In this document: positions 1 through 64,000 of the stretch, piece after piece
Numbering within the stretch: position 1 is the first letter of the stretch
How the letters are laid out: every line of letters begins with the position of its first letter
DNA from: Dictyostelium discoideum
Lineage: Eukaryota
Length of the DNA stretch: 64,000 nt
Direction: 5' to 3'
NCBI GenBank assembly: GCA_000004695.1
Contig: CM000151.3
Span: 256,001-320,000 of the forward strand
Position numbers and translations under genes: made by a program
Notes under the pieces: generated by a model
Databases searched by the model: none
What the model was told of the DNA's origin: nothing
The model's input: the letters and a program-made list of their open reading frames with translations, nothing else

Positions 1-1
1 A

Positions 2-366
2 GACCCAATAATTGAATCAATTTCAGTTACTGATTCATATGATAAATTAAATAATGGTACTGCTGAAATTAAATTAAACTATAACTCAACATATCCAATT
101 AATTTCAAAATTATTGGTACTCAATTATCCAATCAAAATGGTATATTTTCAAATTTACCACCAAAAACATATGAAGTTCAAGTTACATTAACTGATAGAA
201 TGTGTCCAATCACAATTTCACAATCATTTACAATCAATTTTAAAACATCACCAACACCACCACCACTACCACAAGATCCATCTGATGAACTTTCAACATC
301 TTCATTTATTCAATTAAATATTTTATCATTATTATTAATTTCAATTTTCACTATTTTTATTTTATA
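2..366 (+). CDS. 3' end of an upstream gene (partial, no start in window): S/T/P-rich stalk (TSPTPPPLPQDPSDELSTSS) followed by hydrophobic C-terminal tail (FIQLNILSLLLISIFTIFIL), GPI-signal-like or C-terminal TM
   Basis: Open frame from window edge to TAG at 364-366. Codon usage is non-homopolymeric, unlike the flanking AT junk. Hydrophobic C-terminus. Confidence 0.4.
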
Positions 367-635
367 GATTTAAAAAATATTACACATTACTTTTAAAAAT
401 AAAAATTTAAAAATAAAAAAATAAAAAAATATATTCCTAATTTGGGTTTATGAAAATATTTAAAAATTATTACCAAAAAAAACCAAAATTAAAAGCTACT
501 TTATAAAGAAATTATTTTGTATAATTAAATAAAAAAAAAGAAAATGTAAATTTTTGTGAATATAAAAAGAAAATTTTTTTTTTTTTTTTATTATTATAAT
601 AAATAAATAAAAAAGATAAAACAAATAATAAAAAA

Positions 636-1863
636 ATGTTTAAACAAATAATTATAGTTATTAGTTTAGTTCTTTTTGCTTTTAATCAATTGGATATTGT
701 TTCAGCTTGTAGATGTGATTCAGATTGTGAAGATTGTAATGAATGTACTTTGGATACTTGCTCTCGTGGATGTTGTTCAAATGTTGAAATAGATTGTGAC
801 GATGGTAATCAATGTACTGTAGATTCATGTTCAAAAGAGACTGGTTGTGCCCATAATGATATTAATTGTGACGATGGTGATGCTTGTACTACTGATTCAT
901 GTTCCAAATTATCTGGTTGTTGTAACTTGCCAATCTCTTGTGATGATAATGATGCTTGCACAACTGATTCTTGTTTAAATTCTACCGGTTGTTCAAATTT
1001 ACTAATCTCATGTGATGATGGAAATGCTTGTACTACTGATAGTTGCTCAAAGAAAACAGGTTGTTGTAATTTATCAATCTCTTGTGATGATGGTAATGCT
1101 TGTACAACTGATGGTTGTTCAAAGGAAACTGGTTGTACTAATTCCAATATCGATTGTGACGATGATGATTCTTGTACTACTGATTCTTGTTCAAAGAAAA
1201 CTGGTTGTTCAAATTTACCAATGTCTTGTGATGATAATGATGCTTGTACTACCGATTCATGCTTAAATTCTACTGGTTGTTCAAATTTACCAATCTCTTG
1301 TGATGATAATGATACTTGTACTACTGGTTCTTGTTCAAAATCTGCTGGTTGTTGTAATTCACCAATTTCATGTGATGATGGTAATGCTTGTACTACTGAT
1401 GGTTGTTCTAAAGAGACTGGTTGTTGTAATACACCAATTACTTGTGATGATGGTGATTTGTGTACCAATGTCTTGTGATGATAATGATGCTTGTACTACC
1501 GATTCATGCTTAAATTCTACTGGTTGTTCAAATTTACCAATCTCTTGTGATGATAATGATACTTGTACTACTGATTCTTGTTCAAAATCTGCTGGTTGTT
1601 GTAATTCACCAATTTCATGTGATGATGGTAATGCTTGTACTACTGATGGTTGTTCTAAAGAGACTGGTTGTTGTAATACACCAATTACTTGTGATGATGG
1701 TGATTTGTGTACCAATGACTCTTGCTCTGAAAAAAGTGGTTGTTGTCATACTCCAGTTTCATGTGACGATGGTGAAGATTGCACAACTGACACTTGTTCA
1801 CCAAAATTAGGATGTATTCATACCTATATCACTATTCCTGAACCTCAACCTATTGATTGTTAA
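636..1863 (+). CDS. Secreted cysteine-rich protein built of ~10 tandem 24-aa (72-bp) repeats of Dicty_CTDC type (xxACTTDSCSKxTGCxNLPISCDD). Signal peptide MFKQIIIVISLVLFAFNQLDIVSA. Reading frame breaks at 1466 (frame 636..1478 continues in frame 1300..1863).
   Basis: ORFs 636..1478 and 1300..1863 encode the same repeat in two frames. The repeat architecture matches the 24-residue Cys-rich repeats of Dictyostelium extracellular matrix, stalk and spore-coat proteins (EcmA/EcmB class). Confidence 0.55.
1221..1714 (+). repeat. 247-bp direct tandem duplication (copy 1 ~1221-1467, copy 2 ~1468-1714). The period is not a multiple of 3, so it causes the frameshift in the Cys-repeat gene.
   Basis: accaATGtcttgtgatgataatgatgcttgtactaccgattcatgcttaaattc... 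recurs exactly 247 bp later. At the junction the first copy reads LPMSCDD in frame, whereas the second copy reads CTNVL-stop. Confidence 0.7.
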
Positions 1864-2016
1864 TAAATTACAAATGAAAAAAAATATTAATAAAAAAAAA
1901 AAAAAAAATTCAAAATTTTTTACTTTTTTTTGGCGGTCAATTTTTTTTTTTTTTTTTTTTCAGACATTTTTTATCGTCAACTTCATTACTCCAACACATA
2001 ATTTATACAAATAATA

Positions 2017-3749
2017 ATGTCAACAAGTAAAAAAATTAAAACAGATAATAATAAAATATTACAAGATGTGATTGATTATGAAATTTTAAAATCTTTAATA
2101 AATTATTTATTAATCAGCAAAAATAATAAAACAAATTATAATAATACTATTAATCAATATAAAATTAATAAATTTTATTTAAATAGAAATGAAATATTAA
2201 ATTATATATTAGTTTCAAAAAAGTGGTATAATTTTATATCATCAACAATATCAAATAATATTATTGATAATAAATCATTTGAACATTGGTTAAAAATTAA
2301 TTATAATAAAAATAAATCATTTATTGAAAATTACAATAACCAAAATCAATATGATAAAAATAATTTAATTTTTAATGACAAAGAAGATAATCAAAATAAA
2401 ATTAGTTTTAATAAAGAGTTTTCAATTATAAAAATCAAAGAATCAATAATCAATGATTATTTTAAATTCAATTTATTTTTAGATGATATTACAATTGATG
2501 ATTTTAAAGAAATTAAAAATAAATTTGAAAATAATCAATTACTTTATAATAGAATTGTAGTTAATGTTAAAACTGGTTATGAAGGGAATCAAGACGATAG
2601 TATTTTATTCGAAATACATGAATATATATCAAATGAAAATTCAGAAAACATATCAAATTTATTTAAAATATTAGAATTAAATTATAATTATTTGGAAATT
2701 GAGGGCTATAATCCAAGCTCTGAAGAAGATGATGATGAAAGTAATAAGAAATGTACTGAATTATATTTAAATAATTTATCAATTGCTGGTGTTGATAGAG
2801 ATGTAGGTGAAGATGAAGAAACAGTAAAGATATTCAAAATTTTCAAAGGTAAAAATTTAATTTATGATGGATCTGATGTTGCTTGTGATTGTCCAACACA
2901 TGTCGATTATTCAGCATTATTTGATCCAAATAATTCAGGTCAACAAGTTGAATCAATTAAAGTACAAAATAGATTAGATGGTGGTGAATATGTCGAAGCA
3001 CGTCATTTAATCAAAGTTAATCAATTTGAAAATTTACATTCAATTACAATACCAATTAATTCATTTCAAATATTATCAAACCTATCTGAAGAAATGGGAT
3101 TTAATAGTTTCTATAGTAATAGTACAGATTCAGGTAATTCAGAAAATATGAAATCCGAATTAAACCAAATGATTAATTCATTCATTACAAGTAAATCTTT
3201 AAAGAATTTAAATATATCATCCATAGAAAAAGAAGATTCAATTTATAGTGATGATTATGATGATGATGAAACTTTTGCTAATAATATTAATGAAACTATA
3301 GAATCATTTTCAAATTCATTTATACCATTATTTTCAGAATCAAATACATCAATTGAAAGAATTGAATTTGATTGTTGTGGTTTATTAAATATTAATACAT
3401 TTTCAAATTTATTAAAAAACAAATCAATTAAATATTTATATTTATATGATAATAGTGATTTCATTGTTTACTCTTCAAAACAAACTGGTCGTGGTGGTAA
3501 TGATTTACATAAAGAACCTATTTCAATTAATCAATATTTATTTGATAATATATTTTCATCGCCATTAACATCAATTAGACATTATAAAATTAATATCAAA
3601 GAATCAAATCAATTCAAATTAATATTTAATTTAATATTAAATAATATTTTTAAATTACAATTATATTCATTAATATTTGAATTAAATGAAAATGAGTTAG
3701 TTGGTGAATTTGTTAAAGAATTTAAAAATTTAATAAATAATATTTCAAT

Positions 3750-3786
<37 letters not shown>

Positions 3787-3915
3787 AAAGAATCAAATAT
3801 AAATTTAAAAGAAATTAAAATTAAAATCGGAGATGATGAATATATTCCTGAATTAAATAATATTAATAATCCATATTTCACAACAGTAATAAAGAAATTA
3901 CCAAAAAAAAATTAA
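2017..3915 (+). CDS. Tandem-family paralogue (632 aa): MSTSKKIKTDNN... protein with F-box-like N-terminus (candidate), LRR-like conserved blocks, acidic and polyQ cassettes
   Basis: Intact ORF. Conserved blocks shared with the other array members: DPxNSGQQVESIKV, EARHLIKVNQFENLHSITIPINSFQILSNLSEEMGF, NMKSELNQMINSFITSKSLKNL, SFxPLFSExNTSIERIEFDC, INTFSNLLxNKSIKYLYLY, PLTSIRHYKI, FNLILNNIFKLQLYSLIFE, NPYFTTVIKK. Confidence 0.8.
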
Positions 3916-4279
3916 ATAAATAATATTGGTTAATGAAAATTAATTATTATAAATAGTTTTAATAAAATTTTATTATTATTATTGGTTTTTATTGGTATTA
4001 TTATTTTTTTTTAATTTTTTAATTATTAACCATTTAGATATTAATAAAAAAAAAAAAAAATTTAAGCCCCAATTTAATTGAAAAAAAAAAATATATTTTT
4101 AAAAATATCTTTTTTTTTAGATATTAATAAAAAAAAAAAATAAAAAAATAAAAAAAAAAAAGTTTTTTTGGATAATTTTGAGAGAAAAAAAAAAAGTGAA
4201 GCTTTCATTTTTTTTTTTTTTTTTTTTTTGCTTAAAATTCATCATTCTAAAACACACTTTATTATTTAAACAAATAATA

Positions 4280-6361
4280 ATGCCAAAAAATAAAAAAATA
4301 AAAACAGATAAAAATAATAAAATATTTCAAGATGTTATTGAATTTGAAATTTTAAGATCAATAATCAATTATTTATTAATCAGCAAAAAAAAAAAAAAAA
4401 ATAATAATTATAATACTAGTAGTCAATATAAAATTAATAAATTTTATTTAAATAGAAATGAAATATTAAATTATATATTAGTTTCAAAAAAGTGGTATAA
4501 TTTTATATCATTAACAATATCAAATAATATTATTAATAATAAATTATTTGAATATTGGTTAAAAATTAATTATTACAATAAATCATTTATTGAAAATTAT
4601 AATAATCAAAATAAATATGATAAATATAATTTATTTTTCAATAACATAGAAGATTGCAAAAATAAAATTAGTTTTAATAAAGAGTTTTCAATTATAAAAA
4701 TCAAAGAATCAATAATCAATGATTATTTTAAATTCAATTTATTTTCAAATCATATTACAATTGATGATTTTAAAGAAATTAAAAACAAATTTGAAAATAA
4801 TCAATTACTTTATAATAGAATTGTAGTTAATCTTGAAACTGATTATGGTAGCGATGATGATGATATTTTATTTACAATACATGAATATATATCAAATGAA
4901 AATTGGGAAATCATATCAAATTTATTTAAAATAATAGAATTAAATTTTCATTTTTGGTTAGGTGAAGGTTATCAACCAAAATCTGAGGAGGAGGAGGAGG
5001 AGGAAGAGGAGGAGGAGGAGGAAGATCATCATGATACTGATGAATGTTGTAGTCCAAAATCTGAGGAAGACGATCATGATGAACATTGTAGTCCAAAATC
5101 CAAAGAGGATGATGATCATGACGAAGGTTGTCACCCAAAATCTGAAGAGGAGGAGGAGGAGGAGGAGGATGATCTTGATGATGAAGGTAATAAGAAATGT
5201 ACTGAATTATATTTAAATAGTTTAACAGTTGTTGGGTATGATCAAGATGTAGTTGAAGATGAAGAAACAGTAAAGATATTCAAAATTTTCAAAGGTAAAA
5301 ATTTATTTTATGATGGATCTGGTGATTCAATTGATACGTATACACATGTCAATTATTCAGCATTATTTGATCCAGATAATTCAGGTCAACAAGTTGAATC
5401 AATTAATGTACAAATTGAAACTATTAATGAAGAATTCGTTGAAGCACGTCATTTAATCAAAGTTAATCAATTTGAAAATTTACATTCAATTACAATACCA
5501 ATTAGCTCTTTTCAAATATTATCAAGTTTAGCGAAAGAAATGGGATTTACTAGTTTCTATTATAATAGTAAATCAGAATTTGGTAATTCAAAAAATATGA
5601 AATCAGAATTAAATCAAATGATCAATTCATTCGTTACATGTAAATCTTTAAAGAATTTAAAAATAACATCGGTAAATTTAACAGATTATCATATCAACTA
5701 TGAAGGTTATTATGATGGAAATGGAGATCTTGAAATTTTTGCTAATAAAATAAATGAAACTATAGAATCATATTCAAATTCATTCCAACCATTATTTTCA
5801 GAATTAAATACATCAATTGAAAGAATTGAATTAGATTGTATGCGTTTATTAAATATCAATACATTTTCAAATTTATTAAATAATAAATCAATTAAATATT
5901 TATATTTGTATGGTGATAGTGATTTCATTGTTTACTCTTCAAAATCAAGTGGTTATGGTGGTGGTAGTGAATTACATGAAGAATCTATTTCAATTAATCA
6001 ATTTTTATTTGAAAATATATTTACATCACCATTAACATCAATTAGACATTATAAAATTTGTTTCAAATTATCAAATCAATTAAGATTAATATTTAATTTA
6101 ATTTTAAATAATATTTTCAAATTACAATTATATTCATTAATATTTGAATTCGATGAAAACAAATTAGTTGGCGAATTTGTTAAAGAATTTAAAAATTTAA
6201 TAAATAGTATTCCAACTCAAATACAACAAAAATCAAATAACATAAATTTAAAAGAAATTAAAATTAAAATTGAAGATGATGAATATATTCCTGAATTAAA
6301 TAATATTAATAATCCGTATTTCACAACAATAATAAAGAAAATAGAAAAAAAATATGATTAA
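4280..6361 (+). CDS. Tandem-family paralogue (~693 aa from MPKNKKIKTDKNNKIF). Carries an expanded acidic cassette with (GAG)n poly-E and His/Cys-containing repeats HDTDECCSPKSEEDDHDEHCSPKSKEDDDHDEGCHPKSEEEE.
   Basis: ORF 4178..6361, but the upstream part (MREKKKVKLSFFFF...) is poly-T low complexity. The paralogue-conserved start is ATG 4280-4282, preceded by the ...aaacaaataata motif. Confidence 0.8.
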   Translation: MPKNKKIKTDKNNKIFQDVIEFEILRSIINYLLISKKKKKNNNYNTSSQYKINKFYLNRNEILNYILVSKKWYNFISLTISNNIINNKLFEYWLKINYYNKSFIENYNNQNKYDKYNLFFNNIEDCKNKISFNKEFSIIKIKESIINDYFKFNLFSNHITIDDFKEIKNKFENNQLLYNRIVVNLETDYGSDDDDILFTIHEYISNENWEIISNLFKIIELNFHFWLGEGYQPKSEEEEEEEEEEEEEDHHDTDECCSPKSEEDDHDEHCSPKSKEDDDHDEGCHPKSEEEEEEEEDDLDDEGNKKCTELYLNSLTVVGYDQDVVEDEETVKIFKIFKGKNLFYDGSGDSIDTYTHVNYSALFDPDNSGQQVESINVQIETINEEFVEARHLIKVNQFENLHSITIPISSFQILSSLAKEMGFTSFYYNSKSEFGNSKNMKSELNQMINSFVTCKSLKNLKITSVNLTDYHINYEGYYDGNGDLEIFANKINETIESYSNSFQPLFSELNTSIERIELDCMRLLNINTFSNLLNNKSIKYLYLYGDSDFIVYSSKSSGYGGGSELHEESISINQFLFENIFTSPLTSIRHYKICFKLSNQLRLIFNLILNNIFKLQLYSLIFEFDENKLVGEFVKEFKNLINSIPTQIQQKSNNINLKEIKIKIEDDEYIPELNNINNPYFTTIIKKIEKKYD

Positions 6362-6845
6362 AAAAAAAATAAAAAATAAAAAAAAAATAAAAAAGTGAAA
6401 TAATTTTTTATTTTTATTTTTTTTTTTTAAATAAAGATGTGGTTTCTCAATATTGAGAAGTTTTTTATTTTTTTTTTGAAAATTCTTTTTTTTTTTTTCC
6501 ATTATGGGAGGTCAATTTTTTTTCCAATTTTTTTTATTTTTTTTTATTTTTTTTTTTTATTTTTTTTTTTTAAATCGAATTTTTTACTTTTTTTTTATTT
6601 TTTTCTTTATTTTTGGTAAACATAAAAAAAGAGATATCAAATAGAAAAAAAAAAAAGTTATAAAAAAAAGAGAAATTAATTGTAATCATTTATTAATTAA
6701 ACATAAAGTTATTTTTTTTTTTTTTTTTTTTTTTTTATTCCAATTAATCCCATTTTTATTTTTCATAATAATTTTTATTTCCTTTTTAAAGTCTCATAAA
6801 AAAAAAAATTTAGAATTTGTTGGTCACTCTTTATAATTTAAACAA

Positions 6846-8050
6846 AAAATAATAATAATATCAACAAGTAAAAAAATAAAAACAGATAATAAAATATTTC
6901 AAGATCTGATTGATTTTGAAATTTTAAGATCCATAACCAATTATTTATTAACTAGCAAAAAAAAAATTAATAATAATAATAATATTAATAATATTAATAA
7001 TTTAAATAATAATAATATTATTAATCAATAAAATTAATAAATTTTATTTAAATAGAAATGAAATATTAAATTATATATTAGTTTCAAAAAAGTTGTATAA
7101 TTTTATATCATTAACAATATCAAATAATATTATTAATAATAAATCATTTGAACATTGGTTAAAAACTAATTATAATAATAATAAATCATTTATTGAAAAT
7201 TATAAAAATCAAAATCAATATGATAAAAATAAAATATTTTATAGCAAAGAAGATTATAATCAATATAAAATTAGTTTTAATAAAGAGTTTTCAACTATAA
7301 AAATCAAAGAATCAATAATCAATGATTATTTTAAATTCAATTTATTTTTAGATAAGCTTACAATTGGTGATATTATAGATATTAAAAATAAATTTGAAAA
7401 TAATCAATTGGTTTATAATAGAATTGTAGTTTATATTAAAACTGATGATGATTGGTTTCCATAATGTGATAATTTATTAAAATATTTAAAATACACGAAT
7501 ATGTATCAAATGGAAATTCAGAAATCATATGAAATTTATTTCAAATATTAGAATTAAATTATGGTTTTAGGTTGCGTAATGGCTATGATCCAAATCTGAA
7601 AGGGTATATTATGATGATAAAGGTAATAAGAAATCAACTGCTGAGTTATATTTTAATAATTTATCAATTGCTGGTAATAGATTTGCAGATGAAGATAACA
7701 AAACAGTCATGGTATTCAAAATATTCAAAGGTAAAAAATTATTTTATAATAAAACTTGTAGATATAGGTCAACACATGTCAATTGTTCATCATTATTTGG
7801 TCCAGATATTTCAGGTCAACAAGTTAAATCAATTGATTTATAAATTCGGTTTGGGAATTTGTTTATGAATTTAAAAATTTAATAAATAATATTTCAATTC
7901 AACAAAAACAACAACAAGAATCAAAACATAAATTTAAAAGAAATTAAAATTAAAATTGTAGTTGATAAATATGAAAAATTTCAAGAACTAAATTATTTTA
8001 AAAATCCATATTTCGCAATAGTAATAAAGAAATTACCAAAATGGTGGTAA
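6846..8050 (+). pseudogene. Decayed copy of the tandem family: family promoter motif present but ATG mutated (ATA), multiple stops and frameshifts, internal deletions
   Basis: tcactctttataatttaaacaaaaaataataataatATCAACAAGT at ~6836. ORF 7093..7464 encodes YNFISLTISNNIINNKSFEHWLK...NRIVVYIKT. Downstream fragments GNKKSTAELYFNNLSIAG, SGQQVKSID and NPYFAIVIKKLPKWW-stop lie in shifted frames. Confidence 0.75.
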
Positions 8051-8271
8051 CCTTAAAAGATAAAAAATAAATTTCTAAAAGCTAAAGATATATTTATGAC
8101 AGACATCCCTAGGAAAATATTTACAAAAAAAAAAAAAAAATAGAAAATAATATTATAGTATATTATTATTAATTTTTACACTTAATATTATTTATTATTA
8201 ATAAAAATATTATTATTTATTTGAATTAATTTGATTTGATTTAATTTGATTTATTTTTATAATCTTTAACA

Positions 8272-9460
8272 TCAATTAGGTCCATTTGAACAAAGTCTCA
8301 TTGTTTCTTTAATAAAGGCAACGATATAAGGGGCATTTTGTTTATGATTGAAATTGACATATTCATCATCTTTGACAGCTTTTTTAATTTCTAGATATGC
8401 AATCTCTTGAGGTTCTGGACGATTACATAATTGTAAAATTACCCAATTCATTGTGATTGTAACTGTACCAATGGCTGGTCCAAAAATATCAAAACAAATT
8501 TGATTGATTTTCATTGTATCTTCTTTAGTGATTTCATTTAATCCATATTCAATTAACAAATCATCCATTAAATCTCTTGGTTTACTTGGATCAATTGACT
8601 TAAAATGATTTTCATTTTGACTACTAATTATTTGTCTAACGATATCGCAACCTTTTAATCTTCTAGTAAAGAACCAATCATAAAGTGGTGAGAAAATTTC
8701 AAAACAATCAAATGCAGTTAGTTTTGAAAGATTACCAAAAACATGTTCAACTGCATTACCAATAGTTCTTGACAAGCCACTTTCAACTGATAAATCTTGA
8801 TTAAACATATATTTGAATAACATTGAACAAGCATATCCTTGAATATGTCCTTTTGGATAAAACTTAAAATAATTATTTAATAAATTAATATTAATAATTT
8901 TAATTGTAATTATTATTTCTTTAAAAAAAAACCTATAATTTCATTATTATTCGAAATTTTTTCAAGTGAATCAATAAATTCAATTGCTTTTTCTTCCATT
9001 AATTTTTTAGATGTATGAACTCTTAATTATTAAGAAACACTTGATTTTGCTCTTTTCCATTCGTCATCAGATGAGCTCATTACACCTAATCCATTACTTG
9101 AAGCATATCTCCAACCTGGAACTAAAAGTGATGGTTTGTAAAGGAAATTTTCATCTTTTTGAAAATACTTTACATCATAATTTGAGACAAATAAAAATAA
9201 TCTTTCTCCAATCCATGCTCTTACAATTAATTCATGTTCTTGAATTTTGAATAATTCCCAAAATCTAATTTGAACAACATTTCCAAGAATAGGAAATGCA
9301 ATTGGTCCACTTGGAGATTTTGTATGAATTTTCTTATTTTTTTTAACCTTTTTTTTTTTTGTAAAGAATTAATTAATTAATTTTAATTATTTCTAAAATA
9401 TATAAAATTAAATACATACAAAATCTTTTACCAAGAAAAGTATAATTAGAATAATAAAAC
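8272..9460 (-). pseudogene. Cytochrome P450 remnant. N-terminal anchor and Pro-rich hinge (PSGPIAFPILGN), WKRAK motif, I-helix-like GPAIGTVTIT and K-helix ETMRL are present. In-frame TAATAA (plus 9036-9041) sits after ...KSSVS. No PERF or heme-binding Cys region is present before the gene ends at 8272.
   Basis: Minus-strand translation of 9340..9040 gives KNKKIHTKSPSGPIAFPILGNVVQIRFWELFKIQEHELIVRAWIGERLFLFVSNYDVKYFQKDENFLYKPSLLVPGWRYASSNGLGVMSSSDDEWKRAKSSVS. ORF 8272..8823 gives ...DIFGPAIGTVTITMNWVILQLCNRPEPQE...VAFIKETMRLCSNGPN-stop. Introns with GT..AG at 8863-8932. Only AT-rich non-coding DNA follows until the family pseudogene at 8050. Confidence 0.6.
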
Positions 9461-10129
9461 ATTAACTATTTCCATTTCTCTTAATAATATAGTATTACTT
9501 TTTTTTTTTTTTCTTAACAATTTTTTTTTTTTTTTTCAAATATACTTAACAACAATTTTTTTTAAATGGAAGGTTTATTTTTGTTTTTATCTTTTATTTA
9601 TTTTTTTATTTTTTTATTTTTTATGAATTAATCACCAACAATTAATTGGTGAGTCGATTAATTAAAAGATCAATTACAGGTAAAAAAAGATAATCTGAAA
9701 AATAAAAAAATTTTAAGTGGTTCAATCACAAATTTTATTACTAAAAAAAAAATTAAAAAAAGTTAAACCTTTTTTTGACTTTTTATAAAAAACAAAAATG
9801 ATATTATAAAAAAGGTGTGGGTAATTAATTTAAATTAAAAAAACTAAAAAAAAAAACAAAAAATAAAAAAAACAAAAATAAAAAAAAACAAAAAATAAAA
9901 AAAAACAAATTTTACCCCAAAATTAAGATCTTACAAGTGGTGCATTCCAATAAAATTTTTTTTTTTTTTTTTTTTTTGAATGATTATCTGTTGGCAATTG
10001 TCAAAATTTTTATTAAATGGTGGTTATTTAATTTAAAGGAAAAAATAAAATAAAATAGATAAAATAAAAAATGGTGGTTATTTAATTTAAAGGTAAAAAA
10101 AAATATTACTTAATTAAATATTTCGAAAG

Positions 10130-10160
<31 letters not shown>

Positions 10161-10224
10161 CTTAATTAAATAATTCATTTCAATAGTTACAAGTTTTATA
10201 ATAAATATATAATTGAAATCTAAA

Positions 10225-13200
10225 ATGATTGAAGGAAATTTTGAAAAAAACAATGATAACCAAGTTGCAATAATTGGTCTTGGGCTAAGATTACCAGGTA
10301 ACTCGGGATCTCCTTTAGAGTTTTGGAAAAACTTGCTTGGTGGTTTTGATGGAATTGTTGATTCTAATGAAAGGTAAAAAAAAAAAAAAAAATTTAAAAA
10401 ATAAATAAATAAAAAATTAGAATTATAAAAAAAAAAATAAAAATAAAAAAAAAAATAAAAATAAAAATAAAAAAAAGTGATGGCGACTCACCTCTAACAC
10501 ACCATATTTTTTTTTATTTTAATTTTTTTCTTTTTTTTCATTTTCATCACCGTTGTCTTCATTTTTTTTTTTTTTTTTTAAATTATTATTTTTATTTATT
10601 TAGATGGAGCGACACATTCCATAGTATGGGAGAAATCTCAAATAAGAATGCAGGATTAATTGACTTGGAAGAGAATTGGCATTCTTTTGAGCCATTGTTT
10701 TTTGGGATCAATCCAACCGATGCTAAACAAATTGATCCACAAATTAAATTAATGTTAAAGTTAACATGGGAAGCATTTGAAGATGCATCAATTGATCCTT
10801 TAAAACTCAGAGGAACAAATACTTCTGTTTTTGTTGGTGCCGCAAATACTGATTATTCTTTTATTAATTTCGAATAAAATGAAGCGCCAATCAATGTTTT
10901 TAATGGTACTCTCAGCGCATTTGCAAATAGAATATCATATTGTTTTGATTTACGTGGTACTTCATTAACAATTGACACTGCATGTTCATCATCATTAAAT
11001 GCAGTTCATTTAGGATATGAATCAATTGTTAATGGTAAATCAAATTACTCTGTAGTAGCTGGTTGTAATATATTATTAAGTAATTATTATTATAATATTA
11101 GTAGCACACACATATATATAAAATAGTTTTCATATTTCTAATATTTTATTTTTATTATTATTATTATTCTAAAAAAAGATCCATATATTACTAGATCATT
11201 TCATTCAATTAATATTACAGGTAAATCTGGTAGATGTAATTCATTTGATGAATCTGCTGATGGTTTTGTACGTTCAGAAGGTGTTGTTGTATTAATTTTA
11301 AAAAGATTATCACTTGCAATTCAAGATAACGATCAAATTTATTGTGTAATGAAAGGAAGTAGTTCAAATGTAGATGGTACTTTTAAGAAAACAAACTTTT
11401 TTGCACCTTCAAAAAGTGCACAATCAACTAATATCAAAAATGCATTTTTATCATCTAATGGTGCAGTGAAATATCAAGATATTGATTTCTTTGAATTACA
11501 TAGTACAGGTACACAAGTAGGTGATCCAATCGAAGTTGAAGCTGTTGCTGATATTTTTAAAAATGTTAAACAAGAACCATTATTAATTGGATCAGTTAAA
11601 TCAAATATTGGTCATCTTGAACCTGCATCAGGTGTAGCATCATTAGCAAAAGTTTGTTTAATGTTTAAACATCGTCAATTTGTAAAGAATATCCATTTCA
11701 ATAACCCAAATCCAAATATTAAATTCAAAGAATGGAATGTTAAAGTATGCACAGAAACAACAGCATTCCCAGATAGACAAGTATCAATGGCAATCAATAG
11801 TTTTGGTATAACTGGTTCAAATGCATGTGTTTTATTGTCTGAATATATTAAACCTTCAGAATTAAAAAATCAAACATCCATGAAATTAAATGAAAAATCA
11901 AAATTATTAATACCAATATCAACCAACTCAAAGAAGTCACTCGAACAATTCAAATCAAAACTACTTGAAGAAATTGATACATACTCTGAAAGCTTAACTT
12001 TTGAAGAGTTTGCAATGTTCCAAGTTTATTCAAAAACAACCAAATTATCACAAAGATCAGTTTTAATTGGTAATGATTGGAATGATTTAAAAATTAATAT
12101 AAATGAAATTATTTCAACAAAAAATAATAAATCTGGTAATATTATCAAATCAAATGATATTAATCCACCATTAGTATTTTCATTTTGTGGTCAAGGTCCT
12201 CAATATTCAAAAATGGGTTTAGATTTATATGAAAATGAACCAATATTTAAACAATATATGGATTTATTAGATTCAATACTATTTAAATATTATGGATATT
12301 CAATCATTCAAAAACTAAGATCAATTAATGATGATCCAATTCTAATTAATGAACCAATATTAGCTCAACCATCTATATTTATGATTCAAATATCATTATA
12401 TAAATTATATTTGCATTGGGGAATCACACCATCAATAATAGTTGGCCATAGTTTAGGAGAAGTAGCCAGTGCATTTTGTTCAGGTATGATTGATTTAGAA
12501 ACAGCATGCTTCGTGATATATAAAAGAGCAATCATTCAAAATAAAACCAATGGATCTGGAAGACTTTTAGCAATTGGTTTAAATCTTGAAGAATTCTATA
12601 ATCAATTTTCAAAGGAATATCCAGAAATTGAAATTTCATGTTTTAACTCACCATCATCAATCGTTGTATGTGGTAATGAACATGATATATTAAATATTTC
12701 AAAATCATTAAAAGAGAAACAAATATTCAACTCTTTATTAGGTACACCATCAGCATTTCATTCATCAAAACAAGATATAATCAAAGATGAAATTATAGAA
12801 TCAACCAATCATATCCGATCAAGACCACCTTCTATAACAACATTTTCAACAGTCACATCAAATAAATTCGATAAAAATACACCTTATAATTCAAATTATA
12901 TATTTGACAATTTAAGAAAGCCAGTATTATTTCAACAAACCATTGAAAACATATTCAAACATATTGAATCAAATGATTTAGGTAATTCAGTAATATTTTT
13001 AGAATTGTCACCTCATCCAACTTTAAACCATTATGTTAAAGAAATGATTCCAAAGAATTCAAATTACTTTTTAAACAAAGATTCAATAAGTGTATTATCA
13101 TCAATAAATAAGAAAAAAGAAGATATCAACGAAATTCAATCAACAATTTCACAACTTTATTGTTTTGGTTACAATGTCGATTTTAGTGCCCAATTTAAAT

Positions 13201-16200
13201 CGGAAATAACATCAAATTCATTCAAGAAATGCTCATACATAATACCACATTATCAATGGGATGAATCATTATTTTGGAAAGAAGGTATTTCATCAATAAA
13301 TAATAGAAAGAATGGAGTATCAATAAATCAACTTGGTAATAAAAATGAATCATCACCACATATATCATATACATCATATATCGATATTAAAGAAGAACCA
13401 TTTAGATTCTTAAAAGATCATCAATTTCGTGGTAAATCAATTTTCCCAGGAGTTGGTTATTTGGATATTATTTTAAAACTTTTCCCAAATCAAGATTTAA
13501 CCATACCACTTTTAGAATTTAAATCACAATTTATATTATCTGAAGGTGTAAAAAAAACTCTTACAACCAATCTCTACAAAAGTGCAAAGAATGAATATAG
13601 AGCAACATTTAATTTTAAAGATCAAACAAGTGGTAAGTGGGTTCAATCTGCAAATAGTAGAATTTTAATGAAAAGTTTAGATGTAACAGTTAAAAAAGTT
13701 GATATTCAATCAATACGTGATCAATGTAATTGGTCAACTTTGAAAAGAGATCAATTATATAACTCAATTAAAAACTATTCAAACATTTCAATATTAGAAT
13801 CATTTCAAAGAATTGAAGAAGCTTCATATGGTGATAATAGATGCCTGTGTAAAATTTCATTGGATCCAACTTCAAGCTATGATAATGAATCATTTTTAAA
13901 TATTTGCATTATTGATACATGTATACATCCATGTATTTTCTTTGATAACCCAGCTTCGTCTGTTTTTGAAAGAATTGAACATTTAAAAATTTATTCTTCA
14001 AGTGTTCCATTAACTGCAGAAGATAGAGTGAAGCAACAATACGTTTACTGTTATGTTGAACTTATTAAACAATTTAGTGATTTTATGTATTTAAAAACAA
14101 CTTGTTTCTTAAAAGATGGTACTGTTCTATTACATTCTCCATTGGTAACAATTGCATCTACACTATCAACAAAAAATGAAATTGATATTGAATGTCCAAA
14201 CAATCAATTATTTTCACAATGTCTTCAACCAAAAGATTCAATTTTACAATCACCATTAATATTGAAAGAATATTTTAATCAACAACTTCAACTTCAACAA
14301 TCAAATATCATTTCAATATCTACTCTATCATCATATCTTTTTTCCACATTAAAGAAAATATTAAATAACCTCACCATTGATGAATTTCAAAATGATTCAC
14401 TTGAACAGTTGATTGAAAAATATTCATATATCTTGGAAGAAGTTCAAGAAGTTGGTACTATCAGATCCAATTTAATCCTCTTAACAATCAACTTTTTATT
14501 AACACATCACAAACATATTGATCAAAACCAAGTTTCAAACTTTCTCTTGAATAACATTCCAAACGAATTATTAGTTGTTGATAATATTGTTTCAAATAAA
14601 GGTATTTCACATATTGGTATTTATCAACATCAATTAATTTTAGATATAATTTCAAAATCAATTATTCCAATCGTAAATGAAAAAATAGTTTTTAGAATTT
14701 TAGAAATTGGATGTGGTGTTGGTGAATTAACTAAACTAATCAATGATAAATTAGAATCAATTTTAAATGATAATCCATCATATAACATTGATATAGAATT
14801 TGTATTTTCAGATTATACCGATTCAAAAGTATTATTAATTAAAGAAAGATTGTTCAGTTCAAAAAAGAGTTGTTTCTTTAAAATTATTGATTTAAACAAA
14901 CAATTACAAGAACAATCATTTTCACCATCTTATTATGATTTAATTATTCTATCAAATACAACAAATCAAATTAAAGATATCAACACATCAATTTCATTTG
15001 TAAATGAAATTTTAACTCCAAACGGTCATTTATTAATTTTAGATACAAATTTCATTCAAACATCAATAGATGAAGATTATTATTTAGAAAACTACAAACA
15101 ATGGTTATCATTTAATTATTTAAATTCTGGTAGTGGTGCAATGAAACTAAATCAATGGAATCAATTATTAATAAATGATTTGAAATTTAATAATTTCATA
15201 TGTTCAACAGGTGAAATTGAACCATATTTGATTCAAGTTCAAAAATCAAATTTATCAAATTCAATTAATTCAGTTAGTAAAGAGCATACATCAGAATATG
15301 ATCAAATTATAATTTTTGGTACTTGTGATGAAATTAATATTGGATCTTCTTTCTATGGCTTGGTTCCAATAGCAATAAATTCAATTGATAAGTTTAAAGA
15401 ACATGTCAAATTACAACAATTAACTGATAAATCATTAATATTATTTATTGAATCATTAAATCTATTAACAGTTGATAATTTTAATCAAGTCTCAATGAAC
15501 TATATAGAAATCAATCAACATTTATTAAAAAATGAAATTTCAGGTTGTAAACATATTTTAATTTCAAGAAATGTAAACTTTGAAACTTCAAACTTATTTG
15601 GATCATCATTAATTGGTTCATTTAGATACTTTTGTGAATTCAATCAATTAAATATATATTCATTTGAATTTGAAGGTAATAATATCCTTAGTGGTGATAA
15701 ATTATTTAATATTATTCAAGAATTATCAAATTCAAGCAAACATTCACAAAATGAATTTTCAATCAGAAGTGATGGTAAAATTTATTATGAAAGAATTAAA
15801 TTAGAATCAAATTTAAAATTAAAATATAAATCAAAATCATATATTGAAAATAAAAATGAATTAGTTTCAAGATTAAAACCAGATTTAACATTTGCATTAG
15901 AAGCGGTATTACCATTGAATCCAAATTTTGTTGAAGTTAAAGTAATGGCAAGTGGTGTTAATTTTAAAGATTTCTTAGTTTATCGTCAATTAATTAATAT
16001 GGCAAATTCAAATGAAAATGGTGATCCTTCAAAACCACAATTTGGATATGAACTAAGTGGAATCGTTACCAAAGTCGGTAAGAATGTGACCAAATTCAAA
16101 GTTGGTGATCATGTAATGGGAGGTGCTTTTCATACATTTTCATCAAGTGTTCATGTAGATCAAGAAAGAATCGAATTAAAACCATCAAACATTTCTTGGT

Positions 16201-17016
16201 TTGAAGCATCACACTCTTTAGTTTATTTAACTTCATATTGTAGTTTATTCGAACTTGGTAGATTGGATTTATATGGTTCAAGTGAAACAGTTTTAATTCA
16301 TTCAGGAAGTGGTGGTATTGGTTTATCTTGTATCGATTTATTACAAGTATATGGATTTAAAGGATATTTATTTGTAACTGTAGGCTCTGAAGAAAAGAAA
16401 CAATTTTTAAAAGATCGTTATGGTGATTTCATCACAGAGATTTATTCAACTAAAAATACAGACTATGAATATTTAATTAAAGAGAAATTAATTGAATTAA
16501 AAGCACCATCTCAAAAATATGGTAGTTTTTCAATGATTTGTGTGGATTTAATTATAAATACTTTATCAGCAGATTATATGTCCTGAATTTTCAAATAATC
16601 ACAACTTTATCCATCGTTCGTCAAATTATAAAATTCATCAAGATACTTTAGGTAAAACAATATTAATAACAGGTCAAGCAGGTCTTTCAGATACAATCAT
16701 AAAATGGATAAGAGAAAAAAGATCAGATTCTATTGAATCAATAATAGTATTATCAAAATCACCAATTAAATTTGAATTAGAAAGAGCAATTGGTAGAATA
16801 AGATCAACAAATTTGAAAATCTATTTTAAACAAGTTGATATTTCAGATGAAAAACTTTTATTAAAATCAATTAATCAATTATTTGAAGAAAATAAAAATA
16901 TTAAACCAATTGAATCAATATTCCATAATGCATTTTCACCAGCAGAATGTGAACCATTAGAAATTGATATGAATCATTTAATTATTGGTTTGATTAAAAA
17001 AAAAAAAAATGAATGA
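10225..17016 (+). pseudogene. Type I iterative polyketide synthase (Dictyostelium pks family), domain order KS-AT-DH-cMT-ER-KR(partial). Three lesions: in-frame TAA at 10875-10877 inside KS; frame change near 16580-16590 between ER and KR; KR truncated at 17016 with no ACP, immediately upstream of the transposon at 17116.
   Basis: Exon 1 10225..10373 ([30 protein letters not shown]...). Intron 10374..10603 (GTAAAA..TTTAG). Exon 2 10604..11079 with KS active site TIDTACSSSL. Intron 11080..11178 (GTAATT..AAAG). Exon 3 11179..16586. AT domain GHSLGE at ~12444. DH motif HQFRGKSIFPGVGYLD at ~13417. Methyltransferase LEIGCGVGELT at ~14700. ER KVMASGVNFKD at ~15940. KR Rossmann motif TILITGQAGLSD at ~16660, in the +1 frame. 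...DYSFINFE-TAA-NEAPINVFNGTLSAFANRISYCFDLRG is continuous KS sequence across the stop. Confidence 0.6.
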
Positions 17017-17115
17017 TCACATCCATTTTTTTTTTTTATATTTTATATTATTTTGTGCAAAATAAAAAAATAAAAAAATACACAAAAAACATATTCCCAA
17101 AAATTCAAATTTGCT

Positions 17116-17245
17116 GTTGTAGGGAATTTTCAATAAAATTTCACTGCCCAGCCAAAAAAAATTTAGGGTCAGTGATTTTTTTTTTTTCACTGTGAAATTA
17201 TCAAAATCACTGACCCTAAATTTTTTTTTTTTTCAAAAAACAAAT
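17116..17245. repeat. Left terminal inverted repeat of the transposon at 17116..19590
   Basis: Matches 55694..55820 in direct orientation and 19480..19590 and 60945..61054 in inverted orientation. Confidence 0.6.
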
Positions 17246-17306
17246 AAAGTTTGTTATTTTTTTGTTTTTAATTATTAATTCCTATTTTAATGGTTAATTA
17301 TTATAA

Positions 17307-17338
<32 letters not shown>

Positions 17339-18712
17339 TTTTTTCTCATTTTTTTTTTCTTTTTTTTTTATTTTCATATTTTCATTTTAGGACAACAAAT
17401 TATCAAACATTAAAGAAATCTAAAACTTCAGAATATTTATCATTTGAAAATAATTTAATTTAAAAGAAATGTGAAGAGTTTATATTATTTGTTATTAATG
17501 AATTACCAAAATTAAAATACTTAATTGGGTATTAATTTCAAAAGATGAAAGAACAAAAGCAGCAAAATTAGATAGTGAAGGTTTCTTTCAAAACAATTCT
17601 AAGTGTTACTCCAGTTGTTATCAATAATAAAAAATAAATAATAATAATAATGTGATATCATCAGCTCAATCTTCACTATCATTAAGTAGTGCATCAACAC
17701 CAATTCCAACTCCATTAAATACTAGTAGTAATAATATTGGTGGTAATACTACTACAAGTGTATCAGTGGGATAATCCCCAACAATTAGGGGTATACCATC
17801 ATCACCAGATCAACAAGTTTTATTCAACGCAAACCATCAGTCGGTGCAATATGATGCCAAAATTAAATTCTTCTTTGAATTGATCAACTGATTTCCTTGG
17901 TAAAGAAAGAGAAAATCATCAATCATCTTCACCTTCATATTCATCATTATCAATATCATCATCATCACAACAGCAACATAATAGTAACAATCATCCAAAA
18001 TCGATTGATGAAGCACCTGAAGTATTATCACCATTTGATATTTTACAATCAAAAGTTAATGCAGAGAATTCTTTATCTTCATCACAAGATTTAAATCAAC
18101 ATAATGTAACAACGGCTAGTCAAATTTTACAAGAAATTAAACCAACTAAAGAATTAACTAAACAAGAAACTGAAGCATGCAATTCCAGAGGAACCAATTG
18201 AAGAATGTAATAAATCAACTACAACCACTGCAATTAAGATCATCTTCTTCATCTTCTTCATCTTCTACAACAACAACAAAAACAACAACAACATCACCAC
18301 CACCACAACAACAATTAGATTCGCCATTACCATTACCAGTTAATATTATTAATATGCCAATGGATGATGATGAACTTATTAGTGATGGTACAATAAGTGG
18401 TGCTTAAACTAATGATGGTATCAATTATTGTACCATCATTAGTTAAAGAATCATCAAGAGAATCATTATTGGCTACAACTATTGATAATTCAACATTATC
18501 AACTACACCATCACCATCTCCAAAATTACCAACTCTTGAAACTGCTAAACCATTGTTACATCATCATCTTCTTCTTCTTCAAACACCACTACTCAAACTA
18601 ATAAAGTTTCTGGTGGTTCTGCTAAAGAAATTTGGACTAAAATTGATCAAAATACTGCACCATCAACTCCATCTAAAATTTTACCAAAAAGATTACCTTC
18701 TCAATCAAATCT

Positions 18713-18713
<1 letters not shown>

Positions 18714-18774
<61 letters not shown>

Positions 18775-18778
18775 TAAT
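18714..18778 (+). repeat. (AAT)n microsatellite, ~20 units
   Basis: Direct read. Inside the transposon at 17116..19590. Confidence 0.9.
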
Positions 18779-19342
18779 TAATTAAATAAATAAACAAAAA
18801 GAATAAATAAATAAAAACAATAAATAAAAAAAAAGATAATAAAATAAAACTACAATCTTAATTGAAAAAATAAATAAATAAATAAATAAATAAAATAAAT
18901 AAATAAAATAAAACTAGTTTTAATAAATCTAAAACTTTGTAAATATGTTTTGAAAAAAAAAAAAAAATTTTTATTTTATTGTTTAACTAAATTTGGTTTA
19001 AAATTCAAATAAAGAACTATCTACTCTAAAAAAGAAACCCTTTTCAAATGATAATTGTTGAACACCATTTCTACAATCACTACCGTCATGAGTAGAAAAT
19101 TACCATTTAAACTAAATTGAATAAATCCACTCGATAACCTGTTGGAAATTAGCTACTTGATGTTTTTTAATTATTATTTATTGTTTATTTGTTTATTTGT
19201 CTATTTATTTATTCATTTATTTATTCATTTATTTATTCATTTATATATTCATTCACTAATAATATTACCTACTTTAAAATTGAAAAAATGAAAATGAAAA
19301 AAAAAAAAAAAAAATTGAAAAAAATTGAAAAAAAAAAAATTG

Positions 19343-19391
<49 letters not shown>

Positions 19392-19479
19392 TCCCCATAT
19401 TTTTAATATTAAATAAAATAATAATTAAACCCAAAAATAAAATTCCCATTTAATAAACTTTATTTGTTTTTTGAAAAAA

Positions 19480-19590
19480 AAAAAAAATTTAAGGGCAGTG
19501 ATTTTTTTTTTCACTGCACAACTGTAGTGAAATTAAATAATAAAATTCACTGCGCTGGGCAGTGAAATTTTATTGAAAATTCCCTACAAC
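19480..19590. repeat. Right terminal inverted repeat of the transposon at 17116..19590
   Basis: Reverse complement of 17116..17245. Ends ...ttccctacaac. Confidence 0.6.
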
Positions 19591-19866
19591 AAAATAAATT
19601 TTTTGCTACCTCTAGTTTTTTTTAATCTATAATAAAAATATAAATATCCAAAATTATTAATTGAAATTTAATTGATTTTTAAATTGACAAAAGAAAAAAA
19701 AAACCGATATCTTGGACATCCAAGACAAAATTTTTTTTTTTTTTTAATTTTTTAATTTTTTTTCTTTTTTATTTTCTGCTTTTTTTTTTTTTTTTTTTCT
19801 TTTAAACAAAAAAACATAAATAAAAATAAAAAATAATAAATAACAAATAAATAATAAACAATTATA

Positions 19867-22800
19867 ATGAATAATGAATATAATGAAATATTATTTTGGA
19901 AAGTTTTTAAAAATAAATATTTATTAAATTATATATTAAAAAATAAATGTTGTCGTAAAAGTAAAAAATTTAAAAATATCACATCAGTAGATTCAATGTT
20001 AAAACATAAATTATATCAACTTTTGATATGTAAATTAAAAGCAGATGAAAATTTAAAATTTAAACATAGAAATTATAAAATCATGAATGAAATAAAAGAT
20101 ATAGAAGTATTCAAAGAGATATATTCATTATTACTTTTTAAAGGTTACCAAGGCTCTGAGGTTTTATTCGAAAAGATTTGGGGTATAAAATCAGTAGATT
20201 TATTTGATTTTCATATAAAATATCATCCAGAAGTATTTCAAACCTATATAGATCTTAAAATACACTCAATCTTCATATATAATCATCCAAAATTAATAAT
20301 AAAGGTTTTAAAATTTTTAGAAGAGTCCATCAATCATAATAAACCATTTACTTTTACCAAAATTGAAAGAAATTTTATCATTATGGAATATTTATATTAT
20401 AAACAACACCGATGCAATAGTGAAGAATTTAAAGAAAAGATGGAAATAATATCTAATATTCCAATATCTTCAACCTCAATACTTCAAAATTCATTTTCAA
20501 GTTCAGATAATAGTGTGGATGTAAATTGGTATCTAAAAAATAAAAAATTAATACCTTTTGGATTTAATAATATTCAAACATCATTTCATTGCTCTAAAGA
20601 AACTTTAAGATATTATTTCTCTCGTATTGGCGAGAAGAGAGATAAAGATATTCAACAATCTGTTTATTGCAAAAATAATTTAAGAATGTTTTCAAACTTT
20701 TGTTCTGACTTTGATTTTGCTATTTCCGACATCTATGAATGTATCTCTTCATCTATCAATTCAGTTTTATTATATTTTAAATTGTATTATTGCAACTATC
20801 ATGAATTTAGTAAATCAAAAAGTATACCAACATCGATTCAAACTCAAATTGATATAATAATTGGAAATAGTAAACATAGTGATTATAATGAATATCAATC
20901 AATTAAACAATTATTTCAACTATTTATTAATGAAACTAAATCTAATGTTTTATATGCATGGTATTTAAAAGAATATAATGAACCAATTGACACCATTCGA
21001 CTCTGTGAAAAAATTAAACTATTGTTAATATATTTTATGGCAAAAACCTATAGCACCAATATATTAAAGTTTCTATTGAAAAAACATGTAAAAATCAATA
21101 TAACAAAATCAGATTTGGACTATATTGGTGAAACATATCTCAACACTTTATTCAAAAGTAATCAAATAGATAATAACAATATTATTATGTTCTATAAAAT
21201 CTATTCCACACAAAAATCAATCATTATAGAAGATATTGAAGAAAAACCATTAGATGATGTAATATCAACAAAGGAACTTATCGATTTGCCTGAAAAACAA
21301 TTTCAATTAATTCTATTATCGAAATGGAAAGAAATTACATCAAATCTAATTGATAATGATATGATTGTTACAATTAAAGATAAAGAAACAATCGATTGGT
21401 TATCAGATATCGAAACAGGTGGTTGTAGTATTTTAAAAATAAGAAATGCTTTAAATTCAAAATTAAATCAAATGAAACTTGATTTTAGTACATCAGAATT
21501 ATTAGAATATGCAAGAATCAAATTTAAACGAGTAATTCCAATTTTAGATTCAAATAAACAGTTGTGTAATATTCACATTTTACGTACTCATGATGATATT
21601 GTATCATTAATCAATCGATTAAACCAATCAAACTTTAATGATAATGAAGATTTATTTAAATATTATATGATTCAAATTATTCAATTTGGTTCAAAAAATT
21701 CAATTAAATACCTAAGATTAATTTGTGATTCTATTGATGGGTTATTGTTGGACTATCTTGATTGGGGGGTTTTAGTAATGAGAATATTTAATTACGATTT
21801 GAGACTGTTTTATATTAACTCATATATATATGATATTTGGGATGTTTCGGCAGGTTATCATGAAAATGAAAAATTCAAACAATATAAAATACCAACTCAA
21901 CAAACATGTCAAATAATCAATCTCACTAAAATTAAAGTAAATTTCAATAACTTTCCAAATGTAACCTCTTATTTATTTCAAACATTTATTGAACTTTTAA
22001 ATTTTGAAGGTGTACAATTTATTCTTGATAATTTAAATGGTAAAGATTTAAAATTACATGAAAAAGCATTTAAAGATCGTTTTGATCATAGAATCTATAC
22101 ATGCAAATATTTATATAAAGATTTAATTGATATTATTCAGTTTTTAATTGATAGATTCAAAGATGGTCAATTATCATTATCAAATTTATCATTGATATTA
22201 AATTTCTTTTATTTAAAGTTAATTAGAGTCAATAATTTAACAATTGACCAAATTAAAACAGCTCATCAATTAATATCAAATTATATCAAAATAAAGAGTT
22301 CAAAATACACTTCATACTATTATTTAAAAACTTTTTCACCAATCATCGGATCATGTGTAGTCGTTATTGAAGTTCCCTGTGGTAGTTCTTTAAAAGAACC
22401 ATTCTTGAAATATTATATAAATACATCAGTATATACATTCGAATATATATTTACTGATAGAAATAATAAAGATTTAAATCAATTTATCGATTCAACAATC
22501 ATGGACATTGTAAAAGATAACTTTAATATCCAAGTCTCCAAGATGTTAGATTATAATAATCCAAGAGTTAATTTATTTTTACATTATTTCGAAATTGAAT
22601 TAAAATTTAGAAAGGAAAATAAAATCAAAAAACCATTTTTAAAATACCAACTATTGAAATTAATAATTAAAACATTTGATTTAGAATCATTTATTAAATT
22701 AGATAATTTATTACAACAATATGAACAAGAGGATGCTAATGATGATGGTGGACATGAAAATATAATAGGATCTATAGATAAATATAGATCCTATAGATAT

Positions 22801-22956
22801 TATGTCAAACCATTAGCATCTAATATGGTTGAATGGTTTGGTATAATTGTATACAAAGATTATTCAGATTATCAAGATATTATAAATTACTTATTTAATA
22901 AATATAAAAGCCAATTGAAACCATATGTAAATTACTATAAATCAAAAATCTGGTAG
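19867..22956 (+). CDS. Large hypothetical protein (1029 aa), N/K/I-rich with no recognised domain. Its N-terminal EILFWKVFKNKYL motif resembles EILFWKLFRNKAIY in ORF 47584..48540(-).
   Basis: Single long ORF with non-repetitive codon usage. A tandem hairpin plus T-run lies 90-150 bp downstream. Confidence 0.5.
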   Translation: MNNEYNEILFWKVFKNKYLLNYILKNKCCRKSKKFKNITSVDSMLKHKLYQLLICKLKADENLKFKHRNYKIMNEIKDIEVFKEIYSLLLFKGYQGSEVLFEKIWGIKSVDLFDFHIKYHPEVFQTYIDLKIHSIFIYNHPKLIIKVLKFLEESINHNKPFTFTKIERNFIIMEYLYYKQHRCNSEEFKEKMEIISNIPISSTSILQNSFSSSDNSVDVNWYLKNKKLIPFGFNNIQTSFHCSKETLRYYFSRIGEKRDKDIQQSVYCKNNLRMFSNFCSDFDFAISDIYECISSSINSVLLYFKLYYCNYHEFSKSKSIPTSIQTQIDIIIGNSKHSDYNEYQSIKQLFQLFINETKSNVLYAWYLKEYNEPIDTIRLCEKIKLLLIYFMAKTYSTNILKFLLKKHVKINITKSDLDYIGETYLNTLFKSNQIDNNNIIMFYKIYSTQKSIIIEDIEEKPLDDVISTKELIDLPEKQFQLILLSKWKEITSNLIDNDMIVTIKDKETIDWLSDIETGGCSILKIRNALNSKLNQMKLDFSTSELLEYARIKFKRVIPILDSNKQLCNIHILRTHDDIVSLINRLNQSNFNDNEDLFKYYMIQIIQFGSKNSIKYLRLICDSIDGLLLDYLDWGVLVMRIFNYDLRLFYINSYIYDIWDVSAGYHENEKFKQYKIPTQQTCQIINLTKIKVNFNNFPNVTSYLFQTFIELLNFEGVQFILDNLNGKDLKLHEKAFKDRFDHRIYTCKYLYKDLIDIIQFLIDRFKDGQLSLSNLSLILNFFYLKLIRVNNLTIDQIKTAHQLISNYIKIKSSKYTSYYYLKTFSPIIGSCVVVIEVPCGSSLKEPFLKYYINTSVYTFEYIFTDRNNKDLNQFIDSTIMDIVKDNFNIQVSKMLDYNNPRVNLFLHYFEIELKFRKENKIKKPFLKYQLLKLIIKTFDLESFIKLDNLLQQYEQEDANDDGGHENIIGSIDKYRSYRYYVKPLASNMVEWFGIIVYKDYSDYQDIINYLFNKYKSQLKPYVNYYKSKIW

Positions 22957-23124
22957 AAACTAAAATATAAAAATAAAACAATAAATTTTAGAATAATTGT
23001 TTATTAAAATAATAATAATAAAAAAAAAAAAAAAGAAATAAAGAAAAAAAAAGTAATTACGAAGGTGTTAATACCTTTTTTTTTTTCATACGAAGGTGTT
23101 AATACCTTTTTTTTTTTATTTTCA

Positions 23125-23157
<33 letters not shown>

Positions 23158-23447
23158 TTTGTTTTTTTTTTTATTTTTATTTTTTTTTTTCTAAGTATGT
23201 TGTTATAAAAGTGTAGTGTTCATATTTATTTTAATTTCTCTTTTTTTTTTGGTGTACACCAAAAAAATAATATAAAGAAATAATAATGTTAACAAAAAAT
23301 AAAAATAAATATTTCAAGATATTATTTTTTTGAAATTTTAAAATCCATGTGTTTTTATTTTTTTTTGTTTTTTTATTTTTTTTTTTTTTAAGTTTTAAAT
23401 ATTTTCATTTTTTTAACTCATTAGTCAGCTCACTCTTACAAATAATT

Positions 23448-25436
23448 ATGTCAACAAATAAAAAATTTAAAAAATATAATAATAAAATATTTCAAGATGT
23501 TATTGATTTTGAAATTTTAAGATCTATAATCAATTATTTATTAACCAGCAACACAAATAAAAAAAATAATAATAATAATTACAACACTAGTAATCAATAT
23601 AAAATTAATAAATTTTATTTAAATGGAAATGAAATATTAAATTATACATTAGTTTCAAAAAAGTGGTATAATTTTATATCATTAACAATATCAAATAATA
23701 TTATTAATAATAAATTATTTGAACATTGGTTAAAAATTAATTATAATAATAATAATAATTATAATATTATTAATAATAAATCATTTGATAATTGGTTAAA
23801 AATTTATAATAATAATAATAATAAATCATTTATTGAAAACTATAATAATCGAAATCAATATGATAAAAATAATTTATTTTTAAAAAGTGCTAAACAAAAT
23901 AAAATTAGCCAATTTAAAATTAGTTTCAATAAAGAGTTTTCAATTATAAAAATCAAAGAATCAATAATTAATGATTATTTTAAATTCAATTTATTTTTAG
24001 ATTATATTACAATTGATGATTTTAAAGAAATTAAAAAGAAATTTGAAAATAATCAATTACTTTATAATAGAATTGTAATTGATATTAATATTGGAAATGG
24101 TTATGATGATTATAGTTCAAACCAAAGTGATATTATATTTAAAATACATGAATATATATCAAATGAAAATTTAGAGACTATATCAAATTTATTTAAAATA
24201 TTAGAATTAAATTATGTTTATTTGGAAATTGGGGATTATATTCCAAAATCCCCTGAAAAGGGCAAAAGTAATAATAAGAAATGTACCGAAATGTATTTTA
24301 AAAGTTTATCAGTTGATGGTTTATATGAGAACGAAGAAACAGTAAAGATATTCAAAATTTTCAAAGGTAAAAATGTAATATTTCATGGTCCAACACATGC
24401 CGACTCACCATTATTTGACCCAGATAATTCAGGTCAACAAGTTGAATCATTTAAAGTACAAACTGATTTATTCGGATCTTTTGTTGAAGCACGTCATCTA
24501 ATCAAAAGTAATCAATTTGAAAATTTACATTCAATTTCAATAAAAATTAATTCATTTCAAATATTATCAAATATATCTGAAGAAATGGGATCTTATAGAT
24601 TCTATAATAATCATAATTATAAAAATGATCCACCAGATTCGAAAAATATGAAATCAGAATTAAATCAAATGATTAACTCATTCATTACAAGTAAATCTTT
24701 AAAGAATTTAAAAATAACAGCCAATAATACTACACACTATTCAATTGAATATGATGCTTGCTATATTGGAGGTGATCATGAAACTTTTGCAAATAAAATA
24801 AATGAAAATATAGAATCATATTCAAATTCATTTAAACCATTATTTTCAGAATTAAATACATCAATTGAAAGAATTGAATTAAATTGTTGTGGTTTATTAA
24901 ATATCAATACATTTTCAAATTTATTAAATAATAAATCAATTAAATATCTATATTTATACGGTGATAGTGATTTCATTGTTTACTCATCAAAACAAAATGG
25001 TGGTAATAGTGGTGGTGGTGATGGTGTATTACATAAAGAATCTATTTCAATTAATCAGTATTTATTTGATAATATATTTACATCACCATTAACATCAATT
25101 AGACATTATAGAATTAAATTCAAAGAATCAAATCAATTAAAATTAATATTTAATTTAATATTTAATAATATTTTTAAATTACAATTGTATTCATTAATAT
25201 TTAAAATTTATAAAAACGAATTAGTTGGTGAATTTGTTAAAGAATTTAAAAATTTAATAAATAATATTTCAACACAACAAGATCAACAACAAAAATTAAA
25301 TAACATATATTTAAAAGAAATTAAAATAAAAATTGAAGATGATAAATATATTCAAGAATTAAATAATATTAAAAATCCATATTTCACAACAGTAATAAAG
25401 AAATTACCAAAAAGGTTGTGTACACTTAAAAGATAA
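23448..25436 (+). CDS. Tandem-family paralogue (~663 aa from MSTNKKFKKYNNKIF)
   Basis: ORF 23349..25436. The paralogue-conserved ATG is at 23448, preceded by tcagctcactcttacaaataatt. All conserved blocks are present. Gly-rich cassette NGGNSGGGDGVLHKE. Confidence 0.8.
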   Translation: MSTNKKFKKYNNKIFQDVIDFEILRSIINYLLTSNTNKKNNNNNYNTSNQYKINKFYLNGNEILNYTLVSKKWYNFISLTISNNIINNKLFEHWLKINYNNNNNYNIINNKSFDNWLKIYNNNNNKSFIENYNNRNQYDKNNLFLKSAKQNKISQFKISFNKEFSIIKIKESIINDYFKFNLFLDYITIDDFKEIKKKFENNQLLYNRIVIDINIGNGYDDYSSNQSDIIFKIHEYISNENLETISNLFKILELNYVYLEIGDYIPKSPEKGKSNNKKCTEMYFKSLSVDGLYENEETVKIFKIFKGKNVIFHGPTHADSPLFDPDNSGQQVESFKVQTDLFGSFVEARHLIKSNQFENLHSISIKINSFQILSNISEEMGSYRFYNNHNYKNDPPDSKNMKSELNQMINSFITSKSLKNLKITANNTTHYSIEYDACYIGGDHETFANKINENIESYSNSFKPLFSELNTSIERIELNCCGLLNINTFSNLLNNKSIKYLYLYGDSDFIVYSSKQNGGNSGGGDGVLHKESISINQYLFDNIFTSPLTSIRHYRIKFKESNQLKLIFNLIFNNIFKLQLYSLIFKIYKNELVGEFVKEFKNLINNISTQQDQQQKLNNIYLKEIKIKIEDDKYIQELNNIKNPYFTTVIKKLPKRLCTLKR

Positions 25437-25454
25437 AAAATAAAACATCAAAAA

Positions 25455-25930
25455 AACTGGTGATTATGGTAGTGGTGGAAGTGGTAGTGGTAATAGTGGT
25501 GGTGATGGTGTATTACATAAAGAACCTATTTCAATTAATCAATATTTATTTGAAAATATATTTACATCTCAATAAACATCAATTAGACATTATAAAATTA
25601 AATTCAAAAATTCAAAACAATTAAAATTAATATTTAATTTAATATTAAATAATATTTTTAAATTACAATTATATTCATTAATATTTGAATTCTATGAAAA
25701 AGAATTAATTGGCGAATTTGATAAAGAATTTAAAAATTTAATAAATAATATTTCAACACAACAACAACAAAAATCAAATAACATAAATCTAAAAGAAATT
25801 AAAATTAAAATTAAAATTAAAATTAGACATAATGAATTAATTCAAAAATTAAATAATATTAATAATCCATATTTCAAAACAGTGATAAAGAAAATAGCTT
25901 TTAATGATGGTCGTGCACCGGAGAAAAAAA
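25455..25930 (+). pseudogene. 3'-terminal fragment duplicate of the family gene (segmental partial duplication) with an in-frame stop
   Basis: Encodes GDYGSGGSGSGNSGGDGVLHKEPISINQYLFENIFTSQ-stop-TSIRHYKIKFKNSKQLKLIFNLILNNIFKLQLYSLIFEF...NPYFKTVIKKIA. No 5' part is present. Confidence 0.7.
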
Positions 25931-26233
25931 CCTAAGAAATTTTACTATTTTGTGAGAAATTAAACTACCGCAAAAACTCATATTTTAAGAAACGATATTA
26001 TAATTTAATAAAATTTTTAACAAACTAATATCAATTTCTAATTAATAATTAATCACACTTTATTATTAAATTATCATAAAATAATAAAAGAATCTGGCCA
26101 TAATAAAAATATATTTTAATAAATTAAAAATTGATAAAATCTAATATTATTTAATTAAAATTACATTGGTCCATCAACTTCCATGCTGCATCATCAAACT
26201 GCTCCATAAACAACAATAAACAGCAACCAATCA

Positions 26234-26272
<39 letters not shown>

Positions 26273-26760
26273 GATTTAAATTTAGGAACAATTCACAAAA
26301 GTCATACTAATTATACCTTGTGATGTGAGGATTAAATTGAGTTTGTGCTTGAATTGATTGATCATGCAGAGTTTCTGAGCGGTTTGTCTGGTTGGTTCCA
26401 GATGTTCCAACACACCCTTTGATTTATATGTTGTTGATTTATATATTTGTTTGAGTGTGACACATTTGAAGGTTTAAAAAAAAAAAAAAAAAAAATTAAA
26501 AAAAAAAAAAATTTTTATTATTTATTTTTTTTAAACCATGACCAAATTTTTTTTTTTTTTTTTTTTTTGTGTTTATTTTAATAATTTATTTGTTTTTAAA
26601 TTTGTTTGAAATAGAAAAAGAATGAAACTTTAAAATTAAAAAAAAAATATGGAGATATTTGTGATGGTACCATTAAATTTCAAAAAAAAAAAAAAATTAA
26701 AAAAAATTTAAAAAAAAAAAATTGAAAAAATGAGCCATCCAAAATATCTGATTATTTTAT

Positions 26761-26802
<42 letters not shown>

Positions 26803-26858
26803 AAATTTAATTTTTTTTTTTAATTTTTTTATTAAAAAAAAAAAAAAAAAAAATCTAG

Positions 26859-26898
26859 CATTAGTCAGACTCACTCTTTATAATTTAGACTAATAATA
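26859..26898 (+). promoter_or_regulatory. Family-conserved upstream/5'-UTR motif (A)ACATTAGTCAGACTCACTCTTTATAATTTAAACAAATAATA immediately before the ATG
   Basis: Recurs at 29149-29189, 32432-32472, 38733-38764, 41635-41662, 23420-23447, 6826-6860 (pseudogene), 40795-40830 (orphan), 55540-55563, and inverted at 45917-45955. Degenerate versions at 1990-2016 and 4250-4279. Confidence 0.6.
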
Positions 26899-28827
26899 AT
26901 GTCAACAAATAAAAAAATAAAAACAGATAATAATAATAAAAAATTACAAGATATTATTGATTTTGAAATTTTAAAATCTATAATTAATTATTTATTAATC
27001 AACAAAAAAAATAATAATAATAATAATAATACTAGTAATCAATATAAAATTAATAAATTTTATTTTAATATAAATGAAATATTAAATTATATATTAGTTT
27101 CAAAAAAGTGGTATAATTTTATATCATTAACAATATCAAATAATATTATTAATAATAAATCATTTGAACATTGTTTAAAAATTAATTATAATAATAATAA
27201 TAAATCATTTATTGAAAATTATAATAATCAAAATCAATATGATAAAAATTATTTAATTTTTAAAAACAAAGATAATAACCAATATAAAATTAGTTTTAAT
27301 AAAGAGTTTACAATTATAAAAATCAAAGAATCAATAATTGAAGATTATTTTAAATTCAATTTATTTTTACATAAGTTTGAATTTGAAGATTTTAAAGAAA
27401 TTAAAAATAAATTTGAAAATAATCAATTACTTTATAATAGAATTGTAGTTAATGTTGATACTGATTATATGTGTGAAGATGATACTTTATTAAGAATACA
27501 GAAATATATATCAAATGAGAATCCAGAAATCATATCAAATTTATTTAAAATATTAGAATTAAATTTTGGTTTTTGGTTGGAAAATGGTTATCGTCCAGAT
27601 TCTGAAGAGGATGAGGAGGAGGGGGAGGATGATGATGATGATACTGATGATAAAGGTAATAAGAAATGTACCACTGAATTATATTTAAATAATATATCAA
27701 TTGATGGTTTTTGTATAGATGATGGTGAAGATAATGAAACAGTAAAGATATTCAAAATTTTAAAAGGTAGAAATTTAATTTATAGGGGATCTGATGTTGA
27801 AAGTGATAGTCCGACACATGTCAATTATTCAGCATTATTTGATCCAGACAATTCAGGCCAACAAGTTGAATCAATTAAAGTAAAAAATGAGTCTGATAAT
27901 GAAGAATTTGTTGAAGCACGTCATTTAATCAAAGTTCATCAATTTGAAAATTTACATTCAATTACAATACCAATTAATTCATTTCAAATATTATCAAACT
28001 TATCTGAAGAAATGGGATTTTATTCGTTATATCGTAATAATGCAGATTCAGGTAATTCAGAAAATATGAAATCAGAATTAAATCAAATGATCAATTCATT
28101 AATTACATGTAAATCTTTAAAGAATTTAAATTTATCATGTGCAAAATATATAAGCTTTAGTTTTGATGATTTTTCTCGTTTTGATCAAATTTTTGCTAAT
28201 CAAATAAATGAAACTATAGAATCATATTCAAATTCCTTTAAACCATTATTTTCAGAATTAAATACATCAATTGAAAGAATTGAATTTGATTGTATGGGTT
28301 TATTAAATATCAATACATTTTCAAATTTATTAAATAATAAATCAATTAAATATTTATATTTGTATGGTAATAGTGATTTCATTGTTTACTCATCAAAACA
28401 AACTGGTGATAATGGTGGTGGTGGTGATGATGATATTAATGAATTACATAAAGAACTTATTTCAACTAATCAATATTTATTTGATAATATATTTTCATCA
28501 CCATTAACATCAATTAGACATTATAAAATTAAATTCATAGAATCAAAACAAATAAAATTCATATTTAATTTAATATTAAATAATATTTTTAAATTACAAT
28601 TATATTCATTAATATTCGAATTCAATGAAAACGAAATAGTTGGTGAATTTGTTAAAGAGTATAAAGATTTAATAAATAATATTTCAACACAACAAAAACA
28701 AGAACAAAAATCAAATAACATAAATTTAAAAGAAATTAAAATTAAAATTAAAGATGATAAATATATTCAAGAATTAAATAATATTAATAATCCATATTTC
28801 TCAACAGTAATAAAGAAAATGGCTTGA
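26899..28827 (+). CDS. Tandem-family paralogue (642 aa)
   Basis: Intact ORF. Conserved blocks and upstream motif cattagtcagactcactctttataatttagactaataata at 26859-26898. Confidence 0.85.
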   Translation: MSTNKKIKTDNNNKKLQDIIDFEILKSIINYLLINKKNNNNNNNTSNQYKINKFYFNINEILNYILVSKKWYNFISLTISNNIINNKSFEHCLKINYNNNNKSFIENYNNQNQYDKNYLIFKNKDNNQYKISFNKEFTIIKIKESIIEDYFKFNLFLHKFEFEDFKEIKNKFENNQLLYNRIVVNVDTDYMCEDDTLLRIQKYISNENPEIISNLFKILELNFGFWLENGYRPDSEEDEEEGEDDDDDTDDKGNKKCTTELYLNNISIDGFCIDDGEDNETVKIFKILKGRNLIYRGSDVESDSPTHVNYSALFDPDNSGQQVESIKVKNESDNEEFVEARHLIKVHQFENLHSITIPINSFQILSNLSEEMGFYSLYRNNADSGNSENMKSELNQMINSLITCKSLKNLNLSCAKYISFSFDDFSRFDQIFANQINETIESYSNSFKPLFSELNTSIERIEFDCMGLLNINTFSNLLNNKSIKYLYLYGNSDFIVYSSKQTGDNGGGGDDDINELHKELISTNQYLFDNIFSSPLTSIRHYKIKFIESKQIKFIFNLILNNIFKLQLYSLIFEFNENEIVGEFVKEYKDLINNISTQQKQEQKSNNINLKEIKIKIKDDKYIQELNNINNPYFSTVIKKMA

Positions 28828-29189
28828 TTAAGGTTATTTATAAAAAAAAAAAAAAATAAAAAAAAAAATAAAAAAACTTATATTTTTTAAATTTATAATT
28901 TTTTTTTTTTTCATTTTATGTGGACCTATCTTTTTCCAAAAACTAATTATGTTTTTTTTTTTTTTTTAATACATTAACATAAATTTTTTTTTTTTTCACA
29001 CAATAACACACATTTTTTGAAATTAATTTTTGATATTTTTTTTTTTTTACCAAAAAAAAAAAATATTAAATTAAATTTTTTTTTTTTTTTATTTTTTTAT
29101 TTTAATACAGGTCAACCAATTGGCAAACTAAAAAAAAAAAAAAATTTAACATTAGTTAGACTCACTCTTAATAATTTTAATAAATAATA

Positions 29190-29297
29190 ATGTTAACAAA
29201 TAAACAAATAAAAACAGATAACAATAAAATATTTCAAGATATTATTGATTTTGAAATATTAAAATCAATAATCAATTATTTATTAATTAGCAAAAAT

Positions 29298-29345
<48 letters not shown>

Positions 29346-31112
29346 AGTAATCAATATAAAATTAGTAAATTTTATTTAAATAGAAATGAAATATTAAATT
29401 ATATATTAGTTTCAAAAAAGTGGTATAATTTTTTATCATTAACAATATCAAATAATTTTATTAATAATAAATCATTTGAACATTGGTTAAACATTGATAA
29501 AAATAATAATAAATCATTTATTGAAAATTATAATAATCAAAATCAATATGATAAAAATAATTTAATTTATAAAAACAAAGATAATAAACAAAATAAAATT
29601 AGTTATAATAAGGAATTTTCAATTATAAAAATCAAAGAATCAATAATCAATGATTATTTTAAATTCAATTTATTTTTAAATAGTATTACAGTTGATGAAT
29701 TTACAGAAATTAAAAATAAATTTGAAAATAATCAATTACTTTATAATAGAATTATAGTTAATCTAGAAACTAGTTATGATGCGGATGTTACTCTATTTAT
29801 AATACATGAATATCTCTCAAATGAAAACTCAGAAATCATATCAAATTTATTTAAAATATTAGAATTAAATTATAATTTTTTGTTGCCTGGAGGTAATAGT
29901 CCAAATTTAGAAGAGGAGGAGGATGATACTGATGATGAAGGTAATAATGAAGGTACTGAATTATATTTTAATAATTTATCAATTTCTAGTTATAATGAAA
30001 ATGTAGTTGAAGATAGAGAAACAGTAATGATATTTAAAATTTTTAAAGGCAAAAATTTAATTTATAAAAGATCTCAAGTTGATTATGATTATCCAACACA
30101 TATGAATTATTCAGAATTATTTGATCCAGATAATTCTGGTCAACAAGTTGAATCGATTAAAGTAATAATTGAAACTGATGGTAATGGAGAGTCTGTTGAA
30201 GCACGTCATTTAATCAAAGTTAATCAATTTGAAAATTTACATTCAATTACAATACCAATTTATTCATTTCAAATATTATCAAACTTATCTGAAGAAATAG
30301 GATTTTTTGTGTTCTATCGTAATAATGCAGAATTTGGTAATTCAGGTACTTCAGAAAATATGAAATCAGAATTAATTCAAATGATTAATTCATTCGTTAC
30401 AAGTAAATCTTTAAAGAATTTAAATATATCATCAGTAAATTCAAACTACTCAATTAGTTATAAAGATTATGCTAGTTATGATGGTGATCATGAAATTTTG
30501 GCTAATAATATAAATGAAAATATAGAATCATTTTCAAATTGTTTTAAACCATTATTTTCAGAATTAAATACATCAATTGAAAGAATTGGATTTGATTGTT
30601 GTGGTTTATTAAAAATCAATACATTTTCAAATTTATTAAATAATAAATCAATTAAATATTTATATTTAAATAATTGTGATTTCATTGTTCACTCACCAAA
30701 ACCAATTGATAGTGATTTACATAAAGAACCAATTTCAATTAATAAATATTTATTTGATAATATATTTTCATCACCATTAACATCAATTAGACATTATAAA
30801 ATTAATATCAAAAAATTGAAACAATTAAAATTCATATTTAATTTAATATTAAATAATATTTTTAAATTACAATTATATTCATTAATATTCGAATTCAGTC
30901 AAAACGAATTAATTGGTGAATTTTTTAAAGAACTTAAAAATTTAATAAATAATATTTCAACACAGCAACAACAACAACAACAACAACAAAAAATATCAAA
31001 TAACATAAATTTAAAAGAAATTAAAATTAAAATTAAAGATGATGAACACATTCAAGAATTAAATAATATTAATAATCCATATTTTGCAACAGTGATAAAG
31101 AAAATAGCTTGA
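29190..31112 (+). CDS. Tandem-family paralogue (640 aa). (AAT)n-encoded poly-N near the N-terminus; polyQ9 near the C-terminus.
   Basis: Intact ORF. Upstream motif aacattagttagactcactcttaataattttaataaataata. Confidence 0.85.
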
Positions 31113-31399
31113 TTATGGTTATGTTTATTAGAAAAAAAAACCAAAGTACTTAAATAGCTCAAAAACCAAACATTTCAGAAATTCTTATTTTAGAAAAAAA
31201 AAAAAATAAAAAAAAAAAAGAATAAAAAAAAAAATAAAAAAAAGGATATATGTATTTATAGATCTTAATTATACAAATAATAAAATTATCTTATTTTAAT
31301 ACCTATTTTTTTTTTGATAATCCGAAAAAAAAATAAGAGTTCTATTATTTTATTTTTTTTTTTTTTTTTTTTTTTTTTTAGTTTCGAGAAACTAAATGT

Positions 31400-32060
31400 G
31401 GAAGTGAATCTGTGTCTTCTTATTTAACGATTATTGATAAAGAGTGAGTACATGCATTTGAAGTTTTACCACCACCACCACTACTACTTGATTTACCTCC
31501 AGTAGTTAAAGTTTTACCACCACGGCCACTACTTGATTTACCGTCAGTAGTTGATGCTGAATGGAAAGTTGATGGATGTGGACCAGTAGTGGTTGATGAT
31601 GTAGTATGAGTAGTTGAAGATTGAATAGATACCAAATGATGAGAGTGCGCTATTAATTTGAACAATGTAATTGAAAACTACTAAAACAAAGTAAGTTGAA
31701 TCTCAGGTAAGTGGCATAATAGTTTGAACGTGGTGGTATTGTGTAAAGAAAATCGTTGACATAGTAACCTTTTTCTTTTCTTCTTTTTCTTCTTTTTCTT
31801 CTTTTTCTTTGGTGTACACAGGGTCATAGGTTCCCCGTCATTTTTTGAAAATGGGGCCTATCCCCTTAAAATAAAAAACTATATGCTAAAATTTATCTCT
31901 TTTTATATCCAATGTTGATTTAATATTATCTACGAAATGCTTATCTAACCAATAGATACCTGCTTTTTCATTTCTAATTGTACCAAGATTAAATTGAGTC
32001 AGTGAAATGTTTTGAATTGTACCTAATGAATCTTTATTATTATTATTATCTCTATTAAAA
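31400..32060 (-). repeat. Composite S/T-rich unit, copy 1. Minus-strand S/T/G-rich ORF 31420..31665, a conserved 5' module with ATGTCAACGAT... first-exon-like segment and GTAAGT motifs (31640-31770), (TTCTTC)n, then a ~200-bp module GGTGTACACAGGGTCATAGGTTCCCCGTCATTTTTTGAAAATGGGGCCTATCCCCTTAAAATAAAA... (31808-31990).
   Basis: The same multi-part unit recurs at 36745-37330, 37545-38220, 43510-43625 (truncated) and, inverted, at 63190-63490. Confidence 0.5.
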
Positions 32061-32164
32061 TAAAAATAAATTAAAAAAAAAAAATGAAAAAAAAAATGAA
32101 AAAAAAAAAAATGAAAAAAAAAAAAAATTAAAAAAAAAAGGGTTTTTTTTTTTTTTATTTTAAT

Positions 32165-32380
32165 TATTTTAAAGTAATTTCATTGTTTACTCATCAAAAC
32201 CTATTGATAATAGTAAAGGTCTTGGTGGTGGTGGTGGTGGTCGATTACATAAAGAACCTATTTTAATTTATTAATATTTATTTGATAATATTTTCATCAC
32301 CATTAACATCAATTAGATATTATAAAATTTAATATCTATAGTCCAAAACTATTAATAATCCATATTTCACAATAATATTA
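32165..32380 (+). pseudogene. Short degenerate 3' fragment of a family gene
   Basis: ...FIVYSSKPIDNSKGLGGGGGGRLHKEPILIY-stop..FDNIFITININ-stop-ILNNPYFTIIL. Frames are broken. Confidence 0.6.
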
Positions 32381-32431
32381 TGAAAAAATAAAAATTAATT
32401 ATTATCCAAAAAAAAAAAAAAAAAAAATTTA

Positions 32432-32472
32432 ACATTGGTCAAACCCACTCTTTATAATTTAAACAAATAATA
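32432..32472 (+). promoter_or_regulatory. Family-conserved upstream motif (aacattggtcaaacccactctttataatttaaacaaataata)
   Basis: Alignment across paralogues. Confidence 0.6.
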
Positions 32473-34452
32473 ATGTCAACAAGTAAAAAAATTAAAACAG
32501 ATAATAATAATAAAATATTTCAAGATGTTATTGATTTTGAAATTTTAAAATCTATTATCAATTATTTATTAATCAGTAAAAAAAATAATAAAAATAATAA
32601 TACTATTAATCAATATAAAATTAGTAAATTTTATTTAAATAGAAATGAAATATTAAATTATATATTAGTTTCAAAAAAGTGGTATAATTTTATATCATTA
32701 ACAATATCAAATAATATTATTAATAATAAATCATTTGAACATTGGTTAGAAATTAATTATAATAAAAATAAATCATTTACTGAAAATTATAATAATCAAA
32801 ATCAATATGATAAAAATAATTTAGTTTTTTATAGTAAAGATGATGGTGAATTCTATGTACATAAACATAATAATATTAGTTTTAATAAAGAGTTTTCAAT
32901 TATAAAAATCAAAGAATCAATAATCAATGATTATCTCAAAAACAATTTATTTTTAGATAAAATTACAATTGATGATTTTAAAGAAATTAAAAATAAATTT
33001 GAAAATAATCAATTACTTTATAATAGAATTGTAGTTAATTTTTGTCGTAATAATGATGATACACAAATGACAACATATAAATATGGTGAAGTTCATTATT
33101 TTAAAGATCAATATAAAATTTTATTTAAAATACATGAATATGTATCAAATGAAAATTCAGAAACCATATCAAATTTATTTAAAGTGTTAGAATTAAATCA
33201 TGATTTTGAGTTGGATAAAATTTATAATCCAAAATCTGAAAAGGATAATAAAGGTAATAAGAAACCTACTACTGAATTATATTTAAATAGTTTATCAATT
33301 GTTGGTTATGATTGGAGTAAAGATGAGGATGATGATGAAGAAACAGTAAAGATATTCAAAATTTTCAAAGGTAAGAATTTAATTTATGATGGTTCCGATA
33401 TTCAGCATGAAATTTCAACACATGTCAATTATTCAGCATTATTTGACCCAGATAACTCAGGTCAACAAGTTGAATCAATTAAAGTAAAAAGTGAACGTGG
33501 TAATGATGAGTATGTCGAAGCACGTCATTTAATTAAAATTAATCAATTTGAAAATTTACATTCAATTACAATACCAATTAATTCATTTCAAATATTATCA
33601 AACTTATCCGATGATAAAATGGTATTTTATCAGTTTCATAGATATGATACAGATCCAGACAATTCAGATAATATGAAATCAGAATTAAATCAAATGATCA
33701 ATTCACTCATCACATGTAAATCTTTAAAGAATTTAAAAATACTATGTGTAAATTCAAAAAACTATTCAATTGATTTTGAAAGATTGGTTGGTGGTGATAA
33801 AGTTTCGCCTTATGAAATAAATAAAACTATAGAATCATTTTCAAATTCATTTAAACCATTATTTTCAGAATTAAATTCATCAATTGAAAGAATTGAATTT
33901 GATTGTATGGGTTTATTAAATATCAATACATTTTCAAATTTATTAAATAATAAATCAATTAAATATTTATATTTATATGATGATAGTGATTTCTTTGTTT
34001 ACTCTTCAAAAGCAAGTGATAATGGTGGTGGTAATGAATTACATAAAGAACCTATTTCAATTAATCAATATTTACTTGAGAATATTTTTTCATCACCATT
34101 AACATCAATCAGGCATTATAGAATTTGTTTCAGAGAATCAAAACAATTAAAATTCATATTTAATTTAATATTAAATAATATTTTTAAATTACATTTATAT
34201 TCATTAATATTTGAATTCTGTGAAAACGAAATAGTTGGTGAATTTGTTAAAGAATATAAAAATTTAATAAATAATATTTCAACACAACAACAACAACAAG
34301 AAGAACAACAAAAATCAAACAACATCAATTTAAAAGAAATTAAAATTAAAATTATAACTCCATTTGAATATGAAGAATATATTCAAGAATTGAATAATAT
34401 TAATAATCCATATTTCGCAACAGTAATAAAGAAAATAATTACTGATTGTTAG
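32473..34452 (+). CDS. Tandem-family paralogue (659 aa)
   Basis: Intact ORF. Upstream motif aacattggtcaaacccactctttataatttaaacaaataata (32432-32472). Confidence 0.85.
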   Translation: MSTSKKIKTDNNNKIFQDVIDFEILKSIINYLLISKKNNKNNNTINQYKISKFYLNRNEILNYILVSKKWYNFISLTISNNIINNKSFEHWLEINYNKNKSFTENYNNQNQYDKNNLVFYSKDDGEFYVHKHNNISFNKEFSIIKIKESIINDYLKNNLFLDKITIDDFKEIKNKFENNQLLYNRIVVNFCRNNDDTQMTTYKYGEVHYFKDQYKILFKIHEYVSNENSETISNLFKVLELNHDFELDKIYNPKSEKDNKGNKKPTTELYLNSLSIVGYDWSKDEDDDEETVKIFKIFKGKNLIYDGSDIQHEISTHVNYSALFDPDNSGQQVESIKVKSERGNDEYVEARHLIKINQFENLHSITIPINSFQILSNLSDDKMVFYQFHRYDTDPDNSDNMKSELNQMINSLITCKSLKNLKILCVNSKNYSIDFERLVGGDKVSPYEINKTIESFSNSFKPLFSELNSSIERIEFDCMGLLNINTFSNLLNNKSIKYLYLYDDSDFFVYSSKASDNGGGNELHKEPISINQYLLENIFSSPLTSIRHYRICFRESKQLKFIFNLILNNIFKLHLYSLIFEFCENEIVGEFVKEYKNLINNISTQQQQQEEQQKSNNINLKEIKIKIITPFEYEEYIQELNNINNPYFATVIKKIITDC

Positions 34453-35214
34453 AAAATAAAAAATAAAAAATAAAAAAAAAAACAAAAAAAAATATTTCTA
34501 ATATTAATACATGTATGCATAGAGTTTTTATTCTAACATTCAATTTTTGTTTTTGGCGAAGTGTTAAATTAAAATACTTATAGGCTATCTCTTTGATGAA
34601 AGGAATTGTTATCCTTCTCTTGCCAAGTTTGTTTTAATTATAATACTATTGGAATGTGAAGATAGTGATAAATTATTATATGGTAGCAGTGATTTTGGAA
34701 TATGGAGATGATGGTGATAATAAAGATTTTTGGTTGAAAAAGATGGTGAAACTTTGTGAAGTTGTTGATAGATCTTTTAAACCTAAACTTTGCATATTGG
34801 AATAGCTGATGTTATTGAACAAAATACATTACCTCTAAAACCAAATAATTATGTTTGAACCACCAAATAAACTAGTTCCAAAGCTTGAAATTGTAAATAA
34901 TAGACCACCAATTGGTTGAGTTGAATCACATAGAAATCCACCATAGTAGTTGTTGATTGATGAGCCATGAGTAAATTGGTAGATGCCAATTCGAAGATGC
35001 TCCACTAGGTGATTATTGTATTGAAGCGAACAATTCCCAAGTGATACATATCAAGCAGTTAATACATCATCAGATTCACCATTCTCTTCAGACAATTCAA
35101 TTGTTAAATCATGTTTCAGGAACATTAGATTATCAAAACTTAGGTTTATCAACATTCTATGAAATTGGTACCATTGTTTGGATTGATTCAAATAACAATG
35201 ATAAATTCGAACAA

Positions 35215-35400
35215 CCACGTGATTGTCCCATGCCAAAATTATCATATTAATTTCAGCAGCCATATTAATTTTGGCATGGGACTTATGTCTGCCAAAATTA
35301 CCGTATTAATTTCAGCATGTACATAGCAGCCAAAATTAATAAGGTAATTTTGGCATAGAAAAAAAAAAAAGTCAAAGTCATTTAATTAATAATCATCTCA
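35215..35400. repeat. MITE-like palindromic repeat, partial copy (hairpin core CCCATGCCAAAATTATCATATTAATTTCAGCAGCCATATTAATTTTGGCATGGGAC)
   Basis: Same family as 35960-36420, 43680-43885, 47440-47580 and 51690-52150. Confidence 0.6.
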
Positions 35401-35884
35401 AATATAAACAAAATTTTAGTACTAAAATTATTATTATTATTTTTATTATAATAATTATAATAAAAAAAAAAAAAAAAAAATTTCATATTATTTTATTTAT
35501 ATCTTTTATTTATTTTTATCTTTTTATTTTTATTATTAATTTTATAATTTATTTTCATTTCTTTTTTTTAGTTGATGTATATTTTTTTATTATTCATTTA
35601 TGTCTACGTTCTAATAAAAAAAATATACACAAAAAAAAAAAAAATTAAAAATAAAAAAAAAAATAAATTGAAGGCACTCATATACTGTCTTCCCAAATAA
35701 CATGTTTTTCAATGTTTTTATACAAATCAGAATTATTTTAAAATAAATTTATGGGATTCTTTTTTTTGTTAATCAAGCAAAATAACGCAGGTATCTCAAT
35801 CAGTCACTTTTCTAAATATTAATTTTTTATTATTAAATCATTATATAATTAAATTAATTAAAATAATTAAAAAAAAAATAAAAA

Positions 35885-35920
<36 letters not shown>

Positions 35921-35959
35921 GAATGAAATGGAATAAAATAAATTAAAAAAAAGAAATAC

Positions 35960-36420
35960 AGAAATTAAAGAAACTTATTTCGAAATTGTTTAAACAATCA
36001 TACAGTTTAAAATTAAATAAATTGTTTTAAACCACCACTTTTTTTGAACACATGAAAATAAATAAGAAATAAAAATAAAAAGATAAAAAAAGATTTGTTT
36101 TTATTTTTTTTTATTTTATAATTATTCTTGTCGTCAGTATTGTTACTATTAATTAATCCCATGAGTTTTTTATTATTATTATTTTTAATTCTTTTATATT
36201 TGAGATGATTATTATTAATTAAATGACTTTGAGTTTTTTTTTTTATTTTTCTATGCCCAAAATTACCATATTAATTTCAGCCTAAAATAGGTGGTCTGTG
36301 CATGCCAAAATTAATATGGCTGCTGAAATTAATATGGTAATTCTAGCAGACATAAGTCCCATGCCAAAATTATCATATTAATTTCAGCAGCCATATTAAT
36401 TTTGGCATGGGACACGTGAT
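35960..36420. repeat. MITE-like palindromic repeat, full copy (~460 bp): conserved arm ...ttataattattcttgtcgtcagtattgttactattaattaatcccatgag...atttgagatgattattattaattaaatgactttgag... followed by a nested long hairpin of CCATGCCAAAATTA.CATATTAATTTCAGC units
   Basis: Near-identical to 51690-52150. Non-coding and strongly self-complementary. Confidence 0.65.
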
Positions 36421-36744
36421 ATCGGAAAATCACATGCATCAATTACATTAACCAACAATGGCAATGGTGAAACATCAACAATTCCAACAGATGTTGATGG
36501 AGCAGTAGTGGTTGATGATTACAAATTTTTATCCGTTAATTGTGGTTATAAAGTGTTTTTAATTTCAAATATTATATATAAAAAAAATAAAATTTTAAAA
36601 AAAACCAATTTGTAAAATACATTATAAAAAACAAATAATAATTATGTAACTATATGTAAAATAAACTTTTCAAATAAATAATATTAAAAATTATAGAAAG
36701 AAATTTTTAAGTTATCAATTTTCATTATTTTTTTTTTTACTGAA

Positions 36745-37330
36745 TTTGGTGTACACAGGATCATAGGTTCCCCCGTCATTTTTTGAAAATGGGGCACATC
36801 CCCTTAAAATAAAAAACTAAATGCTAAAAGTTATCTATTTTTATATCTAATTTCGAATTAATATTATCGAGGAAATCTGTGAATGCTAATCTAACCAACA
36901 GATACCTGCTTTTTCATTTCTATCAACATTGAATCTACTACAGATATTGATATTATTATTATTTAATTTTTGTGAAAGAAATGTCACGGAGGTGAACCTG
37001 TTTCTTCTTATTTGATTCTATACTTCTTAGTTGATAAAGAGTGTGGACCTGTAGTTTAAGTTAGTAGGTAGTGGTGGTAAAACTTGATGGCATCGTGTAA
37101 AGGATGATACAGTATGAGTGGTTGTTGATGCAGAACGAGTTGAAGCCTTTGTCAAAGTTGTGTATATCAAATGATGCGAATACTCTATTAGTTTGAACGA
37201 TGCTATTGTAAACTACTAAATCAGTGTAAGCTGTACATTTGGTAAGTGGCGTAATAATTGAACTTTGTGACATTGTGTAAAAGAGATCGTTGACATAGTG
37301 ACCTTGTGGTGTGAGGGTTCATTTGATTTT
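36745..37330 (-). repeat. Composite S/T-rich unit, copy 2: GGTGTACACAGGATCATAGG... module at 36748-36960, S/T ORF body at 37040-37150, conserved 5' module with ATGTCAACGATCTC... at 37190-37310
   Basis: Alignment to 31400-32060. ORF 37061..37273(-) is an off-frame artefact of the same region. Confidence 0.5.
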
Positions 37331-37544
37331 GTATAGAGCAAAGCCATACTAATAATACATTGTGGTGTGAGGGTCAATTGAGTTGGAAATTAATTTGTTT
37401 TATTATCGAACCTGATGCTTTCTACTATTAACACTACTTCTGGATTTAGTGTGATACCTATCCACTTTTACTATTACAATTACATGAAGTTCATGATAAT
37501 TTTAGGTTTTTTGATTTTGCTGATGGATATTGATGATCTTCTTC

Positions 37545-38220
37545 TTTGGTGAACACAGGATCATAGGTTCCCCGTCATTTTTTGAAAATGGGGCCCATCC
37601 CCTTAAAATAAAACCATATGCTAAAATTTATCCCTTTTTACATCCAATGTTGAATTAATTATCGAGGAAATAGGTGACCTGCTTTTCATTTCTATCTTCT
37701 GCTATGTATCAAAATTGTACCAAGATTAAATTGATCACTTGGGTTTCTATTGTTGTTTGGTGCTGACAGAAACCATTAAATCAGATTGTTGATCCGTTTT
37801 ATCTCTTCTTTACCACCACCAATACTTGATTTGCCGCAAGTAGTTTATGGTGCACCATGAGTAGCTGATGGAACAGTAGTGGTTGATGATGCAAAATGAG
37901 AAGTTAATGGACCAATAGAAGTTGATGGTGTTGCATGAGTAGTTGATGGACCAGTGGAAGTTGATGATGTAACATGAGTAGTTGGTGAATCAATGGAAGT
38001 TGATGATACAGTATGAGTATTTGATGGACCAGTGGAAGTTGATGATGTAACATGAGTAGTTGATCTACTACTACCACTACTACCACTACAACTACTGCTA
38101 CTATTAATACTAATACTAATACTATTACTAATACTAATACTAATACTAATACTAATACTAATACTAATACTAATTCTACTATCTTTACTATTCATTCCAA
38201 TTGGTGTTATCATCTGAAGT
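37545..38220 (-). repeat. Composite S/T-rich unit, copy 3. Module at 37548-37740. The minus ORF 37845..38213 encodes 12-aa S/T repeats (TTHVTSSTSTGPS) and begins in a (TACTAA)n microsatellite (ISISIS).
   Basis: Alignment to copies 1 and 2. Microsatellite at 38105-38175. Confidence 0.5.
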
Positions 38221-38764
38221 TGAATTAATTTTTATCACTTTTAAAACCGAATTCTCGACGTCTCCAAGAATATAAGAACAATAATTCAATATTGTTACAT
38301 TATGTTGTTGAAACATTTACACCTCTACCCCGTGCATATGTATCATTATTATTTGATATTGCAATTGAATGATTAACAATTAAAATGAAAACCAAAAAAA
38401 AAAAAAAAATTGGAAATTGGTAATGTTTCTACTGTAAAAAAAAAAATTAAAAAAAAAAATTAAAAAAAAAAAAAATAAAAAAAAAAATAAATAATTTTAG
38501 AAGCTATTATTATTTATTTATTTATTTATGTATTTATTTTTTTTTTATTTTTTTTATATATTTATCTTTTTAATTATTTTTTTGACAAATAATTGAGAAT
38601 GAAAACTAGAATTATTACCAATCTAATTTATTTCTTAATTTTTTTTTTTTTTGATTTTTCTTTTTTTTTTGATATTTTTCAAAAATTTTTTTTTAAAATA
38701 TATAAATGAGATATTTTAAAACATATCATTTATCAGACACTCTTTATAATTTAAACAAATAATA

Positions 38765-40618
38765 ATGTCAACAAATAAAAAAATAAAAACAGATAATAAT
38801 AATAAAATATTTCAAGATATTATTGATTTTGAAATTTTAAAATCTATAATCGATTATTTATTAACCAGCAAAAAAAATAAAAATAATAATAATATTAATA
38901 ATAATCAATATATAATTAAAAAATTTTATTTATATAGAGATGAAATATTAAATTATATATTAGTTTCAAAAAAGTGGTATAATTTTATATCATTTACAAT
39001 ATCAAATAATATTATTAATAATAAACTATTTGAACATTGGTTAAAAACTAATTTTAGTAATAATTCATTTATTGAAAATTATAATAATCAAAATCAATAT
39101 GATAAAAATAATTTAATTTATAATAACATAGAAGATAAACAATATAAAATTAGTTTTAATAAAGAATTTTCAATTATAAAAATCAAAGAATCAATAATCA
39201 ATGATTATTTTAAATTCAATTTATTTTTAGATCATTTTACGATTGACGATGATTTTAAAGAAATTAAAAATAAATTTGAAAAAAATCAATTACTTTATCA
39301 TAGAATTGTAGTTAGTGTTGATACTGATAATTATGGGTTTCCTAGTGATATTTTATTTACAATACATGAATATGTATCAAATGAAAATTCAGAAATCATA
39401 TCAAATTTATTTAAAATATTAGAATTAAATTTTGATTTTTGGTTGGATTACGGATATTGTCCACGTTCTGAAGAGGAGGATGATGAAGGTAATAAAAAAT
39501 GTAGAGAAATATATTTAAATAATTTATCAATTGCTGGTTATAATAGAGAAGTAGGTGAAGATGAAGAAACATTAAAGATATTCAAAATTTTCAAAAGTAA
39601 AAATATAATTTATGATGGATCCAATATTGATGAAAGTGATACTCCAACACATATCGATTATTCAACATTATTCGATCCAGATAATTCAGGTCAACAAGTT
39701 GAATCAATTAAAGTAAAAAATGAATATGGTAATGAAGCACGTCATTTAATCAAACTTAATCAATTTAAAAATTTACATTCAATTACAATACCAATTAATT
39801 CATTTCAAATATTATCAAACTTATCTGAAGAAATGGGATTTTGTAAGTTATATCGTACGATATATTCAGGTGATTCAGATAATATGAAATCAGAATTAAA
39901 TCAAATGATTAATTCATTCATTACAAATAAATCTTTAAAGTATTTAAATATATCATCTGTAAATTCAATATACACTCTTCCAATTAAAAATTATGATGGA
40001 GGTTATCATGAAATTTTTTTTAATAAAATAAATAAAACTATAGAATCATATTCAAATTCATTTAAACCATTATTTTCAGAATTAAATACATCGATTGAAA
40101 GAATTGAATTTGATTGTATGGGTTTATTAAATAATAAATCAATTAAATATTTATATTTATATGATAGTGATTTCATTGTTTATTCATCAAAACAAAAAGG
40201 TAATGTTAGTGGTATTCGATTACATAAAGAACATATTTCAATTAATCAATATTTATTTGATAATATATTTTCATCACCATTAACATCAATTAGACATTAT
40301 AAAATTAAATTCATAGAATTAAATCAAATCAAATTCTTATTTAATTTAATATTAAATAATATTTTTAAATTACAATTATATTCATTAATATTTGAATTCA
40401 ATGATAGCGAATTAATTGGTGAATTTGTTAAAGAATTTAAAAACTTAATAAATAATATTTCAACACAAGAACAACAAAAATCAAATAACATAAATTTAAA
40501 AGAAATTAAGATTAAAATTCAAGATGTTAATATTGATAAATATATTCAAGAATTAAATAATATTAACAATCCATATTTTACAACAATAATAAAGAAAAAA
40601 GCTAATAATGATGATTAA
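38765..40618 (+). CDS. Tandem-family paralogue (617 aa)
   Basis: Intact ORF. Upstream motif tatcagacactctttataatttaaacaaataata (38733-38764). Confidence 0.85.
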   Translation: MSTNKKIKTDNNNKIFQDIIDFEILKSIIDYLLTSKKNKNNNNINNNQYIIKKFYLYRDEILNYILVSKKWYNFISFTISNNIINNKLFEHWLKTNFSNNSFIENYNNQNQYDKNNLIYNNIEDKQYKISFNKEFSIIKIKESIINDYFKFNLFLDHFTIDDDFKEIKNKFEKNQLLYHRIVVSVDTDNYGFPSDILFTIHEYVSNENSEIISNLFKILELNFDFWLDYGYCPRSEEEDDEGNKKCREIYLNNLSIAGYNREVGEDEETLKIFKIFKSKNIIYDGSNIDESDTPTHIDYSTLFDPDNSGQQVESIKVKNEYGNEARHLIKLNQFKNLHSITIPINSFQILSNLSEEMGFCKLYRTIYSGDSDNMKSELNQMINSFITNKSLKYLNISSVNSIYTLPIKNYDGGYHEIFFNKINKTIESYSNSFKPLFSELNTSIERIEFDCMGLLNNKSIKYLYLYDSDFIVYSSKQKGNVSGIRLHKEHISINQYLFDNIFSSPLTSIRHYKIKFIELNQIKFLFNLILNNIFKLQLYSLIFEFNDSELIGEFVKEFKNLINNISTQEQQKSNNINLKEIKIKIQDVNIDKYIQELNNINNPYFTTIIKKKANNDD

Positions 40619-40794
40619 AAAAAATTATCTATATCTAAATTATTCATTTTTCATCCAACTATTTATTTTTTTTTTATTTTTTTTTTTTCAAGTTTTATTT
40701 GGATAAAATTAAATAAAATATTTTTTTTATTTATTTTTTTTTTTTTAGTTTCAAACTGTCACACCTGAATAAAAAAAATAAATGAAAAAACCCT

Positions 40795-40870
40795 CCCTCT
40801 TTATAATTTTTACAAATAATAATAATATCAACAAATTAAACAGACAATTATAATTTACAAAAAAAAAAAA
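40795..40870 (+). pseudogene. Orphan 5' remnant of a family gene (promoter motif plus first codons, ATG lost)
   Basis: ccctccctctttataatttttacaaataataataatATCAACAAATTAAACAGACAATTATAATTTACA with no downstream ORF. Confidence 0.55.
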
Positions 40871-41223
40871 AAAAAAAAAAAAAAATGGAAAAAAGAAAAC
40901 ATTTTTTTTTTTTAATTATTTCTAATTATTTTTAGAATTTAAACACTTTTATACACCTTATTATATTTTAAAATTTAAATTATTTAAAATGAGTGAATTA
41001 GGGGCAAAAAACGAAAAAAAAAAAAGAATTTCTTGCATAAAAAATATCTTTCTCAAATTTTTTTTTTTTTTTTTTATTTTATTTCATTTTTATTTTTATT
41101 TTATTTTTTATTTTATTTCATTTTATTTTTTTTTCCCAAAAAAAACCTTGTTTGAACCAAACAAATACTGTAACACACAAAAAAAAAAAATTGTAAACAT
41201 CTTTAATGGGTGCGACCATAAAT

Positions 41224-41272
<49 letters not shown>

Positions 41273-41662
41273 TTTGGGACAGTATTTGTTCGTTTCACAA
41301 AAAAAACAATTGAAAAAATCTTTCATGGCACTAAAAAAAGATTTTTAAAAAAAAAAAAAATGGATAAAATTTTAAAAAAACGATATCCATTTTGAATAAT
41401 TTAAAAAAAAAATAGGATGTATAAAGATAATCAAAAAAGAAACTTTTTATCCAAAAATGGATAAAGGTAAAATACTAAAAATTAAAATATATATATTAAA
41501 AAAAAAAATTAAATATATTTTTTTTATATATTTATTTTTTTTTTTTTTTTTTTTTTTTCTAAAAATTTAACAAAATAAACATTTTTTCAAAAAAAAAAAA
41601 AAAAAAAAAAAAAAAATTACCTCATTATTCTCGCGCACTCTTTATAATTTAAAAAAATAATA

Positions 41663-43516
41663 ATGTCAACAAATAAAAAAATAAAAACAGATAATAATAA
41701 AAAAATATTTCAAGATATTATTGATTTTGAAATTTTAAGATCAATAATTAATTATTTATTAATCAGCAAAAAAAATAAAAATAATAATAATAATACTAGT
41801 AATCAATATAAAATTAATAAATTTTATTTAAATAGAGATGAAATATTAAATTATATATTAGTTTCAAAAAAGTGGTATAATTTTATATCATTAACAATAT
41901 CAAATAGTATTATTAATAATAAATTATTTGAACATTGGTTAAAAATTAATTATAATAATAAATCATTTATTGAAAATTTTAATAATCAAAATCAATATGA
42001 TAAAAATAATTTAATTTCTAAAAACAAAAAATATAAACAAAATAAAATTAGTTTTAATAAAGAGTTTTCAATTATAAAAATCAAAGAATCAATAATCAAT
42101 GATTATTTTAAATTCAATTTTTTTTTAGATTATATTACAATTGATGATTTTAAAGAAATTAAAAATAAATTTGAAAATAATCAATTACTTTATAATAGAA
42201 TTGTAGTTAATGGTAGTTATGAAGGGGAAGTTTTATTTGGAATACATGAATATTTATCAAATGAAAATTCAGGAGTTATTTTAAATTTATTTAAAATATT
42301 AGAATTAAATCATGCTTTTAATTTATATTATAAACCAAAATCTGAAGAGAAGGATGAGGAGGATGGTCATGATGATAAAGGTAATAAGAAATGTACTGAA
42401 ATATATTTAAATAGTTTATCAGTTTTTGGTTTTGATGAAGGTGAGGGTGAAGTTCAAACATTAAAGATATTCAAAGTTTTCAAAGGTAAAAATTTAGTTT
42501 ATGATGGATCTGAAGAAGATCCTGATTTTCAAACACATATCAATTACTCTGCATTATTTGATCCAGATAGCTCAGGTCAACAAGTTGAATCGATTCAAGT
42601 ACAAAATAAATATGATAATGAAGAGTCAGTCGAAGCACGTCATTTAATCAAAGTTAATCAATTTAAAAATTTACATTCAATTATAATACCAATTAATTCA
42701 TTTCAAATATTATCAAACTTATCTAAAGAAATGGGATTTATTAGTTCCCATGGTTATGAAGAATATTCAGGAAATTCAGAAAATATGAAATCAGAATTAA
42801 ATCAAATGATCAATTCAATCGTTACAAGTAAATCTTTAAAGAATTTAAAAATAACATCTGTAAATTCAATATATTATCCAATTGATTACAAAGCTTTTTA
42901 TGATGGTGATCTTGAAACCCTTACTAATAAAGTAAATGAAACTATAGAATCATTTTCAAATTCATTTAAACCATTATTTTCAGAATTAAATACATCAATT
43001 GAAAGAATTGAATTTGATTGTATGGGTTTATTAAATATCAATACATTTTCAAATTTATTAAATAATAAATCAATTAAATATTTATATTTATATAATAGTG
43101 ATTTCATTGTTTTTTCACCTAAAAAAAGAGGTGGTCCATTTCATAGAGAACCTATTTCAATTAATCAATATTTATTTGATAATATATTTTCATCACCATT
43201 AACATCAATTAGACATTATAAAATTAAATTCATAAAATCAAATGAATTAAAATTCATATTTAATTTAATATTAAATAATATTTTTAAATTACAATTATAT
43301 TCATTAATATTTGAATTCAATGAAAACGAATTAATTGGTGAATTTTTTAAAGAATATAAAAATTTAAAAAATAATATTTCAACACAACAACAAAAATCAA
43401 ATAACATAAATTTAAAAGAAATTAAAATTAAAATTAAAGATGATGAATATATTCAAGAATTAAATAATATTAATATTCCATATTTCACCACAACATTAAT
43501 AAAGAAAATAACCTAA
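41663..43516 (+). CDS. Tandem-family paralogue (617 aa)
   Basis: Intact ORF. Upstream motif cgcgcactctttataatttaaaaaaataata (41635-41662). Confidence 0.85.
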   Translation: MSTNKKIKTDNNKKIFQDIIDFEILRSIINYLLISKKNKNNNNNTSNQYKINKFYLNRDEILNYILVSKKWYNFISLTISNSIINNKLFEHWLKINYNNKSFIENFNNQNQYDKNNLISKNKKYKQNKISFNKEFSIIKIKESIINDYFKFNFFLDYITIDDFKEIKNKFENNQLLYNRIVVNGSYEGEVLFGIHEYLSNENSGVILNLFKILELNHAFNLYYKPKSEEKDEEDGHDDKGNKKCTEIYLNSLSVFGFDEGEGEVQTLKIFKVFKGKNLVYDGSEEDPDFQTHINYSALFDPDSSGQQVESIQVQNKYDNEESVEARHLIKVNQFKNLHSIIIPINSFQILSNLSKEMGFISSHGYEEYSGNSENMKSELNQMINSIVTSKSLKNLKITSVNSIYYPIDYKAFYDGDLETLTNKVNETIESFSNSFKPLFSELNTSIERIEFDCMGLLNINTFSNLLNNKSIKYLYLYNSDFIVFSPKKRGGPFHREPISINQYLFDNIFSSPLTSIRHYKIKFIKSNELKFIFNLILNNIFKLQLYSLIFEFNENELIGEFFKEYKNLKNNISTQQQKSNNINLKEIKIKIKDDEYIQELNNINIPYFTTTLIKKIT

Positions 43517-43625
43517 AATTTAGGTGGTGTAATAGTTGAACGTGATGACATCGTGTAAAGGGGATCGTTGGCATAATAACCTACTAAATTTGGTGAACAC
43601 AGGATCATAGGTTTACTATAAACAA
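43510..43625 (-). repeat. Truncated composite S/T unit (5' module ATGCCAACGATCCCCTTTACACGATGTCATCACGTTCAAC... plus the start of the GGTGAACACAGGATCATAGG module)
   Basis: Alignment to 31700-31830 and 37250-37570. Confidence 0.45.
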
Positions 43626-43679
43626 ACATATAAAGAAATAAAAGATAAAAATAAAATGATATAAGATTTTTTTTTTTTT

Positions 43680-43885
43680 TTTTTTTTTTATTATTATTAT
43701 TATTGTAATAAAAAAAAAATAATAATTTTAGTACTAAAATTTTTTTAGTAATTTTAGTAACAGTTAATTAATCCCATGAGTTTCTATTTGTTTATATTTG
43801 AGATGATTATTAATTAAATGACTTTGACTTTTTTCTTTTTTCTATGCCAAAATTACCATATTAATTTCAGCATATACATAGCTGC
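43680..43885. repeat. MITE-like palindromic repeat, partial copy
   Basis: ...agtaacagttaattaatcccatgagtttctatttgtttatatttgagatgattattaattaaatgactttgac...ctatgccaaaattaccatattaatttcagc. Confidence 0.55.
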
Positions 43886-43936
43886 CAATGTGGTGTTCAA
43901 TTCATTCTAGATAATTTAAATAGTAACTATTATTAA

Positions 43937-44050
43937 CTATTTCTTTATTACTGTTGTGAAATATGGAATATTAATATTATTTATTTCTTGAATATATTCA
44001 TTATCATTAGTTTCAATTTTAATTTCTTTTAAAGTAATGTTATTTGATTT

Positions 44051-44126
<76 letters not shown>

Positions 44127-45916
44127 ATTGAAATATTATTTATTAAATTTTTAAATTCTTTAACAAAATCACAAACTAATTCGTTTTTATTGAATTCAAA
44201 TATTAATGAATATAATTGTAATTTAAAAATATTATTTAATATTAAATTAAATATGAATTTTAATTGATTTAATTCATTCAATTTAATTTTATAATGTCTA
44301 ATTGATGTTAATGGTGATGAAAATATATTATCAAATAAATATTGATTAATTGAAATAGGTTCTTGATGTAATTCATTACCGCTATAACTTGGTTTTGAAG
44401 AGTAAACAATGAAATCACTACCATATAAATATAAATATTTAATTGATTTATTATTTAATAAATTTGAAAATGTATTGATATTTAATAAACCACAACAATC
44501 AAATTCAATTCTTTCAATTGATGTATTTAATTCTGAAAATAATGGTTTAAATGAATTTGAAAATGATTCTATAGTTTCGTTTATTTTATTAGCAAAAATT
44601 TCATGATCAGCTCCCTTACAATCACGATAATATAAACCTTCATAATCAATTGGAGAATATTTTGAACTTACTGATGAGATATTTAAATTCTTTAAAGATT
44701 TACTTGTAATAAATGAATTGATCATTTGATTTAATTCTGTATTAATATTTTCAGAGTTACCCGATTCTGATTTACTATTATAAAATCTAATAAATCCCAT
44801 ATCCTCAGATAAGTTTGATAATATTTGAAAAGAGCTAATTGGTATTGTAATTGAATGTAAATTTTCAAATTGATTAACTTTGGCTAAATGGAGAGGTTCA
44901 ACAAATTCATCATTATCAGGTTCAATTTGTACTTTAATTGATTCAACTTGTTGACCTGAATTATCTGGATCAAATAATGCTGAATAATTGACATGTGTAG
45001 GCATATCACTACAAGTATCAGATCCATCATAAAATATATTTCTACCTTTGAAAATTTTGAATATCTTTACTGTTTCTTCATCATTACCTACTTCTCCATC
45101 AAAACCTGCAATTGATAAATTATTTAAATATAATTCAGTACATTTCTTACCACCTTTATCAGTATCATGATCACCTTCCTCCTCTTCAGAGTTTGGGCTA
45201 TAACCATTATCCAAACAAAAATCAATATTTAATTCTAATATTTTAAATAATTTTGATATGACTTCTGAATTTTCATTTGATACATATTCATGTATTCTAA
45301 ATAAAGTTGTTTTATTATTATTACTATCATAATCAGCATCAACATTAACTACAATTCTATTATAAAGTAATTGATTATTTTCAAATTTATTTTTAATTTC
45401 TTTAAAATCATCAATTGTAATCTTATATAAAAATAAATTGATTTTAAAATAATCATTGATTATTGATTCTTTGATTTTTATAATTGAAAACTCTTTATTA
45501 AAACTAATTTTATTTTGTTGATAATTATAATCTTCATCTTTAAAAATTAAATTATTTTTATCATATTGATTTTGATTATTATAATTTTCAATAAATGATT
45601 TATTTTTATTATTATAATTAATTTTTAACCAATGTTCAAATAATTTATTATCAATAATATTATTTGATATTGTTAATGATATAAAATTATACCACTTTTT
45701 TGAAACTAATATATAATTTAATATTTCATTTCTATAAAAATAAAATTTATTAATTTTATATATATTAATAGTATTATTATTTAAATTATTATTTTTATTT
45801 TTATTTTTTTTGCTAGTTAATAAATAGTTGATTATAGATTTTAAAATTTCAAAATCAATAATATCTTGAAATATTTTATTGTTATTATTTGTTTTTATTT
45901 TTTTACTTGTTGACAT
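43937..45916 (-). CDS. Tandem-family paralogue (659 aa), the only inverted member. (CAA)n-encoded polyQ of ~37 residues.
   Basis: Intact ORF on the minus strand. Family upstream motif in reverse at 45917-45955 (...cattattatttgttaacatgatatgttaagagtgagtttg). Confidence 0.85.
44051..44126 (-). repeat. (CAA)n trinucleotide microsatellite encoding polyQ (shown as (TTG)n on the plus strand)
   Basis: Direct read. The homologous polyQ in other paralogues ranges from 3 to 12 Q. Confidence 0.9.
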
Positions 45917-45955
45917 TATTATTTGTTAACATGATATGTTAAGAGTGAGTTTGAA
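45917..45955 (-). promoter_or_regulatory. Family-conserved upstream motif of the inverted paralogue
   Basis: Reverse complement reads caaactcactcttaacatatcatgttaacaaataataATG. Confidence 0.55.
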
Positions 45956-46267
45956 TTTTTAAAGTGTTTGAAAAAAAAAAAAGTAAAAAAAAAAAGAAAA
46001 AAAAAAAAAAAGTTGTGATTAGAGATGCTGGAAATGAAAAAAAAATAAAAAAAAAAAAAAAAAAAAATTTGGCAAAAAAAAAAAAAAATTGTTTTTTTTT
46101 ATTTTTTTTATTTTTTTTAAAAACAAGTTTAAACGATCCATCTTCTAATGGTAAAATGATGGGATCATTTAATTTTAATCTCTGAGTGCCGAAGAATTCC
46201 AATGGAGTATGAAGATGTTCAGTTGGTTCTATAGTTTTGTTTATAAATAAAAAAAGAGAGAATTTAA

Positions 46268-46708
46268 TTAATTAATTAAAAATAATAATAATAATAATAA
46301 TAGTTTACCTTGGTAAGCTTTACTCAAATCATGTAGTTTTTGTTTCTTTAGTGGTGACTTTCTTTTGAGGCTAGAGTTGGATTTTGAATCTTCATCTGAC
46401 TCCGATTCTGATGGATCTGAATATTCTTCCTCATTGTCATTTGGGTTTGGTAATTGTGGTTGTGGTGGTGTTATTGTTGGTATTGTCTGTGCAGTAGATG
46501 CAGAAGGGACTTGAACGGTGATTGTGTGACTTTTTAAATCTGATGAAATTTTCTTTATCCTTTGGGTTAACGCAGTTTTGGTTCTTTTTTGTTGGAAATT
46601 AATATTTAAATTATTGAGAATATCGTCGGCAACCAAAGAAGGTTTTTTTAATAATTCGCTTTTAATATAATTATCTTCAGCTGGAGACCAATTTGAAGTT
46701 TTGGGCAT
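46268..46708 (-). CDS. Myb/SANT-like DNA-binding protein (W-x2-E-D-x2-I...RTKTALTQRIKKI), acidic/Ser-rich tail. Probable GTAAAC..TATAG intron at ~46231-46310 joining a second exon (~46100-46230; ...EPTEHLHTPLEFFGTQRLKLNDPIILPLEDGSFKLVFKKNKK).
   Basis: ORF 46268..46708 begins MPKTSNWSPAEDNYIKSELLKKPSLVADDILNNLNINFQQKRTKTALTQRIKKI. ORF 45939..46202 continues after a splice with a phase-1 donor at caag|gtaaac. Divergently paired with the DDE_Tnp_4 fragment at 46947. Confidence 0.4.
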   Translation of the reverse strand: MPKTSNWSPAEDNYIKSELLKKPSLVADDILNNLNINFQQKRTKTALTQRIKKISSDLKSHTITVQVPSASTAQTIPTITPPQPQLPNPNDNEEEYSDPSESESDEDSKSNSSLKRKSPLKKQKLHDLSKAYQGKLLLLLLLFLIN

Positions 46709-46731
46709 TCTTTAAATATAAAAATAAAATT

Positions 46732-46771
<40 letters not shown>

Positions 46772-46946
46772 AAAAAAAAAAGAAGTTTTGTCAAAATACT
46801 CTCCATTAGTTTTTTCAAAAAAAAAAAAATGCACATTTTTTTTAAAAAAAATTACAGTAACAATAAATTACTATAAGCTGCTCGTAATATTTTACGAGGG
46901 CAGCACCAAAAAAAAAGTCCAGTAACTTTTACACTAAAAAAAAAAG

Positions 46947-47115
46947 ATTGATGGTATTAAAATTTATTCAGTCATAGACACCACATTATTTAATATTCAA
47001 AAACCAACTGATTTTCAAGATGTTTATTATTCACCAAAACACAAAAAACATGGCATCAAATTGGAAGTTGTATGCAACGTTTCAGATGGAAAAATCATTT
47101 GGGTATCAAATGGTG

Positions 47116-47183
<68 letters not shown>

Positions 47184-47319
47184 AAGAAACTAATTTTTTT
47201 TTTTAATTTTAGAATTTTATGGTGGGTCTGAACACGATATTACTATTTCAAGACATTCAGGTTTGGTTGATGGTGAATTTAATTTAGAGGAAGATGAAAA
47301 AATTTTGGCTTTCTATTAA
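46947..47319 (+). pseudogene. Harbinger/PIF-type (DDE_Tnp_4) transposase C-terminal fragment in two exons (46947..47112, 47213..47319); the intron contains an A73 tract; the N-terminal catalytic part is absent
   Basis: KIDGIKIYSVIDTTLFNIQKPTDFQDVYYSPKHKKHGIKLEVVCNVSDGKIIWVSN|EFYGGSEHDITISRHSGLVDGEFNLEEDEKILAFY-stop. This matches the DDE_Tnp_4 core ...aiDGThipi..P....yYs.Kh+.hsl.vqvvcd.dgrii.v..g.pGsvhD... Upstream in-frame TAA at 46935, with no further exon before the Myb-like gene. Confidence 0.55.
47116..47180 (+). repeat. Uninterrupted poly(A) tract (~65 nt) inside the intron of the transposase fragment
   Basis: Direct read. Confidence 0.9.
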
Positions 47320-47439
47320 TTAATAGAAACACTTTATCGATTATAAATAAAAATATTAAAATAACTAAAGATAAAAATGAAAATTTATAAAAAAAATTTA
47401 AATAATCATAAATAAAAGATAAAAATAAAAAGATATAAA

Positions 47440-47444
47440 AAAGA

Positions 47445-47475
<31 letters not shown>

Positions 47476-47580
47476 ATTCTTGTCATCAGTATTGTTACTA
47501 TAATTAATCCATGAGTTTTTTAATTATTGAATTTATATTTGAGAGATTATTATTTAAATGACTAAGAATTTTTTATTTTT
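47440..47580. repeat. MITE-like palindromic repeat, arm-only partial copy
   Basis: ttataattattcttgtcatcagtattgttactataattaatccatgagttttttaattattgaatttatatttgagagattattatttaaatgact. Confidence 0.5.
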
Positions 47581-47583
47581 TTT

Positions 47584-48540
47584 TTACTTACTATCATTAT
47601 AATCAGTAGCAGTATAGTTTATTGGGTCATCTAGCATTGATTTTAATCTATTATTATCTAATTTTCCTTCAAAATTTTCAATTTCTTGAATTGTTGTCGG
47701 AACTGATTCTAAAGATACTTTTAATAATATTATTGAAGTTGAAACTTGTTCTTTTTCTTTTTCTTTTTCTGATTCAGTTAATATCTTTAATTTTATTATT
47801 AATTTACAAGTGGTAATTAATCTTTTTAATGTTGATCTTTCATTAACCTGATATATAGTTTTGAGGTTTTTAATTATTAGATCAATTGTTAATTTACTAT
47901 TATTACAACTACTACTATTATTATTATTATTATTATCATTACCAATGTTATTTAAATAACATAATAATCCTTTAAAAATATTATCATTTTTTGGAATTTC
48001 ATCTAACTCGATTGATTTCTCACCAAAATCAGTGTTATTTAATGATGTTTCTAATGATGTTGATGATGGTGAGTTTGATTTTTTTAATTCTAAATTCTTT
48101 GATTGTATTATTGCAGTTGATACATAAATTGGTGAAGAGTAATAATACCTTTGAATTTTGAAAAAGTTTCTATTAAATTTGAAATCATTTTTAATTATTT
48201 CAAATAATTTCTTTAAATAAATTAAAATTAAATCTTTACGCCAACTAGATTGATCAGACTCTTTACGCCAACAAGTTTCACCAAATTCTAAATATCTACA
48301 ATTTCTATAAGCTTTTTCTTTTAAAATACTAATTTGATTTGAATCTATTAGTTTAGTTATTGACGATACTGAATCGTAACTAAATGAATATTGGTTATAC
48401 ATAAATGAGAATATCTTTTTATAAATTGCTTTATTTCTAAACAATTTCCAAAATAATATTTCAATTGGTTCTATATTATCTGTAATTGTTAATTTTATTG
48501 AATGAATTAGTATTTTCTTTTCGTTCATGTTCTTCTTCAT
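47584..48540 (-). CDS. Hypothetical protein (318 aa or longer). N-terminal EILFWKLFRNKAIY motif shared with the 19867..22956 protein. N-rich and acidic low-complexity tail.
   Basis: ORF on the minus strand with ATG at 48538-48540. The 3' end abuts a MITE fragment, so the C-terminus is uncertain. Confidence 0.45.
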   Translation of the reverse strand: MKKNMNEKKILIHSIKLTITDNIEPIEILFWKLFRNKAIYKKIFSFMYNQYSFSYDSVSSITKLIDSNQISILKEKAYRNCRYLEFGETCWRKESDQSSWRKDLILIYLKKLFEIIKNDFKFNRNFFKIQRYYYSSPIYVSTAIIQSKNLELKKSNSPSSTSLETSLNNTDFGEKSIELDEIPKNDNIFKGLLCYLNNIGNDNNNNNNSSSCNNSKLTIDLIIKNLKTIYQVNERSTLKRLITTCKLIIKLKILTESEKEKEKEQVSTSIILLKVSLESVPTTIQEIENFEGKLDNNRLKSMLDDPINYTATDYNDSK

Positions 48541-49428
48541 ATTCTCTTTTTCTTTTTTTTTACAATTTTAATCCTTTCAATTATTTCTTGTTTATTTAAG
48601 TGATTTATTTCTATACAATATGATTTTGCAATTTCTTTAATTGATTTTAAATTCTTTTTCTCTAATTCACAATTATTATCATTATCTTTATCATCTTATT
48701 AATTAAAGATGACAAAAATAATTTAAATATATAAATTATTTTTCATTGTTGTGGTGGTGGGGGAAATTAAAAAATAAAAAAAAAAAAATATAAAAAAATA
48801 TAAAAAAAAATATAAAAAAAAAAATAAAAAAAAAAAAAAACAAATAAAAAACATTTTTATGGTGAAACGGATTTTATTTAGTTTTTTTTTTTTTTTTTTT
48901 TTTTTTCTATTTTATTTTTTTTTTTTACTATTTTATTAAATATTTATATTTAAAAAAAAAAAAAAAAAAAACATATAAAAAACATTTTGTAACACTTAAA
49001 AAAAAAAAAAAAAAAAAAAAAATTCAGCGACTCTATTATGGTTTTAAAAAAAAAATGGTAAGTCATAAATATTCACTTAAAATAAACAAAAGTTTTACAA
49101 TCTTTATTATGATATACTAATATTAATTTTAGAAAAAAAAAAAAAAAAAAAAAAATTTTAGTTTAGATTAAAAAATTTTAAAAATAAAGGAATTAAATGT
49201 TATTGAAAATTAAATAAAATTAAATTTATTTATTTATTTATTTATTTATTTATTTGTTTATTTATTTTTTATTTATTTAATGGAATTCCGTTTATATATT
49301 TTTTTTTAATGAAATTTCATTAATTTTTTTTCAATGAAATTTCAAACAAAGAAATAAGCAAATATATATTATTTGTTTATTTCTTTGTTTGAAATTTCGT
49401 TGAACATTATTTTTAAACGAATTCAAAT

Positions 49429-49546
49429 GACTACATAACCCCTGTAAGCGGTTAGTATCCCCTTGTAATCCTTACAACCAGTGTAGCCCACAAATCCGGC
49501 CATTCGTCTTACAGGCCTATTAGCCGCTTACAGGGGTTACGTAGTC
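49429..49546. other. GC-rich island forming a long hairpin (23-bp arms GACTACATAACCCCTGTAAGCGG / CCGCTTACAGGGGTTACGTAGTC around a ~72-nt loop). The loop carries a DUSE-like CCCACAA motif and CCTTACAACCA, close to the class-I RNA CCTTACAGCAA motif. Candidate ncRNA locus. A second AT-rich palindrome lies at 49325-49400.
   Basis: Direct read. GC content is far above the flanks. Arms are complementary with a single mismatch. Confidence 0.3.
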
Positions 49547-50086
49547 ATTTTGCTCGTTGGGGGTGTAATTAATATTTATTTATATTTTTATTATGGGCTA
49601 ATTCTTTTTTTATTATTTAATGATAATTTTATATTAAAATATGATATATTATTAATTAATATTAATTTGTTAAAAATTTTATTATATTATAATCTCTTTA
49701 TAAAAAGTGAGAAATTATGTGTCATAAAATATCTAATAAAATAATGAATTTTCTAAAATTTTTTTTTCCAGCGAATAATAAAAAAAAAAAAACTGTTTTT
49801 GTTAACAATGGGGTGAAGATGATTTATTGTAATTTTTTAATAATTTTAGTTCTGTTTTTTTTTTAATGGAGATATGAGAGAGATTATTATGATATTTTGA
49901 ATGATTGGATCATAGTAATAAAACAATATTTTTAATTTTTTTCTTTTTTTTTTTTCTTTTCATTCTTTTTTTTTTTCTTTTCATTCTTTTTTTTTAGTAC
50001 TTAATCTTTTTTTTTTTCATCTTTCAAAATAAAAAAAAAATATTTATATAAATTTTAACTTTAAATTAAAATAAATAAATTTTAGA

Positions 50087-50509
50087 ATGGCTGAAGAATA
50101 TCATCAATTGAAAATTACAATATTTACTGATAAAGGGAGATCAACAATAAGTGGTTTTGGTAAGTTAATTAGAATTATTAATTTATAAATATTTAATTTT
50201 AGTTTATATATTAAAAAATGTAACATTTAATTTCATTCTTCTGGCTTTTTTAAAAATATAGAGTATCCTCAACCTATATTACCTTATCCTGCACCATATA
50301 CTTTTAGATTTTTTCATTACGATATTGAAGGCCCAAATTTAACCAACAAAGAATTTAAAGTAAAAACAGGTAAAATTGAATACAAAGGAGAAGAATTTGA
50401 TATTCCTCCATCATCTAAGGGCTCATGGAGAAGAGAAGATAACCTATTCGATTTAATCTCTGTTACAATATATCCAAGTAGACAACCAAAAAAAGTTTTT
50501 CATTATTAG
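50087..50509 (+). CDS. Small two-exon gene (exon 1 50087..50159, GTAAGT intron 50160..50261, exon 2 50262..50509) encoding a ~107-aa protein MAEEYHQLKITIFTDKGRSTISGF-E-YPQPILPYPAPYTFRFFHYDIEGPNLTNKEFKVKTGKIEYKGEEFDIPPSSKGSWRREDNLFDLISVTIYPSRQPKKVFHY
   Basis: ATG in good context (aaaATGg). Canonical g|GTAAGT donor and tatAG acceptor. Splicing removes an otherwise in-frame stop. Codon usage is non-repetitive. Confidence 0.45.
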
Positions 50510-50766
50510 ATCTTAAAAACAGATCTGAAACAATGAAAACAAAAATAAAAAATTTTAAAATTTTTTCATAATTGAATTGATATAAAAAAAAAATTATGAT
50601 TAAAAAAAAAATATGTGTGGAAAAAAAAAAAAATTAAAAATAAAAAATATATTTGTTTATGGTGTTATGTTTTTTGGTAAGGTTTAAAGTGATCAAAAAA
50701 TTATCATTCAAACTTGTATACCAGTGTTCGACCTTTTTCCACATTTGGAAAAAAAGGGTGTCTTTT

Positions 50767-51334
50767 TTAATTTCCCTTCCATTCCATGTTTTTGTTTGAT
50801 TGAGTTGTGATTCCACCATTATTGGAAGTTGTTGCAGCTTCATGTGTTGATCTAACTTCGGTGGTAGAGTGCTCGATTGCTTTTCCAACTAGGTCATCTG
50901 TTGATTTTCTTTTGGTTATTTCGATATCCCTTTGCAATTTATTTTTACTTGAGAGTTTGGTGGCCTCTATTCTAGAAGTAGGCTCAGTATTGTAATAAGC
51001 CTTTATAATAGCAGAATGATTATCTGCTTTATAATGATTACTGATGTGCTGTTGACACTGGTTTTGATTAATCATATGAGAGACACCATCTTCATCTTTG
51101 TTAAGCCTAACCTTCTCTATAATCTTCACTAAGTCTTTTGGGTACCAATTTTTTCTTTTTATCTTTATCAATATAAAACACTTCTTTAATAGTTGCCGTA
51201 CCATATTCTACATTCTCAACAACATACTGTTTATCCAAAATGTTTTTCCAATAGCTTATATTTTGTCCACTCAATTTGGTATTATGAAATTTATAATCTA
51301 TTTTAAATTTTACATCTTCGTCATATTTTTCCAA
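50767..51334 (-). pseudogene. Hypothetical gene interrupted by a single +1 frameshift near 51105 (ORFs 51107..51334 and 50767..51204 join as ...KRLSEDYREG / RLNKDEDGVSHMIN...). S/T-rich C-terminus. Function unknown.
   Basis: Two overlapping minus-strand ORFs in adjacent frames with continuous coding-like composition. The start of 51107..51334 is TTG, not ATG. An alternative ATG (MVFSKDNKLNNQLSATEIEK) lies upstream at ~51408 in a third frame. Confidence 0.3.
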
Positions 51335-51620
51335 GAGTTTTTTTAATTTATTTTTATTATTTTTTCAATTTCTGTTGCAGAAAGTTGATTATTTAATTTA
51401 TTGTCTTTACTGAAGACCATTTTTTGGAACGAAAACTTTAAAAAAATAAAAAAATAAAAAAAAAAATACTTTTTTTTTTTAATTTTTTTTTTTATATTTT
51501 TTTTTTTATATTTTTTTTTTTTAAATTTTTTTTTTTAATTTTTTTTTTTTATTTTATTTTTTTAAAGTTTCGAACAATTATATATAAAAAAAAAGTAAAA
51601 GATATCCCTTCGGTTAATTA

Positions 51621-51621
<1 letters not shown>

Positions 51622-51693
<72 letters not shown>
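51622..51693 (+). repeat. (AAT)n/(ATA)n microsatellite, ~24 units
   Basis: Direct read. Confidence 0.9.
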
Positions 51694-51698
<5 letters not shown>

Positions 51699-52150
51699 TT
51701 CGAAATGTTTAAACAATCATACAGTTTAAAATTAAATAAATTGTTTTAAACCACCACTTTTTTTGAACACATGAAAATAAATAAGATATAAAAATAATAA
51801 GATAAAAAAAGATTTTTTTTTTTTTTTTTTTTTATTTTATAATTATTCTTGTCGTCAGTATTGTTACTATAATTAATCCCATGAGTTTTTTTTATTATTA
51901 TTTTTAATTCTTTTATATTTGAGATGATTATTATTAATTAAATGACTTTGAGTTTTTTTTTTTATTTTTCTATGCCCAAAATTACCATATTAATTTCAGC
52001 AGCCATATTAATTTCAGCCTAAAATAGTTGGTCTGTGCATGCCAAAATTAATATGGCTGCTGAAATTAATATGGTAATTCTAGCAGACATAAGTCCCATG
52101 CCAAAATTACCATATTAATTTCAGCAGCCATATTAATTTTGGCATGGGAC
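51690..52150. repeat. MITE-like palindromic repeat, full copy (near-identical to 35960-36420)
   Basis: Shared arm ...aaacaatcatacagtttaaaattaaataaattgttttaaaccaccactttttttgaacacatgaaaataaataag... plus nested CCATGCCAAAATTACCATATTAATTTCAGC hairpins. Confidence 0.65.
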
Positions 52151-53069
52151 ACACACTACTACTATGATTCAACCAAATCAATATTCAACATTTAAATTAG
52201 AATTAATAGTATTAAAACAAGAATTTTCATTAATGTTCATTAAATTTAGAACGTAGTTTGAAATCATAGAATCATGACCCAACCACTGACTAGTAGTTTA
52301 AATCCATTCTCAAGTAATCATTCCAAATTATCACCACCAGCACCAAATGCAACATCAACTACAACATCAAATCAGCAGCATCTCAATCGAAACAATTGCA
52401 GCTCATGAATCAATTCTTACTCTTCAAATCTAGCCAGTAAATGGTATCTCTGAAAATGAGACAAAATCTCAACAAGCCACCCCAGAGAATTAGATTAGAG
52501 CTCTGAAGTTGATTGATGCAACCCATTGTTATCACAGGTGGTAAATCTGTAACAATATTTTCAACCATATGGTTAATATGAATAAATTTTATTATCTATA
52601 ATTAAAGGTTGTTGATTTAATCTATCGTTATTATTAATTTTATCTATTGATAAATCTAGTAGTATATCTCTTATCTCGTCTAATCTTTTTTTTGCAGTTT
52701 TTTGTGAAATTTTAAAAATAAATGATAAATTATCCATAGTAGGATAATTTTTTATAAAATAAAAAAATAATAATTTGAAATTTTTATTTTATTTTATTTT
52801 TCTTCGTTTATTGATCCATATATTTTAATAAAGGAAATTTTATCTACCCAAAATAAGGAGCGAAATTCCCTTTAATATATTCTCTAAGGAATTATATGTT
52901 TCCATTCTTTAATAATAATTCATTAAAATTAAAAAAAAAAAAAAAATTTAAAAAAAATAAAAAAAAAAAAAGACTTTTAAAATTGAATATGAAAATGGTG
53001 ATAATTATGCCATTATTGAATTTGTACTCTATGATAAATTTAATGGTCAAGAAATTTTAAACAAATGGG

Positions 53070-53112
<43 letters not shown>

Positions 53113-53489
53113 TTTTCTTTAATTTTACTGGCAATTAATATCTATCACACCACCAAAAAAAATACCCCATAATTTACATTCCTTTTAAAAAATTATGTAA
53201 AATGTATGTAAATTCATATTATTTTTTGAGTAGTTTTTTAATTTTTTAAGTTGTCGTGGAATTTTTTTATTTTATTTTTTTTTGTTTTTTTATTTTGTTT
53301 TTTTTTTTTTTATTTATTTTTTTTAATTTTTTATTTTCATTAATCCAAAAGGCTTTAAGTATCGATTTCTCTTTTATTTATTCTATTATATTATGTTCTA
53401 ATTTTTGTTGTAGACTTGTTCCGCAACTACAACATTAACTGTGTCACACCCAAACAAATAAAATTAAAAAAAAGATAAAAATAATAATA

Positions 53490-55472
53490 ATGTCAACAAA
53501 AAAAAAAATTAAAACAGATAATAATAATAAAATATTTCAAGATTTTATTGATTTTGAAATTTTAAGATCTTTAATCAATTATTTATTAATCAACAAAACA
53601 AATAATAATAATAATAATAATAATAAATATAAAATTAGTAAATTTTATTTACATAGAAATGAAATATTGAATTATATATTAGTTTCAAAAAAGTGGTATA
53701 ATTTTATATCATTAACAATATCAAATAATATTATTAATAATAAATCATTTGAACATTGGTTAAAAATTAATAATAATAATAATAATAAATCATTTACTAA
53801 AAATTATAATAATCAAAATCGATATGATAAAAATAATTTAATTTTTAATAACAAATATAGTAAAAATAAAATTGGTTTTAATAAAGAATTTTCAATTATA
53901 AAAATCAAAGAATCAATAATCAAAGATTATTTTAAATTCAATTTATTTTTAAGTAATATTACAATTGATGATTTTAAAGAAATTAAAAATAAATTTGAAA
54001 ATAATCAATTAGTTTATAATAGAATTGTTGTTGATATTAAAACTGGCTATTATGGTGAAGGGAATCAAGATGAAATTTTATTTAAAATACATGAATATGT
54101 ATCAAATGAAAATTCAGAAATCATATCAAATTTATTTAAAATATTAGAATTAAATCATGATTTTATGATAATCGATGACTTTCATCCAAAATCTAAAGAA
54201 GAGGATGAAGAGGATGAGGAGGATGATGAAAATGATAAAGGTAGTAAGAAATGTACTGAAATATATTTAAATAATTTATTGGTTTCCGGTTATGATCTAA
54301 CTATGGATGAGGATGAAGATAGAGAATCATTAAAGATATTCAAAATATTTAAAAGTAAAAATATATTTTATGATGGGTCTGGTATTGCTAGTGATATTCC
54401 AACACATGTCAATTATTCAGCATTGTTTGATCCTGATAATTCAGGTCAACAAGTTGAATCGATTAAAGTAAAAAATGAACTTGAAGATCCTGATTTTGTA
54501 GAACCACTCCATTTAATCAAAGTTAATCAATTTAAAAATTTACATTCAATTACAATACCAATTAATTCATTTCAAATATTATCAAACTTATCCGAAGAAA
54601 TGGGATATTTTAGTATCGATTGTTTTAAATCTGGTTTTGGTCTTTCAGATAATATGAAATCAGAATTAAATCAAATGATCAATTCATTCATTACAAGTAA
54701 ATCTTTAAAAAATTTAAAAATAACATCTATTAGTACAAAAGAAGATCCAATTGATTATGATGCTTATTATGATGAAGGTGATCTTCAAACTTTTATGAAT
54801 CAAATAAATGAACCTAAAGAATCATTTTCAAATTGTTTCAAACCATTATTTTCAGAATTAAATACATCAATTGAAAGAATTGAATTTGATTGTTGCGGTT
54901 TATTAAATATCAATACATTTTCAAATTTATTAAATAATAAATCAATTAAATATTTATATTTATATGATAGTGATTTCTTTTTTTCTTCATTAAAAACAAG
55001 TGATGGTGGTAGTGATGATTGTGGTATTGATGATGATGGTGGTAGTGATGATTGTGGTATTGATGATGATGGTGGTAGTGATGATTGTGATGCATATCAA
55101 AAAATTATTTCCATTAATCAATATCTATTTGAAAATATATTTTCATCACCATTAACATCAATTAGACATTACAGAATTAAATTCAAAGAATTAGATGAAT
55201 TAAAATTCATATTTAATTTAATATTAAATAATATTTTTAAATTACAATTATATTCATTAATATTTGAATTCAATGAAAACGAATTAGTTTATGAATTTGT
55301 TAAAGAATTTAAAAATTTAATAAATAATATTTCAATACAAGAACAACAACAACAACAACAAAAATCAAACAACATAAATTTAAAAGAAATTAAAATTATA
55401 ATAAATGATGACTGTTTAGAAGAATTAAATAATCCATATTTCAAAACAACAATAAAGAATAGCCCATATTAA
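53490..55472 (+). CDS. Tandem-family paralogue (660 aa). Contains a 3 x 27-bp tandem repeat encoding DGGSDDCGIDD at ~55010-55090. Its upstream region lacks the CACTCTTTATAA motif.
   Basis: Intact ORF with all conserved blocks. Confidence 0.85.
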   Translation: MSTKKKIKTDNNNKIFQDFIDFEILRSLINYLLINKTNNNNNNNNKYKISKFYLHRNEILNYILVSKKWYNFISLTISNNIINNKSFEHWLKINNNNNNKSFTKNYNNQNRYDKNNLIFNNKYSKNKIGFNKEFSIIKIKESIIKDYFKFNLFLSNITIDDFKEIKNKFENNQLVYNRIVVDIKTGYYGEGNQDEILFKIHEYVSNENSEIISNLFKILELNHDFMIIDDFHPKSKEEDEEDEEDDENDKGSKKCTEIYLNNLLVSGYDLTMDEDEDRESLKIFKIFKSKNIFYDGSGIASDIPTHVNYSALFDPDNSGQQVESIKVKNELEDPDFVEPLHLIKVNQFKNLHSITIPINSFQILSNLSEEMGYFSIDCFKSGFGLSDNMKSELNQMINSFITSKSLKNLKITSISTKEDPIDYDAYYDEGDLQTFMNQINEPKESFSNCFKPLFSELNTSIERIEFDCCGLLNINTFSNLLNNKSIKYLYLYDSDFFFSSLKTSDGGSDDCGIDDDGGSDDCGIDDDGGSDDCDAYQKIISINQYLFENIFSSPLTSIRHYRIKFKELDELKFIFNLILNNIFKLQLYSLIFEFNENELVYEFVKEFKNLINNISIQEQQQQQQKSNNINLKEIKIIINDDCLEELNNPYFKTTIKNSPY

Positions 55473-55481
55473 CCATCAGTA

Positions 55482-55523
<42 letters not shown>

Positions 55524-55539
55524 AAACTTGTTTTCAAAC

Positions 55540-55625
55540 ATACTCTTTAATATTAACAAATAATGTCAACAAATAAATTAAAAAACAGATAATAATAATA
55601 CAATATTTTAAAATTTAATTTTTTT
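55540..55625 (+). pseudogene. 5' remnant of a family gene (upstream motif + ATGTCAACAAATAAATTAAAAAACAGATAATAATAATACAATATTTTAAAAT) cut off immediately upstream of the transposon left end. The matching 3' remnant is at 61105..61160.
   Basis: catactctttaatattaacaaataATGtcaacaaat... then stops. 61105-61160 encodes ...LNNIFKLQLYSLKFE, the conserved C-terminal block. Confidence 0.6.
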
Positions 55626-55895
55626 TTTTTTTTTTTTATATAAATAAATAATTTACCTTTTGATTTGGAAATATAATTTATTTTATTTTGTTTGTTGTAG
55701 GGAATTTTCCATAAAATTTCACTACAGTAGCGTAGTGAATTTTATTATTTAATTTCACTACAGTAGCGTAGTGAAAAAAAAAAATCACTGACCTTAAATT
55801 TTTTTTTTTTTCAAAAAACAAATAAAGTTTATTAAATTGAAATTTTATTTTTTGTTTTAATTATTATTTTATTTATTTTTATTATAATTATTGTT

Positions 55896-55935
<40 letters not shown>

Positions 55936-56076
55936 CAATTTTTTTTTTTTAAATTTTTTTCAATTTTTATTTGTTTATTAAATTGTAATTTTATTTTTTG
56001 TTTTAATTATTATTTTATTTATTATTATTGTTAATTTTTTTTTTTTTTCAATTTTTTTTTTTTTAATTTATTTTTA

Positions 56077-58038
56077 TTAATTTATTTTTATTAACTCCCT
56101 GAGTTGTTCAATTGCTTGATTTACCATATCACTGTAAACACTGCACACAATTGAATTTTTTCTAGCTTTGTTACCTCTGGTGCATTTGATGTTTTTGCAT
56201 TTTCCTTTGTATACAAAAAAGTCCAAATATAATTCGTTTTCTATTACAGTTTTTACACAATGTTGGTGAAATTGTTTTGATTTTAATTCTAATGCTTCTA
56301 ACATCATATTTGGATTTTTAACGATTAAAGCATCACCACTATTTACATATAGTACTTTGGCTGCTTTTTCGAGGAATTTAGTCAAATTTTCCTCTGAATC
56401 TAACTATTCTTCATTGCCATATTCAATGGCTAAATTTCTTAAGAGTTTTATCGAATCTATTAATTCTTCGATCATTCTTTTTTTTTGAAATTTTTTTTTA
56501 TTTTGTTTTTTCAATTTTTTTTTTTTATTTTGTTTTTTCAATTTTTTTTAAGTTTTATTTTTTTTTATTTTTTTTTATTTTTTTTAACAAATGTAATTTT
56601 TTTTTATTTTTTTCAATTTTTTTTTTTTTTTAATTTTTAATTTTTTTTTTTTTTTTTAATTTTTTGTGTTGATTTGTGTTTTTTTTGTTTTTTTGATTTG
56701 GCCACTTGTTTTTATTTTCTAATTTCCCCATACCCCCTTCTATTAATTGCAACCAAATCAAGTTCTAATTTTTGTGTCCTTGTTAACTTTGTTTTTGCAA
56801 CTTTTTTTGAAGGTATCACATTAACGATTTTTCCTATTGATGGTGATTTGGAAGGTGATTTAAATGGTGATTTAAAAGGTGAATTGGAAGGTGATTTAAA
56901 TGGTGAATTGGAAGGTGAAATGGATGGTGATTTGGAAGGTGATTTAAATGGTGATTTGGAAGGTGATTTTAATGGTGATTTAAATGGTGAATTGGAAGGT
57001 GAAATGGATGGTGATTTGAGAGGTGATTTGGATGGTTTAGAATGTGATTTTAAAGGAGGTTTATTAACAATTGGTAGGACGGGAGGACGGCCTCTGAACA
57101 GTTGTTACTATACCACTATACCATTACCAGATTGTGGTATAGTATACGATGGTATTATTTGCACTTGAGGTAACTATTTCTTTTAATCTTTTAAATTCAT
57201 ATCCTTTCTCAAACAATTCATTAAATTTGGCGCTGTTAGATTATTATTTAAAAATGGGAGTATTTCTTCTTGTTCCATTTCATTATTGAGTTTGTGTTGA
57301 AATGGATTATCGTTAATGATAGGTGGAATATTTGATGGATTGTTAATAGCATCTTCCAAAACCCTAAATGGATCATTTTGTGTTACCAATTGATGCAAGT
57401 TGAAATTGGATAAATCCTTACCAAGATTTTTAATAAACTGAACCAAAAATTCAATAACTTTCCCATCATTATTTAAATAAAGACCAGAAGTAAAAGAATC
57501 AATATCTTTTTGTATGTTTGGCGATGTTCTAAAAATATCAACTGTTGATTGTTTATAAAGAACCAACTTGTTACCTCCTACAAAACCAGAGTATAAACCT
57601 TTTTTTTGAAGGCTATTGATTCCATCTTCCAAAAATTCAAGTTTATAAAGTTGTTTAGTGTCTTCCTGTATTACCTTATGAATTTTACACAAAATCAATA
57701 TTTTCTATTAGAATTAAATATAAAATTTGTTAATTATTACTGTTTCATATATTATTAATCTTTATGTTTTAATTACTTACATTATTTTTTTTAATTTCTA
57801 GAAAGAGTACAGTATCACCAACTTTCAATCCCTTTGGTGGTTTTGAATTCCATTGATTTTGGTAACTTGTGAGATTTTCAAGAATAATAGCTGTTCTTTC
57901 TTCTTTTGAAACATCTGAAACACCAATTGATTGAGAGTCTTGTTCTGATTGAACATTAATAAACAAAGGAACAATACCAACAGCTTGAGATGGTGTCATT
58001 TTAATTGTTCTTGTTTTTGTATTATTGTAATCATACAA
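56077..58038 (-). CDS. Probable downstream (C-terminal) exons of the same integrase-like transposase (ORFs 57769..58038, 57183..57698, 56077..56385), interrupted by a 24-bp minisatellite region
   Basis: KVGDTVLF motif typical of integrase C-terminal domains. Co-linear and co-oriented with the catalytic exons. No independent homology recognised for the last two ORFs. Confidence 0.35.
56830..57060 (+). repeat. 24-bp minisatellite (~9-10 units; ggtgatttggaaggtgatttaaat), read on the plus strand as GDLEGDLNGDLKGELEG... (ORF 56674..57168, probably spurious)
   Basis: Direct read of a tandem 24-bp periodicity. Confidence 0.7.
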
Positions 58039-58120
58039 AGCTTGTTTTAATAGTTCAGAAAGAGACCTAGAAGTACCATCAAGAAAACTAAAATTTATTT
58101 ATAAATGATTAATTAATAAA

Positions 58121-58872
58121 CATCACAGCAAAGAAAAAACCACCTTTAAATTCGCTTTAAATTAAATTTAAATTTGCTTTAAAGTCCTGAATTAAAGCAA
58201 TTTTAAAGGTAATTTTTAAGGTTACTTTAAAATCACCTTAAAAATTACCTTTAAAATTACCTTTAAAATTACCTTTTTAATGGCTTTAAAAGCGAGGTCC
58301 TGAGTTCGAATCCGTTATTTAACGGATAAATTTTTTAAAATTTTTTTTTTAATTTTTCAAAAATTACCCAAAAGGGATTCGATCCCCCGACCCTCTATCA
58401 AAGGGTAGTCTCATCAACCATTACACCATTTGATTGCTTTGATGAAAAATTTAAAAATGATAGAATATTTTATCCCCATTTTTTTGTGCTAAAATTAGAT
58501 CTTTTTTATTAAAAATCTTAAATTTATGTTTAAAGGAAATTTAAATTCACTTTAAATCTACTTTTAATCTACTTTAAATCCTATTTAAAATTAATTTAAA
58601 ATAAATTTTAAAGGTATTTTTAAATATCTTAAAAATTATCTTAAAAATTACCTTAAAAATCACCTTTAAAATCACCTTTAAAATCACCTTTAAAATTGCT
58701 TAAAAATTTATTTTAAAGCAAATTTTAAAGGCATTTTTAAATATCTTAAAAATTACCTTAAAAATTACCTTAAAAATGAATTTTTTAAACGCGGCTTTAA
58801 ATTCAATTTAAATCCAATTTAAATCAACTTTTCTTTAAATTTGCTTTAAAGGTGCATTTTTCTTTGCTGTGA
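58121..58872. repeat. 760-bp TIR-bounded MITE-like repeat, copy A. 17-bp termini ATCACAGCAAAGAAAAA / TTTTTCTTTGCTGTGAT. (TTAAAGG/TTACC)n-rich. Contains tRNA-like debris (GGTCCTGAGTTCGAATCC; and, on the minus strand, ATGGTGTAATGGTT D-arm-like plus ACCCT-TTGATAG-AGGGT anticodon-stem-like).
   Basis: ~95% identical to 59689..60450. Lies between the integrase catalytic and C-terminal exons. Confidence 0.6.
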
Positions 58873-59692
58873 TATCGATAATTTATATTGTTCACAATAT
58901 CATACTCTTGTTGTTTTAATTTTGAGATCCTCTCCTTGATAGTTCGATTCAATCTTTCTACCATACCTTGAGTTGTTGGTGTACGAGGAGCTCCATGTGC
59001 TGACTTGGAGCCTGGAAAAAGTTTTAGGAATTCTTTTTGGACTTTGTTTTTAAATTCACGTCCATTATCGCAGTGCCATACTTTCACAGGTTTGCCAAAG
59101 TACGTGAGAGCCAAAAAATTGTATATGGGAACTGTTCTCTTTGTTGTCAAACATCTAAAAAATAAATGATAATTAAAATAAAAAAAGAAAACTAATAAAT
59201 TAATAAATAAAAAATAAATACCTTCCAGTAGCAAATTTTGTAAAAGAATCTATGCATAGAATAATGTAAACAACATCGGTGTCGTACGGTTGTACAGAGT
59301 CATATTGGATAAGATCATCTAGTTTAGTTAGTATCTTTTCATTATCATCATCGTATGTAACTTTTTCTTTATGTTCACCTTTAATTGATGTTAAATCATA
59401 AACCAATCTTGAGTATTCCTCGGTATCTACAATTGGAGCAAAATCCTTTGTTATACCTATTAATTTATTTAAATTATTAAAAGAGTTTTAATATAAAAGT
59501 TACAAAACATCATATAAAAATGATTGATACCAAACCTTTTATTCTATTTCGTTGGCAAATGTCACACGTATCTACTGCATCAGATACAAAAGAATACAAT
59601 CCCATATTATAATATTTAGTCTTGTAGTTCCCATAGGTTGCATCTCTTCCTATATGACCTTTATGCATTTCTTCCCAGAGTGATACCATCAC
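58824..59692 (-). CDS. Integrase-like transposase, N-terminal and catalytic exons (HHCC zinc-binding motif, then DD35E-type core), split over three overlapping ORFs, implying introns or frameshifts
   Basis: H-x3-H...C-x2-C in ORF 59510..59692. D..D(NG)..E signature WHCDNGREF and QGMVERLNRTIK in ORF 58824..59234. Confidence 0.6.
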
Positions 59693-60450
59693 AGCGAAGA
59701 AAAAACCACCTTTAAATTCGCTTTAAATTAAATTTAAATTTGCTTTAAAGTCCTGAATTAAAGCAATTTTAAAGGTAATTTTAAAGGTAATTTTTAAGGT
59801 TACTTTAAAATCACCTTATTTAATATTTATTTATAGGCTTATCATTTAAGCTGAAGGGTTATTTTAATGGCTTTAAAAGCGAGGTCCTGAGTTCGAAGCC
59901 GTTATTTAACGGATAAATTTTTTAAAATTTTTTTTTAATTTTTCAAAAATTACCAAAAGGGATTCGATCCCCCGACCCTCTATCAAAGGGTAGTCTCATC
60001 AACCATTACACCATTTGATTGCTTTGATGAAAAATTTAAAAATGATAGAATATTTTATCCCCATTTTTTTGTTCTAAAATTAGATCTTTTTTATTAAAAA
60101 CCTTAAATTTATGTTTAAAGGAAATTTAAATTCACTTTAAATCTACTTTAAATCTACTTTAAATCCTATTTAAAATTAATTTAAAATAAATTTTAAAGGT
60201 ATTTTTAAATATCTTAAAAATTATCTTAAAAATTACCTTAAAAATCACCTTTAAAATCACCTTTAAAATCACCTTTAAAATTGCTTAAAAATTTATTTTA
60301 AAGCAAATTTTAAAGGCATTTTTAAATATCTTAAAAATTACCTTAAAAATTACCTTAAAAATGAATTTTTTAAACGCGGCTTTAAATTCAATTTAAATCC
60401 AATTTAAATCAACTTTTCTTTAAATTTGCTTTAAAGGTGCATTTTTCTTT
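59689..60450. repeat. 760-bp TIR-bounded MITE-like repeat, copy B
   Basis: Same termini (ATCACAGCGAAGAAAAAAA...TTTTTCTTTGCTGTGAT) and same tRNA-like segment. Lies upstream of the integrase start. Confidence 0.6.
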
Positions 60451-60743
60451 GCTGTGATTCTATAATCATTAATTACTTCTAAACACACTTCTTTTGATAT
60501 ATTTCTATCTCCGCCACAATTCATGACTTTTTTTTCAATTCTAAATAATTTTTCTTTTCTGTTTCTGTTTTTTATTGGTCAGAATTTAAAAAATGATTGT
60601 GTTATTGTAAGGAAAAATATTTACTCATCATGTAAAAATTTATAATTTTTATGTTTAGTATTTTCAAAATTATTATCTTCAATAAATTTTAAATAATTTA
60701 TAATTTCATTTATTTTATCTTGTTTCATTTTGGGAAAATGAAA

Positions 60744-60778
<35 letters not shown>

Positions 60779-61104
60779 TGTTGGGGAAAAAAAAAAAAAG
60801 TTTTGGCGCAAAAAAAAAAAAAAAAATTAAATAAAAAAAAAAAAAAATTAAATAAAAAAAAAAAAAAATAAAAAAACTTATATAGAACTAATAATCAAAT
60901 AAAAGATAATAATTTAATAAACTTTATTTGTTTTTTGAAAAAAAAAAAATTTAGGGTCAGTGATTTTTTTTTTTCACTACGCTACTGTAGTGAAATTAAA
61001 TAATAAAATTCACTACGCTACTGTAGTGAAATTTTATTGAAAATTCCCTACAACATTGTTCGATGAAAATGAGAAGATTTTTTTTATCCCAGTTGTAGTG
61101 AAAA

Positions 61105-61160
61105 AATTAAATAATATTTTTAAATTACAATTATATTCATTAAAATTTGAAAAAAAATAA
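61105..61160 (+). pseudogene. 3' remnant of the family gene disrupted by the transposon at 55694..61054
   Basis: aaattaaataatatttttaaattacaattatattcattaaaatttgaa = LNNIFKLQLYSLKFE block. No upstream coding. Confidence 0.5.
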
Positions 61161-61313
61161 TAAAAAAAAAAAAAAATTTTTGGCTTTTAAGATTTATGGA
61201 GAATTATCCATCAAAAAAAAAAAAAAAAAAAAAAGGTTAAAAAAAAAAAAAAGGTTAAAAAAAAAAAAAAAATTAAACTTTTTTTTAAAAACTTATTCTT
61301 AAAACAAATAAAA

Positions 61314-63032
61314 ATGTTAACAAATAAAAAAATTAAAACAGATAATAGTAATAAAATATTTTCAAATACTAATGATAATGAAATTTTAAGATCTTTAATC
61401 GATTATTTATTAATCAGCAAAAACAATAAAACAAATAATAATAATAATGCAAATCAATATAAAATTAAAAAAATTTTAATAAATAGAAATGAAATATTCA
61501 ATTATATATTAGTTTCAAAAAAGTGGTATAATTTTATATCATTAACAATATCAAATAATATTATTGATAATAAATCATTTGAACATTGGTTAGAAATTAA
61601 TTATACAAAAAAATCATATACTAAAAATAATAATAATCAAATTCAATATGATAAAAAGAAAATTAATTTTAATAAAAAGTTTTCAATTATAAAAATCCAA
61701 GAATCAATAATCAATGATTATTTTAAATTCAATTTATTTTTAGATAATTTTACAATTAATTATTTTAAAGAAATTAAAGATAAATATGAAAATAATCAAT
61801 TAGATTATAAAAGAATAGTTGTTAATCTTAAAACTAATTCTGGTGGTAATAAAAAAATTTTATTAAATATAAATGAATATGTATCAAATGAAAATTCAGA
61901 AATCATACCAAATCTATTTAAAATATTAGAATTAAATTCTGATTTTAAGTTGGACAAGTGCTATATTCCAATATCTGAAGGTACTGAAATATATTTAAAT
62001 AATTTATCGATTTCTGGTTATGAGGGTATAACATCGAAGATATTCCAAATTTTCAAAAGTAAAAAGATAATTTATGATGGGTCTTGTTGTCCAACAAATG
62101 TCAATTATTCAAAGATATTTGATCCAGATAATTCAGGCCAACAAGTTGAATCGATTAAAGTTAAAAATGAAAGTGGTAATAAACAGTTTGTTGAACCACA
62201 TCATTTAATTAAAGTTTACCAATTTGAAAATTTACATTCAATCACAATACCAATGGATTCATTTCAAATATTATCAGGCTTTTCTGAAAAAATGGGATTC
62301 AATAAATTTGATATGAATAATAAATATCCAGGTAATTCGAAAAATATGGAATCAGAATTAAATCAAATGATCAATTCATTCATTACAAGTGAATCTTTAA
62401 AGAATTTAAAAATATCATCAGTATGTTCACAATACGTTATTTTTAAAATGAATATTGATAAAATAAATCAAATTAAAGAATCAATTTCAAAATCATTTAA
62501 ACCATTATTTTCAGAATTAAATACATCAATTGAAAGAATTGAATTAGATTGTGGTGGTATATTAAATATCAATACATTTTCAAATTTATTAAATAATAAA
62601 TCAATTAAATATTTATATTTATATGATAGTGATTTTATTGTTTATTCATTTAAACAAACTGGTGGTGGAAGTTATTGTAGTATTAATCAATTTCTATTTG
62701 AAAATATATTTTCATCACCACAAACATCAATTAAACATTATGGATTTTGCTTCAAAAAATCAAATGAACTCGAATTAATATTTAATTTAATATTAAATAA
62801 TATTTTTAAATTACAACTATATTCATTAATATTTGTATTAAATAAAAACGAATTAATTGAGAAATTTGTTAAAGAATATGGAAAATTTATAAAAAAAATT
62901 TCAACACTAATACAAAAACCACAACAAGAACAACAAGAAAAACAAGAACAAGAACAACAACCACAGGAAATACAAAATTTAAATTTAAAAGAAATTAAAA
63001 TTAAAATTAAAATTAAAATAAAATTATTTTAA
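61314..63032 (+). CDS. Divergent, shorter tandem-family paralogue (572 aa; MLTNKKIKTDNSNKIF...). C-terminal (KI)n and (QEQ)n expansions. The family-conserved C-terminus (NPYFTTVIEK) lies out of frame at 63040-63125.
   Basis: Intact ORF with conserved blocks (DPDNSGQQVESIKV, NMESELNQMINSFITSESLKNL, SFKPLFSELNTSIERIELDC). Downstream QYFQELKNLKNPYFTTVIEKTVNING is in another frame. Confidence 0.75.
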   Translation: MLTNKKIKTDNSNKIFSNTNDNEILRSLIDYLLISKNNKTNNNNNANQYKIKKILINRNEIFNYILVSKKWYNFISLTISNNIIDNKSFEHWLEINYTKKSYTKNNNNQIQYDKKKINFNKKFSIIKIQESIINDYFKFNLFLDNFTINYFKEIKDKYENNQLDYKRIVVNLKTNSGGNKKILLNINEYVSNENSEIIPNLFKILELNSDFKLDKCYIPISEGTEIYLNNLSISGYEGITSKIFQIFKSKKIIYDGSCCPTNVNYSKIFDPDNSGQQVESIKVKNESGNKQFVEPHHLIKVYQFENLHSITIPMDSFQILSGFSEKMGFNKFDMNNKYPGNSKNMESELNQMINSFITSESLKNLKISSVCSQYVIFKMNIDKINQIKESISKSFKPLFSELNTSIERIELDCGGILNINTFSNLLNNKSIKYLYLYDSDFIVYSFKQTGGGSYCSINQFLFENIFSSPQTSIKHYGFCFKKSNELELIFNLILNNIFKLQLYSLIFVLNKNELIEKFVKEYGKFIKKISTLIQKPQQEQQEKQEQEQQPQEIQNLNLKEIKIKIKIKIKLF

Positions 63033-63189
63033 AATTAAATATAATCAATATTTTCAAGAATTAAAAAATTTAAAAAATCCATATTTCACAACAGTAATAG
63101 AGAAAACGGTTAATATTAATGGTTAAAAAAATATAAAAATTATAACACTCAATCAAATACTAAAACAAAAAACTTTTCAATTAAAAATC

Positions 63190-63490
63190 AAAACAATCTT
63201 GATGCTGAATCAATTTTTAAACCAATTAAACATAAAATTCATTCAACAGGTAAACCAACTACCCATGCCGTACCATCAACCACAACTGCTCCATCAACTA
63301 CTGGTGCTGAATCATCAGCCCCTACTGGTTCATCAACTACTCTTGCTGTATTACCATCACCACTACTGTACCATCAACCACAACTGCTCCATCAACTACT
63401 GTTTCACAAACTACTCATGCTGTATTACCATCACCACTACTGGTTCATCAACCACCCATGCTACACCATCCACCACTAGTGACTAACCAA
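63190..63490 (+). repeat. S/T-rich 12-aa repeat segment of the composite unit, inverted orientation (TTHAVPSTTTAPSTTGAESSAPTGSSTT...)
   Basis: Reverse-complement similarity to 37845-38060 and 31455-31640. Confidence 0.4.
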
Positions 63491-63785
63491 CTACTCGTGC
63501 TGCACCATAATATATATAATAATAAATAAATAAATAAATAAATAAATAAAAAGAATAAATAAATAAAAAAAAGATAAAAATTAAAATTGAATACCATCTT
63601 TCAATATTTTTTTTTTTATTGGTATCATTCGTTTTAATATGGTATCATTCGTTTTATTGGTGTAAGACTAGAGAAATTATTAGGTGTAGTTGGTGAAAAT
63701 TCAACATTCCCAATTGAAAGTATGGCAATATCAAGAAATAATCATTATTTAGGTAGTATTTCTCATGATTTTAGTTAAAAGTTGG

Positions 63786-64000
63786 AATATTGCTTGTTTC
63801 TATGAAGAGGATGAAAGTGAAGATGCTGATTCTGCAAATGCAAATGCAATTGAAATTGAAAATGATGATGATGATGATAGTGGTAGTGAAATGGGTGATG
63901 ATGACCATGATGATGATCATCATCATGGCGAAGAACAAGACAAAGAAGAAGAGGAATCTTCACCCGATGAAGATATTAAACTTAAAAAACCTCAACAAAA
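63786..64000 (+). CDS. 5' part of an acidic/His-rich gene running off the window (WNIACFYEEDESEDADSANANAIEIENDDDDDSGSEMGDDDHDDDHHHGEEQDKEEEESSPDEDIKLKKPQQ)
   Basis: Open frame to the window end with non-homopolymeric codon usage. The antisense His-rich ORF 63775..63963 is its mirror. Confidence 0.3.

Follow-up and report, generated by a model that had tools for sequence, protein, structure and literature searches.

The highly self-complementary repeats in the window (the whole 64-kb stretch of DNA that was analysed) most probably represent four insertions of thug-S, a described DNA transposon of Dictyostelium discoideum (Glöckner et al., 2001, as cited in PMC5633606, PMC6161686 and PMC4894637). 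On the same reading, to which we give a probability of about 0.92, thug-S, itself non-autonomous, derives by internal deletion from a 3.0-kb element that encodes an rve-type transposase, and its hairpin ends give rise to miRNA-like RNAs. Elements of the thug group account for ~0.1% of the genome (PMC5633606).

Repeats in the window

The G+C content of the window is ~20%, and four sites match the 30-nt core of the hairpin unit at ≤3 mismatches, versus 0 expected (100 shuffles). Comparison of the window with itself by blastn recovered all five intervals of the original prediction, which had described five non-coding copies of a palindromic, MITE-like repeat of ~450 bp, and confirmed where these repeats lie: 35973-36415 matches 51693-52152 over ~460 bp at 94% identity, 47408-47585 matches the inner part of this arm at 84%, 43787-43888 corresponds to the other arm, and 35225-35415 pairs in inverted orientation with 36187-36413. 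The count of five has to be lowered to four insertions, since a single 1,191-bp element has 35215-35400 as one end and 35960-36420 as the other; likewise, the ~450 bp taken for a common unit is no more than the left arm of an element of 1,975 bp. Mapped with a 1,975-bp thug-S copy as the reference (L002:4068-6042), the features are as follows.

34975-36552, plus strand: interrupted host ORF-like sequence; 34975-35223 and 36421-36552, when joined, give 127 aa in one frame
35218-35223, unstranded: left copy of the target-site duplication (TSD), CGTGAT; the identical hexamer lies at 36415-36420, just outside TGTCCC...GGGACA, a geometry found in five other complete copies
35224-36414, minus strand: internally deleted, non-autonomous thug-S of 1,191 bp (blastn versus L002:4068-6042)
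36414 to 35973, minus strand: left arm of the 1,191-bp copy, thug-S positions 1-466, 92% identity
35667 to 35224, minus strand: right arm of the 1,191-bp copy, thug-S positions 1508-1975, 90% identity
35668-35972: AT-rich filler of 305 bp in the 1,191-bp copy, without thug homology
36415-36420, unstranded: right copy of the TSD, CGTGAT
36301-36409, unstranded: near-perfect hairpin of 109 nt in the left terminal inverted repeat, containing the mir-7131 match at 36311-36399
43624-43884, plus strand: old fragment of the thug-S right arm, positions ~1654-1868, 83-92% identity, ending inside the hairpin cluster
47408-47580, minus strand: old fragment of the thug-S left arm, positions 189-382, 83% identity, without terminal hairpins
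50787-52151, minus strand: 3′-truncated thug-S of 1.37 kb, positions 1-1351, 97.7% identity, with the ORF remnant DDB_G0271194
52038-52146, unstranded: 109-nt hairpin of the copy at 50787-52151, containing the mir-7131 match at 52048-52136

The complete copy at 35224-36414 is surrounded by a perfect 6-bp duplication, CGTGAT, in keeping with the transposon origin that had been proposed. When the element and one TSD are removed, the ORF at 34975-36552 becomes continuous again, and a weak Pfam GEVED/SdrD_B match (E ~1e-3) spans the junction of the rejoined ORF. A word-index homologue search found no homologues of the reconstituted 127-aa ORF, and therefore yielded no independent empty site for the window copy. 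For the filler at 35668-35972, no match was obtained with thug-S or with the autonomous core. This copy has the terminal inverted repeats and TSD of a MITE and is free of transposase sequence; in size and homogeneity it departs from one, as it measures 1,191 bp and the 1,975-bp unit of its family retains transposase remnants. The term MITE-like thus suits one window copy, a non-autonomous internal-deletion derivative with a clean TSD, and does not extend to a distinct 450-bp MITE or foldback family.

Two other attributes of the predicted family apply to some of the pieces. The 1,191-bp copy is indeed without any ORF sequence, but the copy at 51690-52150 continues leftward to 50787 into an annotated ORF and hence is not non-coding. 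Nested hairpin ends, expected in all copies, are found at 36301-36409 and 52038-52146; they are partial in the 43.8-kb fragment and missing from the 47.4-kb fragment. The latter, at 47408-47580, lies just downstream of a truncated DDE_Tnp_4 relic (46938-47316). We considered that these two fragments could be the halves of one element split by an inversion, and rejected this because each of them is truncated at either side and one inversion would not explain their orientations.

Identity with thug-S

Judged by sequence comparison, the window repeats belong to thug-S as copies or fragments; the name rests on gene annotations and the miRNA literature. ORFs of the window, which comes from chromosome 2, match D. 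discoideum DDB_G0271412, DDB_G0271414, DDB_G0271424 and DDB_G0271194 exactly, and are present also in the isolate assembly GCA_054883475.1. DDB_G0271194 is the ORF at 50767-51204 (minus strand), which lies ~500 bp away from the 51.7-kb repeat; it shares a 90%-identity cluster with DDB_G0271154, annotated as 'thugS element' (PMC12405889), and identity between the window pieces and the 1,975-bp unit that surrounds the 'thugS element' ORFs is 83-98%. The window thus agrees with the known element in organism, multicopy nature, ORF cluster, matching small RNAs and mir-7131. It differs in that no copy is intact, one being internally deleted and one truncated, with two fragments besides.

Other loci were fetched through thug-S ORF proteins, and the D. 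discoideum isolate assemblies GCA_054883475.1 and GCA_054859355.1 were used in the analysis. The 1,975-bp unit is found at 97-99% identity in four copies (L002:4068-6042, L003:4081-6035, L004:4061-6040 and L005:3038-5038); it starts with TGTCCCATGCC and finishes with GGCATGGGACA. Its terminal inverted repeats of ~210-245 bp, TGTCCC...GGGACA, consist of nested palindromes. Eleven copies of the 11-mer AATTAATATGG (≤1 mismatch) all lie within 170 bp of the thug-S ends in alternating orientation, which makes each end internally palindromic. All six complete copies, that of the window included, have TGTCCC...GGGACA termini and a perfect 6-bp TSD, namely GTTGCA, TATAAC, ATTAAC and TATAGT for the four copies of the 1,975-bp unit, AATAAG for an element at L007 and CGTGAT for the window copy. 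Copies occur on at least four contigs besides that of the window.

The thug-S reading frame carries two frameshifts, and by itself its conceptual ORF matches nothing in Pfam or the PDB. Its homologues are solely from D. discoideum and D. cf. discoideum, and in two of them the N-terminus continues in frame into an rve core. This core came to light only via the full-length relative. Two public gene models of the family are transposon chimeras: DDB_G0270824 (P0011) combines the thug-S ORF and a Tdd-4 integrase in one fused model, and DDB_G0290953 (P0015) begins with MAAEINMVILAWD, which is a translated thug-S terminal hairpin.

An autonomous partner with an rve transposase

The genome of the same strain contains an intact rve transposase ORF within thug-S-type ends. 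The element concerned (L007:7074-16922) has the ends of thug-S and the TSD AATAAG, and holds two nested insertions, each with its own ends and TSD: one of 759 bp (CACAG...CTGTG, TSD TC) and a Tdd-4 copy (TSD GATGA). Without them, the element measures 3,014 bp and encodes one intact ORF of 591 aa; the autonomous copy is accordingly a reconstruction from this single locus, interrupted by the two nested elements. The 591-aa ORF scores 59.8 bits with Pfam rve (cut-off 32.6) and also matches rve_3. Its best NCBIfam profiles are IS481 (83 bits) and then IS3 (59 bits), and its best solved structures are foamy-virus integrases. A profile search of the ORF with Integrase_H2C2, the H2C2 zinc finger, gave no match.

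thug-S equals the 3,014-bp element without nt 1192-2202 (~1 kb), and for this reason retains residues 1-160 and 498-591 of the transposase and loses the entire catalytic core. When 1.84 billion representative proteins were searched with HMMER, close relatives of the thug transposase were found in Dictyostelium only, followed by generic rve domains at ~30% identity. Another strain has an autonomous relative, 79% identical (L008), the right end of which is absent from the fetched DNA. We also considered whether the 1,772 extra bp make the L007 element Tdd-5, given that its total, ~3.78 kb, is the length published for Tdd-5. This was rejected on two grounds: the supplement of the Ginger paper shows a Tdd-5 protein that resembles Tdd-4 and not the thug ORF, and 759 bp of the additional DNA form a distinct nested element, which has repeats and a 2-bp TSD of its own.

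Alternative explanations

An independent ~450-bp MITE or foldback family, in which each arm is a separate mobile unit, would account for the ~460 bp shared at 94% identity by the arms at 36 and 52 kb and for their extensive palindromic ends. No unit of 450 bp, however, is bounded by a pair of ends or a TSD that belongs to it alone. The 51.7-kb arm runs 900 bp further into the thug-S ORF at 97.7% identity, the 35.2- and 36.4-kb arms lie inside a single TSD and leave one reading frame when both are removed, and full-length copies elsewhere measure 1,975 bp, all of which make such a family very improbable. Still less credit is due to local segmental duplication during expansion of the tandem gene array, that is, without transposition, which had been named as the finding that would overturn the prediction. 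Four pieces do lie within 17 kb of a tandem gene family, three of them in one orientation, but their flanks are unrelated to one another. Moreover, near-identical copies occur on other contigs or chromosomes, each with a different 6-bp TSD, and the ORFs of the family are annotated on four different AX4 records.

The neighbourhood itself suggests derivation from another superfamily, either a nearby Tc1/mariner (DDT-type) or PIF/Harbinger element or Tdd-4/Tdd-5. Harbinger-type relics adjoin two of the pieces (DDE_Tnp_4 at 46938-47316, E = 7e-13, and an HTH_Tnp_4-like sequence at 52576-52788), and the Tdd-4 element at 55693-61055, likewise with an rve transposase and TGT... ends, belongs to a family repeatedly found beside thug-S. 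Yet the TSDs are of 6 bp and variable, in contrast to TA or TWA, which excludes Tc1/mariner and PIF/Harbinger, respectively. Tdd-4 in the same DNA has 5-bp TSDs (TTGTT, GATGA) and ends, TGTTGTAGGG..., that begin with TGTTG and share just TGT with thug-S; the thug core is 28-30% identical to that of Tdd-4, is clearly unlike the Tdd-5 sequence in the alignment of the Ginger paper, and lacks an H2C2 match. Both Harbinger-type relics are truncated pseudogenes outside the thug element ends, and a Harbinger parent is excluded by the 6-bp TSD and by ends that enclose an rve gene. The idea that the hairpin ends match those of an autonomous element proved right in that the same ends enclose an rve ORF elsewhere, and wrong as to a Tc1/mariner DDT-type parent. 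Overall, we consider parentage in any of these other superfamilies very unlikely, and favour thug-S as the core-deletion derivative of the 3.0-kb rve element.

Superfamily placement

The thug element belongs among the integrase-type DNA transposons and is distinct from Tdd-4 and Tdd-5. Ginger2/Tdd elements have an H2C2 finger, TGTNR termini and TSDs of 4-5 bp (PMC2836005). Tdd-4 and Tdd-5 resemble thug in being integrase-like cut-and-paste elements with long terminal inverted repeats and TGT... ends that occupy the same genome and are often adjacent, whereas they differ in their H2C2 finger, 5-bp TSD, unrelated repeats and other transposase. In the thug terminus, TGTCC, the fifth base is not a purine, and TGTNR is therefore not matched.

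In its features, thug is closest to IS3EU/GingerRoot, a resemblance drawn from family descriptions and not a statement of membership. Those elements lack HHCC, usually have a 6-bp TSD, and end in TA..TA or occasionally TG..CA (PMC10045372, PMC6839031). Similarly, thug combines an rve-type DDE transposase without HHCC, a 6-bp TSD, terminal inverted repeats of at least 100 bp and TG..CA termini, with IS481 and IS3 as the best bacterial profiles; the difference is that most IS3EU/GingerRoot ends are TA..TA, TG..CA being the minority form in GingerRoot. It is possible, although we regard the proposal as a whole as doubtful, that thug represents a Dictyostelium-restricted, HHCC-less, cut-and-paste rve lineage with 6-bp TSDs, which would make it the first IS3EU/GingerRoot-like element known from Amoebozoa, or else a new sister group there, with thug-S as its core-deletion derivative and mir-7131 coming from its putative transposase-binding 11-mer arrays. 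According to a 2017 review, no transposase of a Dictyostelium DNA transposon resembles known ones, and the IS3EU/GingerRoot-like classification of thug may therefore be unpublished; entries for thug-T or in Repbase may already cover it, and may also record the link between thug-S and an rve transposon with a 6-bp TSD.

Hairpins and small RNAs

High self-complementarity, another property attributed to these repeats, is evident in their predicted folds. The 109-nt hairpin at 36301-36409 folds at -66 to -70 kcal/mol (z = -14 to -16) and that at 52038-52146 at -68 to -77 kcal/mol (z = -17 to -19). A scan of the 64 kb with Rfam at gathering thresholds returned four matches only, all to mir-7131 (RF03716; gathering score 74): 36311-36399 scored 94-96 bits and 52048-52136 96-99 bits, each on both strands.

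Published work had attributed small RNAs to thug-S, namely miRNA_can_D3-3p, AUUAAUUUCGGCAGCCAUAUU, and miRNA_can_D3-5p, UAUGGCUGCUGAAAUUAAUGUGG (PMC4894637, Table 2), which bears out the expectation that the hairpins are a source of small RNAs; thug is absent from the supplements of that paper. Both miRNA_can_D3-5p and -3p have six sites each in the window at 1-2 mismatches, against 0 expected, and the hairpin at 36301-36409 is among them. Transcripts of the thug terminal repeats are processed to small RNAs in an RbdB-dependent manner (PMC4894637), and D. discoideum miRNAs generally depend on the Dicer-like protein DrnB (PMC6161686). The thug-S transposon and the mir-7131 precursor are thus both already known.

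MITE-derived miRNAs that originate from terminal inverted repeats have examples in plants and animals. thug-S resembles these in the sequence from transposon end to long perfect hairpin to paired ~21-nt small RNAs, and differs in that its hairpin matches are on both strands. A single thug-S terminal repeat is internally palindromic, and one element end is consequently enough for a hairpin.

Genomic neighbourhood

The region is a transposon cluster comprising the four thug-S pieces, two Harbinger relics, and Tdd-4 with two nested 760-bp elements. It is interspersed with a tandem array that has one inverted member (2017-6361, 23349-34452, 38765-45916 and 53490-55472), made up of intron-poor paralogues of 617-727 aa in the DDB_G0271412 family, for which no Pfam domain was found. 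The repeats had been placed at array breakpoints and thought able to promote rearrangements. Only the 43.8-kb fragment adjoins the inversion junction, a 400-bp gap between the 3′ ends of two convergent paralogues that is the sole intergenic space there; no thug sequence lies near the other edge of the inverted paralogue. That thug-S pieces promoted rearrangements of the array is possible but unsupported, the one argument for it being their adjacency.

The Tdd-4-type element at 55693-61055 has terminal inverted repeats of ~243 bp (TGTTGTAGGG...CCCTACAACA) and the TSD TTGTT, and is ~97-98% identical to the copies at L002 and L007; solo fragments like the Tdd-4 repeat are found at 19299-19592 and ~17203-17364. 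A ~760-bp element with inverted ends CACAGCAAAGAAAAA...TTTTTCTTTGCTGTG occurs in the window at 58124-58871 and 59690-60456, at L007 9149-9907 and in at least three more places, with 2-bp TSDs (AT, TC, TT, TA), repeatedly nested in Tdd-4 and thug copies; L002 shows an empty site close to 10390. The element may correspond to a short transposon already known from Dictyostelium, for example DDT-S.

The Harbinger-type relic at 46938-47316 (plus strand; DDE_Tnp_4) is degenerate and has a poly(A)-rich intron. That at 52152-52790 (minus strand) shows a weak HTH_Tnp_4 match followed by degenerate frames that, by eye, resemble the first-D and HD motifs; a word-index protein search found no relatives of the Harbinger relic peptide. 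Finally, at 49425-49550, AT-rich intergenic DNA contains a G+C-rich inverted repeat of ~33 bp (ATGACTACATAACCCCTGTAAGCGG...CCGCTTACAGGGGTTACGTAGTCAT) with a loop of ~60 nt, folding at -59 to -65 kcal/mol (z = -9 to -11); Rfam gave no match for it, and none of the eight fetched loci contains it.

Proposed mechanism and significance

We infer that a transposase supplied in trans would mobilise thug-S and the 1,191-bp copy. It would bind the subterminal arrays of the 11-mer as putative binding sites, cut at the TG/CA ends and integrate the element through a 6-bp staggered cut, and thug-S may be active at present. Transcribed terminal repeats would fold into hairpins with ~48-bp stems, from which ~21-nt miRNA-like RNAs (mir-7131/miRNA_can_D3) would be produced, with the RbdB dependence of the published work.

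Because a catalogued transposon and a catalogued miRNA precursor have been re-identified here, little changes in that respect; the feature is real and ordinary. For the window, the analysis clarifies that two 'copies' are one element, that a 'non-coding' copy has an annotated ORF, and that several gene models of the family are transposon chimeras. For the family, thug-S gains a concrete autonomous partner and a mechanism class, that of an rve-type transposase with TG...CA ends and a 6-bp duplication, together with a testable account of how an internally palindromic DNA-transposon end may give rise to a miRNA precursor.

Follow-up and report, generated by a model that had tools for sequence, protein, structure and literature searches.

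A probable dead copy of a PIF/Harbinger-type DNA transposon in Dictyostelium discoideum, with intact relatives in sister species

Positions 46021-47310 of the window (the whole 64-kb stretch of DNA that was analyzed; 21% G+C) most likely represent what is left of a PIF/Harbinger-type DNA transposon of the D. discoideum species group, a dead copy that has suffered internal deletions and lost one end, a reading to which we assign a probability of roughly 0.84. Proteins encoded in the window agree with annotated proteins of D. discoideum. The presence of a transposase fragment and a divergent gene, with features far beyond chance, is confirmed. The copy is immobile, an ordinary fossil of a two-gene cut-and-paste transposon, and measures 1.29 kb (versus ~2.5 kb for the reconstructed intact element); no transposon function remains, and no host function is evident. 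The family to which it belongs (family 1) appears to be undescribed in the Dictyostelium literature.

The plus strand translates to KKKIDGIKIYSVIDTTLFNIQKPTDFQDVYYSPKHKKHGIKLEVVCNVSDGKIIWVSN between 46938 and 47111 and to (E)FYGGSEHDITISRHSGLVDGEFNLEEDEKILAFY* between 47213 and 47316, with a stop codon at 47317-47319. A sequence-only reading had proposed that the two pieces belong to a DDE_Tnp_4 transposase spliced across a poly(A)-bearing intron, and both proposals held. The pieces are joined in phase by a 100-nt GT..AG intron (47113-47212, plus strand) with an uninterrupted run of 66 A (47116-47181), and the spliced 93 aa matched the Pfam profile DDE_Tnp_4 (PF13359) with 50.2 bits (E = 2.9e-13; cut-off of 24.8 bits) over profile positions 1-79 of 158. 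Both catalytic D motifs are kept: the first (VIDTT) lies in an exon fragment at 46947-47112 that lacks an in-frame start and shows 98% identity to residues 115-163 of the intact homologue P0012 (ACTFIZ_005937, locus L007), and the second (SEHD, within GGSEHD) in an exon fragment at 47213-47310 that is 100% identical to residues 164-196. The suggestion that the N-terminal catalytic D region is lacking was thus mistaken; what is missing is ~108 aa upstream of the catalytic domain, together with the C-terminal half. P0012 is 283 aa long, carries a complete DDE_Tnp_4 domain (1-158 of 158; E = 4.4e-25) and has its intron (L007 10490-10556, 67 nt) after residue 163, the same codon as in the window. 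A word-indexed protein search with the 93-aa fragment returned no match, and the fragment is without protein annotation anywhere. With P0012 as query, a full phmmer scan recovered 1008 relatives at E ≤ 1e-3; among those with names, DDE Tnp4 proteins from Polysphondylium violaceum and Heterostelium album came nearest (35-36% identity). An NCBIfam search showed weak, distant similarity of the transposase to bacterial IS5 transposases, and no related solved structures were found. Among the annotated proteins of D. discoideum proper, there was no intact family-1 transposase.

On the minus strand, head to head with the transposase fragment and 229 bp from it, the ATG of a second (partner) gene lies at 46708. 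A naive open reading frame runs from 46708 to 46268; the true model comprises exon 1 (46708-46309), an 80-nt intron (GTAAAC...TATAG, 46308-46229), read from the sequence and fitting the exon join in the proteins P0001 and P0009, and a remnant of exon 2 (EPTEHLHTPLEFFGTQRLKLNDPIILPLEDGSFKLVF, 46228-46119). Exon 1 is 100% identical to residues 1-133 of P0001 and P0009 and encodes a helical N-terminal domain, a Pro/Thr linker, an acidic stretch and a KRK..KKQK basic patch, while the exon 2 remnant matches residues 134-165 of P0009 with 100% identity (tblastn). P0001 is the window partner gene as annotated in another strain (hypothetical protein ACTFIT_002096). P0009 is AX4 DDB_G0269532, a full-length family member of 279 aa on chromosome 1, which is 100% identical to the window partner protein over 165 aa and is itself identical in a second strain. 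Both come from a small family with members in D. discoideum, D. cf. discoideum and D. dimigraforme; its full-length paralogues have a further conserved domain at the C-terminus (GYPPFDIEI...SRWYIKY...DEWIDS), which the window copy is missing. A remnant of the shared divergent promoter region separates the two genes (46709-46946), and window 46313-46950 is 91% identical to L007 9159-9797. With its helical N-terminal and beta-rich C-terminal domains, the partner is kept full-length as DDB_G0269532, although D. discoideum proper yielded no intact transposase of family 1.

Three lesions of the window copy were mapped to the base by alignment to loci L007, L003 and L002. A 527-bp deletion with ATTG microhomology at its junction (46946-46950, plus strand; L007 9798-10324 is absent from the window) took the transposase promoter, the start codon and the first ~108 codons. 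At 47310 (..TTGGCT|) transposase homology stops after ..EKILA and gives way to F-Y-stop (47311-47319) in unrelated sequence, at the point where L007 and L003 continue with DKGYLGE...; beyond this break, the second inverted end is lost, as is the C-terminal half of the transposase (DKGY..., and the third catalytic residue within the YRQMIENVF motif). Relative to L002, ~349 bp are missing at 46119|46118 (TTT microhomology), and the C-terminal domain and stop codon of the partner are gone, so that its open reading frame reads on through poly-T. Outward of this junction lies an A/T-rich remnant of subterminal and 3' untranslated sequence of the partner gene (46046-46118, minus strand), collinear with L002 at about 10914-11035. 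These three events abolished both mobility and transposase coding, leaving one end, a truncated partner reading frame that is possibly still transcribed, and a transposase fragment without a start. With both genes truncated and the second end lost, the copy is indeed a relic, as had been proposed.

Paralogue loci were retrieved and searched by tblastn for transposase and partner. The head-to-head pair was present at the window locus (L001 in a second strain) and at four other loci in D. cf. discoideum (L007, L003, L004 and L005), and the neighboring genes differ at every locus with the unit. The transposase is intact at L007 (283 aa, 98-100% identical to the window fragment), split by an insertion of ~3.3 kb at L003, reduced to its 3' part with three stops at L004, and likewise represented by its 3' part at L005. 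The partner gene occurs without a transposase at L012, L013 and L006, and the transposase without a partner at L008. In this last locus, from D. citrinum, the transposase is present and no partner was detectable, which hints that one lineage may carry the transposase without it. Stops or frameshifts interrupt either gene in several sister copies, including within the partner N-terminal domain, and the D. cf. discoideum ACTFIY copies are all damaged.

Family-1 copies are homologous up to common inverted termini, which read (T)AGAGATGCTGGAAAT(T)GAAAAAA; L002 and L005 have them at both ends, L006 and L007 at one, and L004 has a variant terminus at both ends, forming a 15-nt perfect inverted repeat. 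On the partner-gene side of the window copy, the terminal inverted repeat AGAGATGCTGGAAATGAAAAAAAAA occupies 46021-46045, the same sequence that stands at the outer ends of the unit elsewhere. A 20-mer of the terminus lies at 46020-46039, followed by A/T-rich subterminal sequence as in L002 and L006, and TAGAGATGCTGGAAATGAAA occurs once in the window (0.02 expected). The D. discoideum variant of the repeat was derived from loci other than L004; the exact L004 variant (ATGGTGGAATTTGAAAA) gave one match with 3 mismatches in the window, versus 1.9 expected by chance. With the element start set at AGAG, both family-1 copies with two ends show 3-bp direct repeats in their flanks (L002 ATT/ATT; L005 AAT/AAT). 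Across both families (family 2 is described below), such a duplication was found in 5/5 two-ended copies (ATT, AAT, AAT, AAT and ATT). The duplicated triplet is A-W-T; conservatively, only its middle base is informative (5/5 concordant, P of about 0.03). The surviving end of the window copy is flanked by ATT at 46018-46020, and 8/8 readable family-1 termini are preceded by A-W-T. As the second end has been lost, this ATT stays a candidate target-site duplication only. The proposal of a divergent two-gene, Harbinger-type unit is upheld: the pair recurs at four loci beyond that of the window, and the unit has inverted ends and 3-bp duplications in its flanks.

In D. dimigraforme, a sister family (family 2) has copies of 3.63 kb at three loci unrelated to each other (L009 to L011), and these three copies are 98-99% identical. 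Their inverted ends are ~300 bp long and start with TGTGATATGGTAATTTTGGAAG, and the 3-bp duplications are all perfect (L009 AAT, L010 AAT and L011 ATT). In each copy, a DDE_Tnp_4 gene (288 aa) and a 327-aa gene stand head to head, the latter matching the window partner gene in architecture, and this layout was seen in 4/4 family-2 copies. One family-2 element abuts the family-1 copy in L003. The AX4 gene DDB_G0282883, automatically named DDE Tnp4, is a family-2 member in which the catalytic E is replaced by K (IIVKNFF).

Selection was evaluated as dN/dS by the Nei-Gojobori method. Between old subfamilies (dS of about 0.5-2), ratios were 0.06-0.26 for the partner and 0.09-0.18 for the transposase, which indicates that both genes kept their function in the lineages from which descendants survive. 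Recent pairs are relaxed, with non-synonymous (N) and synonymous (S) changes of 8N:1S for L002-L006 and 4N:0S for the L003-L004 transposase. For partner exon 1, the window and L007 differ by 3.5 non-synonymous and 7.5 synonymous changes (ratio of 0.12). Old constraint combined with relaxed recent pairs, stops and frameshifts is the usual pattern for transposons and does not point to domestication, although, given the 3.5N:7.5S and the identity over 165 aa, some host-level constraint on DDB_G0269532 is possible.

Domestication nevertheless deserves weighing, as the sequence-only reading had offered it as an option: either the pair or the partner gene may have been recruited in the manner of HARBI1/NAIF1 or ALP1/ALP2, in which case the window would hold a host gene beside a leftover transposase. 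The partner reading frame carries a gene annotation, and its promoter, start codon, N-terminal domain and basic patch are all preserved; its 165 aa are identical to a full-length AX4 protein that is itself unchanged in a second strain; the exon 1 ratio against L007 is low (0.12); and D. discoideum proper has no intact family-1 transposase among its annotated proteins. However, the window partner lacks the conserved C-terminal domain and runs into poly-T, the transposase fragment has no start codon, and an inverted end is still in place. Copy number and position vary between strains and species, sister copies bear stops and frameshifts in the very N-terminal domain that is kept here, recent pairs are relaxed, and the low ratios between old subfamilies would be equally expected of an active transposon. 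HARBI1/NAIF1 of vertebrates and ALP1/ALP2 and HDP1/HDP2 of plants derive as domesticated pairs from the same two Harbinger genes, and such pairs are single-copy, syntenic, intact and without inverted ends, whereas the window copy has kept an end, both its reading frames are truncated, and copies of the unit differ between strains and are decaying. Domestication is accordingly considered unlikely.

The recurrence of the unit could also reflect segmental duplication of a host gene pair in which the transposase domain is an old captured gene. The window does lie in a region of tandemly duplicated genes (about 570-730 aa), and the uniform damage to the ACTFIY copies would fit such an origin, but homology that ends exactly at shared inverted termini, different flanking genes and matching 3-bp flanks, as well as a sister family with textbook insertions at three unrelated loci, make it very improbable. 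Just as little credence is given to the minus-strand gene being an unrelated host gene that adjoins the transposase fragment by chance: its product lacks any recognizable Myb/SANT or other transposon-associated domain, yet four further loci have the pair head to head between the same inverted termini, and the two genes show comparable patterns of divergence.

Pfam, a PDB profile search, hhalign, AlphaFold and Foldseek all failed to support the initial description of the partner as Myb/SANT-like. Pfam hmmscan of P0001-like exon 1, P0009 and the family-2 partner gave no Myb-type family even at E ≤ 1-10, and a profile of the partner N-terminal domain against the PDB sequence set retrieved no Myb or SANT protein. 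In hhalign, comparison of the partner with Myb repeats (approximate queries) gave P = 0.05, over helix 1 only. AlphaFold modeled partner residues 1-66 as two helices (pLDDT of 78) with no three-helix bundle, and Foldseek with this N-terminal model found no match in the PDB; the model of the full-length paralogue P0007 (pLDDT of 50) was too low in confidence to use. Resemblance of the partner N-terminus to Myb/SANT is at the level of motifs (W-S-x-x-E-D..., R-T...). The N-terminus of the family-2 partner (FSKEEVEII) resembles that of NAIF1 (approximate sequence; hhalign P = 0.0017), which is a lead only, and homology between family-1 and family-2 partners was not demonstrable (BLASTP E = 0.86; hhalign P = 0.13). 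Since the partner has no demonstrable DNA-binding fold, its role as a Harbinger partner rests on position, architecture and co-occurrence. We infer from position, co-occurrence and domain order that it is a Harbinger accessory protein. That it might be a new, dictyostelid-specific accessory protein of non-Myb/SANT type, with DDB_G0269532 as a recently domesticated host gene, is a doubtful proposition.

Reconstructed from L007 and L002, the intact element would span ~2.5 kb between short inverted ends (AGAGATGCTGGAAAT plus an A-run) and carry two head-to-head genes around a common promoter region of ~450 bp. Its transposase would be a DDE_Tnp_4 protein of 283 aa with ~110 aa upstream of the D-D-E catalytic domain, and its partner a protein of ~280 aa in which an acidic/basic linker joins a helical N-terminal domain to a beta-rich C-terminal one; each gene would have one intron. 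By analogy with characterized Harbinger elements, binding of the partner to the element ends would recruit the transposase there, which would move the element by cut and paste and duplicate 3 bp (A-W-T).

The Dictyostelium elements share with PIF/Harbinger transposons (maize PIF, rice Ping/Pong and zebrafish Harbinger3_DR) a transposase of DDE_Tnp_4 type with distant IS5 relationship, a second gene inside the element, terminal inverted repeats, a 3-bp target-site duplication, and low-copy, cut-and-paste dispersal to scattered sites. In contrast, they are very compact (~2.5 kb in family 1 and 3.6 kb in family 2), their genes are strictly head to head, their second protein has no detectable Myb/SANT/trihelix signature, and the duplication is A-W-T and not T-W-A, the usual PIF/Harbinger target-site duplication. 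DDB_G0282883, Heterostelium album PPL_00134 and Polysphondylium violaceum CYY_002829 contain the same Pfam domain and are 25-36% identical to the family-1 transposase; the DDE Tnp4 names of such dictyostelid proteins are automatic only, and their ends, partner and duplication are undescribed in the literature searched.

Tdd-4/5, DDT-A/B/S and thug-S/T are likewise low-copy DNA elements with inverted ends in the D. discoideum genome, the DDT elements being Tc1/mariner-like. Unlike the window element, none of the Tdd, DDT or thug elements has been reported with a DDE_Tnp_4 transposase or a two-gene layout. The transposase of Tdd elements is integrase-like (PMC2836005), and a 2017 review names Tdd, DDT and thug only as DNA transposons of D. 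discoideum (PMC5633606), in agreement with the sequence-only reading, by which this superfamily is absent from classical lists of Dictyostelium repeats. In the full-text literature searched, no description of Harbinger or DDE_Tnp_4 elements in Dictyostelium, or of these DDB gene ids, was found. The family appears undescribed there, but its domain is not wholly unrecognized, being already annotated automatically in AX4 (DDB_G0282883) and in other dictyostelids. Intact relatives in sister species place the superfamily in the Dictyostelium group, and D. discoideum proper seems to hold only decayed copies, while the intact copies in close relatives (the 283-aa transposase of D. cf. discoideum and the three 3.6-kb copies of D. 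dimigraforme) were probably active recently. With PIF/Harbinger, the mobilome of this major model organism would come to four DNA-transposon groups, and the intact relatives, compact and native, are a possible cut-and-paste tool or a source of strain-history markers. Annotation of ACTFIT_002096, DDB_G0269532, DDB_G0271528 and DDB_G0282883 should mark these genes as transposon-derived.

The window fragment and the fragment annotated as DDB_G0271528 (L006) were considered as halves of one broken copy, which was rejected on account of an overlap of ~30 residues. There are no tRNA genes in the 64-kb window, and hence no link to tRNA-targeted insertion. A separate, second relic at 52573-52900 (minus strand) represents the N-terminal part of a transposase from another DDE_Tnp_4 lineage (MDNLSFIFKISQKTAKKRLDEIRDILLDLSIDKINNNDRLNQQPLIIDNKIYSY*), 94% identical to residues 1-54 of the D. 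citrinum protein P0020 and 46% identical to residues 50-116 of P0012.

Three family-2 elements, members of a sister Harbinger-type family with the same two-gene layout as family 1, were located in Dictyostelium dimigraforme (L009 3980-7610, L010 3987-7599 and L011 about 3890-7605). These 3.6-kb elements are near-identical and apparently intact, with inverted ends of ~300 bp and perfect target duplications (AAT, AAT and ATT, respectively), and they were probably active recently or are so at present. The sole AX4 DDE_Tnp_4 protein among the matches listed in the protein search, DDB_G0282883, was also placed in family 2; it is probably catalytically dead, because IIVKNFF replaces IIVENFF and GSELD replaces GSEHD. 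A third DDE_Tnp_4 family was found in D. cf. discoideum as a 1.8-kb unit with a single-exon 434-aa ORF. Its two copies (L007 5924-7727 and 11189-12979; 99.2% identity), separated by 5 kb, either interrupt the family-1 element of that locus or lie on both sides of it, and no copy of this family was found in the window.

The window holds a second Harbinger-type relic on the minus strand (52573-52900), encoding the N-terminal part of a DDE_Tnp_4 transposase with 94% identity to residues 1-54 of the D. citrinum protein ACTFIU_011279. This relic is independent of the first and derives from another DDE_Tnp_4 transposase lineage. It ends precisely at the first catalytic D and is followed by foreign sequence of higher G+C (about 52200-52570); no partner gene adjoins it. 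Both relics are flanked by a tandem array (2017-6361, 23349-34452, 38765-45916, 53490-55472 and 61314-63032) that comprises eleven or more paralogous ORFs, each coding for about 570-730 aa; the four that were scanned contain no Pfam domain. The 5' and 3' flanks of these ORFs are likewise repeated, as in the pairs 45800-45947/38738-38881 and 47408-47585/51777-51969. Other genes on the plus strand of the window encode a Dicty_CTDC repeat protein (636-1478) and a polyketide synthase (PKS) fragment (11349-16586; KS-C, AT, DH, MT and ER domains, in an ORF without its N-terminus). Family-1 copies in L003, L006 and L012 likewise have PKS genes as neighbors.

At the DDB_G0271528 locus (L006 10289-10433 versus 10505-10933), which lies 220 kb from the window locus on a common contig, the family-1 partner gene is reduced to its C-terminal half, accompanied by one inverted end and, just upstream, by two short inverted duplicates of the partner 3' end, between two PKS genes.

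A palindromic ~40-nt repeat, CCAAAATTACCATATTAATTTCAGCAGCCATATTAATTT, is present in clusters in the window (35223-35353, 36257-36409, 43835-43872 and 51976-52146) and outside it in L003 (9298-9452). The inner part of the family-2 inverted end (..CCAAAATTACCATATCACA) equals the first 15 nt of this repeat. The repeat is a possible MITE-like derivative or shared binding motif. The sequence ATATGGTAATTTTGG occurred 8 times against 0.08 expected.

What the first reader, a model, noticed from the sequence alone, without database searches (positions are those of the whole stretch)
55694..61054. Autonomous integrase-type DNA transposon inserted into a family paralogue and itself colonised by a 760-bp MITE
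The minus strand carries, in order, an HHCC zinc finger, the D-D(NG)-E core (WHCDNGREF...QGMVERLNRTIKE), a GDxV C-terminal region and further exons. This is the signature of the integrase-like transposase described for Tdd-4. They are spread over at least six ORFs, so the gene has introns and/or is decaying. Two ~95%-identical copies of a 760-bp unit with 17-bp TIRs (ATCACAGCAAAGAAAAA) sit upstream of and inside the gene. Each contains tRNA-derived-looking segments (T-arm-like GGTCCTGAGTTCGAATCC; D-arm-like ATGGTGTAATGGTT and an anticodon-stem-like ACCCT/TTGATAG/AGGGT on the other strand) but no intact cloverleaf. The element sits exactly where a family gene should be: a 5' stump lies at 55540-55625 and a 3' stump at 61105-61160.
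Basis: partly seen in the sequence, partly recalled or inferred. Interest (0 to 1): 0.7.

Follow-up and report, generated by a model that had tools for sequence, protein, structure and literature searches.

The report
Broken Tdd-4 transposon with two nested MITEs
This is a copy of Tdd-4, a DNA transposon already known in Dictyostelium discoideum, disabled by two insertions of a 0.76-kb non-coding mobile element whose core looks like a decayed tRNA gene; the locus is ordinary, and the tRNA-like core is the only mildly interesting part.

Summary
The window is D. discoideum AX4 chromosome 2. Coordinates 55693-61055 hold a Tdd-4 element (Ginger2/Tdd superfamily) with ~243-nt terminal inverted repeats (TIRs) and an intact 5-bp target-site duplication (TSD), TTGTT. 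Its minus-strand gene encodes an integrase-type transposase (H2C2 zinc finger plus DDE core) and has introns.

With the two inserts removed and one TSD copy kept at each site, the element is 3,844 bp. That equals the span of the published TDD-4 reference coordinates.

This copy is not autonomous. Insert B splits the coding exon, and the C-terminal exon carries four in-frame stop codons.

The inserts (58124-58871 and 59690-60456) are true MITEs:
- Five more copies at 96-98% identity lie in another assembly.
- Three empty sites confirm exact insertion.

ARAGORN finds no tRNA in the window, and the Rfam tRNA model scores the core at 13.6 bits against a cut-off of 29. However, in another copy a TRE3-type retrotransposon begins about 96 bp downstream of this pseudo-tRNA, the same distance as from real tRNA genes.

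The element sits in a relic that was probably already deleted, not in an intact paralogue. The MITE may belong to the DDT family; I could not verify its name.

The parts
55485..55626 (+). 5' relic of a family paralogue: upstream region plus about the first 20 codons, with the ATG at 55563
   Evidence: 81% identity over 134 nt to 61237-61367 (E=1e-27). It also matches the starts of the paralogues at 32473, 41663, 26899, 38765, 29190 and 53490.
55688..55692 (.). Left copy of the Tdd-4 target-site duplication, TTGTT
   Evidence: The five bases outside the shared terminus TGTTGTAGGG are the same on both sides. A 5-bp TSD is the published Tdd-4/5 feature (PMC2836005).
55693..61055 (-). Tdd-4 (Ginger2/Tdd) DNA transposon copy, 5,363 bp including the two nested MITEs
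   Evidence: Removing both inserts together with both TSD copies leaves 3,840 bp. Keeping one TSD copy at each site gives 3,844 bp. This equals the span of the published TDD-4 coordinates AAFI02000006.1:356458-352615. Protein stretches are 89-100% identical to DDB_G0292352.
55693..55935 (.). Left Tdd-4 TIR, carrying two copies of the palindromic motif TTCACTACAGTAGCGTAGTGAA
   Evidence: (I1: 243 nt, 80% complementary), and the sequence read.
60813..61055 (.). Right Tdd-4 TIR
61056..61060 (.). Right copy of the Tdd-4 TSD, TTGTT
60625..60728 (-). Transposase exon 1 (MKQDKINEI...FLHD), followed by a 60-nt GT-AG intron at 60565-60624
   Evidence: Frame analysis, tblastn with P0003, and the sequence read.
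60459..60564 (-). Transposase exon 2, part upstream of MITE B (...NCGGDRNISKEVCLEVINDYR)
   Evidence: tblastn with P0001.
59690..60456 (+). MITE copy B (767 bp, CACAGC...GCTGTG). Its 2-bp TSD AT is at 59688-59689 and 60457-60458. It splits the Met71 codon of exon 2.
   Evidence: The empty site in an uninterrupted Tdd-4 copy is 100% identical over 122 nt (L001 12398-12519). P0001 reads INDYRMVSLW straight across the site.
59536..59689 (-). Exon 2, part downstream of MITE B, holding the H2C2 zinc finger (MVSLWEEMHKGH...CDICQRNRIK)
   Evidence: 100% identical to P0001 residues 23-73. Pfam Integrase_H2C2.
59221..59469 (-). Exon 3, holding the first catalytic D (..VVYIILCIDSFTKFATGR)
   Evidence: tblastn with P0003 residues 121-203.
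58906..59159 (-). Exon 4, holding the second D and the E (WHCDNGREF...QGMVERLNRTIKE). The GTATGA splice donor starts at 58905.
   Evidence: tblastn. Pfam rve and rve_3. The P0001 junction QQ|DFLDGT fixes the intron.
58124..58871 (+). MITE copy A (748 bp). Its 2-bp TSD AT is at 58122-58123 and 58872-58873. It lies inside intron 4 (58088-58905).
   Evidence: Intron limits come and the P0001 gene model.
58362..58435 (-). Pseudo-tRNA core of MITE A. It has an A-box-like TGGTGTAATGG, an anticodon arm ACCCT-TTGATAG-AGGGT, and a B-box-like GGATCGAATCC. The equivalent in MITE B is at about 59950-60021.
   Evidence: Rfam tRNA 13.6 bits over model positions 1-71, below the cut-off of 29. No ARAGORN call. 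Folding z-score 0.1. Invariant or nearly so in 7 copies.
58296..58313 (+). Isolated T-arm fragment GGTCCTGAGTTCGAATCC, which contains an exact match to the B-box motif GTTCRANNC. An 8-bp-stem hairpin follows at 58309-58326.
   Evidence: Sequence. The motif is as used in PMC5391098. Conserved in all copies.
57781..58087 (-). Exon 5 (FLDGTSRSL...GDTVLFLEIKKNN), the integrase C-terminal region
   Evidence: 99% identical to P0001 residues 133-229.
56724..57704 (-). Long C-terminal exon with an SPxKSP 12-nt repeat. It has four in-frame stops relative to P0001 (KD*KK*L and VV**QL).
   Evidence: tblastn alignment. Repeat family D4.
56077..56475 (-). 3'-terminal coding region of Tdd-4 (MIEELIDSIKLLRNLAIEYGNEE, then LDSEENLTKFLEKAAK...)
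   Evidence: P0015 carries the same peptide.
61103..61150 (+). 3' relic of the family paralogue (the conserved LILNNIFKLQLYSLIF segment)
   Evidence: 91-96% identity over 44-48 nt to at least 12 paralogues in the window.

Best explanation
**What the locus is.** It is a copy of Tdd-4, the known D. discoideum cut-and-paste transposon of the Ginger2/Tdd group. Its transposase is a retroviral-integrase-like DDE enzyme with an N-terminal H2C2 zinc finger.

**How it got there.** The element transposed into what was most likely an internally deleted relic of a tandem gene-family member, between DDB_G0271418 and DDB_G0271424. It made the family's characteristic 5-bp target duplication, here TTGTT. That the ~243-nt TIRs with their paired palindromic motifs are the transposase binding sites is inferred, not shown.

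**What happened next.** Two copies of a 0.76-kb non-coding TIR element (a MITE) then inserted independently.
- One went into coding exon 2. This truncates the protein before the zinc finger and the catalytic core.
- One went into the intron after the DDE exon.
- Further in-frame stop codons accumulated downstream.

This copy can therefore move only if another Tdd-4 copy supplies transposase.

**The MITE.** It belongs to a young multi-copy family with termini CACAGCRAAGAAAAA and 11-12-bp TTTAAA-type subterminal repeats. It makes exact 2-bp target duplications. It is therefore mobilised by a transposase other than that of Tdd-4. That enzyme is unidentified; it is possibly the DDT family's (inferred).

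**The MITE core.** It is a decayed tRNA gene with tRNA-like A-box to B-box spacing, plus a second, convergent B-box fragment. It is not a functional tRNA. It probably still behaves as a TFIIIC/Pol III-type site, because a TRE3-type retrotransposon starts at the canonical distance downstream of it in another copy (inferred from one case plus published work on DDT-B).
For: **Identity of the genome and the element**
- The flanking proteins are exact matches to DDB_G0271418 and DDB_G0271424 of D. discoideum AX4.
- The TIRs are 243 nt at 80% complementarity.
- The published TDD-4 has a 5-bp TSD, 260-bp TIRs and a 3,839/3,844-bp length (PMC2836005).
- The reconstituted length here is 3,840 bp plus 4.
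- Pfam gives H2C2 and rve. Stretches are 89-100% identical to DDB_G0292352.

**The MITE**
- Seven copies align at 95% mean column identity.
- The TSDs are AT, AT, TA, TA, GC and AT.
- Three empty sites were found, two of them at 100% identity over 122 nt.
- It has no ORF longer than 37 aa.
- Shorter relatives of 303-547 bp share the termini.

**The pseudo-tRNA**
- The Rfam tRNA model aligns end to end but below threshold, at 13.6 and 17 bits.
- ARAGORN calls tRNA-Ile(gat) only in the L003 relative.
- A non-LTR element (ORF1 cluster of 37 members; ORF2 with RVT_1) starts 96 nt after tRNA-Ser in L006 and 85 nt after tRNA-Phe in L008. It starts 96 nt after the MITE pseudo-tRNA in L001, in the same orientation.
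- An A/B-box motif in the DDT-B transposon is a TRE5-A target (PMC9012585).
Against: - rve scores below Pfam's own cut-off (28 against 32.6 bits).
- No empty site was obtained for MITE A. Its 2-bp TSD is inferred from the flanking AT/AT and by analogy.
- All six TSDs are palindromic dinucleotides, so for any single copy 'TSD' cannot be told apart from 'part of the TIR'. Only the variation among copies and the empty sites settle it.
- The TRE3 association rests on one copy. Its far junction lies beyond the fetched locus, so no TRE3 target duplication and no remaining MITE arm were seen.
- The pseudo-tRNA diverges about as fast as the rest of the element in the 82%-identical relative, and it is absent from the 303- and 382-bp relatives. 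There is therefore no sign of selection on it.
- The autonomous partner and the published name of the MITE were not established.
Confidence: 0.9

Rival explanations
1. The locus is a nested LTR retroelement. The two 760-bp direct repeats are its LTRs, and they flank an integrase-bearing internal region.
For: The two units are in direct orientation and flank the integrase core. Integrase domains are shared with Ty3/gypsy elements.
Against: - Each unit ends CACAG...CTGTG, which is inverted termini and not TG...CA.
- Each unit has its own 2-bp duplication, and the unit occurs as solo insertions elsewhere.
- An otherwise identical Tdd-4 copy has the exact empty site for unit B.
- The 814 bp between the units holds only the H2C2 and DDE exons. 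There is no RT, RNase H, PBS or PPT.
- The whole element has 243-nt inverted, not direct, termini and a 5-bp TSD.
Confidence: 0.01
2. The 760-bp units are mobilised by the Tdd-4 transposase itself, as deletion derivatives of Tdd-4. Their presence in Tdd elements would then reflect self-targeting.
For: Five of the seven young copies seen lie inside Tdd-4 or Tdd-5-like elements. Both window copies lie in 3.8 kb of a 64-kb window.
Against: - The termini are unrelated: CACAGCRAAG against TGTTGTAGGG.
- The TSD is 2 bp against 5 bp.
- The loci outside the window were fetched through Tdd proteins, so the sample is biased toward Tdd neighbourhoods.
- A separate non-autonomous element with true Tdd-type TIRs exists at 17115-19591, which shows what a real Tdd derivative looks like.
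Confidence: 0.03
3. The tRNA-like core is a chance resemblance or inert debris with no present activity. The TRE3 element next to one copy is a coincidence of a transposon-rich region.
For: - All tRNA scores are below threshold.
- Folding is no better than that of shuffled sequence.
- The internal B-box has A in place of T54 and fails GTTCRANNC.
- The core is dispensable, since short relatives lack it, and it is not preferentially conserved.
- Only one TRE3 junction was seen.
Against: - The A-box to B-box spacing (44 nt), a 5/5 anticodon stem and a 6/7 acceptor stem match tRNA geometry.
- The Rfam model aligns over all 71 positions.
- The TRE3-type 5' end lies 96 nt downstream in the correct orientation. 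That is identical to its distance from tRNA-Ser in L006.
- An analogous A/B-box in the DDT-B transposon is an experimentally observed TRE5-A target (PMC9012585).
Confidence: 0.4
4. The unit is a tRNA-derived SINE (a retroposon) rather than a DNA-transposon MITE.
For: It contains a tRNA-like segment with A and B boxes.
Against: - The tRNA-like part is internal, about 240-310 nt from one end, and not at the 5' end.
- There is no poly(A) or simple-repeat tail.
- The element has TIRs of about 50 nt and a fixed 2-bp TSD.
Confidence: 0.01

Closest known systems
Tdd-4 (TDD-4) of Dictyostelium discoideum, Ginger2/Tdd group of integrase-like DNA transposons (Wells 1999; Glöckner 2001; Bao, Kapitonov and Jurka 2010, PMC2836005)
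   Same: - It is in the same species.
- It has a 5-bp TSD and TIRs of about 250 nt.
- It is 3,844 bp once the inserts are removed.
- Its transposase has H2C2 and DDE domains, and the gene has introns.
- Its protein is 89-100% identical to an annotated Tdd-4-type gene product.
   Different: Nothing differs at family level. This copy carries two MITE insertions and in-frame stop codons, so it is a defective member.
DDT family of putative D. discoideum DNA transposons (DDT-A, DDT-B, DDT-S), in particular the A/B-box motif reported in DDT-B (PMC9012585)
   Same: - It is a class II element of the same genome.
- It carries a tRNA-like A/B-box arrangement within a few hundred bases of one end.
- That motif attracts a tRNA-gene-targeting retrotransposon: TRE5-A in the paper, a TRE3-type element here.
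   Different: No DDT sequence was available, so homology is untested. The MITE is 0.76 kb and non-coding, whereas the DDT-B consensus is 5,471 bp.
Stowaway/Tc1-mariner-type MITEs (2-bp TA duplication)
   Same: It is short and non-coding, has TIRs, makes a 2-bp target duplication, has many near-identical copies, and often nests in other repeats.
   Different: The target is not restricted to TA: AT three times, TA twice and GC once. The termini CACAGC are not Tc1/mariner-like, and no Tc1/mariner transposase was linked to it.
thug-S repeat of D. discoideum (source of multicopy miRNAs)
   Same: It is a small TIR-bearing repeat of the same genome, and it is present in the same window.
   Different: The published thug-S-derived miRNA sequences map to 35246-36395 and 51989-52132 and not to the 760-bp unit. 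The sequences are unrelated.

Membership tests
Tdd-4 / Ginger2-Tdd DNA transposons | Transposase related to retroviral/gypsy integrase: H2C2 zinc finger plus DDE core | tested here: met
   Pfam Integrase_H2C2 at 33 bits, above its 25.5 cut-off. rve at 28 bits (E=2.8e-6), below its 32.6 cut-off. The D, D and E motifs are read directly.
Tdd-4 / Ginger2-Tdd DNA transposons | Long terminal inverted repeats (published as 260 bp for TDD-4) | tested here: met
   243-nt arms, 80% complementary. The terminus TGTTGTAGGG is shared with four other element ends.
Tdd-4 / Ginger2-Tdd DNA transposons | 5-bp target-site duplication | tested here: met
   TTGTT at 55688-55692 and at 61056-61060.
Tdd-4 / Ginger2-Tdd DNA transposons | Length and sequence of the Tdd-4 consensus (about 3.84 kb) | tested here: met
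   3,844 bp after excision of the inserts, against the 3,844-bp coordinate span in PMC2836005. DNA is 97-98% identical to another Tdd-4 copy (L001). The consensus itself was not available.
Autonomous transposon (this copy) | Uninterrupted transposase reading frame after splicing | tested here: not met
   MITE B splits codon 71. There are four in-frame stops in the 57704-56724 exon.
MITE (non-autonomous class II element) | Short, with no coding capacity | tested here: met
   748-767 bp. The longest internal ORF is 37 aa of low-complexity sequence.
MITE (non-autonomous class II element) | Terminal inverted repeats and a fixed-length target-site duplication | tested here: met
   The TIR is about 53 nt at 77% complementarity. 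Six of six complete copies have a 2-bp TSD.
MITE (non-autonomous class II element) | Multiple dispersed, near-identical copies, with empty sites available | tested here: met
   Seven copies at 95-99% identity in two assemblies. Three empty sites.
MITE (non-autonomous class II element) | An identified autonomous partner with the same TIRs | tested here: inconclusive
   None is present in the window or in the 8 fetched loci. A metagenome scan for the TIR found nothing.
tRNA gene | Cloverleaf that scores above detection thresholds | tested here: not met
   ARAGORN finds 0 in the window. Rfam RF00005 gives 13.6 bits against a cut-off of 29. The minimum-free-energy fold is not a cloverleaf, z-score 0.1.
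Pol III-type target (A/B-box locus as defined for TRE integration) | B box matching GTTCRANNC with an A box about 32-57 bp upstream | tested here: inconclusive
   The internal B box is GATCGAATC, one mismatch from the motif, 44 nt after the A-box-like TGGTGTAATGG. An exact GTTCGAATC lies on the other strand without an A box.
Pol III-type target (A/B-box locus as defined for TRE integration) | TRE elements integrated at canonical distance and orientation | tested here: met
   There is one case. A TRE3-type 5' end lies 96 nt downstream of the pseudo-tRNA in L001, against 96 and 85 nt from real tRNA genes. The far junction was not seen.
LTR retroelement | Direct LTRs ending TG...CA, with PBS, PPT and an RT domain | tested here: not met
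   The units have inverted CACAG/CTGTG ends and their own TSDs. There is no RT between them.
DDT family (DDT-S?) | Sequence identity to the DDT-A, DDT-B or DDT-S consensus | not testable with these tools
   Glöckner et al. 2001 and Wells 1999 are not held. No Repbase or dictyBase sequences are available. There is only the indirect A/B-box parallel.

The most novel reading that the evidence does not exclude
A young class II MITE family of D. discoideum carries a decayed tRNA gene that still assembles TFIIIC/Pol III factors. Each new MITE insertion would then create a new landing pad for tRNA-gene-targeting retrotransposons: a TRE3-type element here, and TRE5-A on DDT-B in PMC9012585. These new sites would include positions inside other transposons, such as Tdd-4 and Tdd-5, which the MITE seems to favour. 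On this reading a DNA transposon would be spreading 'safe-haven' target sites through a compact genome.
Probability: 0.3. Interest if true: 0.55.

Novelty: already known. Interest (0 to 1): 0.25.

Why it matters
The main object is an annotated-genome copy of a transposon family described in 1999, so it adds nothing new to transposon biology. Two side results could matter to people who work on Dictyostelium mobile elements.

- **MITE insertion chemistry.** The MITE makes an exact 2-bp duplication, and all six seen are palindromic dinucleotides. Its termini are CACAGC. Both features narrow the search for its still-unidentified transposase. D. discoideum DDT and thug transposases are said to resemble no known family (PMC5633606).

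- **The pseudo-tRNA core.** It appears to be used by a TRE3-type retrotransposon exactly as a tRNA gene would be. This would extend the single published A/B-box observation in DDT-B to a dispersed, multi-copy element. It also gives a simple genome-wide test of whether DNA transposons seed new Pol III-type target sites.

Tried and rejected
**Literature**
- Wells 1999 (PMC148809), Glöckner 2001 (PMC311061) and Eichinger 2005 (PMC1352341) are not held. The published names and consensus sequences of small D. discoideum repeats could therefore not be checked.
- Searches for DDT-S, thug-T and H3R gave no sequence or length data. H3R turned out to be the DGLT-A solo LTR, so it is excluded.

**Rejected identities for the 760-bp unit**
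- thug-S was tested with published thug-S miRNA sequences and rejected. They map elsewhere in the window.
- A Helitron-like insertion between A and T was considered because of the A|TC...GA|T junctions. It was rejected because other copies have TA and GC duplications.
- A resemblance of the terminus CACAGCA...AAAAAACC to a V(D)J/Transib signal was noted and dismissed. The spacing is wrong, and the TSD is 2 bp rather than 5 bp.

**Database look-ups that failed**
- Exact-protein look-ups for P0001 and P0014, both AX4 Tdd-4 models, found no record. No empty site for MITE A was obtained.
- A metagenome scan for the MITE TIR found nothing.

**Checks on the tRNA-like core**
- An Rfam scan of the whole 7-kb region found only sub-threshold miRNA-like hairpin matches in the MITE arms. 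I treat them as by-products of the inverted repeats.
- Conservation of the pseudo-tRNA relative to the rest of the MITE was checked in diverged relatives. There is no excess conservation.

Full report
**Where the window comes from.** The two ORFs flanking the finding (53490-55472 and 61314-63032) are exact matches to DDB_G0271418 and DDB_G0271424 of Dictyostelium discoideum AX4, on an 8.48-Mb contig, chromosome 2. The window holds at least 12 tandem paralogues of this roughly 570-730-aa gene family.

**The outer element.**
- Coordinates 55693-61055 are bounded by 243-nt inverted arms that are 80% complementary (I1).
- A 45-nt terminal motif occurs only at the two ends, with none expected by chance.
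- Comparison of seven Tdd-type ends, in the window and in a second assembly, shows that all share TGTTGTAGGGAATTTTC.
- With that boundary, the five bases outside the element are TTGTT on both sides. This is the 5-bp target duplication reported for TDD-4 and TDD-5 (PMC2836005).
- Each TIR carries two copies of a palindromic 22-mer, TTCACTACAGTAGCGTAGTGAA (read). That these are transposase binding sites is my inference.

**The gene.**
- On the minus strand the coding sequence is spread over six or more open stretches.
- An assembled N-terminal 394 aa hits Pfam Integrase_H2C2 at 33 bits, above its cut-off. It hits rve at 28 bits (E=2.8e-6), just below its cut-off.
- The D (CIDSF), D (WHCDNGREF), E (QGMVERLNRTIKE) and GDTV motifs are all present.
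- The closest database proteins are Dictyostelium only. The best is DDB_G0292352, at 93% identity overall and 89-100% per aligned stretch.
- A second clade at about 46-57% identity is Tdd-5-like. This label is my assumption: the source gives these proteins no Tdd name.
- Introns have GT-AG borders. The DDB_G0292352 junction '...KLKQQ|DFLDGT...' fixes the intron after the DDE exon as 58905 (GTATGA) to 58088 (TTTTAG).

**The two inserts.**
- Units A (58122-58873) and B (59688-60458) align over their full length.
- Cutting both out, with both TSD copies, leaves 3,840 bp. Keeping one copy of each 2-bp duplication gives 3,844 bp. That is exactly the span of the TDD-4 reference coordinates in PMC2836005, Table 2 (AAFI02000006.1:356458-352615; the table prints 3,839).
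- An internally deleted Tdd-4 copy in assembly GCA_054883475.1 (L001 11300-13041) is 100% identical over 122 nt to the reconstructed empty site of unit B.
- DDB_G0292352 reads INDYRMVSLWEEMH straight across the same site.
- Unit B therefore inserted into AGA|AT|GGT and split the Met71 codon. Read-through reaches a stop within about 15 codons, before the zinc finger.
- Unit A lies in the intron described above.
- Independently of the inserts, the long C-terminal exon (57704-56724) has four in-frame stops relative to DDB_G0292352.
- This copy is therefore not autonomous.

**The MITE family.**
- L001, 19 kb near the end of a 3.6-Mb contig of another D. discoideum assembly, contains four more complete copies and one truncated copy at 96-98% identity.
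- It also contains 303-382-bp relatives that share the termini. L003 holds a 547-bp relative and a truncated copy.
- All complete copies begin CACAGC and end GCTGTG, and each is flanked by a 2-bp duplication: AT and AT in the window; TA, TA, GC and AT in L001.
The TIR itself runs about 53 nt at 77% complementarity.
- Two further empty sites were found. One is a 100% identical paralogous sequence in L001. The other is a Tdd-5-like paralogue in L002.
- All six duplications are palindromic dinucleotides. From rough base composition I estimate about a 0.1% chance of this; I did not compute it.
- The body is built from TTTAAA-type repeats with an 11-12-bp period and has no ORF above 37 aa.
- The termini and TSD length differ from those of Tdd-4, so a different transposase must move it. 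None was found in the 64-kb window, in 8 fetched loci, or by a metagenome scan.
- Five of the seven young copies lie inside Tdd-4 or Tdd-5-like elements. However, the outside loci were fetched through Tdd proteins. Only the window, with two of two copies in 6% of the sequence, is an unbiased hint of preference or of tolerated sites.

**Stability of the locus.** The same nested arrangement is present, collinear and 98.5% identical, at the orthologous locus of GCA_054883475.1 (L005). There, copy B lacks the odd 45-nt segment that accounts for much of the A/B divergence in AX4. Without it the two copies are about 97% alike (L005 copy B against window copy A).

**The tRNA-like core.**
- ARAGORN finds no tRNA in the window.
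- Rfam finds no tRNA at E<=10 in the 7-kb search. It gives only 13.6 bits, against a cut-off of 29, when the search is restricted to 191 nt. That alignment still covers all 71 model positions at 58365-58435(-).
- By hand, the acceptor stem pairs 6/7, the D stem 3/4 and the anticodon stem 5/5 (loop TTGATAG, anticodon GAT).
- The T arm is GGGGG-ATCGAAT-CCCTT, with A in place of T54.
- The A-box-like TGGTGTAATGG lies 44 nt before the B-box-like motif, as in tRNAs.
- Thermodynamic folding gives no cloverleaf, with a z-score near 0.
- On the other strand, GGTCCTGAGTTCGAATCC (58296-58313) is a T-arm half. It contains an exact match to the B-box query GTTCRANNC used by Spaller et al. (PMC5391098).
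- In a truncated relative in L003 (about 83% identical overall, 93% over the 241-nt core) with one extra C, ARAGORN does call tRNA-Ile(gat) at 11914-11985. Rfam still gives only 17 bits.
- The core is not better conserved than the rest of the element, and it is missing from the shortest relatives.
- It is therefore a decayed tRNA gene carried as passenger sequence, and it is not needed for transposition.

**Evidence that the core still acts as a Pol III-type site.**
- The truncated MITE copy in L001 (17321-17922) ends at MITE position 145. There it abuts the 5' end of a non-LTR element, AAAAAAACCGCACCGCGATCAAGAGG..., whose ORF1 starts at 18094.
- That ORF1 belongs to a 37-member Dictyostelium cluster. 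The element's ORF2 has an RVT_1 domain.
- The same 5' end lies 96 nt after a true tRNA-Ser gene in L006 and 85 nt after a true tRNA-Phe gene in L008, in the same orientation.
- In L001 the element starts 96 nt after the end of the MITE pseudo-tRNA (17756-17826), also in the same orientation.
- This parallels the one published observation of an A/B-box motif, within the first 428 nt of the DDT-B transposon, that is targeted by TRE5-A (PMC9012585).
- That parallel is the reason I suspect the MITE is a DDT-family derivative. It is one case, and the far junction lies outside the fetched DNA.

**The target site.**
- The 5' stump (55485-55626, ATG at 55563) and the 3' stump (61103-61150) are genuine relics of a family member.
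- Because the TTGTT duplication is intact, the flanks were contiguous when Tdd-4 arrived. Only about 110 bp separated the two stumps. The paralogue had most likely lost its roughly 1.7-kb middle already, so the transposon did not cause that loss.

**Comparison with known families, and verdict.**
- Every defining feature of Tdd-4 that I could test is met. The locus is a defective member of a known family in a reference genome.
- The inserts meet every MITE criterion except an identified partner.
- LTR-retroelement, SINE, Helitron-like and thug-S readings were each tested and rejected.
- Glöckner et al. 2001 claimed a complete catalogue of complex repeats for this genome. A multi-copy 0.76-kb element is therefore very probably already listed, perhaps as DDT-S, but I could not check this.
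- I rate the finding as already known, with modest residual interest in the MITE's 2-bp palindromic target and its tRNA-mimicking core.

Noticed in passing
window 17115-19591: A second element, 2,477 bp, has Tdd-type TIRs of about 275 nt (terminus TGTTGTAGGGAATTTTCAATAAAATTTCACTGCC). It has no similarity to Tdd-4 or Tdd-5 proteins, and its 5-bp flanks do not match (TTTGC and AAATA). It looks like a non-autonomous Tdd derivative or a rearranged copy.
   Followed up: partly
window 35223-36409 and 51960-52150: Published thug-S-derived miRNA sequences (miRNA_can_D3-5p and -3p, PMC4894637) match at six and six positions with one or two mismatches. They lie inside a ~1.2-kb inverted-repeat element and a ~190-bp solo hairpin. 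These are thug-S-type repeats and are unrelated to the 760-bp MITE.
   Followed up: partly
window 59815-59860 (MITE copy B): A 45-nt segment of the AX4 reference differs from all six other MITE copies and from the orthologous copy in GCA_054883475.1 (L005 ~8500-8545). It keeps a similar base skeleton. It may be a sequencing error in the reference or a strain-specific patch.
   Followed up: partly
L001 17756-18094 (GCA_054883475.1 JBTAPE010000001.1): The 5' end of a TRE3-type non-LTR retrotransposon lies 96 nt downstream of the pseudo-tRNA of a MITE copy and truncates the MITE at position 145. The distance and orientation are the same as at real tRNA-Ser (L006) and tRNA-Phe (L008) genes.
   Followed up: yes
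L003 11914-11985: ARAGORN calls tRNA-Ile (anticodon gat, unusual for a eukaryotic cytosolic tRNA) inside a truncated MITE relative (about 83% identical overall, 93% over the core). Rfam gives only 17 bits. A Tdd-4 end is inserted into the same MITE relative at 11733.
   Followed up: yes
L001 8001-15000: One Tdd-5-like element carries three MITE copies (7609-8368, 9068-9826 and 13677-14435) and also an internally deleted Tdd-4 (11300-13041) inserted near its C-terminal coding end. The gene model ACTFIT_001978 (P0002) starts at an ATG inside a MITE (MGIKYSIIFKFFIKAIKW).
   Followed up: partly
window 56804-57072: The Tdd-4 C-terminal exon contains a 12-nt coding repeat (SPSKSPFK-type). Its copy number differs between Tdd-4 copies: this copy is 8 aa shorter than DDB_G0292352.
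   Followed up: no
window 2017-63032: At least 12 tandem paralogues of an uncharacterised gene family of roughly 570-730 aa (DDB_G0271418-like) fill most of the window. One is inverted (43937-45916), and one is reduced to the two stumps that flank the Tdd-4.
   Followed up: partly
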